IMG/VR virus record: IMGVR_UViG_3300028048_000053
Location: 98,692 to 162,691 of that record
Source: a virus
DNA: 64,000 nt
Strand: one strand, 5' to 3'
The translations under genes and the position numbers were made by a program. The number at the start of each line of letters is the position of its first letter. The first letter of the stretch is position 1. Below the pieces are notes generated by a model. The model worked only from the letters and a program-made list of their open reading frames with translations, was not told where the DNA came from and searched no databases. Below are positions 1 to 64,000 of the stretch, one piece after another.

Positions 1-74
1 AGAGCTTCTCGTGCGGCCACCCCTGCGCCGACCGCAGCCCCAGTCCAGGCAAGCTCTCAGGGATTTAACTTTTA
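1..74 (+). CDS. 3' end of an upstream gene (partial). The Ala/Pro-rich C-terminus ends ...RASRAATPAPTAAPVQASSQGFNF then a stop. It is unusually GC-rich (about 65%).
   Basis: Open frame from the window edge to TAA at 72-74. The composition contrasts with the rest of the window. Confidence 0.3.
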
Positions 75-100
75 ATGGAAGTATGTGTTGATTTAGAAGA

Positions 101-135
101 GGTAAAGGGCTTTGTTACAAGCAAAGCCTTTACCC
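101..135. other. Imperfect hairpin (ggtaaagggctttg / caaagcctttacc). A 16-bp perfect palindrome cacagatatatctgtg follows at 155-170. Possible regulatory region upstream of the ATPase gene.
   Basis: Inverted repeats read directly. A TTGACA hexamer at 145-150 overlaps the palindrome. Confidence 0.3.
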
Positions 136-231
136 GCTTCCTACTTGACAACAACACAGATATATCTGTGTCAGCTTATATTTTACAAACATTATTAAAT
201 CAAATTGGTATAGATATGGAGAAGTAGAATA

Positions 232-1209
232 ATGGCAATTAATCTTTTAACAATTCAGCCCAATAAAGTGTCTCGTGACCTGAGCGGATATATCACCTAT
301 ATTTACGGACCTCCTAAGGTCGGCAAAACTACTTTGTGTTCTAAATTTCCCGGAGCACTTCTATTAGCTTTTGAAAAAGGATATAATACAATTCCTGGTA
401 TTTTGGTTCAGCCCATTGAAAAGTGGTCAGAGGTTAAGGAAGTTATTAGGGAACTAAAGAAGAAGGAAGTTAAGGACGTATATAAGACGATTATTATTGA
501 TACCATTGACATAGCTGGTAGCCTGTGCGAAAAGTATGTGTGCAGTCAGCTGGGTATTGACAGTATCGGCGATGGCGGATGGACGAATAATGGCTGGTCT
601 CGCTATAAGAAAGAATTTGAAGAGACTTTTAGAACGATAACTTTGCAGGGATATGCGCTTGTTTTTATCTCTCACAATCAAGAGAAAACTTTTAAGCGTA
701 AGGATGGTACCGAGTATAACATGACCGTACCAACTGCACAGAAGTCTATCAACAATATTGCGAAAGATATGGCAGACCTGTATTGTTATGCAGAACTTGA
801 TGAAGTTTCTAAAGAGCGCAAGTTGGTTATGCGTTCTTTGGATAATACAATTGAGTGCGGCAGTCGTTTTAAATATATGGCTAATGAAATTCCGCTTGAT
901 TATGATGCTCTTGTGAGAGCGGTCAACGAAGCAATTGACAAAGAAGCAAAAGAAAATAATAATCAATTTGTTACCAATGAACGAGTGGTGGCGCCAGTGG
1001 AAGAGCAGTATAATTATGACGAACTATTAACCGAGTTTAATGATTATGTTACACCTCTAATGCAGAAAGACCCTCAGTATTATGGACCGCGTATTGTATC
1101 TATTGTTGAGAAATATCTTGGCAAGGGAAAGAAAATCGCAGACTCTACTATTGACCAGGTTGATTTAATTTATCTTGTTGTTTCTGAGCTTAAGGCAGAT
1201 TTGAAATAA
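232..1209 (+). CDS. AAA_24/RecA-like phage ATPase (Sak4-like recombination/replication ATPase)
   Basis: Walker A GPPKVGKTT. Hydrophobic Walker B stretch IIIDTID. RBS GGAGAAG before the ATG. No in-frame TAG. Confidence 0.6.
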   Translation: MAINLLTIQPNKVSRDLSGYITYIYGPPKVGKTTLCSKFPGALLLAFEKGYNTIPGILVQPIEKWSEVKEVIRELKKKEVKDVYKTIIIDTIDIAGSLCEKYVCSQLGIDSIGDGGWTNNGWSRYKKEFEETFRTITLQGYALVFISHNQEKTFKRKDGTEYNMTVPTAQKSINNIAKDMADLYCYAELDEVSKERKLVMRSLDNTIECGSRFKYMANEIPLDYDALVRAVNEAIDKEAKENNNQFVTNERVVAPVEEQYNYDELLTEFNDYVTPLMQKDPQYYGPRIVSIVEKYLGKGKKIADSTIDQVDLIYLVVSELKADLK

Positions 1210-1252
1210 GCCAGAGTTTATACTCTGGTTTATTTTTTATCGGAGTGATTTT

Positions 1253-1468
1253 ATGGCAAAACATATAGTTATATGTAAATATTGCGGAGAAAAATTTGAT
1301 GCTAATAAAGAGCCTTATGTAATGGCTAGTTCAAGGCGCTACGCCCACGCTAGCTGCGCGGCCGCCGCAGACGCATCAAAAACCCAAGAAGAACGAGATA
1401 AAGAAGCTTTAGAAGCCTATATTAAACAATTATTTAATATACCCAAACTAACGCCAAAAATTAATTAG
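1253..1468 (+). CDS. Small Cys-rich (zinc-ribbon-like) hypothetical protein
   Basis: CxxC...C...C pattern. An RBS-like GGAG lies upstream. Contains one GCGGCCGC motif. Confidence 0.4.
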   Translation: MAKHIVICKYCGEKFDANKEPYVMASSRRYAHASCAAAADASKTQEERDKEALEAYIKQLFNIPKLTPKIN

Positions 1469-1803
1469 CAAATTAAAACCTTTTACGAAAAAAATGGATA
1501 TTCTTATTCGGGTATGTTAAAATGTTTAATTTATTTCTTTGAAACGCAGAAACATTCTATCGACTAGGCTAATGGAGGTATAGGGATTGTTCCATATATA
1601 TGGGAGTAGGTGTAGCAATACTATTTCTCACTTTGGCTTATACAACAAAAGAATGAAAATAAAAATATTCAAGAGTTTAAACCTCAAGAGATTATAATTT
1701 CCATCCCACCACCGCAAAGAAAAATCAAAAAACGAAAATTATTTAGCTTTTTAGATAAGGAGAATGAAGAGTGAGTTCAAAATATGTTGATACTACAAGT
1801 ATA

Positions 1804-3315
1804 ATGTAGGTCATCGGCAACGTCTACAAGAATCCTTCTCTCCTGGATTAGACAGATAAATATGTAATTACAGATGAAGATTTTCCAGACCAATTCCATA
1901 AGATAGCTTTTGGTACTATTTTTAAATTACATGAGCTTGGGGCGCAAAAGATTACCTTAAATGATATTGTAAATTTCTTATCAACTCGTCCAAAAAGTGA
2001 AGCTATCTTTAAGCAGCAAAAAGGCGAAGCGTGGTTTACCAAAATTATTGACTCTGTAATTCCCGAATCGTTTGACTATTACTATGATAGATTAAAGAAA
2101 TTTTCACTATTAAGGGCTTATGATAATTTTGGAATTGATGTTAGTGATATTTATGATATTGATAATATTCTAGATTCCAAAAAGAAGCAACAACAAGAAG
2201 ATATTTTGGATAACTCTTCTTTAACGCAAATCGCAGATATGATAGACAGTAAAATAGATGCTATTCGTTTAAAATTTGTTGATGATTGTTATGAAGAAGC
2301 AGAACAAGCCGGTGAAGGAATTTTTGACCTAATAGAAAGTTTTAAATTTCGTCCAGAAGTAGGAGTACCTTTGTATGGGCCTTTTATTAATACTGTGACG
2401 CGCGGAGCCAGGCTTAAAAAGTTCTACTTACGGAGCGCAGCGACCGGGGTTGGCAAGACGCGCAGTATGATTGCTGACACCTGTTACATAGGTTGCGACC
2501 GAATATATGATGAATATGTTGGATGGATTAAAACCGGAGCCGCGCAGCCAACTCTATTTATAACAACAGAGCAAGAAAAAGAAGAAATCCAAACAATGAT
2601 GTTAGCCTTTTTGTCAAATGTTAATGAAGAACATATCATTAATGGGCGATATGAGGGTGATGAAGATAGTAGGGTATTAGAAGCAGCCAAGATATTATCC
2701 GAAAGTAAAATCTATATTGATGAACTACCGGACTTTTCATTATAGGATATTGAAAACCATATAAAGAAAAATATCCGTGAACACGATGTACAATACGTTT
2801 TTCAAGATTACATACATACCTCCATGAAGATTCTTGAAGAGATTACACGACGTAGTGGCGGAGTTCGTTTAAGAGAAGATAATATCTTATTTATGTTATC
2901 TAACAAACTTAAAGACCTATGTAATCAGTATGGAATTTTTATCATGTCCGCAACTTAGCTCAACGGAGATTATGTCGATGCCGAAACGCCGGACCAAAAC
3001 TTGCTTCGCGGGGCTAAGGCGATTGCTGACAAAATTGACTACGGGAGCTTGCTTCTGCTCTCTCGTGAGCGAGACTACGAGGCTCTTGAACCCATATTAT
3101 CAAAATCAACTTTTGAAAAACCAATTATTAAAATGTCTATTTATAAAAATAGACGAGGAAGATATAAGGGTATTTACCTTTGGTGTAAGGCCGATTTGGG
3201 TACTTGCCGCATACAACCCATGTTTGCAACCGGATGGGATTATGAATTAATTCAAATGGATGATGTAAAAATCGAATTAAAAGATGAAGCTCCTTGGGAG
3301 ACAAAGAAAGGATAA
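1804..3315 (+). CDS. dnaB: DnaB-like replicative helicase. The N-terminal domain and RecA-like C-terminal domain are contiguous only if 4 in-frame TAG codons (1807, 1849, 2743, 2956) are read as sense.
   Basis: Walker A GARLKKFYLRSAATGVGKT. C-terminal DnaB-type block ...SATQLNGDYVDAETPDQNLLRGAKAIADKIDYGSLLLLSRERD. All fragments lie in frame 1. The start is uncertain: ATG 1804 or GTG 1771. Confidence 0.8.
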
Positions 3316-3321
3316 AATCTA

Positions 3322-3519
3322 ATGACAGTAAATAAGACAGGTTCTCTACATGAAAGAGTTGGAAGCGTAGAATATATCATGAATAGCGCAATGGCGGACG
3401 AAATTTTAAAAACTCGCAAGGGCGACGACAAAAAGCTGCGGCCGCAGGACTATTTAATCAAATATGTAAATGAGGATTGCGGACTGCTAAGAAATTGCAC
3501 CAAAGTGACAGTGATTTAA
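3322..3519 (+). CDS. Hypothetical protein (65 aa)
   Basis: ORF between the helicase and the primase with an RBS-like AAGGA upstream. No TAG. Confidence 0.3.
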   Translation: MTVNKTGSLHERVGSVEYIMNSAMADEILKTRKGDDKKLRPQDYLIKYVNEDCGLLRNCTKVTVI

Positions 3520-4623
3520 TTGTTAATTTTTGACAAGAAAGAAATTCGAGATAGTTTAACTCTTGAACAAGTTTATGAGCTTTTAGACCACTGGGGAGCT
3601 GAACCAGAATACTGCCCAACTGGTCTAATTGCTCGGACCATTTGTCACAATCCACCTAATGAGCCGGCTTCTCGCAAATTATATTATTATCAAAATACTA
3701 CTTTATTCCAATGTTATAGTAATTGCGGATTATTTGATATTTTTGAACTAACAATCAAAGTAATGCAAATTCAGCACAACATCACATATGATTTAAATGA
3801 AGCGGTAAGATGGGTTGCTTAGTATTTTGGTTTTTCGGGCAAAGAAGAAAATATTGAAGAAATAAATTCATTAGAGGATTGGAATATTTTTGCCGGATAT
3901 GATAGGATTTAGGATATATAGATTAAAATGCCCGATATTGTTCTTAAAGAATATGATGACGATATTTTAACTCGATTCAATTATGATGTAAAACTAGAGC
4001 CATGGTTGAAAGAGGGAATTTCCCAAACGGTATTAGACCATGCTGAAATTGGTTTTTATCCAGGAGGGGATTAGATTACAATTCCTCATTTTGACAAGGA
4101 TGGTCGATTTATAGGCTTGCGCGGCCGCAGTCTCAGTGAAGAAGATGCCCAACTCTATGGTAAATATAGACCAATTCGAGTGAATAACACCATCTACAAC
4201 CATCCACTCGGAATGAATCTTTATAATCTTAATAATAGTCGATTTAATATATCAAAAATTAAAAAAGCTATAATATTTGAGTCCGAAAAGAGCACCCTCT
4301 TATACCAAACATACTTTGGCTTTGATAACGATATTTCTACAGCTTGTTGCGGCAGTAATATTTCAGCCTATCAAATGTAGCTACTTCTGGACGCGGGGGC
4401 GCAGGAAGTTATTATAGCTTTTGACCGACAGTTTCAAAACGTTGGAGATAAAGAATTTATCGCATTAAAAAAGAAAATTACGAAGATATATGATAAATAT
4501 AAAAATTATATAACAATTAGCTTTATATGGGATAAGAAAATGATAACCGGATATAAAGCCAGTCCAGTAGACGAAGGAAAAAATAAATTTTTGTAGTTAT
4601 TTAAAGAAAGGATATTTTTATGA
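3520..4623 (+). CDS. dnaG: DnaG-like DNA primase (CHC2 zinc ribbon plus TOPRIM), with about 6 in-frame TAG codons
   Basis: N-terminal zinc-binding pattern CPTG...HNP...CYSNCG. TOPRIM-like IIFESEKS and VIIAFDRQ acidic motifs. All fragments lie in frame 1 and the gene ends with TGA at 4621-4623. Confidence 0.7.
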
Positions 4624-4714
4624 ACTAAAAAGGGTGATAGTGATTAATCTAATAGAAAGAATTTTCAAGAATATTAATAGATGGTGATTAATATGAAAGG
4701 GGGTTGAATATTCT

Positions 4715-6490
4715 ATGGAATATCAACTATTAGGCCCGGAACTCTTGGATAGAACAGATTTAACGCCAATCGAACGGGTCTTCTTAAACAGGGGCATTGA
4801 GCCTCAAAATATTAATCACTATCTTCAAACGACCGAAGAAGATATTTTAAATCCATTGTTGTTAGAAAATATGGATAGAGGGGCAAGGATGTTAGTAAAG
4901 CATTTTGCGGCCGGAGATAAAATTTTTATCTAGGTAGATAGCGATGCAGATGGTTATACAAGTTCAGCAGCCTTAATTAACTATCTTAACTTCATTGCGC
5001 CAGGGCATACACAACAAAATATCTCTTATCGGTTGCACGAAGGAAAGTAGCATGGTATTATTTTAGATACCATTCCTTCAAACATTAAATTACTTATTGT
5101 TCCAGACGCGGGAAGCAATGATATAGAACAATAGCGCATACTATCAGAATAGGGAATCGATGTTTTGGTATTAGACCATCACGAGGTTGAAGAAAAATCT
5201 CCATATGCTTGCATTATTAATAATCAATCCTGTGATTATCCGACTAAGTCTCTATCTGGTGTGGGTATAGTATATAAGTTTTGTTAGTATTTAGATACTT
5301 TGTTAAATGTAAATTATTCATCAAAAATATTAGATTTGGTCGCTATTGGAATTATAAGTGATGTAATGGATTTACGAGATTATGAAACAAGAGAATTAAT
5401 CACTCTTGGTTTTAATGATATTGAAAATCCTTTTATTGCGGCTTTTGTAGAAAAGCAATCTTACAGCTTAAAGGGGGAATTAACCCCAGAGGGCGTATCA
5501 TTTTATATTGCACCATATATTAATGCTACTGTAAGAATGGGTAGTTAGAATGAAAAATAGCTCTTATTTGAGTCAATGCTAAACTTTAAAGCCTATGATA
5601 AAATTCTATCAACAAAACGAGGAAGTAAAGGATAGCTTGAAACAAGAGTAGAGCAAGCTTGTAGAAATTGCACTAATATTAAGAGTAGACAGACCAAAGC
5701 AAGAGATACAAGCCTAGAGATAATCAGGTCTATCATCGAGGAAAATGATTTAGCAGATAATCCAATATTAATTATTTAGTTAGAGAATCCAGTAGAGGAA
5801 AATCTAACGGGATTGATTGCTAATCAATTAGTAGGAGAATATCAAAAGCCCGTTCTTTTATTAAATAGATACATAGAAGTTGATGAAAGCACTGGTGAGG
5901 TATTAACAAACTCTTGGAGAGGTAGCGGACGTAACGACTCTTATTCTAAGCTAGGGAACTTGCGCGAATTGGTAGCAAATAGTAATTTAGTAGAATTCGC
6001 GTAGGGACATGCCTCTGCCTTTGGACTTAGTGTTTTGGATGAAAACATAGAATCATTAAAAACATATTTATATGAAGTATTAAAGTAGTTTGATACATCT
6101 GCGTGCTATTATGTTGATTTTATTTGGAGTGGCAACAATGCAGAATAGTCAAAGAATACGATACTTGATATAGGAAGTTTAAAATCTATTTGGGGCCAGG
6201 GATTAACCAAGCCCCAGGTCGCCATAGAAAATGTAAAAGTAACCGCAAATAATTTAACTTTAATGTCGCAAGACAAAAATCCGACACTAAAAATAAAACT
6301 TCCTGGTGATTTAAGCCTGATTAAATTCAGGTCGAGTAAAGAGGAATATGATTCATTATATTCTGAAACTGGTTGTGTTATAATTAATATCGTTGGCACT
6401 TGCGAACAAAATGTGTGGAACGGTAATATTAGTCCTCAAATCATTATTGAAGATTATGAAATTGTAAGTAAAACTGCCTATTACTTCTAA
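4715..6490 (+). CDS. recJ: DHH-family phosphoesterase, RecJ-like ssDNA exonuclease, with about 12 in-frame TAG codons
   Basis: DHH motifs VDSDADGYTSSAA, VPDAGSND and VLDHH. The ORF fragments 4715, 5300, 5813 and 6263 are all in frame 2. Confidence 0.7.
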
Positions 6491-6538
6491 TTCAAACACA
6501 ATCTTTCGGCCTAATGAATAATTAGGAGGAAAGTTATT

Positions 6539-7294
6539 ATGAAAAAAAGTTTTAGACTAGTAATTTGTATAATTGCATTATTTGCTATTATGTTAAATTA
6601 TGCTACTGCAAATTCACCATTTATTCCAACTGACAATTTAAGTTTAGATAATTTAGCTTTTATTAGAGAACTTAAAGAAGCATATCAAGAATTGATTGAT
6701 AGTCAAGAGTATGCGCACACGATGGCGGAATGTGCCCGCGCACTCGGTTATTCAGAAGATTGCGATATTATTACAACAGCTAAGGAAGAATGGCATTCAG
6801 CTCAAGATGAAAGATTATTAAATGCCGAGACCCAACATTATTGGGAAGAAAAATATAAAGAATATCCTTATGCCACATATATTTGGTTATTCTTAACATC
6901 TGAATTAAAGTATAGTAATTATGTTGCTGCTGGCCTTTTAGGTAATATGATGGTAGAAGTTGGGGGATGCACTTTAGATATTCAGTATTGGCTCTATTCT
7001 TATGATGATGCTTATTATTATGGAATTTGCCAATGGAATAAAGATGACTATCCCGACGTAAGAGGAAAAAATTTAATAGAGCAGTTAAATTATTTAGTAG
7101 AAACAATTGAATATGAATTAAATACTTTTGGATTTGCCTATGCCCGCAATTATAAGTATGCTAATTTTTTAGAGCTGGAATCAACAGATGAGACAGCTTT
7201 GATGTTTGCCAAATGTTATGAGCGTTGTGCTGCAAGCACTTATTCTTATAGACAAAAATGTGCTACGATTGCTTATAATTATTTTGTTAATTAA
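6539..7294 (+). CDS. Secreted protein with N-terminal signal peptide. Possible peptidoglycan hydrolase or tail-lysozyme-like protein.
   Basis: MKKSFRLVICIIALFAIMLNYATA signal-like segment. LGNMMVEVGG and CQWN motifs. Complete in the standard code (no TAG). Confidence 0.5.
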   Translation: MKKSFRLVICIIALFAIMLNYATANSPFIPTDNLSLDNLAFIRELKEAYQELIDSQEYAHTMAECARALGYSEDCDIITTAKEEWHSAQDERLLNAETQHYWEEKYKEYPYATYIWLFLTSELKYSNYVAAGLLGNMMVEVGGCTLDIQYWLYSYDDAYYYGICQWNKDDYPDVRGKNLIEQLNYLVETIEYELNTFGFAYARNYKYANFLELESTDETALMFAKCYERCAASTYSYRQKCATIAYNYFVN

Positions 7295-7299
7295 ACTCT

Positions 7300-7340
7300 A
7301 AAGGGGGTTATGGTTTAACCATAACCCCCTTTTATTTTTT
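7300..7340 (+). terminator. Rho-independent terminator
   Basis: GGGGGTTATGG-ttta-ACCATAACCCCC stem-loop followed by a T-run. Confidence 0.7.
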
Positions 7341-7352
7341 AGGAGATATAAA

Positions 7353-7766
7353 GTGCTTATGATTAAAAAGATAGAATCTTGTGAAATAAAAGATGCAAAG
7401 GGTAATGTGATTATGCAATTTAATAATAACCCATCGGTAACCTTTACTTTAGACGAAATTAGCTCAGTTTTAGATGCGGTAGAACCAGCACAGCCACGAG
7501 CTTCAGCACATGAAGCCAGGGAGGCGTTGCGTAAATTTTGTATTAGTTTAACAGAAGTTAATAGAGGGCTCAAAAAAGCCTCAGACGTATTATCCGAACT
7601 AGCAGATAAATGGAATGAAATTGGAAATATTTATGCCATTACCCCGGATGAAGTTGCGCAAGGGCTGCTCCGGGCGCAGACGCCAGATACAACCGTCACA
7701 CCAAATGAAAATGAGGTTTACAATTTTTTGGAACAAAATGCCTATGATGAGGATTTCCATATTTAA
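7353..7766 (+). CDS. Hypothetical protein (137 aa)
   Basis: ORF with a GGAG upstream. No TAG. Confidence 0.45.
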   Translation: MLMIKKIESCEIKDAKGNVIMQFNNNPSVTFTLDEISSVLDAVEPAQPRASAHEAREALRKFCISLTEVNRGLKKASDVLSELADKWNEIGNIYAITPDEVAQGLLRAQTPDTTVTPNENEVYNFLEQNAYDEDFHI

Positions 7767-8126
7767 TTGACTAAGTTAAAAAAATATGATATAATATATA
7801 TAGAAATGAAAGTAGGAGTTTTGGATATGCCAGCAAAATGTGATTATGATAAAGCTTTTAATTTTAACGTTACCTGTTTAGACCAATATGACTTCAGCGA
7901 ATTTTTGACAGATGGACGAAGTCTTTGGAATATTAGAGACGCAATTGAAGAAAAATATGATAAAGAATTTAAAGAAAAATATGATATTTATGTATTTGAT
8001 AATCTTGACGGAGAAGATACTTGTCAATATTTCGCAAGTAGATATAATGTCTGGTTTCAGGAATATACGGATTGGGTGGTGAGACACGAGAATGGAACTG
8101 ACGAAAAAACAGCAAGAAGGACTTAA
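7767..8126 (+). CDS. Hypothetical protein (119 aa)
   Basis: ORF. Its end overlaps the start of the helicase gene. Confidence 0.45.
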   Translation: MTKLKKYDIIYIEMKVGVLDMPAKCDYDKAFNFNVTCLDQYDFSEFLTDGRSLWNIRDAIEEKYDKEFKEKYDIYVFDNLDGEDTCQYFASRYNVWFQEYTDWVVRHENGTDEKTARRT

Positions 8127-9303
8127 AATTGCGATAGAGCGATATAAAAATCACGAAAAGTTTACCGTAATTTCGGGTTATGCTGGAACAGGTAAATCAA
8201 CGCTGGTTAAGTTCATCGTAGAAGCACTACCAGATATTGAGCCTGAATTGGACGTAAAATATGTAGCATATACAGGAAAAGCCGCTAATGTTTTAAAAAA
8301 TAAAGGTTGTCCAGGAGCAACAACAGCTCATAAATTGATTTACGAGGCTCGTATGATGCCAGATGGTAAATATAGTTTCTTCCCTCGCCAAGAGCTAGAA
8401 GGCCATCCATTGGTAATTATTGTAGACGAGGTCTCAATGTTACCTAAAAAAATGTGGGACAGACTATGTTCTTATAATGTCTATATTATCGCTTGCGGCG
8501 ACCCCGCATAGCTTCCTCCAGTGGCGGACAAAGGAGAGGACCCAGACAACCACGTACTTGACCATCCGCATATTTTTCTTGATGAGATTATGCGGCAGGC
8601 CGCAGAAAGTGAAATTATCAGATTGTCAATGCATGTCAGAGAAGGAAAATCCTTATCTTTATATTGGGCAGAAAATAAAGAAGTAATGATGATTCCAAAA
8701 GGTGAGCTAACTAATGATATGCTCCTGTGGGCCGATGAAGTTTTGTGTTCAACCAATGGGACTTGCGGCCGCCTGAATAATCGTATGCGCCAGGCCAAGG
8801 GATTGTTCGGGGACCCCCAGGTTGGGGATAAAATTATTAATCGTCATAATGAGTGGGAGTTTTTATCAAATAAACAAAACCCTTTAACAAACGGAATTAT
8901 CGGTACGGTAGTAGGTAATAATTATAAACAAGACATTTATTACCCAGGATGGATTCGTAAAGAAGACCACAACTTTTCCATCCCGGTGTATTGGTGTGAT
9001 ATGGCGGGTGATGAAGAGGGAGAGATTTTCTCTGGAGTCATGATGGACTATGAAATGATAAACGGCAGAGAAGAGAGTTTGAACGGTAGGGAAAAATACC
9101 TAATTAATCGCTCTAAAATTAAATCCTTTATTCCCTTTACTTGCACCTATGGATATGCCATCACCACCTGGAAGGCCCAGGGCAGCCAATGGGATAAGGT
9201 CTTGCTAATGGACGAAGGATGGCCATATGAGCCAGAATTACGTCAGAAATTTTTATATACAAGTATCACACGAGCTGCGAATAAATTGGTGATTATTGTT
9301 TAA
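8092..9303 (+). CDS. SF1 DNA helicase of the Dda/RecD/Pif1 type
   Basis: Walker A GYAGTGKST. Motif III reads GDPA-TAG-LPPV, so TAG 8509-8511 sits exactly at the invariant Gln. Both halves are in frame 1. C-terminal ...YAITTWKAQGSQWDKV is RecD motif V/VI-like. Confidence 0.85.
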
Positions 9304-9342
9304 AATTTTGACTTTAATTAAAAATAAAGGTATAATATAAGT

Positions 9343-9537
9343 ATGTTTGGTATAAATAATGATTATTACGACGAAATGTTAAATTATCCATGTTTAAGCA
9401 AAATGCCTGGTAACTGGTTGGTTAAACATGGTTTTGATAAAGCTTGGGATATGCTGATAAACGATGGCCTATGTGTTTTAATGGAAAGGTTAGAATATTT
9501 AGCAAGTCAAGAGCTTTTAAAAGAGGGTGATTAGTAA
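9343..9537 (+). CDS. Hypothetical protein (64 aa)
   Basis: ORF ending ...GD-TAG-TAA. Its stop overlaps the RBS and GTG start of dnaE. Confidence 0.35.
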
Positions 9538-12050
9538 GTGAAGATTAACGATAGATATTATCCAGGTAGTCTTCATAATTAAACCATACGGATTATAGCA
9601 ATTTAAGACTACGCGATTCTATTAACACTATTTCAGGACTGATAGATTATGCTATAGAACTTAATCACGAAGTTATTGCTATAACAGACCACGAAAGTGT
9701 TAGTAATGCAATAAAGGTAGAGAAATATTATAATTCAATTAAAAAAGAACATCCAAACTTTAAAGTAATTTTAGGAAATGAAATATATCTAACCCGTGAT
9801 GGCCTTAATGCAGAGAACTTTGACAAAACCCAAGATAAATATTATCACTTCTTGCTCTTGGCGAAGGACGCTATTGGACATCAACAAATTAGAGAACTTT
9901 CTACAAGAGCATGGCTACGTTCATACACCGCTCAGAGAATGCGAAGAGTGCCAACCTATTATCAAGATTTGATTGATATTATCGGGGCAAATCCTGGTCA
10001 TGTCATTGCGTCAAGTGCGTGTTTAGGTGGCTTTATTCCAACTGAATTGCTTCAATGGAACGAAAATAAAGATGATAATTTTTATCAAAAAATTGTTCAA
10101 TGGGTTATTCAAATGAAACAATTATTTGATAATAATTTTTACCTGGAATTACAGCCGTCTGCTTCAAAAGAACAAACATTCGTAAATAGAGAATTGATAA
10201 ATCTATCAAGATTAACCAATACTCCATATATAATAACGACCGATAGCCATTATTTAACCAAAGAAGACGCAAGTATTCATAAAGCATATCTTAATTCGCA
10301 AGATGGTGATAGAGAGGTTGATAGCTTTTATGCAACAACCTATATGATGAGCACAGAAGAACTTGAATCACATCTAGACCTGACTGAAGAAGAATTAGTA
10401 TATGCGTATGAGAATATTTTGAACATCAAAGAGTCGTGTCAAGACTTTAGTTTATTAAAACCGCTTCGTATTCCAGAGCTGCTTTGGAAAACATATCCAG
10501 AAGATAGAGAAGCCATTGAGCACTATTCTCAATTAATTCCTTATCTTCAAACTTTTTATACCTCTGAATATATTGGCGATAAAATATTGGTTAATGCTAT
10601 TGTTGATAAATTAAAGAAAGAGACAAAATTAAACGAACAAAATACTTATGATGCTATAAATACTTGTTTGGAAATGACTTGGATTTCTTCGGAAGTAAAC
10701 AAGGCGCATTGGTCGGCATATTATTTAAATTTACAAAAAATTATTGATACTTGTTGGGAAGCTGGTAGTATTGTTGGTCCAGGGCGTGGTTCTGGCGTTG
10801 GATTTATCTTACTTTATATTTTAGATATTACCCAAATTAATCCTCTATGGGAAGATGTGCGGACGTTCGCTTGGAGATTTTTGAATCCAGCTCGTGTGTC
10901 CGTATTAGATGTAGATTTTGACATCGAGGGTGGCCGGCGGCCGCAAGTATTAACGAAGTTTAGAGAAGTTTATGGCGAAGACAGAGTAGCAAACGTAGTA
11001 ACTTTTGGAACCGAAAAATCTAAATCGGCGATTTTAACTGCGGCCCGTGGACTGGGTATTGATGTAGATGAAGCACAGTATATTTCATCTTTAGTTCCAT
11101 CTGATAGAGGAATGATACGCACCTTAAAACAATGCTACTACGGCGACGAAGAAAATGGTTTTGCCCCAATATCTTCTTTTATTAGAGAAATGGATGCCCG
11201 GCCAGAGCTCTGGCAGGTAGCGCAAAAAATAGAGGGTCTTGTATGCAGAATGGGTATTCACGCTGGCGGAGTTATTTTTGTTGATGAACCGTTTACTAAT
11301 ACAACGGGTCTTATGCGGGCACCCGATGGAACAATTATAACAGCCTTTGACCTTCATGACGCAGAAGCAGTAAGCCTTATTAAATATGATGCTCTTAGCG
11401 TTGAAGCCGAGGATAAAATACATGCTTGTATGGATTTGCTATTGGCCGATGGTGTTGTTGAGCCAGGAGCAACTTTAAAAGAAACCTATGAAAAGATAGT
11501 GGGTATATATGGACTTGAACGCGACGACCCCAAGATGTGGGAAATGGTTTGGAATCATAAAATCCTGTCGCTATTTCAAATGGAACAGCAAAGCGGTATT
11601 CAAGGTATTGCTTTAACAAAACCGAAAAGTGTAGAAGATTTAGCCCACTTGAATTCAGTCATTCGCTTAATGGCTCAAGAAAAAGGTGGAGAGCAGCCTT
11701 TATCCAAGTATGCTCGATTTAAAGAGAATCCAAAACTGTGGCGTCAGGAAATGACAAAATATGGATTGACAGAAGAAGAGCAACAGTTATTGGTACCATA
11801 TGTTGGAGGTTCTTATGGTATTTGCGAAAGCCAGGAGGGTTTCATGCAGTTGGTACAGATTCCAGAGTGTGGCGGCTTTGACCTAAACTTCGCAGACCGA
11901 CTTCGCAAAAGTATTGCAAAAAAGAATCCAAAAGAGTATGAAGCATTAACTAAGGAATATTTTGAAGTTACTGCGGAAAAAGGATTAAGCAAAAATCTGT
12001 GCAACTATGTATGGAACGTACTGGTAGCGACAAGTCGTGGTTACGGTTTT
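9538..12050 (+). CDS. dnaE: DNA polymerase III alpha subunit (DnaE-type), exon 1: PHP domain, palm and most of the fingers. There is an apparent frame break after codon 14.
   Basis: PHP motifs LHNHTDYS and AITDHESV. Palm motif GPGRGSGVGFILLYILDITQINPL. The ORF finder start at 9852 (TTG) would delete the PHP domain. GTG 9538 has an AGAGGGTGA RBS. The exon ends at U 12050 inside GYGF|N. Confidence 0.75.
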
Positions 12051-12366
12051 AAAATAAATTGAAACCCTATATAGAGATATATAGAAAAAAATCATTTAAA
12101 TTGCGGGAAACCCCTTAGAGCTTTAACAACCAAGTTTAAATAGTAATATTTAAATGGCGAGGGTAATGACTAAGGTATGGTAAAATCGTTAAAGATTGGG
12201 CAATCCGCAGCAAAATTTCGGACAAAAACTACTAATCCATAATATAAAAAATCCGAAAGATGTTCAGAGACTATAATAATGACTTCCTAAATGATGAAGA
12301 GAAGGAAGATGGTATAGTCCAGACTACAACAGAAAAAACTGGCTTAGGAAACTAAGAGTAGTAAAG
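12051..12366 (+). mobile_element. Group I self-splicing intron (316 nt, no internal ORF) interrupting dnaE
   Basis: 5' splice site after U. The internal guide GAAACC at 12061-12066 pairs with the exon end GGUUUU. Conserved elements are P AAUUGCGGGAAA (12098-12110), Q AAUCCGCAGC (12202-12211), R GUUCAGAGACUA (12262-12273) and S AAGAUGGUAUAGUCC (12306-12320). Omega-G lies at 12366. The spliced product gives the conserved GYGFNLSHTLAY junction. Confidence 0.8.
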
Positions 12367-13725
12367 AATTTATCACACACACTTGCGTATTCATTAGTAG
12401 CTCTTCAAGAAATGAATTTAGCTTTTCGATATCCAATCATCTATTGGAATTGCGCTTGTTTGATTGTAAACAGCGGTGGCAATAATGATGAAGAGAATTT
12501 TGATGATGAATCTACAAGTACTGACTATACAAAAATTGCAAAAGCATTAGGCGATACTATCATGGCTGGAATTAAAGTAAGTCTGGTAGATATTAATCGT
12601 TCAGACTTTGGTTTTAAGCCAGATGTTGATAATAACCAAATTCTTTTTGGAATGAAAGCTTTATTAAATGTTAATGATGATGTTGTTAAAGATATAATAG
12701 CTAAACGCCCATATGTTTCAATTAAAGATTTTTATTATAAAGTAAAACCAAAGAAACAAGCTATGATCTCTCTTATTAAGAGCGGCGCTTTTGATAATAT
12801 GATGGAGCGCAAGTTAGCAATGGCTTGGTACATTTGGGAAACTTGTGATAAGAAGAGTCGTTTAACTCTACAGAATTTACCTGGATTAATTCGATATGGT
12901 TTATTACCAGAAGATACTGAAGAAAGAGTAACGGCTAGACGAATTTATGAATTCAATCGGTATCTTAAAGCTGTATGTAAACATAAAGAAAATTCTACTT
13001 GGTATTTCTTAGACGATAGGGCAATAACCTTTTTACAAGAATTGGGATATGATAATTTAATTCAAGAAAATGAATTTCTTGAAATTAAGCCCTGGGATAA
13101 GATTTATCAAGGTTGGATGGATGTTTTTAGAACCTGGATTGCCGCAGATAAAGAAACTATTCTTGATAATTTAAATACTTTAATATTTAAGCAAGAGTGG
13201 GATAAATATGCATCTGGCAATTATTCATCGTGGGAAATGGAAGCCATGTGTTTTTATTATCATGACCATGAGCTAAAGAATATAGACTATCAAAAATATG
13301 GCTTGAGTAATTTCTTTAAACTGCCCACTATTCCAGTAGTAGAAAGAAGTTTTACCAAAGCTGGAAAGGTTATTAATATTTTTGAACTAACTCGTATATG
13401 TGGCACCTGTATTGCAAAGAATAAAAATAAAGGAACGGTATCTTTACTTACTCCGGAAGGAGTTGTAAATGTACGATTTGCTAAGGAATTATTTGCTATG
13501 TTTGATAAACAGCTTTCTGAGGTCCAGGAGGATGGTACCAAGAAGGTTACCGAGCGTAGTTGGTTTAATAGAGGTCAAATGATTATGGTTACGGGTATGC
13601 GGCAAGGCGATGATTTTGTTGTTAAAAAATATGCTTCTACCCCAGGTCATAGATTATATCATATAGACGAAATTATTAATGGAACTGAATTAAGAATGTC
13701 AGTGGAGAGGAATAGCACAGAATGA
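12367..13725 (+). CDS. dnaE: DNA polymerase III alpha (DnaE), exon 2: rest of the fingers, beta-binding region and C-terminal domain
   Basis: In frame 1 from 12367. Begins NLSHTLAYSL... and then IKVSLVDINRSDFGFKPDVDNNQILFGMKAL, which is DnaE-like. Ends with TGA at 13725. Confidence 0.75.
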   Translation, partial: NLSHTLAYSLVALQEMNLAFRYPIIYWNCACLIVNSGGNNDEENFDDESTSTDYTKIAKALGDTIMAGIKVSLVDINRSDFGFKPDVDNNQILFGMKALLNVNDDVVKDIIAKRPYVSIKDFYYKVKPKKQAMISLIKSGAFDNMMERKLAMAWYIWETCDKKSRLTLQNLPGLIRYGLLPEDTEERVTARRIYEFNRYLKAVCKHKENSTWYFLDDRAITFLQELGYDNLIQENEFLEIKPWDKIYQGWMDVFRTWIAADKETILDNLNTLIFKQEWDKYASGNYSSWEMEAMCFYYHDHELKNIDYQKYGLSNFFKLPTIPVVERSFTKAGKVINIFELTRICGTCIAKNKNKGTVSLLTPEGVVNVRFAKELFAMFDKQLSEVQEDGTKKVTERSWFNRGQMIMVTGMRQGDDFVVKKYASTPGHRLYHIDEIINGTELRMSVERNSTE

Positions 13726-14276
13726 GAAAGAATGTTAATGACATAGATGAATGGGTAATATTGGAAGAATTTCCTTCTTATAGTATAAACAGAAAAGGTT
13801 TTGTTAAAAATAACGAAACTGGACATATCAAAATTCCTTCTATGGGAACTAGAGGATATCCTGTGGTGTCCCTTCAAAAAAATAAAAAAACTTATTTAAG
13901 AACAATACATATTTTACTGGGAAGAACCTTTATTTTTAATAACGATCCTATTCATAAAACCTAGATAAATCATATAGATGGAGATAAGGCAAATTATAAT
14001 CTTTCAAATTTAGAATGGGTAACTCCACAAGAAAATAACAATCACGCTAGATGTACTGGTTTATATTTATCAGACGGTGATAAAGCTGTTATACAATTAG
14101 ATCAAAATAATAATATTATTGCCGAATATCGTTCTGCTTCAGAGGCAAGTAGAATTACAGGAATTGGGCGAGCTAATATTTGTAACGTATGTCGTCATTA
14201 TGTTTCTAAAGACAATAGGCATTATTATACAGCAGGAGGTTATAAATGGGAATGGAAAAAAAATATGATGCAATAA
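13722..14276 (+). CDS. HNH homing endonuclease (HNH_3 type with a C-terminal AP2/NUMOD-like DNA-binding region), free-standing
   Basis: EWVILEEFPSYSINRKGFVKN...NHIDGDKANYNLSNLEWVTPQEN. C-terminal GIGRANICNVCR...AGGYKWEW. ATGA overlap with the dnaE stop. One in-frame TAG. Confidence 0.8.
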
Positions 14277-14485
14277 ATCCTTAGCATTATAAAATTGGCG
14301 GCATTGAGTGCATCGACGCACTTGCGGCCGCCACTACCGGGCTGGAAGGAATTGAAGCAGTTTGTACTGCAAATGCCATTAAATATTTGTGGCGTTGGAA
14401 ATATAAAAATGGCCAAGAAGATTTAAAAAAGGCCAAATGGTATATTGACCATCTGATTAAAGAATTGGACAAAAATAGCCAATAA
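14246..14485 (+). CDS. DUF3310-family phage protein
   Basis: NPQHYK..GIECIDA...NAIKYLWRW...DL.KA.WYIDHL pattern. One TAG. Contains a GCGGCCGC motif. Confidence 0.5.
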
Positions 14486-14556
14486 ATCAATAAGAAAAAC
14501 TAAATATAGTGGAATGGCCTTTTTGAAAAAAACTATATTTAGTTAGGAGGATATGT

Positions 14557-16761
14557 ATGTTTGTTAAAAAACGTGATGGACAAAAAGTTATTTTTAATAA
14601 ACAAAAAATTGAAGATGCTATAAATAAAGCTTTTCTTGAAGTAGATGGATAGCTTTATGAAACTGATACCGCAAAAGAAATAGCCGATGAAATAGAAAGC
14701 TTCTATCAGTGCCATAAAATGGAGTAGCCAGATGTTGAAAGTATCCAAGATATGGTTGAAAAATATTTAATGTTGTCTGAACGCAAAGATGTTGCAAAAG
14801 CATATATTCGTTATAGATATAAAAAAGAGATTTTGCGTCAAACAAACCAGACCTATAATAGCATCTTAGATTTAGTCGAATTAAATAACCAAGAAATTAA
14901 AGATGAAAACTCAAATAAAAATCCTATTCAAGCCTCTACTTAGCGAGATTATATCGCTGGCGAGGTGAGTAAGGATGTCACACGCAGGATACTTCTTCCT
15001 TCGGTTGTGCAAGAGGCTCATGACAAAGGACAAATCCATTTTCATGATGCAGATTACTTTATTGAGCACATTTTTAATTGTTGTTTAGTAAATCTTGAAG
15101 ATATGCTGCAAAATGGAACCTGTATTAATAAAACTTTAATCGAAAAACCTCATAGCTTTAGAACAGCTTGTACTATTGCTACTCAAATAATCGCCGTCGT
15201 TGCATCTGGACAATATGGCGGACAATCTATTACCTTGTCACATTTAGCTCCTTTTGTTGATGTTTCTCGAAAAAATATCAGGGCTGAAGTGATAAGAGAA
15301 TTATCGAATTTATTAAAAAGAACTCCAGAAGATGACGAGGTAGAGCCCATTGTAAGAGAACGCCTCTTGCAAGAAATAAAAGATGGTGTTCAAACTATGT
15401 AGTATCAGATTAATACTCTTAATACTTCCAATGGCTAGACTCCGTTCGTAACTGTTTATATGTATTTAGGAGAAGTCCAAGACTCTCAAACCAAAAAGGA
15501 TTTGGCACTTATTATTGAAGAAGTGCTTAAGCAACGAATCCAAGGAGTTAAAAATGAAGTTGGAGTTTGGATTACTCCAGCTTTCCCAAAATTAATTTAT
15601 ACTTTAGAAGAAGATAATATTTATGAAGATTCTCCATATTATTATTTGACTGAACTTGCTGCAAAATGTACAGCGAAGAGAATGGTTCCAGATTATATCA
15701 GTGAAAAAATCATGCTCTAGCTAAAAGGGGATGTTTATCCCTGTATGGGATGTAGATCTTTTTTAACGCCAGATCGTTTTACCGATAAACATATAGGAAA
15801 TATAAGCAACGCAAAGAATTATATCGAAGGTTAGCATAAATATTATGGAAGATTTAACTAGGGCGTAGTTACAATAAATCTAGTAGATGTAGCGTGCTCG
15901 GCTAATGATGAAACAGAATTTTGGAAAATTTTAGATTAGAGACTAGAAATCTGCCATCTAGGACTTCAAGTACGTCATAAGAGATTATTAGGAACTGTCT
16001 CAGATATATCTCCTATTCATTGGTAGTACGGCGCTTTAGCCAGACTAAAAAAAGGAGAAACAATTGATAAATTACTGTATAATGGTTATTCTACTATTTC
16101 ATTAGGATATGCTGGATTATGGGAATGTGTTTATAAAATGACCGGTAAAAAATTAACTGAACCAGAAGGTAAAGAATTTGGTTTATAGGTAATGAAAAAA
16201 TTAAATGATGCTTGCGCCAAATGGAAAGCTGAAGAAAATATAGATTATTCAATTTATGGCACTCCAATTGAATCAACAACCTATAAATTTGCAAAATGCT
16301 TATAGAAACAGTTTGGTATTATACCAGGAGTAACCGATAAACAGTATATCACAAATAGTTATCACATCCATGTGACAGAACCAATTGATGCTTTCTCTAA
16401 AATTGCATTAGAGGCTGAATTTCAAGCTTTAAGTCCAGGAGGCGCAATTACCTATATAGAAGTTCCAAACATGTAGAATAATATTCCTGCTGTTTTAGAG
16501 GTTATGAAATTTATTTATAACCATATAATTTATGCTGAACTAAACACTAAATCAGATTACTGCCAAGTTTGTGGATATGATGGAGAAATAAAAATTGTAA
16601 CAGACGAGGAAACTCAGCGCCTAGTTTGGGAATGTCCTAATTGCGGCAACCGCGATCAAAGTAAGATGAACGTAGCAAGACGAACCTGTGGATATATAGG
16701 ATCCAACTTCTGGAACTAGGGTCGTACCGAAGAGATTGCGGAACGGGTATTGCATTTATGA
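14557..16761 (+). CDS. nrdD: Anaerobic ribonucleoside-triphosphate reductase NrdD (class III RNR) with an N-terminal ATP-cone, and about 14 in-frame TAG codons
   Basis: ATP-cone MFVKKRDGQKVIFNKQKI. C-terminal zinc ribbon CQVCGYDGE...CPNCGN and glycyl-radical motif RRTCGYIGS. All fragments in frame 1. RBS AGGAGG. Confidence 0.85.
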
Positions 16762-17453
16762 AAACATTTTATATTTATCGCCATACAAATCTAATAAATG
16801 GTAAAGTATATATAGGACAAACTTGTCAAAAGCCTGAATATCGCTGGGGTAAAGATGGCAATGGATATAAAAATTCTCCCCATTTTTACGCGGCAATTCA
16901 AGAATATGGATGGGAAAATTTTAAACATGAAATTCTTTATAGTGGTTTAACCCAAAAAGAAGCTAACGATAAAGAACAAGAACTGATACAATTATTTGAT
17001 GCTACAAATCCCGCCCAAGGTTATAACTCTGAATCAGGTGGTAAAAATAAAATTCCTAATCAATATACTAGAGAAAAATAGTCCTAGGCTGCCCTTAATA
17101 GACCTATCGTTTCCGAAGAGACAAAAAGAAAATTATCTAAAGTATCTTTAGGAATTTAGAGAAGTAAAGAAACAAAAGAGAAAATGCGAATTGCAGCCGT
17201 GAGGAGAGAACAAAAACGTTCTACCAAGTCTAGCCCAGTTATATGTATAAATACTGGTCAATATTTCTCTTCATGTCGTAAGGCTGCTGATTGGTGTGGA
17301 TTAGCCGGGGTAAGTGGTATCTGTTTGGTTTGTAAAGGAAAAAAACAGAAAACCGCAGGTGCTCACCCCATAACAAAAGAGAAGTTGTTTTGGAGATATG
17401 CCACACAAGAGGAGATACGATAGCATGAGATATGCAACAATCAAAAAAAATGA
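16758..17453 (+). CDS. GIY-YIG homing endonuclease with NUMOD-like C-terminal repeats
   Basis: YIYRHTNLINGKVYIGQT and following GIY-YIG core residues. C-terminal repeated ETKRKLSKVSLG / ETKEKMRIAAV. Fragments in frame 0. The 3' end depends on TAG read-through and overlaps the nrdG start. Confidence 0.7.
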
Positions 17454-17916
17454 TATTGCAAATGGTGAAGGTATTGGAGTGTCTTTTTTTGTATAGGGAT
17501 GCCCAATAAGATGTTTTAATTGCTTTAATAAAGAAACATGGGATTTTAATGGCGGAAAAGAATTTACTATTGACACATTAACTGAAATTATTGAAGCGAT
17601 AAAAGCAAATGGAATAAATCGCCATTTTAGCGTATTAGGTGGAGAACCCTTATGCCAAGAAAATTTATTTTTAACAGCTTTAGTAATCAAAACCGTTCGA
17701 GAAACATATCCAAATATAAAAATTTATGTGTGGACTGGTTATACCGAAGAACAGCTTCAAAAGCGTACTGATAGTAAATTATCTTATATATTTGAAAATA
17801 TAGATTATTTAATAGCTGGGCCTTATATTGACAGCGAACGCGATATAACGCTCCCCATGTGCGGCAGCCGCAATCAAAAAATCATAAAAATGCATGAGGA
17901 AGATAAAAATGGGTGA
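17425..17916 (+). CDS. nrdG: Anaerobic RNR activating enzyme NrdG (radical SAM)
   Basis: GCPIRCFNCFN cluster (CxxxCxxC). One in-frame TAG. Frame 1. Ends with TGA at 17916. Confidence 0.8.
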
Positions 17917-18430
17917 AACTTTAAAATATATTAAAACATATGATGATTTAAAAAAGTCTAAACTTTTAAAAGAAACTTTATCAGAAGATGACAAGATTTA
18001 TGTCATTGATGAAAACAGAGTATATAGCTATCGGAATGGACGTTTTGTGGTTTAGGAAATAGACAAAACATCCAACGTAGATGTTTCACTCTACGATATA
18101 AATAAGCAAATTATCTCGCAGATGCCAGAAATTACAAAGGAAGAAGCTATAAAAATACTGGATGATTACCAATGGATGCATGCTTCAACTAGTTATTTCG
18201 GTTTTATGAGCTTTGAAAAACATTATTTTACAATTTTTCATAGAACCGAGAATAAACAAGATACTATGTTTGCAGCTATCGCTTTGGATTGTATTCAAAA
18301 TATAGGGCATTTGAAAACATTAAATATAGAAAATGAAACTTTGGAAGTATGGCTTGACATTGGAAATGAAATTTATCAATATCTTATATTCCCATATGAC
18401 GAAGGGATTGTGAATTTTCATGGCTAACTA
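17909..18430 (+). CDS. Hypothetical protein (about 173 aa)
   Basis: ATG 17909 overlaps the nrdG stop. One TAG. Confidence 0.45.
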
Positions 18431-18680
18431 TTTAGTTTGTGATTGCCACTTGTTCTTACCAAGTAAAATCTATAGCGTAATTGATGAAAAAACTCAATTT
18501 TTAGAAAGCAGTTCCCCGGATGAACTAGGCAAAACTTTAGCTATACTTTGCCACGATAATAATTTCCACCAAGTAAAATTTACTGGTAGTAAAACCTTTT
18601 TAAAAAAAGTAATTGCAGATATGCAAGAAGTTGCAATGTGTAAATTTGATTATTATGATATAGAAAGTGAGTATTTATAA
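18420..18680 (+). CDS. Hypothetical protein (86 aa)
   Basis: ORF with start and stop overlapping the flanking genes. Confidence 0.4.
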   Translation: MANYLVCDCHLFLPSKIYSVIDEKTQFLESSSPDELGKTLAILCHDNNFHQVKFTGSKTFLKKVIADMQEVAMCKFDYYDIESEYL

Positions 18681-18943
18681 TGAGTAAGTATGTTGTTAGC
18701 GATACGACCGTTTATAGAGTGGGCACCGTGGCAGAAGTAGAGCAGCTGCACGATGAGCTTTTAGCTGACCCTTCATTTACCCTTGGGGCTTTTAGCTATA
18801 AAACCAAGTATGTAAAGGCCAAGGGCGAAATAATTGATGAATATCAGCTTGTTTCTGCGAAGAAGATTTTCAATGAGGAAAAAGAACCAACAAATCCAGT
18901 AGAGATAACATATACTGTGAAAGAATTCGAGGCGAGTTTTTAA
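18680..18943 (+). CDS. Hypothetical protein (87 aa)
   Basis: ORF with ATGA-type overlaps on both sides. Confidence 0.4.
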   Translation: MSKYVVSDTTVYRVGTVAEVEQLHDELLADPSFTLGAFSYKTKYVKAKGEIIDEYQLVSAKKIFNEEKEPTNPVEITYTVKEFEASF

Positions 18944-19176
18944 TGAAATTTGAAAGAATAACAAAATATCCCGACGCAGTTTTGCCGCAGCGTGGCACAG
19001 CGGGGAGCGCAGGCTATGATTTTTGCGTAGCTGAAGATACTATGTGCTATGTTAATGAAGTAACATATGTTCCAACAGGAATTAAGGCTCAAATCGATGA
19101 CGGTTATTATCTACAACTGTCGTTGAGAAGTTCTGCTCCTAAGAAATATGGAGTTATGCTAGCAAATGGAATCGGT
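18943..19176 (+). CDS. dut: dUTPase exon 1 (motifs 1-2 and the start of motif 3)
   Basis: RGTAGSAGYDF (motif 1) through ...LANGIG. Ends at U 19176. Confidence 0.8.
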
Positions 19177-19418
19177 AGACTATAAACATAACTATGCCGA
19201 TTTAAAACTCCGGAATTAAGCGGGAAGGCTACGTCGAAAGATATGCTAATCCGAACCGAAGGCTAATCAAAGATTAGTCAGGGGCAACGCATAGATGGTG
19301 AAAAGATATAATCCATCCAAGAGGCCGGAGCTATTGCAAAAGCAATAGAAAAGATATGCTGAACTTATAGGAAACTATAAGAACTATTGGATAAAAAGCC
19401 GATAGGATAACAAATTTG
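19177..19418 (+). mobile_element. Probable small group I intron (242 nt) interrupting dut
   Basis: Exon 1 ends in U. The internal guide GCCGAUU (19196-19202) pairs with the exon end AAUCGGU including the U-G wobble. P-, Q- and S-like elements AAUUAAGCGGGAAGG, AAUCCGAACC and AAGAUAUAAUCC are present. Terminal G at 19418. Splicing joins GIG|VVDSDY and restores dUTPase motif 3. Confidence 0.65.
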
Positions 19419-19613
19419 GTAGTTGATTCTGATTACTACAATAACCCAGATAATGAAGGACATATTATGTTTGCTATCTATCCTTTTAAGAATACTATTA
19501 CACTAAAAAAGGGAGACCGTATCGGACAAGGAGTATTTCTTCCATATGCTATCACTGACTCAGATACTGCGGCCGGCGCGCGCACTGGTGGTTTCGGCTC
19601 TACATCATGAGAC
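19419..19613 (+). CDS. dut: dUTPase exon 2 (motifs 3-5)
   Basis: VVDSDYY, GDRIGQ and RTGGFGSTS motifs. Confidence 0.8.
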
Positions 19614-20092
19614 TTTTAGCACTAGACCAAAGTAGCCGCATTACCGGCTACGCGGTGTTTATAGATGATAAGCTTGAAACATATGGAAAAATAGATTTAA
19701 AAGATGACGATATAGGTATTCGCTTAAACTCTCTCCGCGACCAAATCGCCCTGCTAATTATGAATTATGGAATTGATGAAGTCGCTTTTGAAGATATTTA
19801 CATGGACGGATAGAAAATAAACAATGTTTCTACTTTTAAAATATTAGCCGAAGTGTTCGGTGTATGCTATGAATTGTTTACTGATTTAAACATTTCAAAT
19901 ACAGCAGTATTAGCTGGAACGTGGAAATCTACTCTTGGAATAAAAGGAAAAACTCGTCCAGAGCAGAAGAAGGCCGCACAAGAATGGGTTAAGGCAAACT
20001 ACAATGTTGCTCCAACACAAGATGAAGTAGATGCTATTTGTATAGGCGCCCATATTCTTAAAACTAAACAAAAAACCTTTAATTGGCAATAA
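19607..20092 (+). CDS. RuvC-family Holliday junction resolvase
   Basis: MRLLALDQSSRITGYAV N-terminal catalytic motif. One in-frame TAG. Frame 2. Confidence 0.7.
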
Positions 20093-20097
20093 AAAAA

Positions 20098-20135
20098 CGG
20101 GGAAGTGTGATTAATCACACTTCCCCTTAATTTTA
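20098..20135. terminator. Bidirectional rho-independent terminator between the convergent plus and minus gene blocks
   Basis: GGGGAAGTGTGATTAATCACACTTCCCC hairpin with T-runs on both sides. The minus-strand HExxH gene stop lies inside the stem. Confidence 0.6.
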
Positions 20136-20431
20136 TAAAAAATCCTATTGGTAACATCAATAATTTCCCCACCATAAGTCGCAATCAAATCTGCCAATAA
20201 TTCTTCCTAATCAACTGTCATATAGACCTTATAACTAAACATTGCAGCGTGCGTAATCTCATGACAGAGAACTTTTTTGATTTTCCAACATGGAATTTTT
20301 TCACTCATATAGATTGTTTTAGTTTCATTATCACATGAAGCTAGCGCATATTCGCCATTATCTCGTCTAATTTTAGGATGATTGGGAGATACTTTCTTTA
20401 TCTCCCAATCAATTCCATTTATATTAAACAT
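20110..20431 (-). CDS. Putative zinc metallopeptidase (HExxH motif). One TAG.
   Basis: CHEITHAAM motif. ORF 20207-20431 continues through TAG to TAA at about 20110. Confidence 0.45.
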
Positions 20432-21041
20432 TTTGTAGCTTTGTTGCTAAGGTGTTTACTTTTTTCTGCACAACAGCTTTTTCTTCTGGAGACGCATCAG
20501 CTAACATTTCCATCATATCGCTAGTTAATTCTTTCATATAATTTTCCAACTCTTGAATTTTCTTAGCGGAATCTTGATGTGTGGCTTTACTTTCCATATA
20601 CATACGGCGCTTTTGACCACTCCGGCCTTCACGCTCATCCTTCCACATCATAGGATATGGCTCTTCGTAATAGTTACGACTACCAGAGTTTGAGGTTCCG
20701 TTACTACCACCCTGGGAGCTGCCTCCCCCAGAGTTAGAAGTTCCGCTTCCCCCAGAACCGCCATCATTATAGTACATTCTACCCTTCTGGTATTCATCCT
20801 ATCTATCATAGGGATAATAAGGAAGATATTTTTCCATATAGTAGTAGGTACTGCGCTTTTCTTCATTCTCTTTTGCGTCTTCCATAGCGTCGGTTACCGC
20901 GCAGTAATAGCAAGCTTCTGCCAAGTCTTTAATCATATCAATTACTTCGCCAAGTTCTTTAGTATCTACGCAGCGAAGGTCACCCATCTAACCTTCAACT
21001 TGGGTAACTAGCTATTTTTTAATTTGTTTTAAATGTTCCAT
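20424..21041 (-). CDS. Hypothetical protein with a Gly/Ser/Asn low-complexity centre
   Basis: Fragments 20799-20987 and 20424-20777 are joined by TAG in one frame. AGAGGG RBS before ATG 21041. Confidence 0.4.
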
Positions 21042-21468
21042 TACGCCACCCTCTCTATAATTAGATTAGCATTTTGAACATTTACAGGAATTGTACTGGT
21101 GTTTTCAACGCTAATCTGGCTGCAACATCCAATAGGTACATTAATATAAAGACTTGTGCCTACATTGTTATACTAATCAACTGCCGCAGGAGTTGAAATC
21201 ATACTTGAGGTGGCTACTGGCTCTCCGTTGATTGCGATAGCAAGACTAATGGGGCCTACTGTTTCATCAGTAGGCACCGCAATATTAGCACCGAATTCAA
21301 CGAGGAATCTCGCGCGACACTACCCATTGGGCAATCCGCGTAAGCCAACTAATCCACTGCCCTCTCTATGAATCATAGAGCAATTTCCAGAAACTGCTGT
21401 TTCTGTAAATATGACAGCCTAATTTACGGCTACAGTTTGAACCGCATTAGCAGTTATTTCCATCCTCT
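21041..21468 (-). CDS. Hypothetical protein (about 140 aa)
   Basis: Reconstructed through 3 TAG codons. Stop overlaps the next start as TAATG. Confidence 0.3.
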
Positions 21469-21481
21469 ATTAACCTCCTTC

Positions 21482-22288
21482 TTACAGACCGGTATATCCG
21501 TTGCAAACGGGTCCACCGTACATGGCGTTATATCCATAGGTACCAATAGTACCGGTATATGGATTGGCTACCAAATAAGCAGGCTCTGCAGCCGGACGAA
21601 GAGCATTGATGAGATAAGCATTCTGCTCGCTTTGAGAAATCTGTCCTTTAAGAGCTGCATTCTCGGTCTGCAGAGTAGTGATGCGGTCTTGAACTAGGAA
21701 GTCAAGAATCTGGCGAGTATTAGCATTTTGATTGTCAATGACATCGCGTACACCAGTTGTAATAGCCGCGCGGTCAGCGCAAGCCTCGGTAGCAAGATTG
21801 TAGTTGAGAGTTGCGAAGTTAGAATCGATACGGTTCTAGGTCTGGCAACAACAGAGCTGTTCGTCTGCGCTGTGTGCGGCCAGCTGAGCCTGTAGCGCAT
21901 TGGTGTTCTGTAATCCTGCGACTGTACCAGCATTAATGGCTTGGATGGTTTCAAAGCCACTATTGGCAATTTGAGCTTGAGTGCCAGAAAATCCATTTAA
22001 TAAGCTGGTATTGAGATTGTAGAAGCCGTTAGAGGTGCTAGAAGCTAAATCGCGGATACCAGAAGAGACATCATGCATATCAAAGTTATAACCAATATCT
22101 GCGGTTACAGCTCCTCCATTGATGCCATTACCCCAGCCACCGTTGCCCCATCCGCCAAAAGCGAATAGGAATAAAAGAATAATCCACCAGCCACCAAAGC
22201 CGGCGCCATCACCAAACATACCGCCACGATTGCCGCCACTGACAGCAGCAATATCAGATAAACTATAGCCTTCACTTGTGTTAAACAT
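21482..22288 (-). CDS. Gly/Trp-rich membrane protein. TM GGWWIILLFLFAFGGWGNGGWGNG, then a coiled-coil-like tail. Possible lysis or membrane function.
   Basis: ORF 21836-22288 with an AAGGAGG RBS. Continues through TAG to TAA at about 21482. Confidence 0.45.
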
Positions 22289-22563
22289 AAAAAAGTTCCT
22301 CCTTACAAACCTAGCTGCTATTTAAAAGCAGCGAATTCTTTGTCGAAGTCGAGGCCCCTCTATGCACACAAGTTGCGCGCAAAGTTTTCTATCCCCTTTC
22401 CATCATTATTTTGAGCCATGGTGATAAGATTTTGCCCAATTGGAGTATTCCCCATTTGGTTTTGTAGCATATTCATCATCATAGTTTGCGGATTCTAACC
22501 ATTCCGCATTGCTTGAATAAATTGTAGGATACTAGGGTTCATAAGTCCTGAAGCCTCCCTCGA

Positions 22564-22962
22564 TTAAAACTTGAATTCCTTGTTAGAAGTTTGTGATTGA
22601 GTTTGATCAGGACTCTTTTCTACAATATTAGTCTTCGCTAATGCCTAATTCAGTGCGGCCATGGCATTATTAAATTCATCTCTTGTAACATACTATGCTG
22701 ATAGATTTGTTGGATCTGGTGTAACAGGTATCTCTTTTATTTCATACATATTCAACGATGCGGTACCGTCAATGTTGCATTGTTTAGTATAAATTTTCCC
22801 GTTGGCCAAATCGGGAAAGAAAGAGACAGAGCCATCAAAATCTACCGCAGCCGCTCGGACTTCCTCAAGACTTGACACCGGACGACCTTTTAAACCTAAT
22901 ACTTGCTTCGTCATTGTGTTAGCTGTTTGAGGATAATAATAGGGTTGTGATTGATATGGCAT
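22564..22962 (-). CDS. Hypothetical protein (about 132 aa)
   Basis: ORF 22693-22962 extended through 2 TAG codons. Confidence 0.35.
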
Positions 22963-23166
22963 TATTGACTAAACCTCCTTTTACCAAAAATTCCCGGAAA
23001 GATTTACCAAAATTTTTCTTTCCGTGGATATATAATTTTTGTTTTAAATTAATTATCCTACCGTGTCCAAAAATTTCCGGAAAAAATTGGTAGCGGGCGC
23101 TTTTATATAAAACGGTTACCGCAAAAGTCAATTATAAAGGAAAGTAAAAAAGAAAGGGATGATTAA

Positions 23167-23625
23167 ATGGATTTTTTAGACATATTTGTCAAATATTGGC
23201 TATAGTGGCTATTTGGTTTAATAGCAGCTGGCATAGCTTTTGGAGCAAAACATTATGTAACACTTCAAAAGAAAAGCTGGCAAGCAAAATGGGACGAAAA
23301 AATTAAAACAGATGTAATTGATAAACTCGAAGCTGAAATGGCTGAGCAGAAGCAAGAATTTACACAAGCTGACTAGAACATTTACGCAGAGATAGAAGCA
23401 TTATCAGCGGCTTTGGAAAATGCGACTATTGGCATTTTGTCAATCCAAAGCAAAATGTTTTATGATGAATGCCGCAGACTACTGGACCCAAACCATGTAA
23501 TAACATTGGACGAATATGAACAATTTAATAAGGATTATGAAGCTTATAAGGCTCTCGGAGGCAACCATAGGGGAGATATTCTGTATAAGAGTGTGGTTGT
23601 TAAATTCGAGGAAAGCCTAAAATAA
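23167..23625 (+). CDS. Small membrane protein with an N-terminal TM helix and a coiled coil. Holin- or spanin-like candidate, on the plus strand inside the minus block.
   Basis: TM YWLQWLFGLIAAGIAFGA. Two in-frame TAG codons. Followed by a terminator. Confidence 0.45.
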
Positions 23626-23630
23626 AAAAT

Positions 23631-23671
23631 AAGGGCGAGAATTTTAATTGATTCTCGCCCTTATTTTTTTT
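23631..23671. terminator. Bidirectional terminator shared by convergent genes
   Basis: AAGGGCGAGAAT-tttaattg-ATTCTCGCCCTT hairpin plus a T9 run. Confidence 0.6.
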
Positions 23672-23673
23672 TA

Positions 23674-24063
23674 TCAATGAATATAATAAACTCTTGTTTC
23701 AATCATGCTTTTAATATATTCGTTTAAGTCAAGTGATATACTCTATAAGTAATTCCGTGCTTCACTTGGTAAAAGCTCTAGCACAGCTTTATAAGTATCT
23801 TCAAAAGCTTTCTTTTGAGCTTCTAAATCAAACTTACCTTGCTTTTTTAATGAATCGACATAGGTTTGCTAAGTCGTCATAACGCAGTTGGTAACTGTTT
23901 GATTTAGCATATCAATATATTTATTATAAAGCTCATTATTTGTTTTTGTTTTTAATTCCTCTGCCTTAGTAGAAATCCAGGAGACTAAGTATTTGGTTAG
24001 AATAATTAGCACTGGGATGATTACTAGCTGAAAAACAGAAGATATAATATCTTGAATGTTCAT
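23674..24063 (-). CDS. Small membrane protein (TM plus coiled coil), with the same architecture as the 23167-23625 plus-strand gene
   Basis: TM LVIIPVLIILTKYLVSWI. Two TAG codons. RBS TAGGAGGAG before the ATG. Confidence 0.45.
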
Positions 24064-24069
24064 TTTATA

Positions 24070-25134
24070 TTACTCCTCCTAAAGAAATTTATTGTACATA
24101 TTTATCCAGTCTGGGATACATTTTCGCCAAGAAAAATCATAAGTCATAACTTCTGCAATCTTTTTTTGCAATAGTTTTTTGTTATTATAAAGTGAACAAG
24201 CTTCTGAAATAGCTTGGTTAGAATTAAAATATGGAATACAATTATGCTTGTTGAAGGAATCGCTTATTCCCTAAGACAACTAAATTATTGGAATAGCTCC
24301 ATATCGACAAGCATGACGCGGCATTAAAGGAGAAATATCATTAATTGTATTAACAGTCAAGAAGAAATCTGACCCAGACAAAAATTTCACTGTATGCTAT
24401 GGAGACATCCATTCATCCATTGAAATTATATGACCATATTTAATCTTTTCTGGACATACGCAAAGAAAGATTCCATTGTTTTCATCAATACAATCTGCTA
24501 TTTCATAAAACAAATTTATGCCTTTTTTCTCAACAAAACGCCCCATATACAGAAATATCGGCTAATTTGAATTGATTGATAAGACTTTACATAAGTTGTT
24601 TTTGCATATAGTTTTACCAAGTTGATGTTTGGCATTATATTTACAAGGTAAAAACATTCCATTATCTGGATCAATAATATCATCCAATATACCTGTGGAA
24701 AGAGCATAGTCAGCACAGAATTTATGCTAAAGATTGGCAGATAAAACAACTGTTTTTTTATATAACCCACAGGGTATTCTTTCATCAATTGTATACAAAA
24801 TCTTATTCCTATATTTCTTATTTATAAATGGCTCTATATCAACCAACTAGATAATATCTGGGTCTATTGTATCAAGCACGGTATCTAGATAATTCCAATT
24901 CGTTAGTTCATAAAAAAACACTTTTAAAAATTGACAAACAACATAATTTTCTTGTTTTTGTATGAAATCAGTGGAAAAATCTATAAAAAAAGTCTATTCT
25001 TTGTTTTCAGTAATAACATAAACTTCTTGACCACTATCAGCGAGAGATATTGCCAATCCATCAATAAATTCTGAAACTCCCGTCTATATTTTATTGCATA
25101 TAATACTTTGGCTACCAATTAAACATATTCTCAT
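24070..25134 (-). CDS. GT-B glycosyltransferase (GT4/GT5 glycogen/starch-synthase-like), about 354 aa, about 9 TAG codons
   Basis: N-terminus MRICLIGSQ...ADSGQEVYVIT is the GT4/GT5 signature. Its start overlaps the upstream stop as ATGA (translational coupling). The C-terminus is read through TAG codons. Confidence 0.55.
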
Positions 25135-26360
25135 TTTAAAATTTGTTGCACCTTTCTTTCATGGAGCAAAGATTTTACCATTCTCAATCCGGAAGCAGTA
25201 TCCATAGTTTTTAGCAATTCTTCATTTGCGGCTGTTTCAGAAGTAAGTAATCCTTCCGCCCAATAGGTTTTATCAGTTGTCCATAATCCATAACATGTAT
25301 CTTGTTCAAGTTTTATTTCTCTTTTTATTAGTGCAGGGGTTGAACCATCGATTTTTACAGCTCGTTCACCAATATTCCACAAATGCAAATATTGATAAAA
25401 ACCTTGTTCGATATTGAAAAATCTATGTGGATTGGTTGTATGGACAATAGTGCCATCATCAAAATAATAATAATTAGAAACTGGACTTATTCCTTGATTG
25501 GCTATTTTTACAATTCCAACAGGGTTTTTGTTTTTTCCTAAAACTCTATCCTTAACTGTTAAATCCTTAATCATTTTCTAAGTTCCGTCAGCCATAGTTA
25601 TTAAACTATCACCACTTAAACACTCAAACCTTATATAATAGATTGCTTCATCAACGTTTATATTTAAATTTTCATTTCCAGTTGCAAGACAACAAACATA
25701 AAAGTGATTTTCTGCGCCACTGGTAGCTGTAAATGCATCACTCAGCGTATTAGTAATACTCTATTCTTCTTCATTGGTTTCCCACTAAAAATAAAAATTA
25801 AAGTTAAGGTCTTCTCCTCCAGGGTTACTCAAACTTGTACCAGCAAAAAAATTCGCTATTGCATCGTCTTTTGTTTTCTCTTTGTTACTAATTAGATATA
25901 CCATATCATTATATATACTCATTGAGTTTGGGTTAATACTACCCTAAATACTCCAAAATTTTTGAATAGGACTTGTCTCTGTGTTGCCATCTGAATGAAC
26001 TGACCACTAAATTTGATCGCTATAATAAATATTATAATTTTCTATTGCTTCTACATCTATTTCCTCGTAATCATCAATAGGTTCAGTATATTCTTCAACG
26101 GCCAAAGTGAAAGTTAAAGTATGGTCCGATACTAAATATTGATTGGGATAATCACGCCAAGCTATAAGTGCCCATGAATATAAATCATTTTCATCGCATT
26201 GTAGCTATTCGTTATTAGTAATAAACGTAATATTATTTAACTACTCTTCTAAAAGGTAAAAAGGAGGGTCGTTTAAATAATATTTGAAATCATATATACT
26301 ATTATCGCCAAAAGTAGCTTCAAACTTGGATTCAAAAGAATTTTGTGAAATAAGTCCCAT
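25131..26360 (-). CDS. Virion-module protein containing a Hint / bacterial intein-like (BIL) domain in its C-terminal half. Start uncertain.
   Basis: Block A-like RFE|CLSGDSLITMADGTQKMIKDLTVKDRVLGKN. C-terminal block ...TYWAEGLLTSE. Single frame (low positions congruent to 25572 mod 3) through about 8 TAG codons. Ends with TGA at 25131. Candidate starts are ATG 26360 or 26489. Confidence 0.55.
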
Positions 26361-26615
26361 AGACTCCGAATATATTTTTAACTACTATAATACAAAAAAA
26401 ACATTTTCATTGTTAATTAAAAAAGAAAACTAAGACAATAATTCTAGAGGAACTAAAGAAAAATTTATAGATGAAATATTGCTCGAACATTTAAAATCTA
26501 TTTGTTTAATCCTAGCTAATGTCCAATATACTGGAACATACATAAAAGAGGTTAGAATACAAGACTGTAGTAAGCCCGGAAAATCAGGGTGCGTCACCAC
26601 AACACACTAAGCTCG

Positions 26616-27293
26616 TTTATTGTCGGCCCCCGTATTTATATAAGAAGTAAAAGATTTTTTTTTCTTGTTTATTTTGCATATTAAACTATCATTGCTGGAT
26701 AATTGTAAATTTGATGCAGTCTAAGACAAATCCCGCACAAAAATAAAACGAGGTAATTGTTTCTCGTTTAGTAAATTCGGTGATACAAAAAATAGCAATC
26801 CGCTATATGCACTATCGGCGTCATAGTTTTCTAGCTGTGACAAATCAAAATACTTTAAATATGTCATTGGATTAGCACTTTGAATATCTTCATCTGATGC
26901 AAGAAAAGACTGCACATTGGTCATCATTTCTGATATAATTTGGGATAAATTACCAAAATACATTACTCCCAAATCAGACTAGCCATTTATTGATAGAAAG
27001 TAACAAGACAAATCTACATAGCTGCCATCCTCTAGAGGAAGTTGTAATATAAAGGTATCTGTATTTTCTGGCAAATAATTTAAGTTTAAATTCAAAGAAG
27101 AAATTTCTGTTCCAGAGTATATTCTTTTTTGTTCATCTGTAATATCATCTGTAATAACAAATTCTATTTGCGATGCTTCCTAGGAAGGCTCATTTGCTGG
27201 AACCGGTAAATAGTTTGCAGTTTTTGCTCCAATATGATGGATTTGTTCAAAAAAGGAATGTGTAGTTCCAGAAGTAAAAGTCCATTGAGACAT
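26616..27293 (-). CDS. Hypothetical protein (about 225 aa)
   Basis: GAGGGGG RBS and ATG 27293. Fragments 26721-26972 in frame. TAA at about 26616 after a T9 homopolymer. Confidence 0.4.
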
Positions 27294-27296
27294 TAA

Positions 27297-27563
27297 TTAT
27301 TCCCCCTCGTCCTATTCAGGAATATCTTCACTTTCAATAAAAGAAGAAACAACCAAAAATACATCGCCTTCTTCTACCTAAGATAAATCATCATCTTCCG
27401 AATATATGGTGTAAAGTTGCTCAATCTTTTCCGAAACCTAATTCGCCGTTAGTCCATTCTCCTAGATATTATCATCTAGAGTTTTTTCATATATACTATC
27501 AACTATACTTTGCCAATCCTCCTAATACATTTTTACAAAACTATTATTATCAGTCTAACCCAT
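27297..27563 (-). CDS. Small acidic protein (about 88 aa) transcribed divergently from UppS
   Basis: ATG at about 27563 preceded by AAAGGAGG. Ends GEE-TAA. Confidence 0.35.
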
Positions 27564-27587
27564 GTTTGCCTAAAATCCTCCTTTAAA

Positions 27588-27678
27588 ATCCCTTTTTATT
27601 TTTATAATAACATAAAAAATATGTAATGTCAAACTTGACAAAATATATTTTTTATGTTATTATAAAAATAAAAAGGGA
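27588..27678. promoter_or_regulatory. About 90-bp near-perfect palindrome forming back-to-back sigma70-like promoters (TTGACA-17-TATTAT on each strand) with symmetric RBSs
   Basis: Arms 27588-27622 and 27644-27678 are reverse complements. Inner palindrome TGTCAAACTTGACA. Plus-strand -35 at 27635-27640 and -10 at 27658-27663. Confidence 0.55.
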
Positions 27679-27687
27679 TGAATAATA

Positions 27688-28323
27688 ATGATTACACATT
27701 TAGCAATAATTCCAGATGGCAACCGAAGATGGGCCAGGGAACGTGGTCTACCCGATGGGGCTGGACACGCGCAGGCCCCAACCGTATTATTGCGGATACT
27801 TGATTGGTGTATAGATAAACAAATCAAATATTTAACAGTTTATTGTTTTTCTTCCGATAATTGGAAACGCTCTTCGGAAGAAAGAGCAAATTTAAATGCT
27901 ATTGCCATTCAGTTTTTTACTGATTTTACAGATTGGTTTTTGAAAAACGATATTCGTTTTGTCGCTTAGGGAGATAGAACTGGTTTTAATAAATTCAGCG
28001 AAGAGTTATAGAGCTGTATCTATCAGGCAGAAGAAAAGACAAAAAATTGTTCAACTTTAACAGTTTTTTGTTTACTTAACTATAGTGGTCAACAAGAATT
28101 AATAAATACCATTTCTCAAGGCAAAACACCCGCAGACCTGCGGCCTCCGGTAGATGTAATTGTTAGGACTGGCAAAGAAAAGCGTTTAAGTAATTTTTTA
28201 CCCTGGGAAGCTTGTTATGCTGAGTTAGTATTTAGAGACGAGTATTTTCCAGATATTGACTATTTTATTTTAGAAGATATTTATCAGGAATATGAATCTC
28301 GAGATAAAAGATATGGCAAATAA
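27688..28323 (+). CDS. uppS: Undecaprenyl-pyrophosphate synthase homologue (cis-prenyltransferase, UppS)
   Basis: HLAIIPDGNRRWA, LTVYCFSSDNWKRS, DVIVRTGKEKRLSNFLPWEACYAELVF and C-terminal RDKRYGK align with E. coli UppS blocks. One in-frame TAG at about 27970. Confidence 0.8.
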
Positions 28324-28324
28324 C

Positions 28325-28352
28325 GGAGAGAAATTTTTAATTTCTCTCCATT
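28325..28352. terminator. Bidirectional terminator (GGAGAGAAATTTTTAATTTCTCTCC plus T-run)
   Basis: Perfect hairpin right after the uppS stop and before the stop of the convergent minus gene. Confidence 0.6.
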
Positions 28353-28355
28353 ATT

Positions 28356-31226
28356 TTATTCTTCTGGCTCTTGCGTTGGTAATGTAGGCGTGATAGATAC
28401 ATTTGTTATTTTATCTTCGGTAACAACCGCACCATCTACGCCCAAAATTGTTTTACCTTGGATAATATTACTTTCGTCTAAATTTGTATACGAATCGGTA
28501 TTCATTAATAAAGTATATTCTAAATCATTCTAATGAATAGTAGCATAATTTGTTGTCGAGCCATTTTCCAATTCGTTATTCTTATTTGGTATTGTAATAT
28601 TAGTATTTATTTCAACGTCTGCGACAGGTCTAAATGTATTTCCTTGCTTTACATAAAGCTCATTGCCAAGAAGCTATCCAATAGAGTGCTCAGAGTAATC
28701 TTCTCCAATAGTATATAGAGTATCATTGTTTATCTGAATCTAAGATTGTGATTTTGGTGATTTAGAAGCACTAATGTTCATTGTGCCGTTATGATTTAAA
28801 GAATAACTAATTTTACTCACAATATATTCCCCATTTATATTTGATTTTTCATCAAAAACCTAAATTAATGAATTTGGCTCTAGATTGTATATTGGAATTG
28901 CGGTTAATGAAATATTTTCTATACAATAAGCATATTGATAAATTAAATCGTCAATCTTATTTTTTGCACTAATATTTCGATAACTGATAGACAAATATTT
29001 ATTAAAACCTTTAGGAATATAAATCCAGGTATATCCAGTCTGTGAATCTAACATTTCTTTTGATGGAGTTTGCGATATATCTTCTGAAGGTCTAGTATCA
29101 TATAAAATTAAATCCGGAATTTCTTTAAAAATAATTGCCGAAACCTTATCATCGTTAATAACTTTTTGTCTATCTCCAACTTGTGGAATTGAGAATTGGC
29201 TTAATTCGTCTCCCTAATCTAAAAAGTCTATCCAAAAATTTAGAACCTCTGGATTATAACGGACATTTTTATTCCACCATTTAAAACCACCCTCGTCTTC
29301 ATCAAAATACTCGCTTACATCCTCTTGCGTTTGGTCAACCCATACTCTTTGTTTAGTATAAAAGCCAGTTGTTTCATTACGCTTTATTTCTTCTGTATAT
29401 TCTCCTGGAGTATACTTATATTCATGCGGAAAATTTGGATAATATAACTATCTCCAAAAACCTTGCATGTCGGTATAATACTATTCATATCCAGTATATC
29501 CAGTAGGATAGAGAGAGGGATTGCGGGCCGCCACTTCTGCGAGAAAATCATCTGGATAAATCATAGGAATGAAATTTCCTGGATTATTTTCATCTGATAT
29601 ATATAATGGCTATTCTTCTGAACAACCATGTCCAGCAAAATAATCCAAAGCCATCTGATAAATAATTTCACGCCAATCAACAACATTATCACTCGCGTGC
29701 TGATAAGTTGTTGTGTATACTTGTCCATTTAATGCTTTATAATATGTAGGTTTTTTATCAATCGCATATCTAGCATGAATTGGTATATCTTCGCCATTAA
29801 TACCCTTTCTTTTACCCCAAACTATAAAATCATTTTTTAAATTAGTTAATACCGGAGTATTCTAAATAGCTGTAATTAAATTATTTCCTTCAAAACTATA
29901 AGAATACTTACTTAAATTATTGGCGTAAGTAACATATCGCTCATCATCAGTTGTTATAAAATGACTCCAGCTCGTATTCACGTATATAGGTTTGCGTCTA
30001 AATATAAATCTACCATCTGTATCATAAAAATATTCAAAATCGCCAAGCATATTTTTTATCTTATCTAATACAGAGGTAAGTGATTCTCCGATCGAGGTAA
30101 TCAAATCACCGTTATAAACTAAATCGGTGATACGATATCCAATATCTTGTCCATATTCAATTTTTGCGGCGGTATAAAATTGTTTTTTCTCAGAGTCAGA
30201 AGCACTCTAATAGTCTTCTTCTGAAGATATAATAAAAGTTCCACTATCATTCCGGATAATACTTCCCGTAGTAGCAATACTTTCTTCTACCAATGAATCC
30301 CACTAAAATCCTTCTTCATTAGCAACCGAAAAATCTTTTAAAAATCTAACATTTGTAAAATGCCCAGTAGATTTTTGTCGTAAAACAACAAGTGGCTCAT
30401 CACCACGCCATAATACTTGCTCTAAAGCGTATTTATCTACATCTTGAATAATAATATTATGGAAAGGTTCTTTAGCATATGCATGAACTGACTCTCTAAT
30501 AATTTTTTCAAGAGGTATCTTTTTGATTGAATAATTACGTTCAACCTCATATAAATCTTTTAACTAAAAATTATTATCTTCGGATTTCCAGCTTGCGGTT
30601 GTGTTTAATAAATAATAATCGGGTTGGTCTTGTTTTTTATAGAAATAAGTATTTGCTATACATGTTTGAGTAGTATCGGCTGAAACAAATAACTAATGTG
30701 GAGTAATTATTTTTTTATATTTTGTATAATGATTTCCAGTATAAGTTTTGGGATTGGTATTATCATAAATATATGAACCATTTAATAGAAACCAGTTTCC
30801 ACCGTTATTATCTAATTCAAATACGCACTATTCTATTGAAGTATCATTCGAATCAACTTTCTCATAATAATCATAAGACATAAGAGTATTTGAGTTATCA
30901 GCTGTTGGTTCAACCTTTCTTACTTGGTAAGACAAGGTTTCTTCGGTGCCAAAGTCAATAGAAGCGAATAACTAGCCGCCAAGTTCACCATTTAACATAC
31001 ACATCTTATCTTTGCCGGATAAAGAAATGGTTAAACCATTTACCGATAAAGATGTGTTAAATGATGTAAGAATATATGTTCCCATGGGAAACCAAACTAT
31101 CTCAGGGTATTTTCCAAAAGTAGGAGAGTACTCATTGGATAGCAAATTGCTTATTCCTATTTCGAGCTTAAATTTTGTTTTGAGGCTCCAATAGTAGTCG
31201 TTGATGTTTACATCTGCGGCTACCAT
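28356..31226 (-). CDS. Large tail-associated protein (about 950 aa, more than 15 TAG codons). Function unknown; distal tail or baseplate by position.
   Basis: Fragments 28860-29054, 29862-30104 and 30972-31226 share one frame. TAA at about 28356. Start is ATG 31226 or a non-canonical start near the AAGGAGG RBS at about 31424. Confidence 0.45.
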
Positions 31227-31437
31227 GGTTAGGCTGCAAGTGCGGCGGACCGCAGATGCTCCATCAATATTTATGCTTCCTCCGGTTATTTTTCCCTAGG
31301 CTTCATCTACATAATCTTCATTTATATTTAAAGCAATAATTTTTGCATAAAATGCTTTATATTGCTATTCATTTATTTGTTGTAAAAAATCCGTGTCTAA
31401 GAGATAATTCAAAATCTATTACCTCCTTAAAGATAAG

Positions 31438-33165
31438 TTATACGATTTGATTGCTTGTGTAATAAGTTGTGTTGATATCTGGAGTGCCTGTAAATGTGCC
31501 GCCTGTATTTAAAAACATGTTAGAAAGTGCGTTGCTCGCCGTCGTTCCCGTTCCTTCTGCCGGTATGCGGTATGAGGATTGGTATTCTTCTGACGTAGAT
31601 AATTGTATTTTTGTACAACCTTTAAACATACTGTCATAGCATCCGGTTGTAAGTTTTGTTGCTGGCAGAGATGGTAAACCTATGAGCTCGACACACTCTT
31701 GATACATATATCTGTAGCAGTAGTTTGCAAGACTCGTTGCTGGAAGTCTCGTTGGTGTCTGGAGACTGCTGCATCCCCGGAACATAGCCTGATAGCAATA
31801 GGCCGCAAGAGTGGTAGCGGGGAGATTCGGCGCCTGACGCAGAGAGCTGCACCCTTCAAACATGGATGCGTAGCAAGATTGACCAAGCGATGTGGCGGGT
31901 AGCTCCGGGGGAATCTGCAAAGATGAGCAGCCTTCGTACATGCGCCCATAACAGTAAGCTGCTGCGGTGGTGGCTCTCAAAACGCCGGGATTCTCGAGTG
32001 CGCTGCAGTATCGAAACATAGAATGGAAGCAGCTACTATTTAGGCTTGTAGCAGATATATCAGGAGCAGAGAGCAGTCTTGTACACCCTTCAAACATACT
32101 TTGATAACACTTATCCTTCATCGATGTGGCAGGGAGCGCCGGAGCCGATTCGAGGGAAGTGCAACCCTTGAACATTTCACAGTAGCACATCGTTCCAAGC
32201 GTTGTTGCAGGCAGGGCCGGAGGCACCTTGAGGCTCGTGCAGCCTTTGAACATATTGGTGTAGCAGTACCCACTTGAAAGCGATCTCGCCGGAAGCTCTG
32301 GTGCATCTTCAAGGGCAGTGCAATTCTCGAACATGTATCCGTAGCAGGTCATAGGCAGCGACGTTGCCCTCAGCGCAGGAGCTTTGCGGAGCGCAGTACA
32401 GCCTGAAAACATAGAGTGATAGCATTTTTGGCCTAATGAAATAGCTGGAAGTTCAGGGGGCTCGACCAATGATTTACATCCAGAAAAGCAGAGAGTAAGG
32501 CAGTTTGCTCCAAGCGACGTGGCGGCGATAACGGGCGCTTCGCTTATCTTGCAGGCAGCAAACATCCCGTTATAGCACGATTCTGGGGCAGTTTTAGCTG
32601 GCAAGATTGACGGGCCTTTCGTCAGGTTCGTGCAGCCGTGGAACATATAAAAGAAACATTGCTCGGAAATTGTTGGCAACGGGATTTCAGGGGCAGAAAC
32701 AAGCGCAGTACAACCATAGAACATGCAAGAAAAAGCACCTGTTGTCACCGACGGGTGAAGCCCATCAGCCACTTGTTGATAGTCAAGTAAGTTCTCGATG
32801 TTCCCTGAGCAATGGACATTTTCTCCAGTAATTGTCCATTTATAACTTGGCGGATAATTGAAATTATATCCGGTAATCTTGGTATTATTTCTCCCACGTA
32901 GATATAATTTGTTTTTCTATCCACTTGTAAGTGTATCTTCGCCATCCCATACCTCCCACGTCCTCCCATTAGTAGACCATTCCAGCGTTCCATTCCAATG
33001 CTTAAAAGCGGTCAATGTAAACGGTCCTATGCTGCTAAAAGTAAGACACGAATCATTCACAGGCTCTTCGGTTTTTTCCCAAAGCTATATATCTCCTTGA
33101 TATACCTTTTTTATATTTTTTTCGCCTTTATAAATAGCCGAAATATTTTCCCAGTTAGAAATCAC
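31438..33165 (-). CDS. Surface/receptor-binding protein with about 16 BspA-type leucine-rich repeats (LRR_5 family)
   Basis: Repeats of C(Y/F)xxMFxGC(T/S)SLxxxPxLPAT(S/T)L, about 23 aa, throughout 31438-32772. That part is GC-rich and TAG-free. The frame continues upstream through 2 TAG codons to GTG at about 33165 with a GAGGAAGAGGAG RBS. Confidence 0.7.
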
Positions 33166-33179
33166 TCTTATTGCTCCTC

Positions 33180-33386
33180 TTCCTCAATAAAATAAAAAGT
33201 TAAAGTATCATGACTACTTAATTCATCATAGTCTTCTTGAGTGCCGGTCCAAATAGAATCTAGTGAGCCAATTGCAGTAGTGAGTTCTGCTAGTGTAAGA
33301 GTTTGGTTTTCCCCAGTCTTCAATCGAACCGCATCGACTATGTCATCTAAATGCTACTTTGATATAATAAATTCGGTATCCACTAT
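33180..33386 (-). CDS. Small hypothetical protein (about 70 aa) with an acidic C-terminus
   Basis: Weak. ORF between fibre A and the LRR gene, read through 2 TAG codons. Confidence 0.25.
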
Positions 33387-33388
33387 TT

Positions 33389-36300
33389 TCAAACCTCGCT
33401 TCCAAAGCTAATTTCATCCCCTTGCTGCAAAGACCCTGCAATCAAACGTCCCTTAACATATGCCGTTTTTCCCTGTCTAATGTCTCTACTTGTTGCATTT
33501 GCACTACTAGTATCGACAATGTAATCTACTTCTTCTGGAATATTTTCTGAAGACTAGTTAATAACTGGAACCAATGCACCATTTTCCTCATTTATATTTA
33601 TTTCTCCGACTTCTATTATCATTCTATCCTTATCTACATATAAAGAACCAATAGCATCCAAGAAATCAGTAGTGTTACCAATTCCAATAGCAGTAAGATT
33701 ATTATAGTTAAAATCAGCAACTTCATATGCTTGGCACTAAAAACTGTGTATCATGCGGCCGAGCTAGTCCTGTGGCGTTAGAGAGACATTCATCAATCGC
33801 ACTATAAAGTTTCCCTCATAAGGAGATTTAAACATTTTTATAGTGCCACTATTCAACCATTCTAGCAAAGCCATTTTGTATTCTCGTTCAACGCGAACGG
33901 TATACCCAGTTAAACTAGTAGCAAATATGTTACTTCTTATTTCTTGATAAGAAGGTGTCTCATCTCTTGGTGAGTTTTCATTGGAGATATTTATTAGTGT
34001 ATAAATATGATAATCAGTTATTTTTATTTTTCTATAAAAATAACCTGGCTGATTTCCATTTACAAAATTTGCCATAAATTCACCATATGAATCCTGGTAT
34101 AAAGATAAATCTGCCATAGATTTAGGATCTGTTTCAGACCAGTATAACTTTCCACCTCTAGAAAGATAAATTCCGGTTCTACTATTTCTCTCCATGTGGT
34201 CGTAATAGGATGATGTTGATGAATCTAAAAATGCAAGATCTATTTTATTCAACGCTAAATTAGACCAAGGCTATTGTGCTGAAAAATATAAATGTTCATT
34301 ATCTATATGCTGCTCTGACGAAAAATTATCAGATATATCAATAAATTTTAAATTTTTATTATATAAAGAAATTACTTGATAATATTTATAAGAACTGTTA
34401 TTCCAAAAGCCAGCAATTAGAGAACCTATATTATTATCAGTTATTTGTATTAAATCCAACTTTGAGGTTGGCGCAGAAACAGTTGTATAATAAAGATTAT
34501 CCTTGTCAGTTTTAGTGTTTAACTTTCTTAGTGTTAAAGTGTTAATGCCGAGTTCCTAAAAATACTAATCATCTGGAAAAGCTGTAAATATTCTCTTATT
34601 CATTAATACGTCATTGTGATTGGAAACATAAATCTTTTTATCTAAAGGCAAAAATTGATTAGTTTCATCATCATCCATATTGAATGAAATTAATCCGTTA
34701 AGAGGAAATTCTCTGTATTTAACATTACCATTTCTAAAGAAAAAAGGATATTTACTTCCTATTGTATCCATCTTCTGCTCTAAAATAGTTTGTTTAAAAG
34801 AGCTTACTTTAGGATTAAAACGAATCTTAACTTGTTTATCTCCGTCATACAAAAACATATCTTCAAAATCAGAATATACAATATTAGAGGAAGAATAAGA
34901 AGATACATAGCCATATTTGTCGCACAGAGAATATCTGTACTAATGAAAAATTCCTTGCTCAATTGTATAATCGCGGTAAGAAAAATTTCTTAATTCAAAG
35001 GAAGAAGACAAATTAATAATATCAATTTTCTGCCAGGACGTAAAATCATCCCTATCGTCAGCTCGCTGTATTAAAATCGACAAAGGGAGATATTTAAAAT
35101 TATGATGTATTCCAAAATCGTTAGGTAAAAAATCAAAAATATTACGAATATCTAAAACGGTAATAAAATACCATCCGTCGACAGTTCCAAAATATAAAGA
35201 CAAATCTTTCTAATATATTACTTTTTTTAAATAACCTTGTTCTATTAAGTATTCATAATCCACGATATCTCCATCATCAAAGTATTGAGAACCCTAGCCT
35301 GGTAAAAAATAAGTCTCAGAACTATCATAAACTTCTCCATTGCCCACTATCATTCCACGTAAAGGAACTGTATTTGGTATTAATTTGCGAAGCTATGGTA
35401 ATCTCTAGCTCGATCCACGATACTCAAATACTTCTTTGTAACCGTTTAATAAATATGGCGTAATGCTTCCATGGGCAAAAAGTGTCTTACTGTAATTGGT
35501 GTGCGGCAATTCAACAACAAATAGATAATCTGAATCCTCAACTTTAGTAATTTCACTATTCTCATATACTTGTTCAATGTAAGATAACGCCTTTTGTTTA
35601 TTAGTCTGAAATTTTAAAGTAATATAACCGTTATCAAAATCATTGTCCGCGACTAAATCCATGATTTGCCGCACATCCTCAACATATACCAAAGCAATAT
35701 TATATTCTTCTGATTGAATTTCATAATTGTTTATTGTTTTAACGCAATATTTTACTTTATATTTTTCTTGTGGCTCAATATCTGTTTCAAAGGTATATGT
35801 ATCTCTATATACATAGTTTACGCTATTAACAGTATCATCTATTGAGAAATTATGCATCTACCAACCAGAATCTTCAATTACATTATTATCTTTCGATAAT
35901 ATAAACTTAAATTGATACGGTTTCTCTGTTACATCTGGGTTCACATATACTCCTGTGCAAACAGAAGAAAAATAATTTATTTTATGAATATCGTATTGTT
36001 GAATCTCAACAGTTGGGTGCTATGTATACTTTCCAGTAGCAACAGTAGAATAAAACCCAACAACGCTTGTGGTTATGTTAGTAGATGAATCTCTGGTTGT
36101 TTTAACATATGCCATCTGGAACTTATAATACTGACCAACTTTAAATCTTTGAAATACTGTTCTATTTTCACTGGCGTCTCTAATATAAAAAACAGCTTGA
36201 TTGTTTAAAACATCCGGGTCAGTTGCCGTCACTATATAATTATTACTTTGTGCGGTTTTAATTTTTAAATTAAAACTATAAGATATATCGCTGTCGCTTT

Positions 36301-36547
36301 CCGCAGGAACATATGTTTTACTATGTATAAATGGAACAGTTATTTTTATCTAACAAGCATAATATACCTTGTCATTAATAATTTCTGTATCGGTAGATAA
36401 TACATATGAACCATTTACATATTCATAGTATCCGGCAACACTAGGATTTGCGGAAGGGTTTACCTAGATAAATTCTTTACAGAATGCCGGTATCGTGCTA
36501 TCTATAATTGGAGGCTACAATTTTTCTGCAATCGCTTCTATTGGCAT
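33389..36547 (-). CDS. Tail fibre / tailspike protein A (about 1052 aa, about 12 TAG codons)
   Basis: AGGAGGA RBS plus ATG at about 36547. Fragments 36020-36232, 35405-35857, 34940-35203, 34565-34858, 34271-34459 and 33764-34252 share one frame. TGA at about 33389. The C-terminal module is paralogous to part of fibre B. Confidence 0.6.
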
Positions 36548-36552
36548 TAATT

Positions 36553-36706
36553 ATTCCTCCTATCTGTTTTGAATTTGTAAAATTATTTGTTTTAAATTAC
36601 GCAAACAATCTGACATTATTAGGGTGTTTTCACCATTAGTAAAAACACCCAATAGATTGTTATAAACATAAATCAAACTATCTAATTCTTCTTTTTCGAT
36701 CTTCAT
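36553..36706 (-). CDS. Small protein (about 52 aa) between the fibre genes. Possible fibre assembly factor.
   Basis: AAGGAG RBS plus ATG at about 36706. Weak. Confidence 0.25.
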
Positions 36707-36774
36707 TTTTAAACTCCTCTTTCTCTATTATCTATCTTTATAATAGCAAAAATTTTTTATTTAAGCAAAAATAA

Positions 36775-39700
36775 TTAGGAATCAGAATTACCGCCGCCGT
36801 CTACTAAAGCATCGACTCGCGCCTTTAACCTGTTAAAAACTGAAATTTCGACATAACTACTTAAATCTGAAGTTTTGACATAATTACTTAAATCTGAAGT
36901 TTTGACATAATTACTTAAAGATGAGCCGATATAATCAATTAAAGACTAGCCACTCTCGCCTATCCTAATAGCACCGATTAAAAAAATTTGCGTACCTGTA
37001 ATATGAATACCATCGTTTTGACAAGAAACGTAATTTTTTACTTCACCGCTTCCATATTGATATGAAATCGCTGCATTAGACCCTGTGATTTTTACAACAC
37101 TGTTTCCATCACCCTGGGTGCTTACGTGAATTCCCACTCCATCATCACCTTCAGTTGATCCAGGAACTCCGCTACTAACCTATCCAATAGTCCCAAGATT
37201 ATTAATCGTTATATAATTAGTTGAAATACCAGATGCACTACTTAAAACGGTAGAACCCCCGGATAAACTATCGCCATTAATTGTCCATCCACCAATTTGA
37301 CCGGCATCCGCCGAAAGATAACTGGCATAAACTCTACTACTACTGATAACGCCTTCAAATTGTCCACTCTAAATATAAGCAGTACCATCCCATCCAACTC
37401 TAAATTTACGCTAATTAATATTTTCACTCATTCCAATGGATAGGGGGTAGTGTTCTTGATTAACTCCTAATGTTATATATTTATTTGAAGGATTCTCTTC
37501 TCTTTTATAGTACTAAAAATCTACATTATACCGTTCGCCACTCTCCACTTGGCGATATCCCGAAGAATCGCGGTAAAAAAGATTGGAGGAATTAAAAGTC
37601 TCATTGTTGCCAGTAAAATACTAATTCTTGGCGATGTTATTAGAAATATAAGTATACTGTTCTGTATTTTTCACCATTTTAATATATCCGTCATCTATAT
37701 CAAGCAACATTCCCTATGGACTATTCTAATTGGCCCAATTAGACGAAAAAATCTATGATTTTTCTCCATCAAGATAAATGCGGCCACGTCCGTCTTTGCC
37801 GATAAACCCAGTTCCATCATCTTTAAAAGCATATGACATAGCACCATGATTAAAGCCATAAATCCCTGTATTTTTTGTTACAGCAGTTTCTGTACTAGTC
37901 CTAGACCAATCTCCTAGCACCACTCCAGTGAATGTATTGTCCCGTTCCTTGCGGCCGGCTGCAAATCCCGAGGCTACGATCGTTCCAGTATCATTATCTG
38001 TCACTATATCCTTACCATTCCATTTATTTAAAGTTGCAGAAGGATATTTATTTTCGTAGACTAGAATTGGCTAAGTCCATATGGGTACATATTCTAATTC
38101 AGAACCAAGTATATCCTCCATATGTGATACCCCTTCTTCATCCTGCACCTCTTCTTGTCCAATGACAACGTCAATAGTTTTTTCTTCAAAAAACTGTATC
38201 CCATAGGGTAATGCATCGGGAATAAAAATGCTAATAGGATTTAAAACAGGTTTATCAAATGTATCTTCTCCTAGCTTAGTTCCAGTTTCTTGTAAGGCTG
38301 GCTTGAAATTGTTTTCATTATTATCATCTCTCGGAGGAAATAGTAATTTCCAATGTCCATTTAAAGAATTTGTATTGTCGCCATGTCTTTTTGGAACAAA
38401 TTGACCATTTATTAATTCATATGCAGTAATTTGATAAGGATTTTTATAAAAATCTGCCTCTCCAGAAGAACCGTATCTTACTCTATCCGGACCTTCAATA
38501 TACTAAATTGAATATGTTTCAGTTTCACCATTTTTTAAAGCTATTGGATAATAAGATACAAGGTCGTAATCTCCGAAATTTTTTATTGTTAATTGAAGAA
38601 TGAATAAAGAATCCATATCAACATTTGAATCTGCAATGATAGTGACAGTATGATTATCATTATCAACTTCTGCTTTTAATCCACCATCACCCAAAAGATT
38701 TGGATAAATTTTTTCTTTTGCCTCTATTGGTTCATAGTATGTTTCGGCCTCTGAATAACCTTCCCATGGGTCTAGAACAAACTAATCGTTTATTTTAATA
38801 AAGTATCTTTTATTTTTTGAATAATAATACTGCTTATAATACTGGTTCTAGTTATCTTGAAGAAGTCGGATAGGTTCGGCACCATCACCATGATTAGGAT
38901 TATATTCGCCCGTTTCCTAATTTAAGGGATCGCTTGCAAAAGTAACAATCTACCTAAACTCTAATTTATTCTTTTCTTCTTTTTTATAATATACATTTTC
39001 CTCCCAATTAGCTTTCTCTTTAATTTGTCCTTCTGCATCATATACCGTTTCCAATGTATTATATTCTTCTTCATTTGTAATTAAAATATACCCACATTTC
39101 CTATATGGCTAATCTGTTTTGAGATTTATCTCACTTGTAAATTTTTCCGTTTCTGGATCAAATTTTACATAATTATGCGTCGTCTATGATGGATTTTCAA
39201 TAAAATAATAATAACCTGTTGGCTAATATAGAGCATCCGGATTATGTTCTAACCCAAAATTTAATGCATTATCACCGCTTGTAAAAACCGGATAATAAAT
39301 GTCCTATTCTTCTTTTTCCTTTATTCTATGTTCACTTGCTTCATAGCCAAATTCGGCTACATGCCAACTCGCATCAATAGTCGCTCCTCGCGGCCAAGCC
39401 ACTGTATCGCCAGCCTAATCAAAAATCTCTATATCTCCAATAAGAGCAGTTTCTGTTTTTTCCTCGTTATAAGGTTCTAAAAATTCTTCATTGTCATTCT
39501 TACTCAGATTTAAAGCATTCTTACCATCCCTCCAAGTAAGAATAACTTTATAATTAGAGCCATTATCCCCGGCCGTTCCAAATTCTGGCTATACAAAAGC
39601 ATGATAGTTCACGCCGTCTTTAAGGACATCCAACTAAATGGTATTGTTGGTTGCTCCATTATTTAAATGTTTCTTAATGGTAAAACCTACCTCTGTTACA

Positions 39701-41559
39701 CCAGAAAAAACAGTGTCACTTGAAGGAACGGCGTCCTTTGTCGTCCCAGTCATAGGGATAATCATTGTTGAAGAGGTGGGAAATGTCCATGTGATACTGG
39801 TGCACTCTTCAGGGATTAATTCTGCCTTATCATATACATTATTCGTAGAAGGATCAAAAACTGCGACAAGCTTTCTAATCTCACTATCTTCATTCTTGCC
39901 AATATCCCCCGCCTCATTATATAAAAAATAATGCCCTCTTTCATTATCGCCATATTTAATAGCTAAAGCATTCATATCTAAAATTGTGGCCGGATTACTA
40001 ACCTATGTATCATTGGTAAAGGTTAAAATATTAGAGATGGCGATTCGCTAATAGATATTATCAAACTCTTTTTTTAATATAATGGCTTTAATTTGCTCAG
40101 TTTGATAATTAACATTAGGAATAAATTTAATCTATAGCTAGTTGGTTGCTTTGTCATTTTCTTGGGTTTTCCCCCAATCCTAATTCTCATCTGGTTCATC
40201 GGTAACTCCATAGAATCTTTCCCAATGTGCCCCCGCGAATTCATCTGGACTCTATGCCCCTAATTTATATCTATACCAACGTATTTCATAGTCTGTTGAA
40301 AAAATATCATCATACGAAAGAGCTTTTATTATACCGCTACTTTCATCTTTATGAATCCAACGAAGTTGAATATTTTTTGTATTATGGATAGTTCTATCGA
40401 CAATAAAAGTAGCTTGTTCACCACTTCCCAGTTGAGCAACTTTTTTGTAAAAATACCCCTCTTGATTATTTGCAATAAAATCTTGCATAAAATTAAAAGA
40501 TGTTCCAAGATATAAAGATAAGTCAGCTGCAGAAGTTGGTTCAGAATTAGACCAATATAAAGTACCACCCCTAAATAAAAACATCTGAGTTCTACTATTT
40601 TTTTGCATAAAAACATAATATGCAGGAACTTGATTTTTTGTATAAGTCAAATCATTATCGCAATAAATTTCTGCCGCATCATCCTAAAAAGTATCAATAG
40701 GAATACCGACACAAACAAAAGGGTCTTTAACATAAATGTTTGGAGAAACACTATCAAAATCTTCGTCATCTAGTGTAGGTACATCATTTCCCTCATTGTC
40801 TTTAAAATTATTTCTCTAATAAAGATATAATTTCAATCCTACTATTGGGTAATTAACATATTCACTTATATTAAATACCTCTTCTTGAGTATAATATGTT
40901 TCAAAATTATATGGGTCACCAAAAAAACTATCACTATCTAAAAATACATATTTATTCCAGGTCTAATTTAAAGAAGGCTCTTTAAAAGTAATCTATAAAG
41001 CTAAACCATAATTTCCTTGCGCGGTATAATAATCCGCAAGATATGAAGCAAACTATGCCTATACACCGAGCATTAAATACCCCTACAAAGGAGACTTGGT
41101 ATAATCGCCTGTCCAAATAGGAGTTAAACTTACTTCATTAAACTCTTTATCAATGGGCCAAGAGTATTTTGTATCATTATAATTAGCCCAAATCCCCAGT
41201 CCATTTTTATAAGTCGAAGTACTCTTTATTAAATTATTTGATATATTGATAAATTTCTCAAAAGGAGTTTGATAAACCATTGGGTCATTTTGATTTACTA
41301 CTTTCTTACTCACAATTATTTTTTGGTTGTCATAATTCCCTTGTGGAATTGTGACTAAAACGACATCTTTTTCTCGATATTGTGTATCATAGCTATAAGC
41401 TGTAAATTTAGCTGCCCCAGTAGAGACGATATATTCACCAGAGGATGCTTTTTTGGCGTCTGTAACTGTAGCTTCAATAGTTTCGTCAAATTTAATAGAT
41501 TGAATTTTTTTGTCTATTAAAATTCCAACAGCATCAAACAAAGCCTCAGAAATTTCCAT
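36775..41559 (-). CDS. Tail fibre / tailspike protein B (about 1594 aa, about 25 TAG codons)
   Basis: AAGGAG RBS plus ATG 41559. Fragments 41083-41559, 40252-40650, 39634-39975, 38503-38694, 37753-38004 and 36946-37137 share one frame. 41559-36775+1 is divisible by 3. TAA at 36775-36777. C-terminal 9-aa tandem repeats. Confidence 0.6.
36851..36925. repeat. 27-nt tandem repeat, about 2.7 copies (CTACTTAAATCTGAAGTTTTGACATAA), encoding SNYVKTSDL repeats at the C-terminus of fibre B
   Basis: Direct repeats read in the sequence. Confidence 0.7.
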
Positions 41560-41638
41560 ATATACTCACTCCTTTATCTCAGTTATTTCTATAATAATGT
41601 AAAAATTACAAAAGAATAATTGGTCAATTTAGCCCAAT

Positions 41639-41671
41639 AAAAAAATAGGGAAGAGAGTGACTCTCTTCCCT
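41639..41671 (-). terminator. Rho-independent terminator after the tape-measure gene
   Basis: AGGGAAGAGAG-tgac-CTCTCTTCCCT hairpin followed, on the minus strand, by a U-run. Confidence 0.6.
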
Positions 41672-41679
41672 ATTGATTA

Positions 41680-44600
41680 TTAAAAACGATTTGCATACTG
41701 AGAAGCTCTATTAACTAGATTGTTAAATGCTTCTTCAATTTCTAAGTGATTAGATACGTTCGGAAATTCTGCGGTGATGGTGACCGTTTGTTCTAGAGCT
41801 TGCGCTTGATTGCCTAGGCTTGGTAACGCAACACCCGCGGCCGCAGACATTGATAGCGCCTAAAGGTCTATTGCATCGGTAATATCTCGCAAAATCGCAA
41901 CACTGGCCAAGAAGTTTTTAGTATCATCAGCATTAAGAACCAGCTCTTTTTCATGCAGCATTGCTATCTTTCCTTCTGGACCCCAAAAACCGGTATAGCC
42001 TCCAGTATCAAAAGCTACACCCGTGTTACTTTTTGAACTACCATTAGCCGACGATAAACCAGAAAAAGCCTTTTTTAGGTATTCTTCTAAGCTCTCGTAA
42101 AATTCATACTTTCCATTTTGAAATTTAAATAATGTACCTCTTTCTCCCAAGCTTAAATCTTGTTGTTCCATAAATGTATGCGCGCGATTTAGATTATCAA
42201 AATATTTTGTTGTTGGATAACCAGAAGAAGAATACATTATTAATTTATAAGGAGATTGATTATTTTTATTATTGACATTATCTCCCTTAAAATTATTTAA
42301 TGTTCCGTTAGTGCTACCATCATCATTACCAGTTTTGACAGAAGCTGGTGGTGTGGCATAACTTGTACCAGTTGGACTGCCAACTGGGACATCATATACC
42401 GTTTTTTCATGCTTCGTAATTGTATATTCCTTATCTTCTATTTGGGCCAGCTCTTCAAGCATGGTCTAAATTTCTGTATTAATTGCTTGTGCTGCTTCAA
42501 CAGCCCCTCCCTCTTGAAGAAGAGCCGTATACCACTTCTGCCACTCTGCGGTAGCGTCACTAGCTGCAGTAGCTTGCTCTTTAAGAGATGTAATAAGACC
42601 CTTTTCGTCGCCTTCTCCATCAAGTAGAGTAGCTAATACTAGCTTATCAGCCGCTTCAATTTTTCCCAAGGCTGTTTCTAGGCTGCCATAGCGATTAACT
42701 AAACTGCCCTCAAGACTTGCATCTCCAATGGTGTCAGCCAGTAACTGGAGTACTGGTAGATTCTTGGTTTTCATAAGTTCCATTTCGCTGGTAACTTTTT
42801 CCTAGGTTGTTTGGGCATTGGACATAATACCACTATAAAAAGCATCCCACAAAGGATTATTAGTATTAAAGAAATCCTAAGTTTTACCAGTCACATTGGC
42901 AAAATTGGTAGTCCAGAAGCTATCCGAAGCGGTTATATATTCATAGTGTTTTTTTGTTAAATCTTCCCATTCTTTAGACCACGAATCATTTTCTTGAGTA
43001 ATCGAAGTATCCTAAAGAACCTAAGAAGCTATTAAATGGTCTTTGGTATTTGCTAAAATTAAATCATCAAAATACTTTTCTAAAGCGACTCTTTGCTCTA
43101 AATAAACTGGATTGGTCTAATCCGTCACATATTTAAGGTCTAGTTCTCTTAATGCATTGTATTTCTCTTGAGTAATCTAAATTAATTCTTTTGCATTATC
43201 ATTAGCCTATTGCAAAGATAAATTATATAAATCGCTCTATTTTTGCGCCAAATTAGCTTCGGCATCAGAAATATTATCTCTATCAGCAGTATAAACATAA
43301 CCAAAATTACCTTCGTTATCTCTCTATAGACGGACTGTAGACTTTGCATCCCGCGCTTCTTCAAGAGCTAGCTCAGCCTTAAGGACTTCATATTTGGCCT
43401 ACTCGATAGCCAAAGAATTTTTACTTAATTGATTTGTATTTTTAAGATTTTCTAACTCTATAGTAAAATTTCTTAATCTGATTTTAGAGTTTGAATTATT
43501 TGTTTTATCAATGTCTTTATTAACTTGCGAAATTAATTTGCTCATTTCGTAAGCCTAATTCGTTTTAGTTAAATATTTATCACCAAGTTTTTCGGCCAAA
43601 GACATTTGCTGGTTTATAGCATCCCAACCCAAACCGTTGGTATAGGTTTTTTCAATATCCTGATATCCCTATTGAATAGTATTTTTAACTTTTTCAATCA
43701 TTAGAGATATAACTTGATTAAATTTTTCTAATTCATTTTCTTCCGCTTCTTCAAAAGCTTTTGTAATAGCCTTTAATTCGTTTTCTGCTATCGTCAGACC
43801 ATTTCTAGCCGCTTCTATAGCATTCTCGTCTCCAGAAGCAAGAACTTCTTCGTAGAGACGCTTTGCCTCGTCAAAGTCTAACCGACGAGCTTCCTTTTGT
43901 TCCTTATAAGCATCTGTGGTAGCTTTTGCTACTTCTAGCTCTTTTTCTGCGTGATTTAGAGAAGCATCAATAAATTTACCAATCGAAGCAAAATCATCTT
44001 CTTGGGTCAAGGACATATAAATATTTTTCATATGTTCTAACACGGTATTGTTGTGAGCAAGTCTATCGGTAAACCAAGAAATTTTTTCGCCCATTTTCTA
44101 AAGGGTATCGCTGTAATATGTTTTAGCTGTTTCATTTAAATCCTAGATATTACCAAGCTCTTCATAAAGACCATCACTAATTTTTTGAATTTCCTCATAA
44201 TATTCGTCTTGATTAACCTAGCCAGCTGCTAGCAATGTGTTTAGCTCATTATAAGCAGACTAATACCGTTCTATGTTTTCTACAGCAAGGGAGGCTTTTG
44301 AATCGCTGCTCTAAGACCATAATAAAGCTGCTACCTCTCCTGTTTTATATACGTCATCACCCAGTTTAGATAGCTAATACTCAACCTCTTTTAAATCCCT
44401 GGCATTTAATTCAATATGAAATTCTAAATGACTGGTAATTTTTTCCATGCGTAAAGTATTCTGTTGACGTATCTTTTCTTGGTATTCAGTTATCTCTTCA
44501 TAATTTTTATCTATAGTTTTTTCAGTTTGAGAAACTAAATCTTGCAATCCTTGCCACTGTTCTTTTTCATATTTCAAGAAGTTATCATCTTGATAATGAG

Positions 44601-47600
44601 CAGAACCTGCGGTATTATATTCATCGACAGCCGCATTGTATTTTTCCAAACCAGCTGCCATAATCTCATTATAATTAGCTATTGCTCCGAACTAGTCTAT
44701 CTATGCGGTTAAACCATAGAAATCAAGGCCGCGTTGGTCGTATGCTACGCCATCTAGGTAAAAAGCATTTTTCTTGCCGTAATTAAGCTATGAAACGTCC
44801 TGTTCTAGATATTTTTCTGTTTCAGTCGCTAAAGCTTCTTGTGCGGCTATTTCATCATCTAGTAGGTCAATTTCTTGTTGGATATATTTTAACTTATCAG
44901 GTCCATAAGCATGACTTTTAGCTTTTTCAAGACGGTCATAGGCTTTGCTGAGATTATCCAATCGATCTTCTTCAACGTGATAGCGATCTTCCTTGGTTTC
45001 TTTATTTTCTTTTTTGGGTGTACCAGAACCCTTTCCTCCACCGCCACCCTTGCTAGAGGATGTTGTAGATGATAGCGATGGTGTAGAGCGACCTGCGTAA
45101 GTAATCTCGTTAATAGTCGGTTCTCCGGCCGCTTCCCCCACTCCAATTTGAGCAACATCGACATATCCATCAACCGTGTCATAGCCATCGACAGTTGTTG
45201 TAGTCCAAGACGTCTGTTCTGAAACTCCTTGACCTCCAGGTAGTATAACCCCGGGGACGGCAGAAGCTCCGGTTGTACGAGTAATAGTTTTATACCTGGG
45301 AACTTGATGTTTAGTTTTTACATGTTCTAGAGTAACATTTGCCTCGAGACCCAAAGAATTTAGGGTTGATTGCATCTGGTCCACTGACATGCCAGTTGCT
45401 ACAGCCATTCTATTGAGCGCATCCACCCAATTCTAGGCATCAGTCCCCAAAATATCAGTTAAAGATTGTCCCACTAAATCTTGTCCAGATATTATCGCAT
45501 CCTCCATGGTAGAAATACCATTAAGAATTGTATCCTTCCAGGTTTCAAAAGCTGAAGTATTAAACATGGAGCCATCATCCAGAGCAACATCATTAAGAAT
45601 ATCATTAGATGAAATACCTTCAAAAGTAGCTTTAGCTAGCTCAATACCCAATCTATTAACTGCTTCAGCGCTGCCGCTGGCAGCCTCCCCCATTAGGGAA
45701 ATTCTTTCAGCGCCCTTTTCTGCGTCTGTAAAGAAATTATTAGGAATTTCGACACCCTCAAGAACGCCGACCAAGTCTTTTAGCGCGGATTCCATTGCCT
45801 GTATGGTGTCAATGTAATCCATAGAGTCTTGGCTTGTTGTATCCAAAGTCTCTTTCCATTTAGTCCAATTGTCTGTTAGGGTTTTTATCCCTTTGTTCAT
45901 GGACTAATTTAAAACCGCCATTCTTGTTGCAGTATTTTGCTAATCTTCTAAAGCAGAATAAGTATTCTAAAAAGCTTCCGCCTAATCTTCAATGTCATCT
46001 ACAGATAGCTTCATCGTTTCTGCTAATTCGGCAGTACGGATAGAATATTCTAAAATGCCACGAGCGCTTTGAATACTTTCTTCACTTCCATTGCTTAAAG
46101 CAATTTGAAATTTTTCTAATTCAGTAGAACAGGTATCATATTTGGTTGCTAAATCCTATAAGGCTTGATTTAAACCAAATTCTATTCGTTCTTCTTCAAC
46201 TCCAAGGTCAATGAGACTCTAACGAGCGGTCCGCAGCTAAATTAAAGAGTCGGCTGCCAAAAGAACGCTATCAATATTTTGCTAATATGTTGCCCACTGC
46301 TCTTCCGTTATATTTCCTTCGACTCCGGCAGTTCGATATTTATCAACGTCAGCTTGAAAATTTTTTATATTGGTTAAATTGGAAGAAATACTCTCTCTAA
46401 ATAAGCTATCATGGAACTACTAGGCATCTGTAGTGAGCTTGTATGTACCATCTTCCATTAGAGTAAAATAAGACTGTAAGTTTTCTGGAATGGTCTTAAA
46501 TTTTTCTGGATCAATTGCGTCCCCAAGCTTTAAAGAACTAAACTCTTTCTTTAACGTTGCGAAATCGGACTAAATACGGTCTATTGGTACTATATCAGAG
46601 AAATCATTTTTTTCTAAGCTCTCTTTTGCCTATGTTAATATATTGGCTGCCGTTTCTGGATCTAATCCGTATGTTTTAATTAGCTAATTTAGAAAATATC
46701 CATTTTCAAACCTCTTGGTTAAACTTTCTTTTGATAAGCCTTGCTCTATCATATAATCAATACTACCTGAAAGAGCAGCGTCCAAGAGAGAGCCCTATTT
46801 TAACTATGGTAATGACTAACCCGATAAATTATTTTGAAAATCGAGGCTATTTAAAGCATATCGAAGCTAATCGTCAGAAATATCGGCTACTTCACTCTCG
46901 GTATAGCCTAGCCTGTCCATAGCCAATCGACGCAATAATTCTGTATTAGCAGAATAAGTTCCATTGACCTGCTTTAATTGTCCATTATCAATCACGTAAT
47001 TGGTTTGATAATCTCTACTCCAATTACCTGTATCTGCAGCAAGAACCTAATCACTCACAAAAGCAAGCTATAAGTTTTTTTGTCCCTAACTGCCTGCGTT
47101 ATATTGTTTGTTATTGGCTAAAAGATTAGATGCGTATCCCTAAGATAAAGCTCGTTGCTAAGCTTCTAAAGCCACTAATTCCGGATTAATATTACTTCCT
47201 ATATTATGGATGTAATCAACTAATCCTTGCTTAAAATCTTTTGTAAGTTCGTTACTATCCTCCGCATAAACCTCTTCAAGAAAAGCATTTACAAATTCTT
47301 CGGGTGATTGAGATGAACCATTTGTTAAATATTGATTTACTCGTGATGCAAAGCTATCTTCATTATCTAATGAATATATATCTTCCTTAGATACTTTTAA
47401 TGATGATGCGTAATTCTGCTTACTTGTTAAATTTACTAAATCCTAACTCTACTACGCACTAATTTGTTCGGTTTTTAGAAAAGCATTATTCTTCTAAGCC
47501 ATTAAAGAAGTGTTCTACGCCATTAAAATTTGCTATTGCTACTACTCTAAAAATTTATCATAGCCTTCTTGAGAAATGGTAAAGATACCATTATTATTTG

Positions 47601-50600
47601 AGAAATACTGAGCGAGTCCAGGATAATTTTTAATTAGCTCTAAAACCTACTCATTTACTTCTACTACCGCTTTTTTCCATTCAGTAGTATTTTTTTCTAA
47701 ATTTTCAAGAGTTTTATTTGCATCATTTAGTTTGGTCCAAGAATCTTGTAGACTTTGAACAGAATTATTTAATTCATTATAATGACTTGTTAATCCATTT
47801 AATATCTTCTCATTTTTTTCCAACTCAGAAGTGTTATCGGCGATAGCGGAAGTAATAGCAACAACAGCCCCGACAACAGCTGCAAGAATACCAATAATAA
47901 AGCCGATGGGGTGAGCCCGAACAGCTGCGGCATTTACATTCGTAGCAATTGTATTAGAATTAATACTCATAGTATCTGCATTTTTAACACCAATACCGGC
48001 CAAAGTTGAACGAATTTCCTATTCAGTTAATTTAGACCCTTTTTGTTTCTGAGCCGCTACTAAAGCTTCGGCTGCAGCTTGTCGTTTACTTGCTTCAATT
48101 TCTGGAATTTTAGCTAGAGTATTTAATAAAGTTTTATTTCTCTATAATTCAATCTGAGTGTTTAAAGTTTTTACTAAATTTAATACTGTCGGGATGGCCA
48201 TGCCCCAGCTCCCCAAAACAGAAACAAGTCCTTGAATAGAAAAAGTTCCATCCTTTATCATGTTTGTTAAGTTGCTAAATGAACCATAAAACATATTAAA
48301 TACAGAAGAAATAGAAGTTACAGCCTAAGCACTATTTACTAAAGTGGATTGCCAGTTTGCATAATTCAAATGCACTTGCTCCAATGTCTATGCAGTTTTT
48401 TCAGCCTATAATTTAATTAGTTCCTAAGACAGATTAAAATCGGCACCGGTTCGAGCGGCATTTTGCATAGCTAAAGCCAATTTTTGTATCTATTCTGCTG
48501 AATAATCAGCCCCATTTAATCCTAATTCCTATAACTACTGTGTAATTTTAGGAATGTATGTCGTTTTTACTTCATCATCTAAATCCTTTTTAAACTATCT
48601 TATAGTGCTACGAACTTTTTCAGCATTATCACCTACAGCTTCTAACTATAATTTTAACTTTTGTAAAAGCGTATTGTTGGGCTACTTATCAATTTCATCT
48701 TTTAATTGATGAATAATTTTTTTTGTAATTTCAGAATTATCACCGGCCTCTGCCAGATCCTTGATAAACTTACCCAAAAATCCAGATGTTTCTTGGTTAG
48801 CTCGCATTTCAGATAACAAATTTAAAGCATTTTTTCTTGTAGCTTCAAACAATGATTCTAAAGAAGCATTTGTTTTATTAATTTCCTCATTAATAGCGTC
48901 AATTTCAGCCTAAGCCTCTCTCATCATTTCACTTCGTCTTACCTGTGTTGCTCTACGCCATTGATCCTTGCCAAACATATCTTTTGTAAAGTCTTTTAAA
49001 TTTGGATTAAAAGCTTCGGTCTATTGATATGGATTCTGTGAAATTCCAGCAATATCATCTCTTAATGGCTAATAGTTACTATTTAGCTCTTTCTAAGCTT
49101 CATCCGCTAATCTACCTTTTTCTTCTAAAAGTTTCTAAGTATTATCTAACTATTCAATTAGTAATTGGTTAGTCTATAATTCGATTTGATTATACTCGTG
49201 GGCGTGTTCATTGAAAAGAGCTTGTAAACGTACTTTTTCGCCAAGTATTCTATTGCCAGCTTCCTCTTGCTTGGTGGCTGGCATGCCTAAAGCTTTGTTG
49301 GGCATATCAAGAAGTTCATCAATTTCAGCTCTGCGTTCTTCCCTTAGCTTCTGACGGCCTTTTTCTGTCAAAGATTTCATATTATACGTTAAATTCTACA
49401 AACCCTAAACCATTTCTTTTTGGAAAATTCTCGTTACGAGAGTGGCCACAACGGATAAAACTCCAGGTAAACCACCCAATGATTTAATCAATTCATTGAC
49501 AGTACCCAATATCCACTCTAAAGTGTTAGACATAGTAATAAAAAATTTATCATCAATTAATGATTTATAAATAGCTTCCGCAGCTGCTTGAACCCGCTTC
49601 TGGGCAGCCTCCCAACTATCTGCGTAAATATCTTGCTACTTTTGAAGCTCTCCAGAAGCATTCCGAGCGGTCTCTAAATTCTCTTGCATAAAGTCCCAGT
49701 TATTCATCAGAGAAATCAAAGTATTATACTGTCTAACACCCGCAACGGTCTGCGCGAGAGCCATTTGCTGGTCTCTAGATAGAGTCTACCATCTGCCAGA
49801 GAGTTCATCCAGGATAGTATCCATATCCTTCAAAGACCCATCAGTATTTTTAATCTCGACGCCTACGTTATGCAATGCGGCAGAATACTTATTTAAATCA
49901 GTATCATCTTCTAAGGTTTCACCCAACTTTAAGCCCTCTAAACGAGCAAAGATGGTCTTAAAAGCATTACCTACTACATCAGCGCTTTGACGAGTGGTGG
50001 CTGTAACGGTAGCTAGAGCAGCAGTCGCATACTCATAAGATAGTCCTACTGTTTCTGCCACAGCAGAGAATTTCTCTAGACCTGCAGAAATTTCATCGGT
50101 ACTAGATGCAGTGGCCGCACCAAGAGCGGTCATAACATCTGCAAAATATTCTAGATTATCTGCGCCCTTGGCGAAGTTATTCCAGACGGCGGTCAGCTAT
50201 TGAGATACTTTTTCCGCAGTTTCACCAGTAACATTAGCCATCTTAACGGTAACATCTGTTCTGGCTTTTACTTCTTCATCTGACAAACCTTGCTGATAGT
50301 AAATCAACGCAGCATCGGTATAGTCCAGCGTACTCGCACTTAGAGCTTTAGCAGCCTTATTTGCGGTGGCCGCAAATCTCTCCATCTATTCAATATTCTA
50401 TCCAGTAACAATTCTAATATTGTTTAAACTCTAATTTAAATCCTAAGCGTATCCATATGCGCTCTATACGGCTCCCATAAAACTATGAATTGCGGAACTT
50501 GAAATCTGCCATTTAATAGTATTCTTTAAAACAGTTCCCATTTCACGCAAAGTGTTACTAATTCTTCTTACCGGAATTTCAGAATTAGATACAGCAGTAG

Positions 50601-50937
50601 CTAACTTCTAAAAAGCCTGCTACCCAGAAGGTCCTAGTTTTAAAAGCTATTCACCATAGTTTGCTAATGACTATCCACTTTTCTTAATTGAATCATTTAA
50701 TCTTGTGAAGTCTAAAGTTCCAGTTTTCATATTAGTCGCTTGAGATAGGTGTGCAGAAAGCTCAGCTGCTGCCTTCGACGCTTTGGCTATCTCGTCACTA
50801 AAATTTAACTTATTAGTACCAGAACCAGTAGCTAAAGACTGTAATTGTTGCTATAAATCTTTTAATTGCTTCTTTGCTTTTTCAGTATTAGCATCGAAAG
50901 TTAATCGTACCTAATACTCATTTAATTCTTTAGCCAT
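41680..50937 (-). CDS. Tail tape-measure protein, about 3085 codons with more than 100 in-frame TAG codons
   Basis: All at least 10 ORF fragments from 50385 down to 41860 share one frame. AAAGGAG RBS plus ATG at about 50937. N-terminal TMP core ...VVGNAFKTIFARLEGLK. Central TM helices (47647-48003). Long coiled-coil content. TAA at 41680. Confidence 0.65.
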
Positions 50938-51063
50938 ACATAAACTCCTTTCTCTCCAACTTTTTTTATTTTTTGCAAAAAATAAAAATAAAGGGATAAT
51001 GAGAAATAATCTCATTATCCCCTTAGATTATTCCTATTTATTTTAAAAAAATAGGAAATTAAA

Positions 51064-51597
51064 TTAACCTAATTTGGTTACAACATCTTTTACAATATCA
51101 AGATTCTCTGCGCTAGCAAGCTTATCTCTGAGTCCATCAATATCCAGATTTAAGTTGCTATAATCGGTTGAAATAGAATCCAAAATACCAAAAGCAGAGT
51201 TAGTTTGTTCGTAGATGCGGTCGGCCATGTTTATGGTGTCATTCCAGAGTCCTTCGTAGAGGCCTTCAGGCATGGCGGCCACAACTTCCTCAATAACGCT
51301 ATTATAATCTAACAAGTCATACAATTTAGGAAGATTCTCTTTTTGCTTATCTGTAAATACGATATTAGAGAAGTAAAAAACAATCTCCAAATCAAAAAAC
51401 ATTTTGAGTTTAACAATATTCAAAAACTTGTTACTATCAGATGCCTCTTCTTGATTAATTACATCGCCAATTAATTCCAATTCATCCTCTATTGGAATAT
51501 ATTGTTTAATCTCAATCTCTTGATCGTATAGAGTAATCACTTTAGGCTCTGAATTCAGCTTTAAGTTCATCTTAGCGAAGGTAGGCTTTGCCATATA
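51064..51597 (-). CDS. Tail assembly chaperone-like protein (by position upstream of the tape-measure gene)
   Basis: AAGGAG RBS, ATG at about 51597 (MAKPTF...), TAA at 51064. No TAG. Confidence 0.4.
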   Translation of the reverse strand, partial: YMAKPTFAKMNLKLNSEPKVITLYDQEIEIKQYIPIEDELELIGDVINQEEASDSNKFLNIVKLKMFFDLEIVFYFSNIVFTDKQKENLPKLYDLLDYNSVIEEVVAAMPEGLYEGLWNDTINMADRIYEQTNSAFGILDSISTDYSNLNLDIDGLRDKLASAENLDIVKDVVTKLG

Positions 51598-51641
51598 AAA
51601 CACTCCTTTTTCTCTTTATAAGTTTATAATAACAAAAAATT

Positions 51642-53078
51642 TTACATTTGTAAAATTTTTGAATCTAATTTTATTTTAATTCCAGATAAAACACTCTAAA
51701 TATGAGATATATAAGTCTGTTGTAAAAATTCTTTAGTAAATGACAAATTTGCAGAAACTTTAGTATCGTCATATCCAGATAAAGAAAAATAATCCAACTG
51801 CTCGCATATTTTTTCTAATAAACTATTAATAGAGAATACTTTTATTGGCTTTTGAGTACTAGATCTATCATATATAACAATAGTATTAGCAAAGTTATTT
51901 TTCTAAGAAAATCCCATTAAAATATCTAGGACCGATGCTAATTTTGCAAACTAATGTAATTTAATCTCTTCCCATAATTTACCCTCAGAATCAAAATAAC
52001 CAGCAACTAATCCATATTGTAATGTTTTGTCAAAATTAACGGTTCTTAGCAAAGCGCTCCACAATGAAGTTTCTCCAAAATCATGTCCAGCTAATCCAGA
52101 CCAGCTTTTTGCAGATATTCTGAATAATTTATCTTTTAATTCTGGTAATTTAAATTCAACATCAACTTTTCCGCTTCGTTTATCAAAAGGTGAACTTTTC
52201 ACCATTGTATGGATACTACCATAAGATGTTTTTTCTGTGGCCGAAACCGAACTCTATGATCGTAAACTCGCTTTTCTATTTTTTGTAATTTCAAATAATT
52301 CAGAAGTCAACATTCCTCGATCTGCAGATTCTTTTCCTTTATTTTCTCTATGTAAGGCAAAATCTTTCATAAAATCATCTATATTTTCTGTTACACTTCG
52401 ATTTATATAAGCATTCAATATATCTAAAGAAGCCTCAAAAGCCTCTCCATATTCTTTTTCTAAATCACTATTTATTGTTGTAGCAATTGAATAGATATTA
52501 TCCATTTGGGAAATTAATTCATTGAAAGAAGAAGTATGCTGTGTTAAATAAAGACGCTAATCTAACATACCTAATAAAGTCTATTGTTTCTCGCCAATAT
52601 TAACAATCTATTCTAAGGAGCTAACAATATTTCTCATTTCCTATTCTGTTTGATTAAAAATTTCATATATTTTTGCGCTATCCACTTGCACAAGAGCATC
52701 TAGTAATTTTAATATGTAATCACATCTATTTTTAATAGTTCTTAAAGCAATCCAACTGGTATGCTCCTTCTACTAAGAACCACTTCTTTTTAAGCCAGGT
52801 TCAAAGTCCTTTATTTTGTTCTTAACTAATTTGTTAAAGTAATCATTAAAACCAGCCTAGAATTTCTCTGCTTCTATAGTCTTATTCTATAAACTAAAGA
52901 ACATATTTAGCTTATCTTCTAACACTTTACAATCCTACTCAGTAATCTAATTTTTTAAACGATTCCGTGCTTCAACCAATAACTATTCTGGATTTTCTGG
53001 ATTTGTTAAAGTTTTATAAGAGGCTCTAAAAAGTTTTCCTAGGACCGAGTTTGTCTAAGAAGTTTGTATATGTTCCAT
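51642..53078 (-). CDS. Hypothetical tail-region protein (about 478 aa, about 17 TAG codons)
   Basis: AAGGGG RBS plus ATG at about 53078. Fragments 52254-52505 and 51951-52205 in frame. TAA at about 51642. Confidence 0.4.
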
Positions 53079-53171
53079 AACCATTTCCCCTTATATTAAA
53101 AAATCACGAAGTGATTTTTAAATAAAAAAAAATAGGGAGAGGATACTATATCCTCTCCCTAAAAATCTAAA

Positions 53172-54317
53172 TCAAACCTCAATGAAAGGTTTATGATAGT
53201 TGGTATAATTTGTATTAATAGTACTATCTAGTGTGGTTTTCGTACCATCCTCGTTATAGACCACAGAGTCGTGAGGAGTTCCTAAACGATCTAGATCGGC
53301 TCCAACAGCGCCAATATCGAAAACCTGAATTGCAGCAAATACTTTCTTTGTTTTATCCCAGCGGGTATAATCTGGAAAAGCATCCATTGTAAACGTAAAG
53401 GTGCTAGGATCTCCCGAAGACGCCATCGAGAATGTAAAGTTTGATTGAATTTTGCAATTGGGAATTACAAACTCGGCAGGTAGATCGGTACCATTGGTAT
53501 CACGGAATAGAGTAGAAGCTTCTAAGTAATAGTTACCACCAAACTTATCGGGAGTAATATTAATTTGATATGCTCCAGTCTTTCTTGCTGTGTAATAATC
53601 AACAAATACGACGCATCCATTGTAGAAACCTGATAAATCATTTTTACGCAAAGATGTTGTGATGTTGTCTCCACTATAAGGATCATCAGATTCATGAACA
53701 GTGGAACTATGAGACTCAGCGGCATAAAGAACAACTTTCCATGTGTCTGTTGAAGTATGAATTAAATCAACTTCAGAAGGAATATATGGTTCTGAAATAA
53801 TCTATCCATCTTCCATTCTCATTATATATATATAATCTTCTTTTCCATCCACCGTCAAACCCGTAATGGCAGTATCAACAGCAGAGGAATTATCGACTAT
53901 TCTTTGAGCAGCAGCTCCAAAATAAGGGCAATAGCTTAGTTCAATTGTTGCATAAGAAATATCGTCTCCAGATTTAGTTATTTCAACCTTATCGGTCTGC
54001 TCAGTCGTATGCATAATAACAGGTGTCTCTTCACCTTGCACCAAACCAGCACCAGTTAAGATACTAAAACCTTCGGGTGAAATTAGCGCATCTTCCATGG
54101 TGAACGTAACAGTGCGCTCACCTTCCCAAGCGATTAATCTAGCATTACCACGTCCACCTTGGGCATAGACAGTGGTAGAAGCGCCCTCTAAACTAGAGGT
54201 CTTCAAGCTATCAAAGTATAAGACAGGCTCGTTCTTGTAAAAGACCTTATTACCAACCTTCTGGGCGGTTTTGGCCTTGAGTACTACATCGCAAATCTCG
54301 CGGATTCCGAACTTCAT
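53172..54317 (-). CDS. Putative major tail (tube) protein (about 381 aa)
   Basis: AAGGAGG RBS plus ATG 54317. Fragments 53802-54317 and 53172-53651 are joined by TAG. Assigned mainly by position and size. Confidence 0.35.
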
Positions 54318-54359
54318 ACCTAAACTCCTCCTTGTTATTTTAATGAATATTTTTCATCC

Positions 54360-55062
54360 AATTATCCGGCTTATCATCCGGTTTACCACCAGCTAGCCGA
54401 GATTTTATATCCAAATCCCAATTCAACCAAAGTGAATATCTTTCTATTAAATCAAACGTCTAAAACATTGTTAAATTTAAACAATCTTGTAAAGACATTG
54501 ACTATAGACCAACAGTAAGAGCTGAAGCATATTGAACAAAAACGCTACCTTTATCTTCACCCTTCTGCGCGGCTACTCGCTAACGCGCCCGCATAAGCTT
54601 ATCCGCAATTTCTTTCGCTTTAGCATTACCAGGATTGAAATTCTAGTTATTATCTGACCTGATGCAGAAAACTTCTTTTAACACACTCTGCAATGCTTCA
54701 AAATTATTTTCATCAATAGTAATTGTGTTCTATTCTCCTATCATTATCATACTTCTAGGAGTGAATGAAATTTTATAAGCTGGAACTATTAAAGTTAAAA
54801 CCTACAAAACTGAATCTTTTTTATCTCTAGATTCTTTCTCTGTCATCAATGTCATAAATATTTGAAAATTATTTGTATTTCCTAAAAGAGTTTCGCCCTA
54901 AGCTATCATATTTTTATTAATGGTTAAGCACTAAATACCAATAAAAAAATCGGTATCTCCTATTAAAGCAATCTCTTTTATAGTTGGTTGATGAATTGTT
55001 AGCTATAACTCCGGTATTGGAATATCAATACCGGCCATTAAAGCCAGACGAATATCCATTAT
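54360..55062 (-). CDS. Hypothetical neck/tail protein (about 235 aa). Approximate.
   Basis: ATG overlapping the upstream stop (TAATG). Several TAG codons. Confidence 0.3.
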
Positions 55063-55643
55063 CTATTATTAAATATCCTATCAAAATTCTCAACTAAATC
55101 AGCTTGCTCAACAGGATTTTGAGCTCTTTTGGTATCCTCTCCCCCATGAACAGCCCTATACATTAAACACAAACCAGCATATTCATCAGTAAGAATCATC
55201 TAATTAGCTCCTATAAATTCTAGTTCTCCAATACCGGTTAAGGATTTCCCATTTAGCATGGTGTCTATTTCTGCGGCAATTTTATAAGGCCGCAGTTGAA
55301 AATCTTTCAAATTCCACTAATCAAAATGACAAATAATATCAAACTCAACGATATTATCACGAAACTCTGGGTTACCACTTGGTACAAAGTTATCAAAACT
55401 AATAATAATATAGTTCAAAACAGAACCATCGACATACAGTTTTGGTACTATTTTAATCTATTGACCAAACATAGAAAATGTTTCATCTTCGGTTATATTT
55501 GGCCTAGATAAACAATCATTTGTAGTATACCACAACAATTTCTTTAATCGTTCATTTTTTAAAAATAAGTCTACAATAATAGACATATCTTTTTCTGTGG
55601 ATAGAAAACTAGATTTTGGAAATTTATAGCTTTCTATTTTCAT
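55060..55643 (-). CDS. Hypothetical neck/tail protein (about 190 aa)
   Basis: AAGGAG RBS plus ATG 55643. Read through 3 TAG codons. Confidence 0.35.
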
Positions 55644-55654
55644 AACAAAACTCC

Positions 55655-56727
55655 TTTATCTCAGAACAGCGATTCAACAACTATTGTTTTCGTTAAATCT
55701 TTAAATTTTAAATCGAACTAACCACTATACGAAGCCGTCCACTTTAAATCAATAGAATTATCATCGTTAATCTTGTAAACAATAGGCAATTTATTGTCAA
55801 GATTCCAAGTACCATCGGCATAAATACCATCGTAATAATAATGATATTTTCTTTTTGGGGTGATAAAAGTTTCCCCAACAATGGCGGCTTCAATCTCTGC
55901 AGGATTAATATTAACATCTTTAACTACCAAAGAGCCTACTAATCCTTTTTCTACGTCATCTTCTGTTTCATTGGCGTAGTATTCAACAGCGGTAATTTCT
56001 AGAATTCCAGGCGTGCTTATCCAGTCTGTTGCTTCAACTCTCCAACACACAGAATCATTCTGTAAATAGAATTTACTATATCTTGTAAAATATTTTTTTG
56101 TAGCATCTGTTAAAGGCATTAAAATGTGTAGAGAGTAATTTGGATTATCTACACTAATACCATGTTTCTAGATATAATCTATTTTTGTTTCAACAGGACC
56201 TCTAACCGCGGCATACGTATGGCACTTCTCGTTGTTTTCATCCAACCATTCAATTTCATAACGACATCTTCGAATGTCTGCACGAAAGTACGCTAATTCA
56301 GTTAAATCCTATAAGCAAACAAGCCAATAAGAATTTGTGTTGCACCACTCAAAAACATCACCCGCGGCAAAGTTGTGTTCAAATCCTATCGAAATAATTT
56401 TATCATCATGGTCATATTTCAGTTTGTCGGGATTGATTAGCGCTCTAACTGGAGGCTAATCACTTTCATATCCTTCCGAAACTTTTTTAACGAATGCTCC
56501 TTGGTAAGAATATAGAACTGCCTTATCTAGGCTACGCTTTTTATCCCGTATCATTCTATTCTACTACGGAAAACCACCATGATATTCTAACCTGGTGGCC
56601 ATTTCATTAACCCCAGTCTATACATTTTGAGTAAACTCCGGAGATAGAATATATCCTCCACGATTAGCCATTAACCTCAAACTTGAATTTAAAAATATAT
56701 TATTAGCAAGTCTTTCCATTGAAACAA
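55655..56727 (-). CDS. Hypothetical head-tail region protein (about 345 aa). Approximate.
   Basis: Includes fragment 55718-56119. RBS GAGG plus ATG at about 56727. Confidence 0.3.
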
Positions 56728-56748
56728 CCTCGCAATAAAGAAATACAC

Positions 56749-56937
56749 TCAAAAATAGTTTTGCGATAAACTCCAAAAGGAGTCTCTACTATAAGTAATC
56801 CTTGTAGTTTTGCAAGCAACTATAAAAATTGCGGCACTTCGGAAAATATATTCCCTAAGCCCGCAATCTCTATTATTAATGTATTTAACTATTTTTTCCA
56901 ATCTTCTTCGTTTTCTCGCATTGGAATTAATTTCCAT
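56749..56937 (-). CDS. Small basic protein (62 aa)
   Basis: ORF with ATG and TGA. Weak. Confidence 0.25.
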   Translation of the reverse strand: MEINSNARKRRRLEKIVKYINNRDCGLREYIFRSAAIFIVACKTTRITYSRDSFWSLSQNYF

Positions 56938-56984
56938 AACTAATTTACCAGTCTAATAGAATTCTTTTCTAAAGCCTATTCAGA

Positions 56985-57598
56985 AAAACATTTGTCCATT
57001 AATAATAAACTCCAGTTTTAAAAATATCCCAATTAGACCGATATAATTCTGTATTATCTGCACCTTTCTCAGGACGACGCCTTTTATAAAGTCTTTGCAG
57101 ATGTCTAGATTGTCTCTAGCACTCTCCCAACAGTGAGAGTAATTTTTGAAGATGATTGGCTTGACTGGTCATCTTAAAGTCAGCTCCGCTAAATTTCATA
57201 CGAGTATTTTCAATGGAAGTCACTTGACGCTACACCCAAGCGATCATCATTAAAATAGCTAATATATTTATCTCTTCTGGAGTTAATTCATTATTAAAGC
57301 AAGAATTATCTACAACAACGTTTTCCGAATTATCAAGTAATGCCGATAAAGCAAAATCCTCTCCGGTAACTTCTTCTTTGGGTATGACTTTAACATCTTC
57401 TACATAATCATACAAATCAATTCTTGGAAATTCAAATTCAGGTAATGCTTGCATAATTAATTCATGCAGGTCTCGCAAAGTATCTTCGGGGGTTAATTCT
57501 ACATACATATCGTCTGTTATTTTACCTAAAAAACGATTATATACCTTGGCGAATTTAGTCTATATAACAGGAGTCTCATTATCGGTATTTGTATTCAT
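56985..57598 (-). CDS. Hypothetical head-tail connector region protein (about 200 aa)
   Basis: Includes fragment 57230-57508. Read through 3 TAG codons. Approximate. Confidence 0.3.
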
Positions 57599-57619
57599 TA
57601 AATACGCCCCTTTGCTTTT

Positions 57620-58200
57620 AATTAACCCTTTTTTACAACTTTATACTTCGATCCAGAAGTTCTACGAACAGGCTCATCGACAACCGTCTAGACCTTCTCC
57701 TGTTGCGTTCGTCTCTAGACGGGCTCTTCGGATTTCTTAGATTGCTCTTCAGCAATTTCCTCTTGTCGCAGCTAAATGATTTTAGCTAAATCTGCTCCAG
57801 TTTTTTCTTTGAAGGCGTTCATCTTTCTAGTGTCTGTTAACGGCAACTCAATACTTAGTTCTTTAACTAAATCAATAACTCCTTCCGGAGCAAAGTCTAA
57901 ACAATCAAGCCATTCATCTAAAGAACCATGCAAAATCAGCTCTTTAACATCGGCTGCAGTCATATTGTATTCAGGTTCTGTGTGACCAATAAACTCTTTG
58001 GTAGCTGCTGGGTCTTCAATCAACAAGTATTCCTTTATAAGAGCATGGCCACCTGGCTAATAATTTAAGCCCTATAACTCCTCAAAGCTAATCTTTTTCT
58101 TCTCGCCAGGCTAAAAATCTCTTGCTAAAACACCAATCTCTGGGACAGAATAAAAAATTCTACTAGCGCTTCGATTGGTTACAATAAACATTTTACTCAT
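57620..58200 (-). CDS. Hypothetical head protein (about 190 aa)
   Basis: ATG at about 58200 with an AAAGGAG RBS. Includes fragment 57772-58026. Approximate. Confidence 0.3.
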
Positions 58201-58274
58201 ATAATAAACTCCTTTTTCTCCATAAAGGGGAAAAGAAAAAAAAATCAATTCCCCTTTATATATTTAAATCTAAA

Positions 58275-59522
58275 TTAAGACTTTACAATGTAATAAGTCT
58301 TACTACTATCGACTTCGGTATCCTCACTTGGGACATATTTACCATTTACAAACTCATAATATCCAGAGGTAGAAGGATTACCAGTTGGTGAAGTAACCTC
58401 TTCATACTCAACCGCAGAAGATGTTACAACCTCACCATCGATAGTAACAACATTCTTAACAGTATCCTTCAGATTAAAAGCACCGCTCTTGGACAAGCTG
58501 GTATCCTTATAAACGTGAATAGCATTATCCATCATGCAAGCAACACCAACCTTCTCGTAAACATGGATGTCACGAGACCAGTCATAATTTTCGAACTCAT
58601 TGGTATAAAGGTCGCCCTCAAAAGCAATCTTTACAGGCTTCTAATCGGCAGAGGATGGAACAATCCAACAAAGAGAAGGATCAAGAACTTTCTCAGTACC
58701 AAAAGCATCTTTATACTGGTTAGGCAGAATAACAATATTCTCACCCTTATAACCAGCTAAACGACCAGTGCGATACAGCTCATCCTTCATAGCTTCGGTA
58801 TATCTCCAAGCCTCTTGAGGAATCATTTTAACCGCAAACTCGTTGGTGCAATAAACTGTTACATTACCATACATTTTTGCATGATTCAGAATTGCATCAA
58901 AAGCAGCCTCGTTAAAGCCATTAGAAACAATCTTGTTCTCAGCAGGAAGTTGATCAATACCTTCATCAAGAGCCTTGCCAACTTCTTCAAAAATAAGATC
59001 TTCAATCGCCTCGTAAATGATATTTACTAGCTCAGGCCAGTCAACACGACCATCTAGAAACTCTTCAAAACCAATCTAAGCAGCTCCACCAATCGCGTTA
59101 GTGGGGACCTCAAAGCTCTCCTGAGCGCTTCCCAGCTTGAAGACCTCATAGATGCCAGCCAGTCCAACACGAGTGACAAACTGCTTACCGCGAGTACGAT
59201 TACGATTCAAAGTCTTACGACGGAAAATGGGCTTGTCACCCTGTGCAAAGCGCTTAACCTCTGCCCATTGCTCATAATTAAGCTTAGTTCTTTCTGGAAC
59301 ACTCTCACTAAGAGTTTCCTCAATGACACGGAAAATAGTATTTTTATTTTCTCTATAAGCACGATAATCTGGGGCTAGCGCAGAGAATTCTAAACGTAAA
59401 GCTTCTTGTACATCATCATAACTAAAAGTTTCATTGTTGAAACTATATGCTACAGGAGCGGAACGCTTAGCACCAGCAGCAATCTTAGCTAATTTAATTA
59501 AATCTTGTGTATTTAATGCCAT
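58275..59522 (-). CDS. Major capsid protein candidate (about 415 aa, 2 TAG codons)
   Basis: AAGGAGAGAG RBS plus ATG 59522. Fragments 59076-59522, 58641-58874 and 58275-58535 in one frame. Position after the scaffold and decoration genes. Confidence 0.5.
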
Positions 59523-59540
59523 CGTTTCTCTCTCCTTTCA

Positions 59541-60263
59541 TTAAGCAATACGCATAATCTTAACGGCCTTCTGACGGTCGCCAAGGTCATACTTTTTAAC
59601 AACTTGCCACTTCATAGCAGTAGTATCTCCAGTAGTACGAAGAATACCATCTGCAGGAGTGGGGGCAAGGATGGTTCCAATTGTTAGAGTCTCCCATGAC
59701 TCATCAACCATATTAGTGGTATAAATATCGCCAACTGCAGTCTTTAGGACACGTGGGGTCATAACTGCACCAGTGGGCATATCCTTAGGTCCAGAATAAT
59801 CCCAGGTAGACAGGAAAGGATTATCAGTAGAATCCCACTCATAAGGATCTGCAGGGGTTACAACCTTAGGAATATCATTACCATCAGCATCTTTTCCACC
59901 ATAATAACGTGGAGAAGACTGTTGAGTCATTGTCGCTTCGCCATCAATAGGACTATAAACACGAGCTACATAATTATCCTTTAGCATAGCAAAGTCAGCA
60001 TCAGATTCCCATTCACGATATACTTTAACCTCATTAAAAACAAGCATCCACTCGCCCTCAATTGCCTTATTCTTTTCAAAAGTGGTAAGACCAAGAGCAT
60101 AGTTGTATTTTACGAACTGACCATTTTCAAGCTTTGTGATTGTTGGATCGGCTGGTAGCTGACCATAAACCTGGCCATTTCTTTGAGCTGACAGATGGTT
60201 GGGCTCAACTTGGCCATAGCCACGCTCAACAAGTTGAGCCGCACTTAATCTAGTTTTAGCCAT
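59541..60263 (-). CDS. Head protein (240 aa). Possible decoration or auxiliary capsid protein.
   Basis: Complete ORF without TAG. AGGAGG RBS. Lies between the scaffold-like and capsid genes. Confidence 0.4.
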   Translation of the reverse strand: MAKTRLSAAQLVERGYGQVEPNHLSAQRNGQVYGQLPADPTITKLENGQFVKYNYALGLTTFEKNKAIEGEWMLVFNEVKVYREWESDADFAMLKDNYVARVYSPIDGEATMTQQSSPRYYGGKDADGNDIPKVVTPADPYEWDSTDNPFLSTWDYSGPKDMPTGAVMTPRVLKTAVGDIYTTNMVDESWETLTIGTILAPTPADGILRTTGDTTAMKWQVVKKYDLGDRQKAVKIMRIA

Positions 60264-60280
60264 TTATCTTTCCTCCTATA

Positions 60281-61570
60281 TTACTTTTCATTTTTCTTTG
60301 TCTTTCTTAAAAGACTCAACCAAGCTGGAACGTTTTCCTCTTCTTCAGAGAAATTTGCGTCATCTAAACTAAAAGTAGTCTCCGAATGATTGTTTTCTTC
60401 TTCACTCTTCTCAGACAAGTCTAGCTTATTGTGAACACAAATGATAGAAAGCTTTCCTTCTATTTCGTCTAAAGAGTAAGTATCAATATTATCTTGAACA
60501 TCTTTCTTTTCGTCATCAGACAACATATAGAAACTATCAATCATAGCCTGCTTAGCTTCTCTATCTTTCTGCTCTTTAAACGCAACGAGAAGATTGTAAT
60601 TAGCTTCCATTACATTAAACTTCTCTTGTAGTTCATTAAAACTATTTTCAAGAGTAGAATAATTCTCTTGTAAAGTTTGAAAATCTTCAAGACTAAATTT
60701 AACGCTTTCGTCCTAAGAATTTTCAAGTTCTACGTCTTCGCTCTCTGCGGTTTCTGGCTCAGTGACCTCGGGCTCTACAGCTGGGGTCTCTGGTTCGGCT
60801 GCCGCAGGTTCCGCTTCGGGTTCAACCGCTGCGAACTCTGTTTCTGGCTCGGCCGCATTTGCTTGGACTTCTTCATTTTCTAAATTCTTCAGTGTTTCAT
60901 CCATAAATGACAATTCTCCTCCTTTCAACTTTTGAACTTCCTTCATTAGTGAGTAAACTTTCTGATGGAAGTCTCTATCAAGGGAGAATTTTTCAATTCT
61001 GGCACCTTCAAAGCAGGGTTCAAAATCTTCTCCCAAAATACAAAGTTTAGAAATTATTGCTTCATTAATAATAAAAAATTCAACATTAGAATTATTGTCA
61101 ATTGTCCAAGTTCCTTTCAAAGTTTCCTCATCCAATTCCATGGACTAATTATTTCCTCGTTCAATAATTCTTTTGCTTTCTGGAAACTATTCTGTCCAAA
61201 TATAACCCTCAGTTACAAGATATGTATGTGGTACTCCATCATCAAGATAATCCTAAAACCACGTTCTAGCATTTAGGTCAACAAAGCCATATGCTTTTGT
61301 ACTATCTTTAATTCTAAGAGTACCTCCGACGATTTCAATAATTTCATTATGCTCTTCAAAATCTCCGGTTGCTTCATTATAATACCCAACTATTGGACTA
61401 CCAGGAAGAGATTTCGCCAGCTCTATTGCAACTTCTTTTGAAATCACGCTGCGATTTCTATTCTATCCAATATAACAAACTTTGATACAACATCTTGAAA
61501 TAAAAGGATTATACGGTACAACATTAATAATTTCACATGGGCTATTCATTATAATACTTGTATGTGACAT
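60281..61570 (-). CDS. Putative prohead protease / scaffolding fusion protein (about 428 aa)
   Basis: Fragments 61253-61447, 60713-61141 and 60281-60610 in one frame. The acidic Ala/Glu/Pro repeat region AAEPETEFAAVEPEAEPAAAEPETPAVEPEV and a coiled-coil C-terminus are scaffold-like. Immediately follows the portal gene. Confidence 0.4.
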
Positions 61571-61581
61571 TTATATCTTCC

Positions 61582-63129
61582 TCATTTCGCAGATTCCTTA
61601 TTCTAAATAGTTTTTTCACTAAGTTCGCCTTCTTCTTTGGGAGGACGTCCTCCTTCTGATTTTGAAGTTTGTATTGTATTTGTTTGCTTATTACTGCCCA
61701 AATCTTTTAAATCAGCAGAAGAAAGTGTAGAGGACATGAGTGGGGGAAGCATAATTTCACTAAGATGAAGTAATTCATTCTCAAAGAAAGCCGTGTTAAG
61801 TATAAAGCTCTAAGACTGTCCAAGAGCAATCTATGGAAGCATTTTTGAAAATCCTACCTAATCCTGTTCTTTATACATTTTTGATAGGGTCTAATAATTG
61901 TACTGTGTAGTAAGAAGCATATAAAATCTAAAAGTCCATTTCTTTTTATTACTACTTCGTTTTGAAGCAATCTGAGAAAATAGATGTTCATACTATAAAA
62001 TCAAATCTCTTAGGGTTCCTTCATCAGCCAAAATAGATTTTTCCAATGCTAAATTACCATCAGTATTAAATATATTCTTCGATACTCCAAGAGCATTATA
62101 CACTGTTTTTTCAGCATTGTCAAGGGAATTGTCCTTAGCAAGAGAGGTTGCCGCAGACACATCAACGTCTTGAATATCAGCAAAAGTGGTAAGTACGTCA
62201 ACGCCAACGCAATTAGCTAGCATTTCTACCGCATTATTGTGTATGTCTCTAGCTTCATCAATATCAAAAATTAAATCGCCATTTTTATCAAGCGGCAATT
62301 TCTAAATAATAATCTTTAATAATTGCTATAATTGGCGCTTGCGGTCAATGCCTTGTGCCACTCCTAGGTCAATAATCTCTGGAATAGCGTTTACAAACAA
62401 AGGCAATTCATTAGTTCCAAAAAGATTGAATTTAAAAGCACACCCTGGGTCTAGAAGATACCAATGTCCCTTCGCGGTTCCTATGGGTACATAAGGGTCG
62501 TCCGCAGGTAGTTTTCCTTGCTTATAAAGTAAATATCCTTTCTTGAACTCGGGTGGGAATAAATCTAATATCTTCATTCTATAACCAATCTCAGGAAACT
62601 TAGTATCGAAGAACTTCATATCAAATTCGATTGCTGGCATACCTCTGATTTTATATCTAGACCTACACCATTTCCATGGTAATTCCTAAACAATAATACC
62701 CTCGGTACCCTCGTAAGCATAGCCATAATAGACTCCATCTCTCAAAACAGAAAGAGTAAAGTCAGCACATAGTCTTTTAATATTACTATTATCAAAGTAA
62801 GTTAATGCTTTATTAAAATCAGTTAATACTTTTTCTTCGTTCACAGTTTCGGTAAAGGGTTCTGCGACCATGTACCAATCGAATCTATACATTGTAGCGA
62901 AGTAATTAACCACTTTCTAATAAATACCATTTGTACGATAAAAATAATTAGATATAGCGCGTAACAAAGGAACATCATTTTCTATTAATGCTTTAATAAC
63001 AAATTCTTTATCTCGAAAATGTCTAAAATCTAATTTATCAAAGTGCTTTAAATCTACAACGGCGTCATCATAAGCTTTAGTGCCTATTTTTATACGGGCA
63101 TAGTTACCAGAATCTGGGGAACCACGCAT
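61582..63129 (-). CDS. Portal protein candidate (about 515-530 aa). Start may be TTG at about 63177.
   Basis: Fragments 62917-63129, 62686-62913, 62326-62640 and 61993-62298 in one frame. TGA at about 61582. Assigned by size and position between the terminase-like and protease/scaffold genes. Confidence 0.45.
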
Positions 63130-63194
63130 ATTGAAGCCCTTTTCATAAATCTAATCTAGTCTTTCCTATTTTTCCAAATTAAATGACACCTCCT

Positions 63195-63551
63195 TTAATA
63201 TCCAGCTTTAGACATAATATAATCATATGACAAAAGATTTTCTTCTGTATATGGTATTTCTATTAATTTAATTCCGTGAAGAGCGCAAAATCTTCTCTTC
63301 TAATTATCATTGTATTGCTGCTGGTAGAAACCTCTTTTTCCACCAAATTTAGGACTGGGTTCATAATGCTGGCGTCCTTGATATTCTATAATGAAATCAA
63401 TTCTTCCTTCATCATCAAAAATTACAAAATCAAACCTTAATGGTCTGCCATTGGGACTATTTAATCCTTCGAAGCTGTATTCCATTTTAAAATTTAACCC
63501 TGCATCTCTCAATATTTCTTCAATACAAATCTCTGCTCTTGAAGCCCGCAT
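63195..63551 (-). CDS. PD-(D/E)XK endonuclease-like protein (DUF559 / Vsr-like fold), about 118 aa
   Basis: RPLRFDFVIFDDEGRIDFIIEYQGRQHY motif. Strong AAGGAGG RBS. One TAG. Confidence 0.5.
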
Positions 63552-63566
63552 CTATTAACCTCCTTG

Positions 63567-64000
63567 TCACACTCGTGCTGGAGTAAAGAACTTCCACTCG
63601 GCCGCATTAAATTTCTTCTTTTTCTTTTTGTTATCTTCCATTTCTTTAATATAATACAAACCATATTCAAAAGCGGAAAACGTATCTTTAGGAACGTTTC
63701 TATTGGCTTGCTTTAAAATAATATTTACACCCTCGTTATCTTCGCGTAAATTCATCATTTCATCCCGAAGAATGGAGGTGGCCGTAAATGGATAAAGAAA
63801 GATTTTTCTTTCTTCCGGCTTCATGGCAGCTCCCTTTACCGTTCCTAACAGTTTTGTTTTTGCGATTTTTTCATCAATTAAAAATTTTATTTTTCCAGAA
63901 GCAAGCTAAACTCTGACGTTAGAGTGCATCTCGGTATTAATTGGGGCGTTTGCTTTTATAAGGTATAAAGCATCATCTTCGCAATCTGATGTTCTGAATT
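63567..64000 (-). CDS. 3' part of a gene continuing beyond the window. Terminase large subunit is suggested only by position.
   Basis: Open frame from the window edge to TGA at 63567. Confidence 0.25.

Follow-up and report, generated by a model that had tools for sequence, protein, structure and literature searches.

A minus-strand late gene within a 64,000-nt stretch of gut-phage DNA (IMG/VR record IMGVR_UViG_3300028048_000053; hereafter the window) encodes a 720-aa protein whose residues 558–686 form a BIL/Hog-like, non-intein Hint domain. Our preferred reading, held with evenly balanced confidence, is that this protein is a precursor that processes itself without splicing and is linked in function to polyprenyl-dependent glycosylation, and that the Hint domain and the short tail behind it act as a detachable adaptor. 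Hint domains drive protein splicing as well as the cholesterol modification of Hedgehog, and to our knowledge their roles in prokaryotes and viruses outside inteins and toxins are almost unstudied. What appears to be new here is a tail-type Hint subfamily, spread over many uncultivated phages, locked to a GlgA-derived glycosyltransferase and usually found near lipid-carrier synthases. The analysis thus leads from an isolated Hint motif to a testable pathway and defines a large phage family of seemingly non-splicing Hint proteins. Coordinates are collected in Table 1.

Table 1 Features of the Hint-glycosyltransferase region, in nucleotide positions of the window
Feature	Coordinates	Strand	Basis or remark
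Holin, 129 aa, next gene downstream of the glycosyltransferase	23674..24063	-	phrog_13712, 3.3e-25
GlgA-derived GT-B glycosyltransferase, 354 aa, 9 in-frame TAG	24070..25134	-	Closest to GlgA/GT5
ATGA overlap, stop of Hint-tailed gene and start of glycosyltransferase gene	25131..25134	-	Read from sequence
TGA stop of Hint-tailed gene	25131-25133	-	Read from sequence
Hint-tailed precursor gene	25131..27293	-	720 aa, TAG = Gln, 14 in-frame TAG, read-through ORF
Conserved 34-aa tail, residues 687-720	25134..25235	-	AF2 secondary structure: predicted helix-turn-helix
Hint (Hedgehog/intein fold) autoprocessing domain, residues 558-686	25236..25622	-	AF2, Foldseek, family profile
His623 codon CAT, block-B His of TxxH (T620-N-P-H623)	25425..25427	-	His in 129/129
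In-frame TAG, residue 572, within Hint block A	25578..25580	-	P0002 has TAG in same alignment column
Cys558 codon TGT, predicted nucleophile	25620..25622	-	Cys in 129/129 aligned family domains
N-terminal "cargo", residues 1-557, lineage-specific, no recognisable domain	25623..27293	-	Searches blank
Acidic 88-aa ORF, first gene of operon	27297..27563	-	3 nt upstream of Hint-tailed gene
Mirror-symmetric divergent sigma-70-like promoter pair	27604..27663	.	Within near-perfect inverted repeat
UppS cis-prenyltransferase (undecaprenyl/polyprenyl diphosphate synthase), 211 aa, 2 in-frame TAG	27688..28323	+	Pfam and NCBIfam
Terminator-like hairpin, 11-bp stem then T run	28325..28349	+	Directly after UppS

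The gene model depends on the genetic code. ORF coverage in the window doubled when TAG was read through, indicating a TAG-recoded phage, and in an alignment of NrdD the TAG codons fell on Gln at conserved sites. With the standard code, the Hint region yields an ORF of only 147 aa that leaves the catalytic Cys outside; this fragment was rejected and the gene with TAG read as Gln was adopted instead. The ortholog P0002 (678 aa, also TAG-recoded) aligned to residues 17 to 713 of the window protein, and the beginning of this alignment supports the assigned gene start. The first-pass annotation had estimated an N-terminal region of about 250 aa; with TAG read as Gln it extends over 557 aa, so the true start falls outside the interval given there. 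If the TAG at residue 572 were read as a stop, it would cut the catalytic Cys off from the remaining Hint domain, and standard-code relatives carry T, Q or K in this column of the family alignment. Neither Rfam families nor tRNAs were found within the window.

All three Hint blocks lie in one minus-strand frame. Block A reads RFE|CLSGDSLITMADGT-TAG-KMIKDL, and the C-terminal block (...YWAEGLLTSE) finishes at residue 686, where the family domain shows the ending consensus Y-[YFW]-A-N-G-L-L-S-G. An AF2 model from the single sequence was unusable (pLDDT 28.7), and a model based on a 61-sequence alignment was used instead (pLDDT 91.9, pTM 0.85). Foldseek comparison of this model with the PDB gave 53 matches at E ≤ 1e-3, and the 50 listed were all inteins, BIL domains or Hedgehog proteins, headed by the gp41-1 intein (2.2e-8, target-normalised TM 0.87, rmsd 1.9 Å) and including BIL2 (6Y75, 2.2e-8), CthBIL (2LWY, 3.2e-7) and Hedgehog (1AT0/6TYY, about 1e-6). 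Against PDB sequences, the family profile matched BIL2 (6Y75/6TMM) at 1.2e-10, PI-SceI at 5e-6 and CthBIL (2LWY) at 4.9e-4; Hedgehog chains reached E = 0.25–0.4, over the N-terminal half only. The window protein by itself stayed under the Pfam cut-offs (PF01079, 16.0 vs 29.7 bits; PF05203, 18.4 vs 32.1 bits; block A alone matched), so its membership is carried by the family profile and the fold. PF01079 was matched by 23 of 35 family members at E ≤ 0.01 (best 3.9e-9), and PT-HINT (PF07591) was among the weaker Pfam matches for four of the 35. The Hint signature pointed out by the first-pass annotation thus proved real, and the Hint HMM searches suggested there stayed below threshold for the window protein alone and gave matches for most of the family members.

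The 129 aligned family domains are otherwise 30–60% identical and vary freely at positions near the Cys and His, so the invariance of Cys558 and His623 across such divergent domains argues for retained catalysis. The predicted scissile bond is Glu557–Cys558. This junction (Phe-Glu|Cys-Leu) is variable at its -1 residue across the family (V39, T17, S16, others), and the block-B Thr, present in the window protein, is conserved in 63 of the 129 domains. Arg624, Asn627 and Trp639, which we take to lie outside the textbook intein blocks, were invariant or nearly so in the same alignment.

After residue 686 there remain 34 residues, in good agreement with the tail of about 35 aa described previously. 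AF2 predicted helices at about 689–696 and 699–718. The tail was present in 105 of the 129 family domains, with Asn690 kept in 102 of these 105, and its presence coincided with a neighbouring glycosyltransferase gene. Being acidic and weakly amphipathic (hydrophobic moment 0.1–0.4), it gave no hint of lipid binding.

The cargo showed no match in Pfam, PHROGs, a 5.8-billion-protein index, GenBank phages or IMG/VR, and its 557 aa found nothing better than E = 0.49 in the PDB. Only P0002 resembles it, weakly (29%, E = 5e-6; 38% over the distal part), and no similarity to other family N-termini was detected, even with a two-sequence profile. A signal peptide is absent from the window protein. Likewise, the full 720-aa protein had no match in the 5.8-billion-protein word index or IMG/VR, tblastn against 50,697 phage records was blank, and so was megablast of window positions 20–44 kb against these records. 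The gene lies between the baseplate and fibre genes, which precede it, and the holin gene; its designation as a putative virion-module protein derives solely from this position, and for the N-terminal part no structural homology was detected.

A search of 1.84 billion cluster representatives with the 148-aa stop-free C-terminal stretch gave at least 410 matches at E ≤ 1e-3, a lower bound with clusters counted at 50% identity; the best non-self match was 3e-50, and the signal thus greatly exceeds what chance would give. Locus searching used alignment A2, as A1 was too diverse. Throughout the family, the Hint domain is C-terminal and sits on otherwise unrelated phage proteins, whose N-termini include DnaJ-type Zn fingers (24/85), Big_3, PKD and LRR_5. 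Some members were already annotated "Hint" in Caudoviricetes MAG records. The number of clusters contradicts the earlier view that Hint domains are rare in phages, though the family was not found in the 50,697 deposited phage genomes. The literature found on Hint or BIL domains and phages consisted of general reviews and of work on terminase inteins and PT-HINT toxins, none of which described the family. The Hint family is large and uncharacterised.

The gene order around the tail-type proteins was strongly conserved. A glycosyltransferase gene lay directly downstream in 32/32 tail-type loci with readable downstream sequence, many of which are close relatives representing roughly ten independent lineages. 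The two genes mostly overlap by 4 nt (ATGA or GTGA in L005, L007–L014, L021 and L038–L040), as had been noted for the ATGA in the window. Three loci reached from the glycosyltransferase side all carried a tail-type Hint protein upstream with the ATGA overlap, and the cassette loci range from 31 to 60% GC, use both genetic codes and include Lachnospiraceae prophages (L016, L017). Tail-less relatives (L001–L004, L023) had neither the glycosyltransferase nor a UppS or FPP-synthase-like gene. A chance neighbourhood of the glycosyltransferase was rejected, and co-expression of the pair, previously deduced from the overlap, gains considerable support from its conservation.

UppS was encoded in 24 of the 32 loci and an FPP-synthase-like gene in 15. 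UppS was missing from L005, L016, L034 and L038 despite adequate flanks, indicating that it is an accessory and not a core part. The window UppS was assigned by Pfam Prenyltransf PF01255 (5.2e-51) and NCBIfam uppS TIGR00055 (157 bits, above the cut-off of 109.55). Its matches among GenBank phages reached only 30–34% identity; several lay on short phage-labelled fragments without annotation and one on a bacterial contig. For UppS plus FPP synthase in a phage late operon, no clear counterpart was found in the 50,697 phage records or the literature, nor did the literature searched describe a cassette of Hint protein, glycosyltransferase and lipid-carrier synthases. In the window, the twin promoters each read TTGACA-17-TATTAT with an extended TG (11/12 matches each, the top-scoring pair of the region); one faces the operon of 88-aa ORF, Hint-tailed gene and glycosyltransferase, the other UppS. 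In L005, the ortholog is immediately preceded by a homolog of the 88-aa ORF (E = 1.9e-6), and lysis genes follow the cassette in L007–L014 and L038 as they do in the window. The TAG recoding, the adjacent UppS and the conserved cassette had been omitted from the first-pass annotation.

The window glycosyltransferase, 48% identical to its L005 ortholog, matched NCBIfam glgA TIGR02095 below cut-off (1.2e-12) and Pfam Glycos_transf_1 (4.6e-4). Its TIGR02095 score of 47 bits, like the 157 bits of the L009 homolog, falls short of the cut-off of 328. The cassette enzymes comprise 354–390 aa vs about 477 aa in GlgA, and the C-terminal two-thirds alone aligns. A standard-code homolog matched glycogen synthase structures at 1e-23 and retains the motifs RxxxxKG and EPCGL...RYG...GGL. 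On sequence grounds, the cassette glycosyltransferases are a derived clade and not GlgA itself.

We envisage a two-part precursor in which the 557-aa cargo is fused to a non-splicing Hint module and the 34-aa tail. With the help of the block-B His623, Cys558 would attack the carbonyl of Glu557 (N-to-S acyl shift), and resolution of the resulting thioester would, in a presumed cleavage, separate the cargo from the Hint domain and its tail. The Hint module and the GlgA-derived glycosyltransferase would form an obligate, co-translated pair, and by analogy the enzyme may dock on the tail as glycogen synthase does on the C-terminal 34 residues of glycogenin. UppS, plus FPP synthase in some lineages, may supply a polyprenyl carrier to the same pathway, so that the Hint domain and tail would link the cargo to a polyprenyl-dependent glycosylation step and then release it. 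GT-B enzymes normally use nucleotide sugars, and it is purely the gene neighbourhood that suggests a link of this glycosyltransferase to a polyprenyl carrier. As the nucleophile resolving the thioester, water is the foremost candidate, at slightly less than even confidence; a glycan or glycolipid product of the cassette is possible but clearly less likely, and it is improbable that no cleavage occurs at Glu557–Cys558.

If the module only cleaved itself, it would be a detachable adaptor of a new type, serving phage late proteins. A further-reaching, rather unlikely variant is a transfer as in Hedgehog or BUBL. Here the glycosyltransferase would build a sugar linked to polyprenyl-(pyro)phosphate, with UppS and FPP synthase providing the carrier, and a hydroxyl or amine of this sugar would attack the thioester in place of water, leaving the cargo esterified or amidated to a glycolipid. 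Synthesis of a carrier lipid within the cassette itself would make most sense if the carrier were consumed and not recycled. Moreover, the conserved post-Hint extension is confined to the glycosyltransferase-linked subfamily and parallels the Hint+SRR/ARR "Hog" layout (PMC2362128), in BIL2, the closest solved relative by profile, an external Lys amine receives the N-terminal flank (PMC8616854), and Arg624, Asn627 and Trp639 could form an acceptor site. However, simple measures do not indicate membrane activity for the acidic tail, some loci lack UppS, and the junction is FE|CL and not the Gly-Cys-Phe of Hedgehog. The lack of a signal peptide also counts against such a transfer, as any glycolipid product would remain on the cytoplasmic face. 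That gut Firmicutes phages possess a Hedgehog-like protein lipidation or glycolipidation, tagging a hypervariable late protein with a polyprenyl-linked sugar, is in our estimate doubtful. If the cargo were transferred to a glycolipid, viruses would have an equivalent of Hedgehog lipidation, bacteria a new post-translational modification, and Hint-mediated adduct transfer its first example outside eukaryotes. Under either reading, it is unusual for a phage late operon to encode UppS and FPP synthase, and the putative self-cleaving module could serve protein engineering.

The low conservation of the block-B Thr (63/129) and the lack of any conserved C-terminal catalytic residue would also fit a Hint domain that does not cleave at all and, as a folded scaffold, merely holds the glycosyltransferase on the cargo together with the tail; the strict pairing could then reflect a stable complex. 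We consider this quite improbable, since Cys1 and the block-B His, invariant among freely varying neighbours, are hard to explain without catalysis. The first-pass annotation had proposed a BIL or polymorphic-toxin Hint module. Its BIL-like part is borne out in a BIL/Hog-like form, and its toxin architecture is not. A pre-toxin Hint, releasing a C-terminal toxic peptide from a polymorphic toxin or delivered effector, would agree with the weak PF07591 matches and the hypervariable N-termini, but here the variable part is N-terminal, the C-terminal piece is conserved and, at 34 aa, too short for a toxin, and the glycosyltransferase, not an immunity gene, comes next in 32/32 loci; we regard it as very improbable. 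Hardly any credence is left for a canonical (mini-)intein joining the N-terminal part to the tail, despite gp41-1 as the top structural match and a Thr at +1 in the window protein. The splice-site region reads Ser685-Glu686 followed by Thr687, with no His-Asn. Where inteins have their terminal Asn, the tail-type family has E26/D23/A14/S9; its penultimate residue is Gly in 96/105 and not His, and +1 (A48/T30/V9) holds no conserved nucleophile. Furthermore, there is no intein-free homolog of the "host" protein and no homing endonuclease, and the Hint domain sits on unrelated N-termini. The earlier statement that this is not a canonical intein is thus upheld.

Among known systems, BIL domains (BIL2 of Tetrahymena thermophila BUBL1, 6Y75/6TMM; Clostridium thermocellum, 2LWY) gave the best profile match and were among the best fold matches. 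They share with the phage family a non-intein Hint fold with N-terminal Cys and block-B His and an occurrence in variable, non-housekeeping proteins, and they process their flanks without canonical splicing. BIL2, in contrast, keeps the C-terminal His-Asn where the phage family has Gly-(E/D/A), and lies between ubiquitin-like domains, whereas the phage family has its own 34-aa helical tail and a glycosyltransferase neighbour. Hedgehog/Hog proteins resemble the phage proteins in the order of cargo, Hint domain and short conserved extension and in lacking a C-terminal splice junction. Hedgehog passes its N-terminal cargo to cholesterol. In Hedgehog, the thioester is resolved by a lipid that the extension brings in (PMC2362128). 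The phage tail differs in being shorter (34 aa) and acidic, with no demonstrated SRR similarity, and a putative polyprenyl pathway takes the place of the sterol pathway. PT-HINT modules likewise use Hint for autoproteolytic release in conflict-related, fast-evolving proteins, but the polarity is reversed in the phage family, where the variable part precedes Hint and no toxin/immunity pair is present.

Two further comparisons are analogies. As in the Peptidase S74 intramolecular chaperone of tailspikes and fibres, a conserved, putatively self-cleaving C-terminal module is placed on many unrelated N-termini near fibre genes. The likeness is functional only: S74 differs in fold and chemistry (Ser-Lys dyad in a trimer) and has no partner enzyme, and no S74 match was found in the window protein or the family members searched. 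GN34 of glycogenin is a conserved helix-turn-helix of about 34 aa that binds glycogen synthase (PMC9188544). The phage tail corresponds to it, by analogy and not homology, as a C-terminal helix-turn-helix of ~34 aa paired with a GT-B enzyme; eukaryotic glycogen synthase belongs to GT3, whereas the phage enzyme goes back to bacterial GlgA (GT5).

Under the bacterial code, the region contained short open reading frames (ORFs) only, and the ORF ending at 25131 comprised 147 aa with a start past block A of the Hint signature. The three Hint blocks that the first-pass annotation had placed in one minus-strand gene were contiguous in a single frame, albeit only upon read-through of the TAG at 25578–25580. 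Without read-through at this codon inside block A, the catalytic cysteine would be severed from the remaining Hint domain. A TAG occupies the same alignment column in P0002, the closest ortholog (678 aa, locus L005). Reading TAG as sense doubled the long-ORF coverage of the window, with ORFs of up to 3,116 codons, and gave the coherent gene map of a tailed phage (portal, capsid-type proteins, a 3,111-aa tape measure, tail genes, holin); the portal was nearest to that of gut Phage Phass-1 (38.6%), followed by large Enterococcus phages (28%). In the anaerobic ribonucleotide reductase NrdD, TAG codons stood opposite conserved Gln residues of a solved homolog (TQRD, SNGQTPF, YQYGA, LQQN) and, at variable sites of the alignment, opposite Glu or other residues. 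We therefore adopted TAG = Gln as the working reading, which appears to fit best across the window. TAG served as a sense codon in early (+ strand) and late (− strand) genes, a few genes being TAG-free. The window encoded no tRNA, suppressor or other, and had no match in Rfam. With TAG read as sense, the N-terminal region, previously put at ~250 aa, extends over 557 aa and is followed by the Hint domain (residues 558–686) and a tail (residues 687–720). The start is backed by P0002, which aligns from residue 17.

Coordinates of features in the window, with TAG read as a sense codon
Feature	Position	Strand	Remarks
DNA polymerase III alpha, first ORF	9939–12062	+	NTPase + finger domains; TAG-free
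DNA polymerase III alpha, second ORF	12412–13725	+	HHH_6; TAG-free
HNH endonuclease gene	13722–14276	+	directly after second DNA polymerase III alpha ORF
NrdD	14557–16761	+	14 in-frame TAG
GIY-YIG endonuclease gene	16758–17453	+	after NrdD
172-aa ORF	17398–17916	+	after GIY-YIG gene
Glycosyltransferase (GT)	24070–25134	−	GlgA-derived
Hint-protein gene	25131–27293	−	720 aa; 14 in-frame TAGs, TAG = Gln
Spacer, 88-aa ORF to UppS	27564–27687		124 nt; near-perfect palindrome of ~90 nt
UppS	27688–28323	+	
Cys-rich repeat protein	31438–32724	−	428 aa; ~23-aa repeats 'CYxxMFxGCxxL'; TAG-free

Searched alone, the Hint protein matched Pfam in block A only and below threshold (Hom_end_hint 18.4 bits, Hint 16 bits), and its three best matches in the PDB were all inteins at E ~0.7–1. 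An exhaustive search of 1.84 billion cluster representatives, with the 148-aa stop-free C-terminal stretch as query, returned at least 410 proteins at E ≤ 1e-3, of which at least 141 reached E ≤ 1e-10 (best non-self match 3e-50); in every protein among the matches listed (180–1,900 aa long), the match lay at the extreme C-terminus. Alignment of 129 family domains revealed four invariant residues, namely Cys558, the TxxH histidine His623, one Trp and one Leu. A 35-sequence family profile matched the solved Hint proteins BIL2 (Tetrahymena BUBL1, 1.2e-10), PI-SceI (5e-6) and C. thermocellum BIL (4.9e-4). The HMM check proposed at first pass stayed below threshold for the window protein itself but succeeded for most profile members, 23 of the 35 individually matching Pfam Hint. 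The AF2 model of the domain (61-row alignment; pLDDT 91.9, pTM 0.85) matched the gp41-1 mini-intein with a TM score of 0.87 and an rmsd of 1.9 Å; it also matched the Hedgehog autoprocessing domain, class 3 DnaB inteins and both BIL domains (BIL2 and that of C. thermocellum). Family search, profile and fold matches together uphold the Hint signature initially noticed in this minus-strand gene, and fold and catalytic residues place the domain in the Hint superfamily. A few members already carry the label 'Hint' in database records of uncultivated Caudoviricetes, so that its occurrence as such is not new. The family was absent from 50,697 deposited phage genomes, and neither it nor a cassette of Hint, GT and UppS genes was described in the full-text literature searched, whose incomplete coverage makes this absence of evidence only.

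The family alignment also bears on the type of Hint domain. Residues for the N-to-S acyl shift were invariant, while those for C-terminal cleavage and ligation were not conserved; judged by these residues, the domain is of the non-splicing, N-terminal-cleavage type, the same kind as Hedgehog and some BIL domains. In the profile alignment, 'LLSG-E/D' of the family stood opposite 'VLAH-N' of BIL2. Among 105 tail-bearing members, the penultimate position was Gly in 96, the intein-Asn position E, D, A or S, and the +1 position A, T or V; the junction in the window protein reads Ser685-Glu686|Thr687. The earlier view of a non-canonical, intein-like (BIL) module was borne out, BIL domains being the closest sequence relatives among solved structures and the splicing residues not being conserved. 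A canonical intein was rejected, as the defining tests failed and these residues were missing; a PT-HINT toxin failed its defining tests too, and the polymorphic-toxin alternative was dropped. The protein would work like the Hog layout. Its 34-aa tail, predicted with good confidence (AF2) to form a helix-turn-helix, is conserved in sequence (Asn690 in 102/105, one Ser in 90/105). Tail-less relatives made up 22 of the 129 and end in 'GLL[ST]G[ND]R', where Asn or Asp occupies the intein-Asn position and the Arg at +1 is invariant. From these endings, the tail-less proteins (loci L001–L003 at 8001–8960, L004 and L023) may undergo C-terminal in addition to N-terminal cleavage. One of them has a CHAP endolysin as its neighbour, in a prophage with a Tn916-type integrase.

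To assess gene context, loci were collected from IMG/VR (nine, via the family alignment), Lachnospiraceae MAGs (two), metagenomes (14) and contigs with individual family members, and the tally was limited to tail-type loci with at least ~1 kb of downstream sequence (n = 32). In all 32, a GT was the next gene downstream of the Hint protein, usually with a 4-nt stop/start overlap, which supports the co-expression suggested by the first-pass annotation. A gene for the cis-prenyltransferase UppS (Pfam 2.5e-64) was present in 24/32, and an FPP-synthase-type trans-polyprenyl synthetase (Pfam 1e-41; NCBIfam FPPsyn 1.5e-52) lay between the two in 15/32. Many of these loci are closely related and amount to about ten independent lineages, judged by score spread; they span 31%–60% GC and both genetic codes. 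Conversely, for three of three divergent GTs, picked from 120 homologs listed (117 of them 44–94% identical), the gene immediately upstream encoded a tail-type Hint protein, its stop overlapping the GT start as ATGA. Neither GT nor UppS was found near the tail-less genes (L001–L004, L023). Four loci lacked UppS despite sufficient flanking sequence (L005, L016, L034, L038), indicating that the cassette has the Hint–GT pair as its core, often accompanied by prenyl synthases as accessories. In the TAG-recoded ortholog locus L005, the Hint gene is directly preceded by a counterpart homologous to the 88-aa ORF of the window and followed by a GT 48% identical to the window's (GTGA overlap). The cassette usually follows fibre genes (collagen-like or Phage_fiber_rpt) and precedes holin and endolysin; the window shares this arrangement, in the order of a baseplate-like 956-aa protein, UppS, 88-aa ORF, Hint protein, GT and holin. 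In the window and at L007–L014 and L025–L032 (e.g., L009, 11672–13086), phage UppS lies in the late/tail-lysis region, with an FPP-synthase-like gene in the high-GC lineage.

The GT was closest to ADP-glucose glycogen/starch synthase. A standard-code homolog matched glgA TIGR02095 at 5.6e-46 (window GT, 1.2e-12) and glycogen synthase structures at 1e-23. Scores were far under equivalog cut-offs, and the C-terminal two-thirds alone aligned. The enzyme retains the motifs RxxxxKG and EPCGL...RYG...GGL, an Asp replacing the EPCGL Glu in the window by eye, and the GTs (354–404 aa) form a separate clade. The window UppS exceeded its NCBIfam equivalog threshold (157 bits vs 109.55); against deposited phage records, phage UppS reached only 30–34% identity, and the matches included several short fragments that lacked annotation as well as a bacterial contig. 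The window UppS is encoded on the strand opposite to the Hint–GT operon. The palindromic spacer holds two mirror-image, near-consensus promoters (TTGACA-17-TATTAT, extended TG, 11/12 each), the region's two best, with matching ribosome-binding regions, and a strong terminator-like hairpin directly follows UppS. From these sequence elements, the two transcription units look co-regulated, and a symmetric regulator may in addition use the palindrome as its operator.

Residues 1–557 of the Hint protein matched P0002 solely and showed no relationship to other family members' N-termini. Among 85 full-length members, N-terminal domains comprised DnaJ-type CxxCxGxG zinc fingers (24), Big_3 (three), PKD (one) and LRR_5 (one); in the tail-less P0125 (1,908 aa), the N-terminal region is long, rich in repeats and fibre-like by eye. 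The pattern is that of hypervariable, adhesin-like N-termini joined to a conserved C-terminus that is putatively self-processing. It resembles tailspike S74 intramolecular-chaperone domains in logic, but not in fold.

Sequence, predicted structure and gene order underlie the function proposed here. Cys558 would form a thioester with Glu557, whose resolution would part the cargo from Hint domain and tail. Since the tail is confined to the GT-linked subfamily, we propose that it docks the GT, by analogy only with glycogenin, where a conserved ~34-aa helix-turn-helix binds glycogen synthase (PMC9188544). The data show a Hint fold with thioester residues and without splicing residues, the obligate GT pairing and frequent carrier-lipid synthases; set beside those thioester residues, a domain that no longer cleaves is improbable. 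Resolution by water has a little under an even chance and is the reading we prefer: hydrolysis would simply release the cargo, making Hint domain and tail a removable adaptor that brings the GT to it.

A sugar or lipid from the cassette might instead attack the thioester and so receive the cargo as an adduct, which we consider rather unlikely and which would be categorically new if true. In its favour, Hedgehog passes its cargo to cholesterol and carries a recognition region after its Hint domain (PMC2362128), and in BIL2, the nearest solved relative, the amine of an external Lys takes over the flank (PMC8616854). Moreover, a phage with its own UppS and FPP synthase seemingly needs more carrier lipid than recycling supplies. 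However, simple measures show an acidic tail without membrane activity, the Hint protein lacks a signal peptide, some lineages do without UppS, and nucleotide sugars are the usual donors of GT-B enzymes.

Elsewhere in the window, the Cys-rich repeat gene is TAG-free and its GC content is locally raised (0.42 vs ~0.31–0.36 around), suggesting recent acquisition; its product matched only PHROGs families of unknown function and nothing in Pfam at E ≤ 1e-4. DNA polymerase III alpha is split into two ORFs with a 350-nt gap between them, and group I and group II intron models had no match in the window. By position, the 172-aa ORF could be guessed to encode an NrdG-type activase.

What the first reader, a model, noticed from the sequence alone, without database searches (positions are those of the whole stretch)
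27588..28323. Phage-encoded undecaprenyl-pyrophosphate synthase (UppS) driven by a perfectly symmetric roughly 90-bp divergent promoter palindrome
ORF 27688-28323 aligns block-for-block with bacterial UppS / cis-prenyltransferase (HLAIIPDGNRRWA ... DVIVRTGKEKRLSNFLPWEACYAELVF ... RDKRYGK). UppS makes the C55 lipid carrier for peptidoglycan, O-antigen and teichoic-acid synthesis. It is rarely phage-borne and here sits on the plus strand in the middle of the minus-strand virion module.

It is flanked by a bidirectional terminator (28325-28352). It is preceded by an almost perfect palindrome (arms 27588-27622 and 27644-27678) that builds back-to-back TTGACA-17-TATTAT promoters and mirror-image RBSs. 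These serve uppS and a divergent 88-aa acidic gene.

Together with the nearby glycosyltransferase at 24070-25134 this suggests a cell-envelope glycan remodelling cassette, with candidate roles in seroconversion or superinfection exclusion, or in hijacking the lipid carrier during lysis timing.
Basis: partly seen in the sequence, partly recalled or inferred. Interest (0 to 1): 0.6.

Follow-up and report, generated by a model that had tools for sequence, protein, structure and literature searches.

The report
Amber-recoded phage UppS in Hint–glycosyltransferase cassette
A gut phage that reads the TAG stop codon as glutamine carries an intact gene for the enzyme that makes the bacterial cell-wall lipid carrier. 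The gene belongs to a previously undescribed phage gene cassette (self-cleaving Hint protein, glycogen-synthase-like sugar transferase, lipid-carrier synthases) next to the lysis genes, and here it is driven by a mirror-image double promoter.

Summary
The UppS homologue is real, but 27688-28323 is not an ORF in the standard code. It has two in-frame TAG codons. The whole window is TAG-recoded: long-ORF coverage is 51% under code 11 and 95% with TAG as sense.

Read with TAG=Gln, the 211-aa protein matches PF01255 end to end (173.7 bits) and passes the TIGR00055 uppS cutoff. It keeps every catalytic residue.

It is not a recent host capture. It groups with short (207-216 aa) UppS proteins; every member whose context I checked lies in phage DNA. 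In most of these loci the order is Hint-domain protein, GlgA-like glycosyltransferase, sometimes an FPP synthase, then UppS. The genes overlap by 4-14 nt and lie beside holin/endolysin genes.

In this window UppS has been moved and inverted. A 92-bp palindrome (45-nt arms, 93% complementary) supplies two mirror-image promoter-like sites, each TTGACA-17-TGnTATTAT. One faces uppS. The other faces an 88-aa / Hint / GT / holin operon.

The enzyme identity is solid. Promoter function and the biological role are inferred. The role is probably carrier-lipid supply for the Hint/GT module late in infection. I found no literature on this cassette.

The parts
27688..28323 (+). uppS-like cis-prenyltransferase gene: 211 codons plus TAA stop, with in-frame TAG (=Gln) at codons 94 (27967-27969) and 108 (28009-28011)
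   Evidence: Translation. PF01255 173.7 bits over profile positions 1-219. TIGR00055 157 bits against a cutoff of 109.55. Catalytic residues are invariant in alignment A1, and TAG-94 aligns with a conserved Gln ('FQGRR') in the three closest relatives.
27588..27679 (.). 92-bp palindrome: arms 27588-27632 and 27635-27679, with a perfect 35-nt core in each arm
   Evidence: It is unique in the window and is the longest inverted repeat there.
27635..27663 (+). Rightward sigma-70-type promoter-like site (TTGACA, 17 nt, TG-n-TATTAT) facing uppS
   Evidence: 11 of 12 matches, TG present.
27604..27632 (-). Leftward mirror-image promoter-like site facing the 88-aa / Hint / GT / holin operon
   Evidence: 11 of 12 matches, TG present.
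28318..28356 (.). Hairpin between the convergent uppS and the 1018-aa tail-region gene. It is an intrinsic-terminator-like site on the + strand and a stable hairpin on the - strand.
   Evidence: -16.6 and -21.1 kcal/mol; z-scores -5.5 and -9.2.
27297..27563 (-). 88-aa acidic ORF with 7 in-frame TAG, the highest TAG density in the window. It is the first gene of the leftward operon and ends 3 nt before the Hint gene.
   Evidence: No Pfam or PHROG match.
25131..27293 (-). 720-aa protein (14 TAG). It has a variable N-terminal region, a conserved C-terminal Hint/BIL-type autoprocessing domain (Cys in 'ECLSGDS', TxxH block, 'YWAEGLL', no terminal His-Asn) and a conserved helical tail of about 35 aa.
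   Evidence: Profile against PDB: BIL2 domain at E=3e-6. Model of relative P0124 matches BIL, intein and Hedgehog Hint folds. Family size.
24070..25134 (-). 354-aa GT-B glycosyltransferase (9 TAG), glycogen-synthase-like. Its start overlaps the Hint gene stop by 4 nt.
   Evidence: 38% identity to the L004 GT. Family members match TIGR02095 GlgA at 2e-46 (below cutoff) and PDB glycogen synthases at 2e-22. Alignment. Junctions.
23674..24063 (-). Holin (2 TAG), starting 6 nt after the GT stop
   Evidence: phrog_13712 holin, E=3.3e-25.
23621..23672 (.). Hairpin that closes the leftward operon; it has T-tracts on both sides
   Evidence: -28 and -26 kcal/mol.

Best explanation
**What it is.** The window comes from a large phage that decodes TAG as glutamine; the source contig is probably about 172 kb. 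It is a distant relative of phAss-1, and its host is probably a gut Clostridia member.

Positions 27688-28323 encode an intact cis-prenyltransferase of the UppS type. It condenses isopentenyl-PP onto an allylic primer, most likely farnesyl-PP, to give a medium- or long-chain polyprenyl diphosphate, the precursor of the undecaprenyl-phosphate carrier.

**Where it belongs.** The gene belongs to a group of shortened UppS genes found in phage contexts. Normally such a gene is the last gene of a translationally coupled cassette: a protein with a variable N-terminal domain and a C-terminal Hint autoprocessing domain, then a glycogen-synthase-like GT-B glycosyltransferase, then sometimes an FPP synthase, then UppS. 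The cassette lies immediately upstream of the holin and endolysin genes.

**What is different here.** In this phage uppS has been relocated upstream of the cassette and inverted. Co-expression appears to be kept by an inverted duplication of the promoter and leader. This gives a 92-bp palindrome with two back-to-back near-consensus sigma-A-type promoter-like sites. One would fire into uppS, which ends at a hairpin terminator. The other would fire into the 88-aa / Hint / GT / holin operon, which ends at a second hairpin.

**Timing and role.** All five genes contain TAG codons, so they can only be translated in full once amber suppression is active, that is, late in infection. The inferred role is that the phage tops up the polyprenyl-phosphate carrier pool for whatever lipid-linked product the GT/Hint pair makes around the time of lysis.

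**Shown:** enzyme family, intact active site, recoding, cassette linkage, palindrome and promoter-like anatomy.
**Inferred:** promoter activity, product chain length, timing, and the carrier-supply role.
For: - **Recoding.** Long-ORF coverage is 51% under code 11 and 95% with TAG as sense. TAG is absent from the replication genes and dense in the late genes. TAG-94 aligns with a conserved Gln in the three closest homologues. TAG-108 aligns with Gln in 5 of 18 homologues.
- **Phage relatives.** The closest named phage is the TAG-recoded phAss-1 (portal 38.6% identical; PMC10607447).
- **Enzyme identity.** PF01255 is matched over its full length. TIGR00055 is passed. The best PDB sequence hits are UPP synthases. 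The invariant residues are D10, N12, R14, H27 region, F54, S55, N58, W59, R61, R160, R166, S168 and E179.
- **Fold.** The model of clade member P0001 has pLDDT 88 and TM 0.87-0.91 to deca-, undeca- and dodecaprenyl-PP synthases.
- **Phage lineage.** The NJ tree groups the window with L001-L004 and all 215/216-aa forms, apart from the 222-253-aa forms that include a host uppS from a pyrH-frr-uppS-cdsA operon. Bootstrap support is 55, 74 and 72. All checked contexts are phage. GC content of uppS equals the genome background.
- **Cassette.** Hint, GT and UppS co-occur in 17 of 26 UppS-seeded loci. The Hint-GT junction overlaps by 4 nt in 16 of 17 loci, and most GT/FPPS/UppS junctions overlap by 4-14 nt (exceptions: a 753-nt gap in L010/L018, the convergent L004 and the rearranged window). 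The same trio is recovered when seeding with the Hint module alone in GTDB and in metagenomes.
- **Primer.** An FPP-synthase homologue lies next to UppS in 9 of the UppS-seeded loci.
- **Lysis neighbours.**
- **Promoter and terminators.**
Against: - No activity of any kind was measured.
- Bootstrap support for a single phage UppS clade is only 55 of 100.
- Product chain length cannot be read from sequence, and a region of about 21 residues (alpha5-alpha6 of E. coli UppS) is deleted.
- The suppressor tRNA is not in this window, so 'late' timing rests on analogy with other recoded phages.
- Near-consensus host-type promoters are more typical of early genes than of late genes.
- The palindrome is not found in any relative, so it carries no comparative support.
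- The window's GT has Asp where glycogen synthases have the first Glu of the EPCGL motif, so that partner may be impaired.
- Hint/GT pairs exist without any phage UppS (L027, L041, L044). UppS is therefore an accessory to the core pair, not a required part.
- L001-L003 carry UppS without Hint or GT within the fetched DNA.
Confidence: 0.55

Rival explanations
1. This is the reader's view: an envelope-glycan remodelling cassette. UppS and the GT would modify a surface polymer (teichoic acid, cell-wall polysaccharide or S-layer glycan). The aim would be to mask receptors, either for superinfection exclusion or to stop progeny from adsorbing to debris.
For: - The UppS-GT linkage is conserved.
- GT-B enzymes commonly act on undecaprenyl-linked acceptors at the cytoplasmic face (my knowledge; for example TagE, TarM and MurG).
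- Some cassette-bearing relatives are temperate: L041 has an integrase and an excisionase.
- The cassette sits in the accessory-gene slot between the tail-fibre and lysis genes.
Against: - None of the neighbouring ORFs scanned matched a flippase, a GT2 Und-P-sugar synthase or a GT-C family.
- This view does not explain the invariant, translationally coupled Hint protein.
- In this phage all the genes need amber suppression and share an operon or promoter with the holin. That leaves little time for new polymer to reach the surface.
Confidence: 0.22
2. Hedgehog-like lipid or glycolipid transfer. The Hint domain forms a thioester at the C-terminus of its variable N-terminal cargo. The thioester is resolved by a hydroxyl or amine of a polyprenyl-linked molecule made by UppS, with or without FPPS, and the GT. 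This would covalently anchor the cargo to a carrier lipid, and possibly afterwards to the wall, in a sortase-like way.
For: - The Hint fold is present with the catalytic Cys and the TxxH block. The terminal His-Asn is replaced by Ser/Gly, so only N-terminal cleavage or transfer is possible.
- A conserved extension of about 35 aa follows the Hint domain. It occupies the position of Hedgehog's sterol-recognition region.
- The Hint gene is tightly coupled to the GT and to two prenyl-diphosphate synthases.
- The module always lies at the extreme C-terminus of very diverse cargos; 407 clusters matched.
Against: - The argument is purely architectural.
- BIL domains can simply hydrolyse.
- The C-terminal tail is short and not obviously hydrophobic.
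- Hint/GT pairs exist without UppS.
- No signal peptide is evident by eye in the cargo N-termini (no predictor was run).
- No precedent is known in bacteria or phages.
Confidence: 0.12
3. Lysis-timing or cell-integrity role. The phage UppS, with or without FPPS, keeps the Und-P pool and peptidoglycan synthesis going after host shut-off. The cell then does not lyse before the holin fires.
For: - The gene is adjacent to, and probably co-transcribed with, the holin and endolysin genes.
- Blocking isoprenoid supply is itself a prophage lysis mechanism: YdfD inhibits IspG (PMC8835842, title and abstract listed).
Against: - This view does not explain the linkage to the GT and the Hint protein.
- UppS is catalytic and stable, so host enzyme should persist through a lytic cycle (my inference).
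Confidence: 0.12
4. It is a cis-prenyltransferase but not a C55 synthase. It would make a short-chain or irregular prenyl diphosphate for a different product.
For: - The family includes Z-FPP, neryl-PP, lavandulyl-PP and cyclolavandulyl-PP synthases with the same fold.
- The protein is shortened.
- It scores below the cutoffs of all species-specific NCBIfam equivalogs.
Against: - TIGR00055 is passed.
- The best sequence and structure matches are C50-C60 synthases.
- An FPP synthase is a neighbour in relatives.
- The residue aligned with the E. coli tunnel-floor residue L137 is Leu (my own hand alignment to a recalled E. coli sequence, not a tool result).
Confidence: 0.08
5. The palindrome is not primarily a promoter pair. 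It would be a rearrangement scar, a cruciform, or an operator for a dimeric regulator, with transcription coming from elsewhere.
For: - It is absent from all relatives.
- uppS has clearly been moved and inverted relative to the ancestral order.
- Perfect 35-nt symmetry extends beyond the promoter hexamers into the leader.
Against: - Both arms place -35, a 17-nt spacer, an extended -10 and an SD-like element in the right order and at the right distance from the two start codons.
- They are the best promoter matches in the late region.
- An operator role is compatible with promoter function and does not exclude it.
Confidence: 0.12
6. It is a decayed pseudogene or an inactive homologue.
For: There are two stop codons in the standard code, a deletion of about 21 residues, and no PHROG match.
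Against: - TAG is sense genome-wide.
- The TAG positions align with Gln.
- All catalytic residues are invariant across a group with only 37-47% identity.
- The deletion is shared by the whole clade, and the model folds confidently.
Confidence: 0.03

Closest known systems
Bacterial undecaprenyl-diphosphate synthase (UppS/IspU; PF01255, TIGR00055; e.g. E. coli 1JP3/1X06, S. aureus 4H8E, H. pylori 2D2R)
   Same: - The fold and all catalytic and substrate-binding residues are the same.
- The family profile is matched over its full length.
- Identity to solved UPP synthases is about 30% by tblastn against phage-database records of host UppS and 27-35% in the fold alignments of clade member P0001; profile and sequence matches are.
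   Different: - It is 211 aa rather than about 230-253 aa, with roughly 21 residues missing between the equivalents of alpha5 and beta-E.
- It is encoded by a phage and contains two amber codons read as Gln.
- It is not in the pyrH-frr-uppS-cdsA housekeeping context (compare L041).
- It belongs to a separate group found in phage contexts.
phAss-1 / proposed Phassvirus group: TAG-to-Gln recoded gut phages of about 136 kb (PMC10607447)
   Same: - TAG recoding is concentrated in structural and lysis genes.
- The phage is large and from the human gut, with Clostridia predicted as host.
- The portal proteins are homologous at 38.6%.
   Different: - phAss-1 gave no UppS hit in the tblastn search of the phage collection.
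- The paper does not contain the words 'undecaprenyl', 'prenyl' or 'glycosyltransferase'.
- The relationship is only distant.
Hedgehog / bacterial intein-like (BIL) Hint autoprocessing domains (e.g. 6Y75 BIL2, 2LWY C. thermocellum BIL, 1AT0 Hedgehog)
   Same: The partner protein (25131-27293) has the Hint fold, the Cys nucleophile and the TxxH block. It lacks the terminal Asn, so it should cleave or transfer rather than splice.
   Different: - It has a conserved helical tail of about 35 aa.
- It is invariably coupled to a GT and usually to prenyl-diphosphate synthases, in a phage lysis-proximal context.
- The nucleophile that resolves the thioester is unknown.
Phage envelope-glycan modification genes (Gtr seroconversion operons; prophage TarP; TagE/TarM-type teichoic-acid glycosyltransferases)
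   Same: A phage-borne glycosyltransferase that plausibly acts on an undecaprenyl-linked substrate. It sits in the accessory slot near the tail-fibre and lysis genes.
   Different: - No GtrA/GtrB/GtrC-type components are present.
- The GT is glycogen-synthase-like (GT5/GT4 type).
- The phage brings the carrier-lipid synthase itself, and in relatives an FPP synthase as well.
- A Hint protein is part of the unit.
Other cis-prenyltransferase genes in cultured phages (Streptomyces phage Gilgamesh gp102; Flavobacterium phage 6H)
   Same: They are PF01255-type homologues in phage genomes.
   Different: Identity is only 26-27% and the 6H match is partial. They lie in unrelated phages and I did not check their gene context. 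I take them to be independent acquisitions.

Membership tests
UppS / cis-prenyltransferase (PF01255, TIGR00055) | Full-length profile match above the curated cutoffs | tested here: met
   PF01255 173.7 bits (cutoff 27) over profile positions 1-219. TIGR00055 157 bits (cutoff 109.55).
UppS / cis-prenyltransferase (PF01255, TIGR00055) | Catalytic and substrate-binding residues present (E. coli D26, N28, R30, H43, F70, S71, N74, R77, R194, R200, S202, E213; numbering from my own knowledge of P60472) | tested here: met
   D10, N12, R14, G26-H27, F54, S55, N58, W59, R61, R160, R166, S168 and E179 are invariant in 19 sequences and in 29 sequences.
UppS / cis-prenyltransferase (PF01255, TIGR00055) | cis-prenyltransferase fold | tested here: met
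pLDDT is 88 and TM 0.87-0.91 to 7CPN, 2VG2, 4H8E and 4U82.
UppS / cis-prenyltransferase (PF01255, TIGR00055) | The product is C55 undecaprenyl diphosphate made from FPP plus 8 IPP | not testable with these tools
   The evidence is indirect only: the best hits are C50-C60 synthases and an FPP-synthase gene is adjacent in 9 related loci.
TAG-to-Gln recoded phage (genetic code 15) | ORFs become continuous only if TAG is read as sense, and TAG aligns with Gln in homologues | tested here: met
   Coverage is 51% against 95%. TAG-94 aligns with a conserved Gln, and TAG-108 aligns with Gln in 5 of 18 homologues. L001-L004 show the same behaviour.
TAG-to-Gln recoded phage (genetic code 15) | A phage-encoded suppressor tRNA(CUA) | tested here: not met
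   ARAGORN found no tRNA in the 64-kb window. The source contig is probably about 172 kb, so the tRNA may lie outside the window. Some recoded phages lack one (PMC10607447).
Divergent sigma-70/sigma-A promoter pair | -35 and -10 hexamers with 16-18 nt spacing on both strands, correctly placed upstream of both start codons | tested here: met
   Both sites match 11 of 12 positions with a 17-nt spacer and a TG extension. They are 2 of 8 such sites in 64 kb.
Divergent sigma-70/sigma-A promoter pair | Transcription actually initiates there | not testable with these tools
   Needs TSS mapping or reporter assays.
Intrinsic (bidirectional) terminator | GC-containing hairpin followed by a U-tract on each strand | tested here: inconclusive
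   On the + strand there is an 11-bp stem followed by ATTATTTTAT, which passes. On the - strand the hairpin is stable (-21.1 kcal/mol) but the tail GTTATTTG fails the T-tract rule.
Hint / BIL autoprocessing domain (partner protein 25131-27293) | N-terminal Cys/Ser nucleophile, TxxH block and Hint fold | tested here: met
   The Cys is invariant and the His-Arg-Phe motif is invariant. The TxxH block is present in most members. The profile hits BIL2 at E=3e-6. The model matches BIL, intein and Hedgehog folds at E down to 9e-9. Pfam hits on single sequences are below cutoff.
Splicing intein | Terminal His-Asn followed by a +1 Cys/Ser/Thr extein residue | tested here: not met
   The block-G equivalent reads 'ANGLLSG(D/A)A' ('AEGLLTSE' in the window). 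There is no His-Asn, and a conserved tail follows instead of a C-extein.
Glycogen/starch synthase (GT5, TIGR02095) for the GT at 24070-25134 | Full-length match above cutoff, and the KxGGL, R...K and E(PCGL) motifs | tested here: not met
   Relatives score 158.7 bits against a cutoff of 328, and only over the C-terminal half. The R/K pair is kept, but the window protein has D and P in place of E and G in the EPCGL motif. It is homologous to this family but not an equivalog.
Gtr-type phage seroconversion operon | GtrA flippase, GtrB GT2 Und-P-glucose synthase and GtrC polytopic transferase | tested here: not met
   No such family was hit among the window neighbours scanned, which were a selection of the ORFs, nor in the related loci.

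The most novel reading that the evidence does not exclude
The conserved phage unit (variable cargo fused to a Hint domain, then a glycogen-synthase-like GT, then an optional FPP synthase, then UppS) may be a self-contained protein-lipidation or protein-glycolipidation machine.

In this reading the Hint thioester is resolved by a polyprenyl-(phospho)-sugar or polyprenol that the phage itself makes. This would be a bacterial-virus analogue of Hedgehog cholesteroylation, or of sortase transfer to lipid II. The phage protein would be tethered to the membrane or wall at the time of lysis.

Under this reading the window's palindromic promoter exists to keep the relocated uppS co-expressed, at matching timing, with that machine.
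Probability: 0.12. Interest if true: 0.9.

Novelty: new variant of a known kind. Interest (0 to 1): 0.62.

Why it matters
Undecaprenyl phosphate is the limiting carrier for peptidoglycan, teichoic acids and surface glycans, and it is an antibiotic target. A whole lineage of gut phages carries its own UppS, often with an FPP synthase. This means these phages actively manipulate the carrier-lipid branch of isoprenoid metabolism, an auxiliary function I could not find described anywhere.

The tight coupling to a Hint autoprocessing protein and a glycogen-synthase-like transferase, right next to the lysis genes, defines a widespread module of unknown function that can be tested directly. The Hint module alone matched 407 protein clusters at 50% identity.

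The locus is also a clean example of an operon that contains a holin, sits behind strong host-type promoter-like sequences, and can only be translated after amber suppression. That bears on the idea that stop-codon recoding acts as a timer for lysis.

Tried and rejected
- **Viral-contig scan with the single UppS protein** found nothing. An alignment was needed.
- **The search for homologous proteins with the whole 720-aa Hint protein** returned nothing, apparently because the word filter was saturated with 8000 candidates. A profile of the C-terminal module worked.
I modelled clade member P0001 instead.
- **Look-up of the source contig through P0137** failed.
- **PHROGs** has no family for this UppS, GT, Hint protein or the 88-aa ORF. 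The large flanking tail-region proteins matched only PHROGs of unknown function, and no endolysin was found among the ORFs I scanned between about 20 and 36 kb.
- **One gapped promoter pattern** was mis-specified and found nothing. I replaced it with my own scan.
- **Literature searches** for phage UppS, for Hint plus GT plus prenyltransferase in phages, and for isoprenyl transferase as an auxiliary metabolic gene found nothing relevant.
- **First guess of a crAss-like phage** (from the giant ORF and TAG recoding) was rejected. The portal places the phage near phAss-1 and large phages of Firmicutes hosts (Enterococcus, Brevibacillus, Lactococcus, SPbeta-like).
- **Recent capture of the host gene** was considered and rejected on tree position, the shared deletion, background GC and the presence of TAG codons.
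- **Acquisition by imprecise excision.** The L041 prophage sits beside the host uppS, which hints at this route. I regard it as unproven coincidence.
Full report
**1. What is in the sequence**

The frame 27688-28323 (+) translates to a UppS-like protein, but with two in-frame TAG codons (codons 94 and 108). The ORF listing under the bacterial code stops the ORF at 27969.

This is not decay. ORFs of at least 100 aa cover 51% of the window under code 11 and 95% if TAG is read as sense. Recoding TGA or TAA gives 61% and 81%.

TAG codons are absent from a block of replication genes, including the DNA polymerase. They are frequent (1-6 per 100 codons) in the minus-strand late block.

The divergent 88-aa ORF (27563-27297) contains 7 TAGs. 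No tRNA gene lies in the window.

The portal protein's best named relative is phAss-1 (38.6% identity). phAss-1 is a 136-kb human-gut phage shown to use TAG as Gln, with Clostridia predicted as host (PMC10607447). A 100%-identical fragment of a window protein is on record from a 171,974-bp contig. That contig is probably the source.

**2. The enzyme**

With TAG read as Gln, the 211-aa protein matches PF01255 from profile position 1 to 219 (173.7 bits). It passes the TIGR00055 uppS cutoff (157 against 109.55 bits). Its best solved relatives are undecaprenyl-PP synthases from H. pylori, C. jejuni and M. luteus.

In an alignment with 18 homologues, the residues I know to be catalytic or substrate-binding in E. 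coli UppS are invariant. These are D26, N28, R30, H43, F70, S71, N74, R77, R194, R200, S202 and E213 (numbering from my own knowledge) (again).

The first TAG aligns with a Gln that is conserved in the three closest homologues ('FQGRR'). The second TAG aligns with Gln in 5 of 18 homologues. This is direct support for TAG=Gln and against the pseudogene reading.

The protein lacks about 21 residues between the equivalents of alpha5 and beta-E. The closest relatives share this deletion.

The model has pLDDT 88 and TM 0.87-0.91 to dodeca-, deca- and undecaprenyl-PP synthases. Product chain length cannot be determined with these tools.

**3. It is a phage lineage, not a stray host gene**

In 50,697 phage records there are only 26 hits, all below 35% identity. 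Many of these records are unannotated short contigs or far larger than a phage genome, so they may be host DNA filed as phage (my reading of the record sizes). The clearest phage cases are Streptomyces phage Gilgamesh and Flavobacterium phage 6H.

In the large protein collection the best hits (47% identity, 207-209 aa) lie on four contigs that are also TAG-recoded. The next tier (37-41% identity, mostly 215-216 aa) looked bacterial by name ('Oscillibacter MAG'). It turned out to sit between tail-fibre-like genes and endolysins on contigs of 147-170 kb, and on IMG/VR viral contigs of up to 128 kb.

An NJ tree places the window with L001-L004. That group is sister to all the 215/216-aa forms. 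Both lie apart from the 222-253-aa forms, which include a genuine host uppS in a pyrH-frr-uppS-cdsA operon. Bootstrap support is moderate: 55 for the union, 74 and 72 for the two subclades.

The uppS region has background GC content, and 2 of its 10 Gln codons are TAG. Both facts fit long residence in a recoded phage.

**4. The conserved cassette**

I clustered the proteins of 26 UppS-bearing loci. Two families co-occur with UppS in 17 of them, a wider spread than any other family.

- *First partner: a Hint-domain protein.* It is 431-849 aa long, with a hypervariable N-terminal part and a conserved C-terminal module of about 165 aa.
  - The module starts with an invariant Cys ('ECLSGDTLIT') and has an intein-like TxxH block ('ETHEHRF').
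  - It ends in 'YWANGLLSG' without the His-Asn that splicing needs, followed by a conserved helical tail of about 35 aa.
  - A profile of the module hits the BIL2 Hint domain (E=3e-6), PI-SceI and DnaB inteins in PDB.
  - A model of a minimal member (P0124, pLDDT 84) superposes on BIL, mini-intein and Hedgehog autoprocessing domains.
  - phmmer of the window's C-terminal 147 aa against 1.84 billion representatives finds 407 clusters. In nearly all of the listed hits the module lies at or near the C-terminus of proteins of very different lengths.
- *Second partner: a GT-B glycosyltransferase.* Its C-terminal half is homologous to ADP-glucose glycogen synthases (TIGR02095 at 2e-46, below cutoff; PDB 1RZU and 2QZS at 2e-22).
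- *Third partner in nine loci: an FPP-synthase homologue.* It lies between the GT and UppS (NF045485 171 bits; PF00348 134 bits).
- *Order and coupling.* The order Hint, GT, (FPPS), UppS is fixed. The Hint-GT junction is a 4-nt overlap in 16 of 17 loci, and the downstream junctions overlap by 4-14 nt in most loci; the exceptions are a 753-nt gap in L010/L018, the convergent L004 and the rearranged window.
- *Independent recovery.* Seeding searches with the Hint module alone recovers the same arrangement. This holds in two Lachnospiraceae MAG contigs and in many human-gut metagenome contigs.
- *Neighbours and exceptions.* Downstream come small membrane-type proteins and endolysins (Amidase_2, Peptidase_M15, CHAP). 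Hint-GT pairs without a phage UppS also exist (L027, L041, L044). More distant Hint proteins lack the GT. The core is therefore Hint plus GT, and UppS (with or without FPPS) is a frequent add-on.

**5. The arrangement in this window**

The window has the cassette in rearranged form. Reading the minus strand, the order is:
- 88-aa ORF, then a 3-nt gap;
- Hint protein (27293-25131), then a 4-nt overlap;
- GT (25134-24070), then a 6-nt gap;
- holin (24063-23674; phrog_13712, E=3e-25);
- a strong hairpin at 23621-23672.

uppS lies upstream of this operon on the opposite strand. Between the two start codons is the 92-bp palindrome.

Each arm carries, in order, TTGACA, a 17-nt spacer, TG-n-TATTAT and AAAAAGGGAT. 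The three mismatches between the arms cluster just after the -35, and the remaining 35 nt are identical.

These are the two best promoter-like sites in 14 kb. They are two of eight sites with at least 11 of 12 matches in the whole window.

uppS ends 1 nt before an 11-bp-stem hairpin followed by a T-tract. The convergent 1018-aa gene ends at the other foot of the same hairpin, but without a good T-tract.

None of the related loci I examined has this palindrome. In them uppS is either co-directional with and overlapping its upstream neighbour, or, in L004, convergent with the GT.

The simplest reading is that uppS was relocated and the promoter-leader of the Hint operon was duplicated in inverted orientation. 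This would keep the relocated gene co-regulated with its partners. That is an inference, and promoter activity is untested.

**6. Function**

*Shown.* The gene encodes an intact UppS-type enzyme. It is genetically tied to a Hint autoprocessing protein and a glycogen-synthase-like GT. The unit abuts the lysis genes. All its genes need amber suppression.

*Inferred.* The phage raises the supply of polyprenyl-PP (in relatives starting from IPP/DMAPP through its own FPP synthase). The supply serves a lipid-linked reaction carried out by the GT/Hint pair late in infection.

It has no flippase, GT2 or GT-C support, leaves the Hint protein unexplained, and fits poorly with co-expression with the holin. 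A lysis-timing role (maintaining Und-P) and a Hedgehog- or sortase-like transfer of the Hint cargo onto a polyprenyl-linked nucleophile both remain open. The last is the most novel reading, and I put it at about 0.12.

*Caveat.* The window's GT has Asp and Pro where glycogen synthases have the Glu and Gly of the EPCGL motif. Its activity is uncertain.

**7. Novelty and verdict**

I found no paper describing phage UppS or this cassette. The phAss-1 paper does not mention either.

The enzyme itself is a known kind. What is new:
- the persistence of its lineage in phages;
- its amber recoding;
- its coupling to a Hint/GT module;
- the palindromic promoter solution in this particular genome.

I rate it a new variant of a known kind, with interest 0.62.

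Noticed in passing
window 1-64000: The whole window uses TAG as a sense codon (Gln). TAG-free genes cluster at 6518-8126, 9579-13725 and 18414-19185 (replication/early). The minus-strand late block has 1-6 TAG per 100 codons. No tRNA gene is present in the window.
   Followed up: yes
window 9579-12062 and 12298-13725 (+): A DNA polymerase (phrog_405 / phrog_12219) is split into two TAG-free ORFs separated by 236 nt. This could be a split gene, an intron or intein-like interruption, or two subunits.
   Followed up: no
window 27297-27563 (-): The 88-aa acidic ORF has 7 TAG codons, the highest density in the window (5.8 per 100). It ends 3 nt before the Hint gene. It could act as a translational 'fuse' that blocks expression of the holin operon until amber suppression is on. 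This is an idea only.
   Followed up: partly
window 31438-33183 (-): A repeat-rich protein with an approximately 22-residue cysteine-containing repeat is about 50% GC in a 30-35% GC genome. It has only 2 TAGs, which suggests recent acquisition. The L007 protein at the corresponding position has an LRR_5 Pfam hit, and homologues flank UppS in L001-L003.
   Followed up: partly
window 41680-51027 (-): A 3115-aa ORF contains 90 in-frame TAG codons. Other very large ORFs lie at 36775-41565 (1596 aa), 33389-36550 and 28356-31418. The two I scanned (28356-31418 and 33389-36550) gave no informative PHROG match; the two largest were not scanned.
   Followed up: no
L041 (ENA ERZ19651506 contig, 42.9 kb): A temperate prophage carries Hint, GT, holin, endolysin, Xis and integrase. 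It is integrated directly beside the host pyrH-frr-uppS-cdsA operon. This is either coincidence or a hint at how phages first picked up uppS.
   Followed up: no
L005, L011, L012, L015-L017, L025, L045-L062: Many standard-code gut phage contigs (GC 50-59%) carry an FPP-synthase homologue (256 aa) between the GT and UppS. The phage therefore encodes both steps from IPP/DMAPP to polyprenyl-PP.
   Followed up: partly
L007/L008 3153-4838: One Hint-protein cargo contains a long run of DnaJ-type CxxCxGxG zinc-finger repeats. Others contain Pro-Asp-Pro-Lys repeats. The cargo part is hypervariable, while the Hint domain and tail are conserved.
   Followed up: partly
window 23167-23625 (+): A second single plus-strand gene lies inside the minus-strand block. 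It encodes 152 aa with a hydrophobic N-terminal stretch that looks like a membrane helix by eye, and matches phrog_4105 and phrog_4257 (both of unknown function). It is convergent with the holin across the 23621-23672 hairpin.
   Followed up: no
L004 771-1400: The UppS of this related TAG-recoded contig has four in-frame TAGs (codons 4, 69, 133, 202). The UppS genes of L001 and L003 have none. TAG use within the same gene is therefore fluid between related phages.
   Followed up: yes
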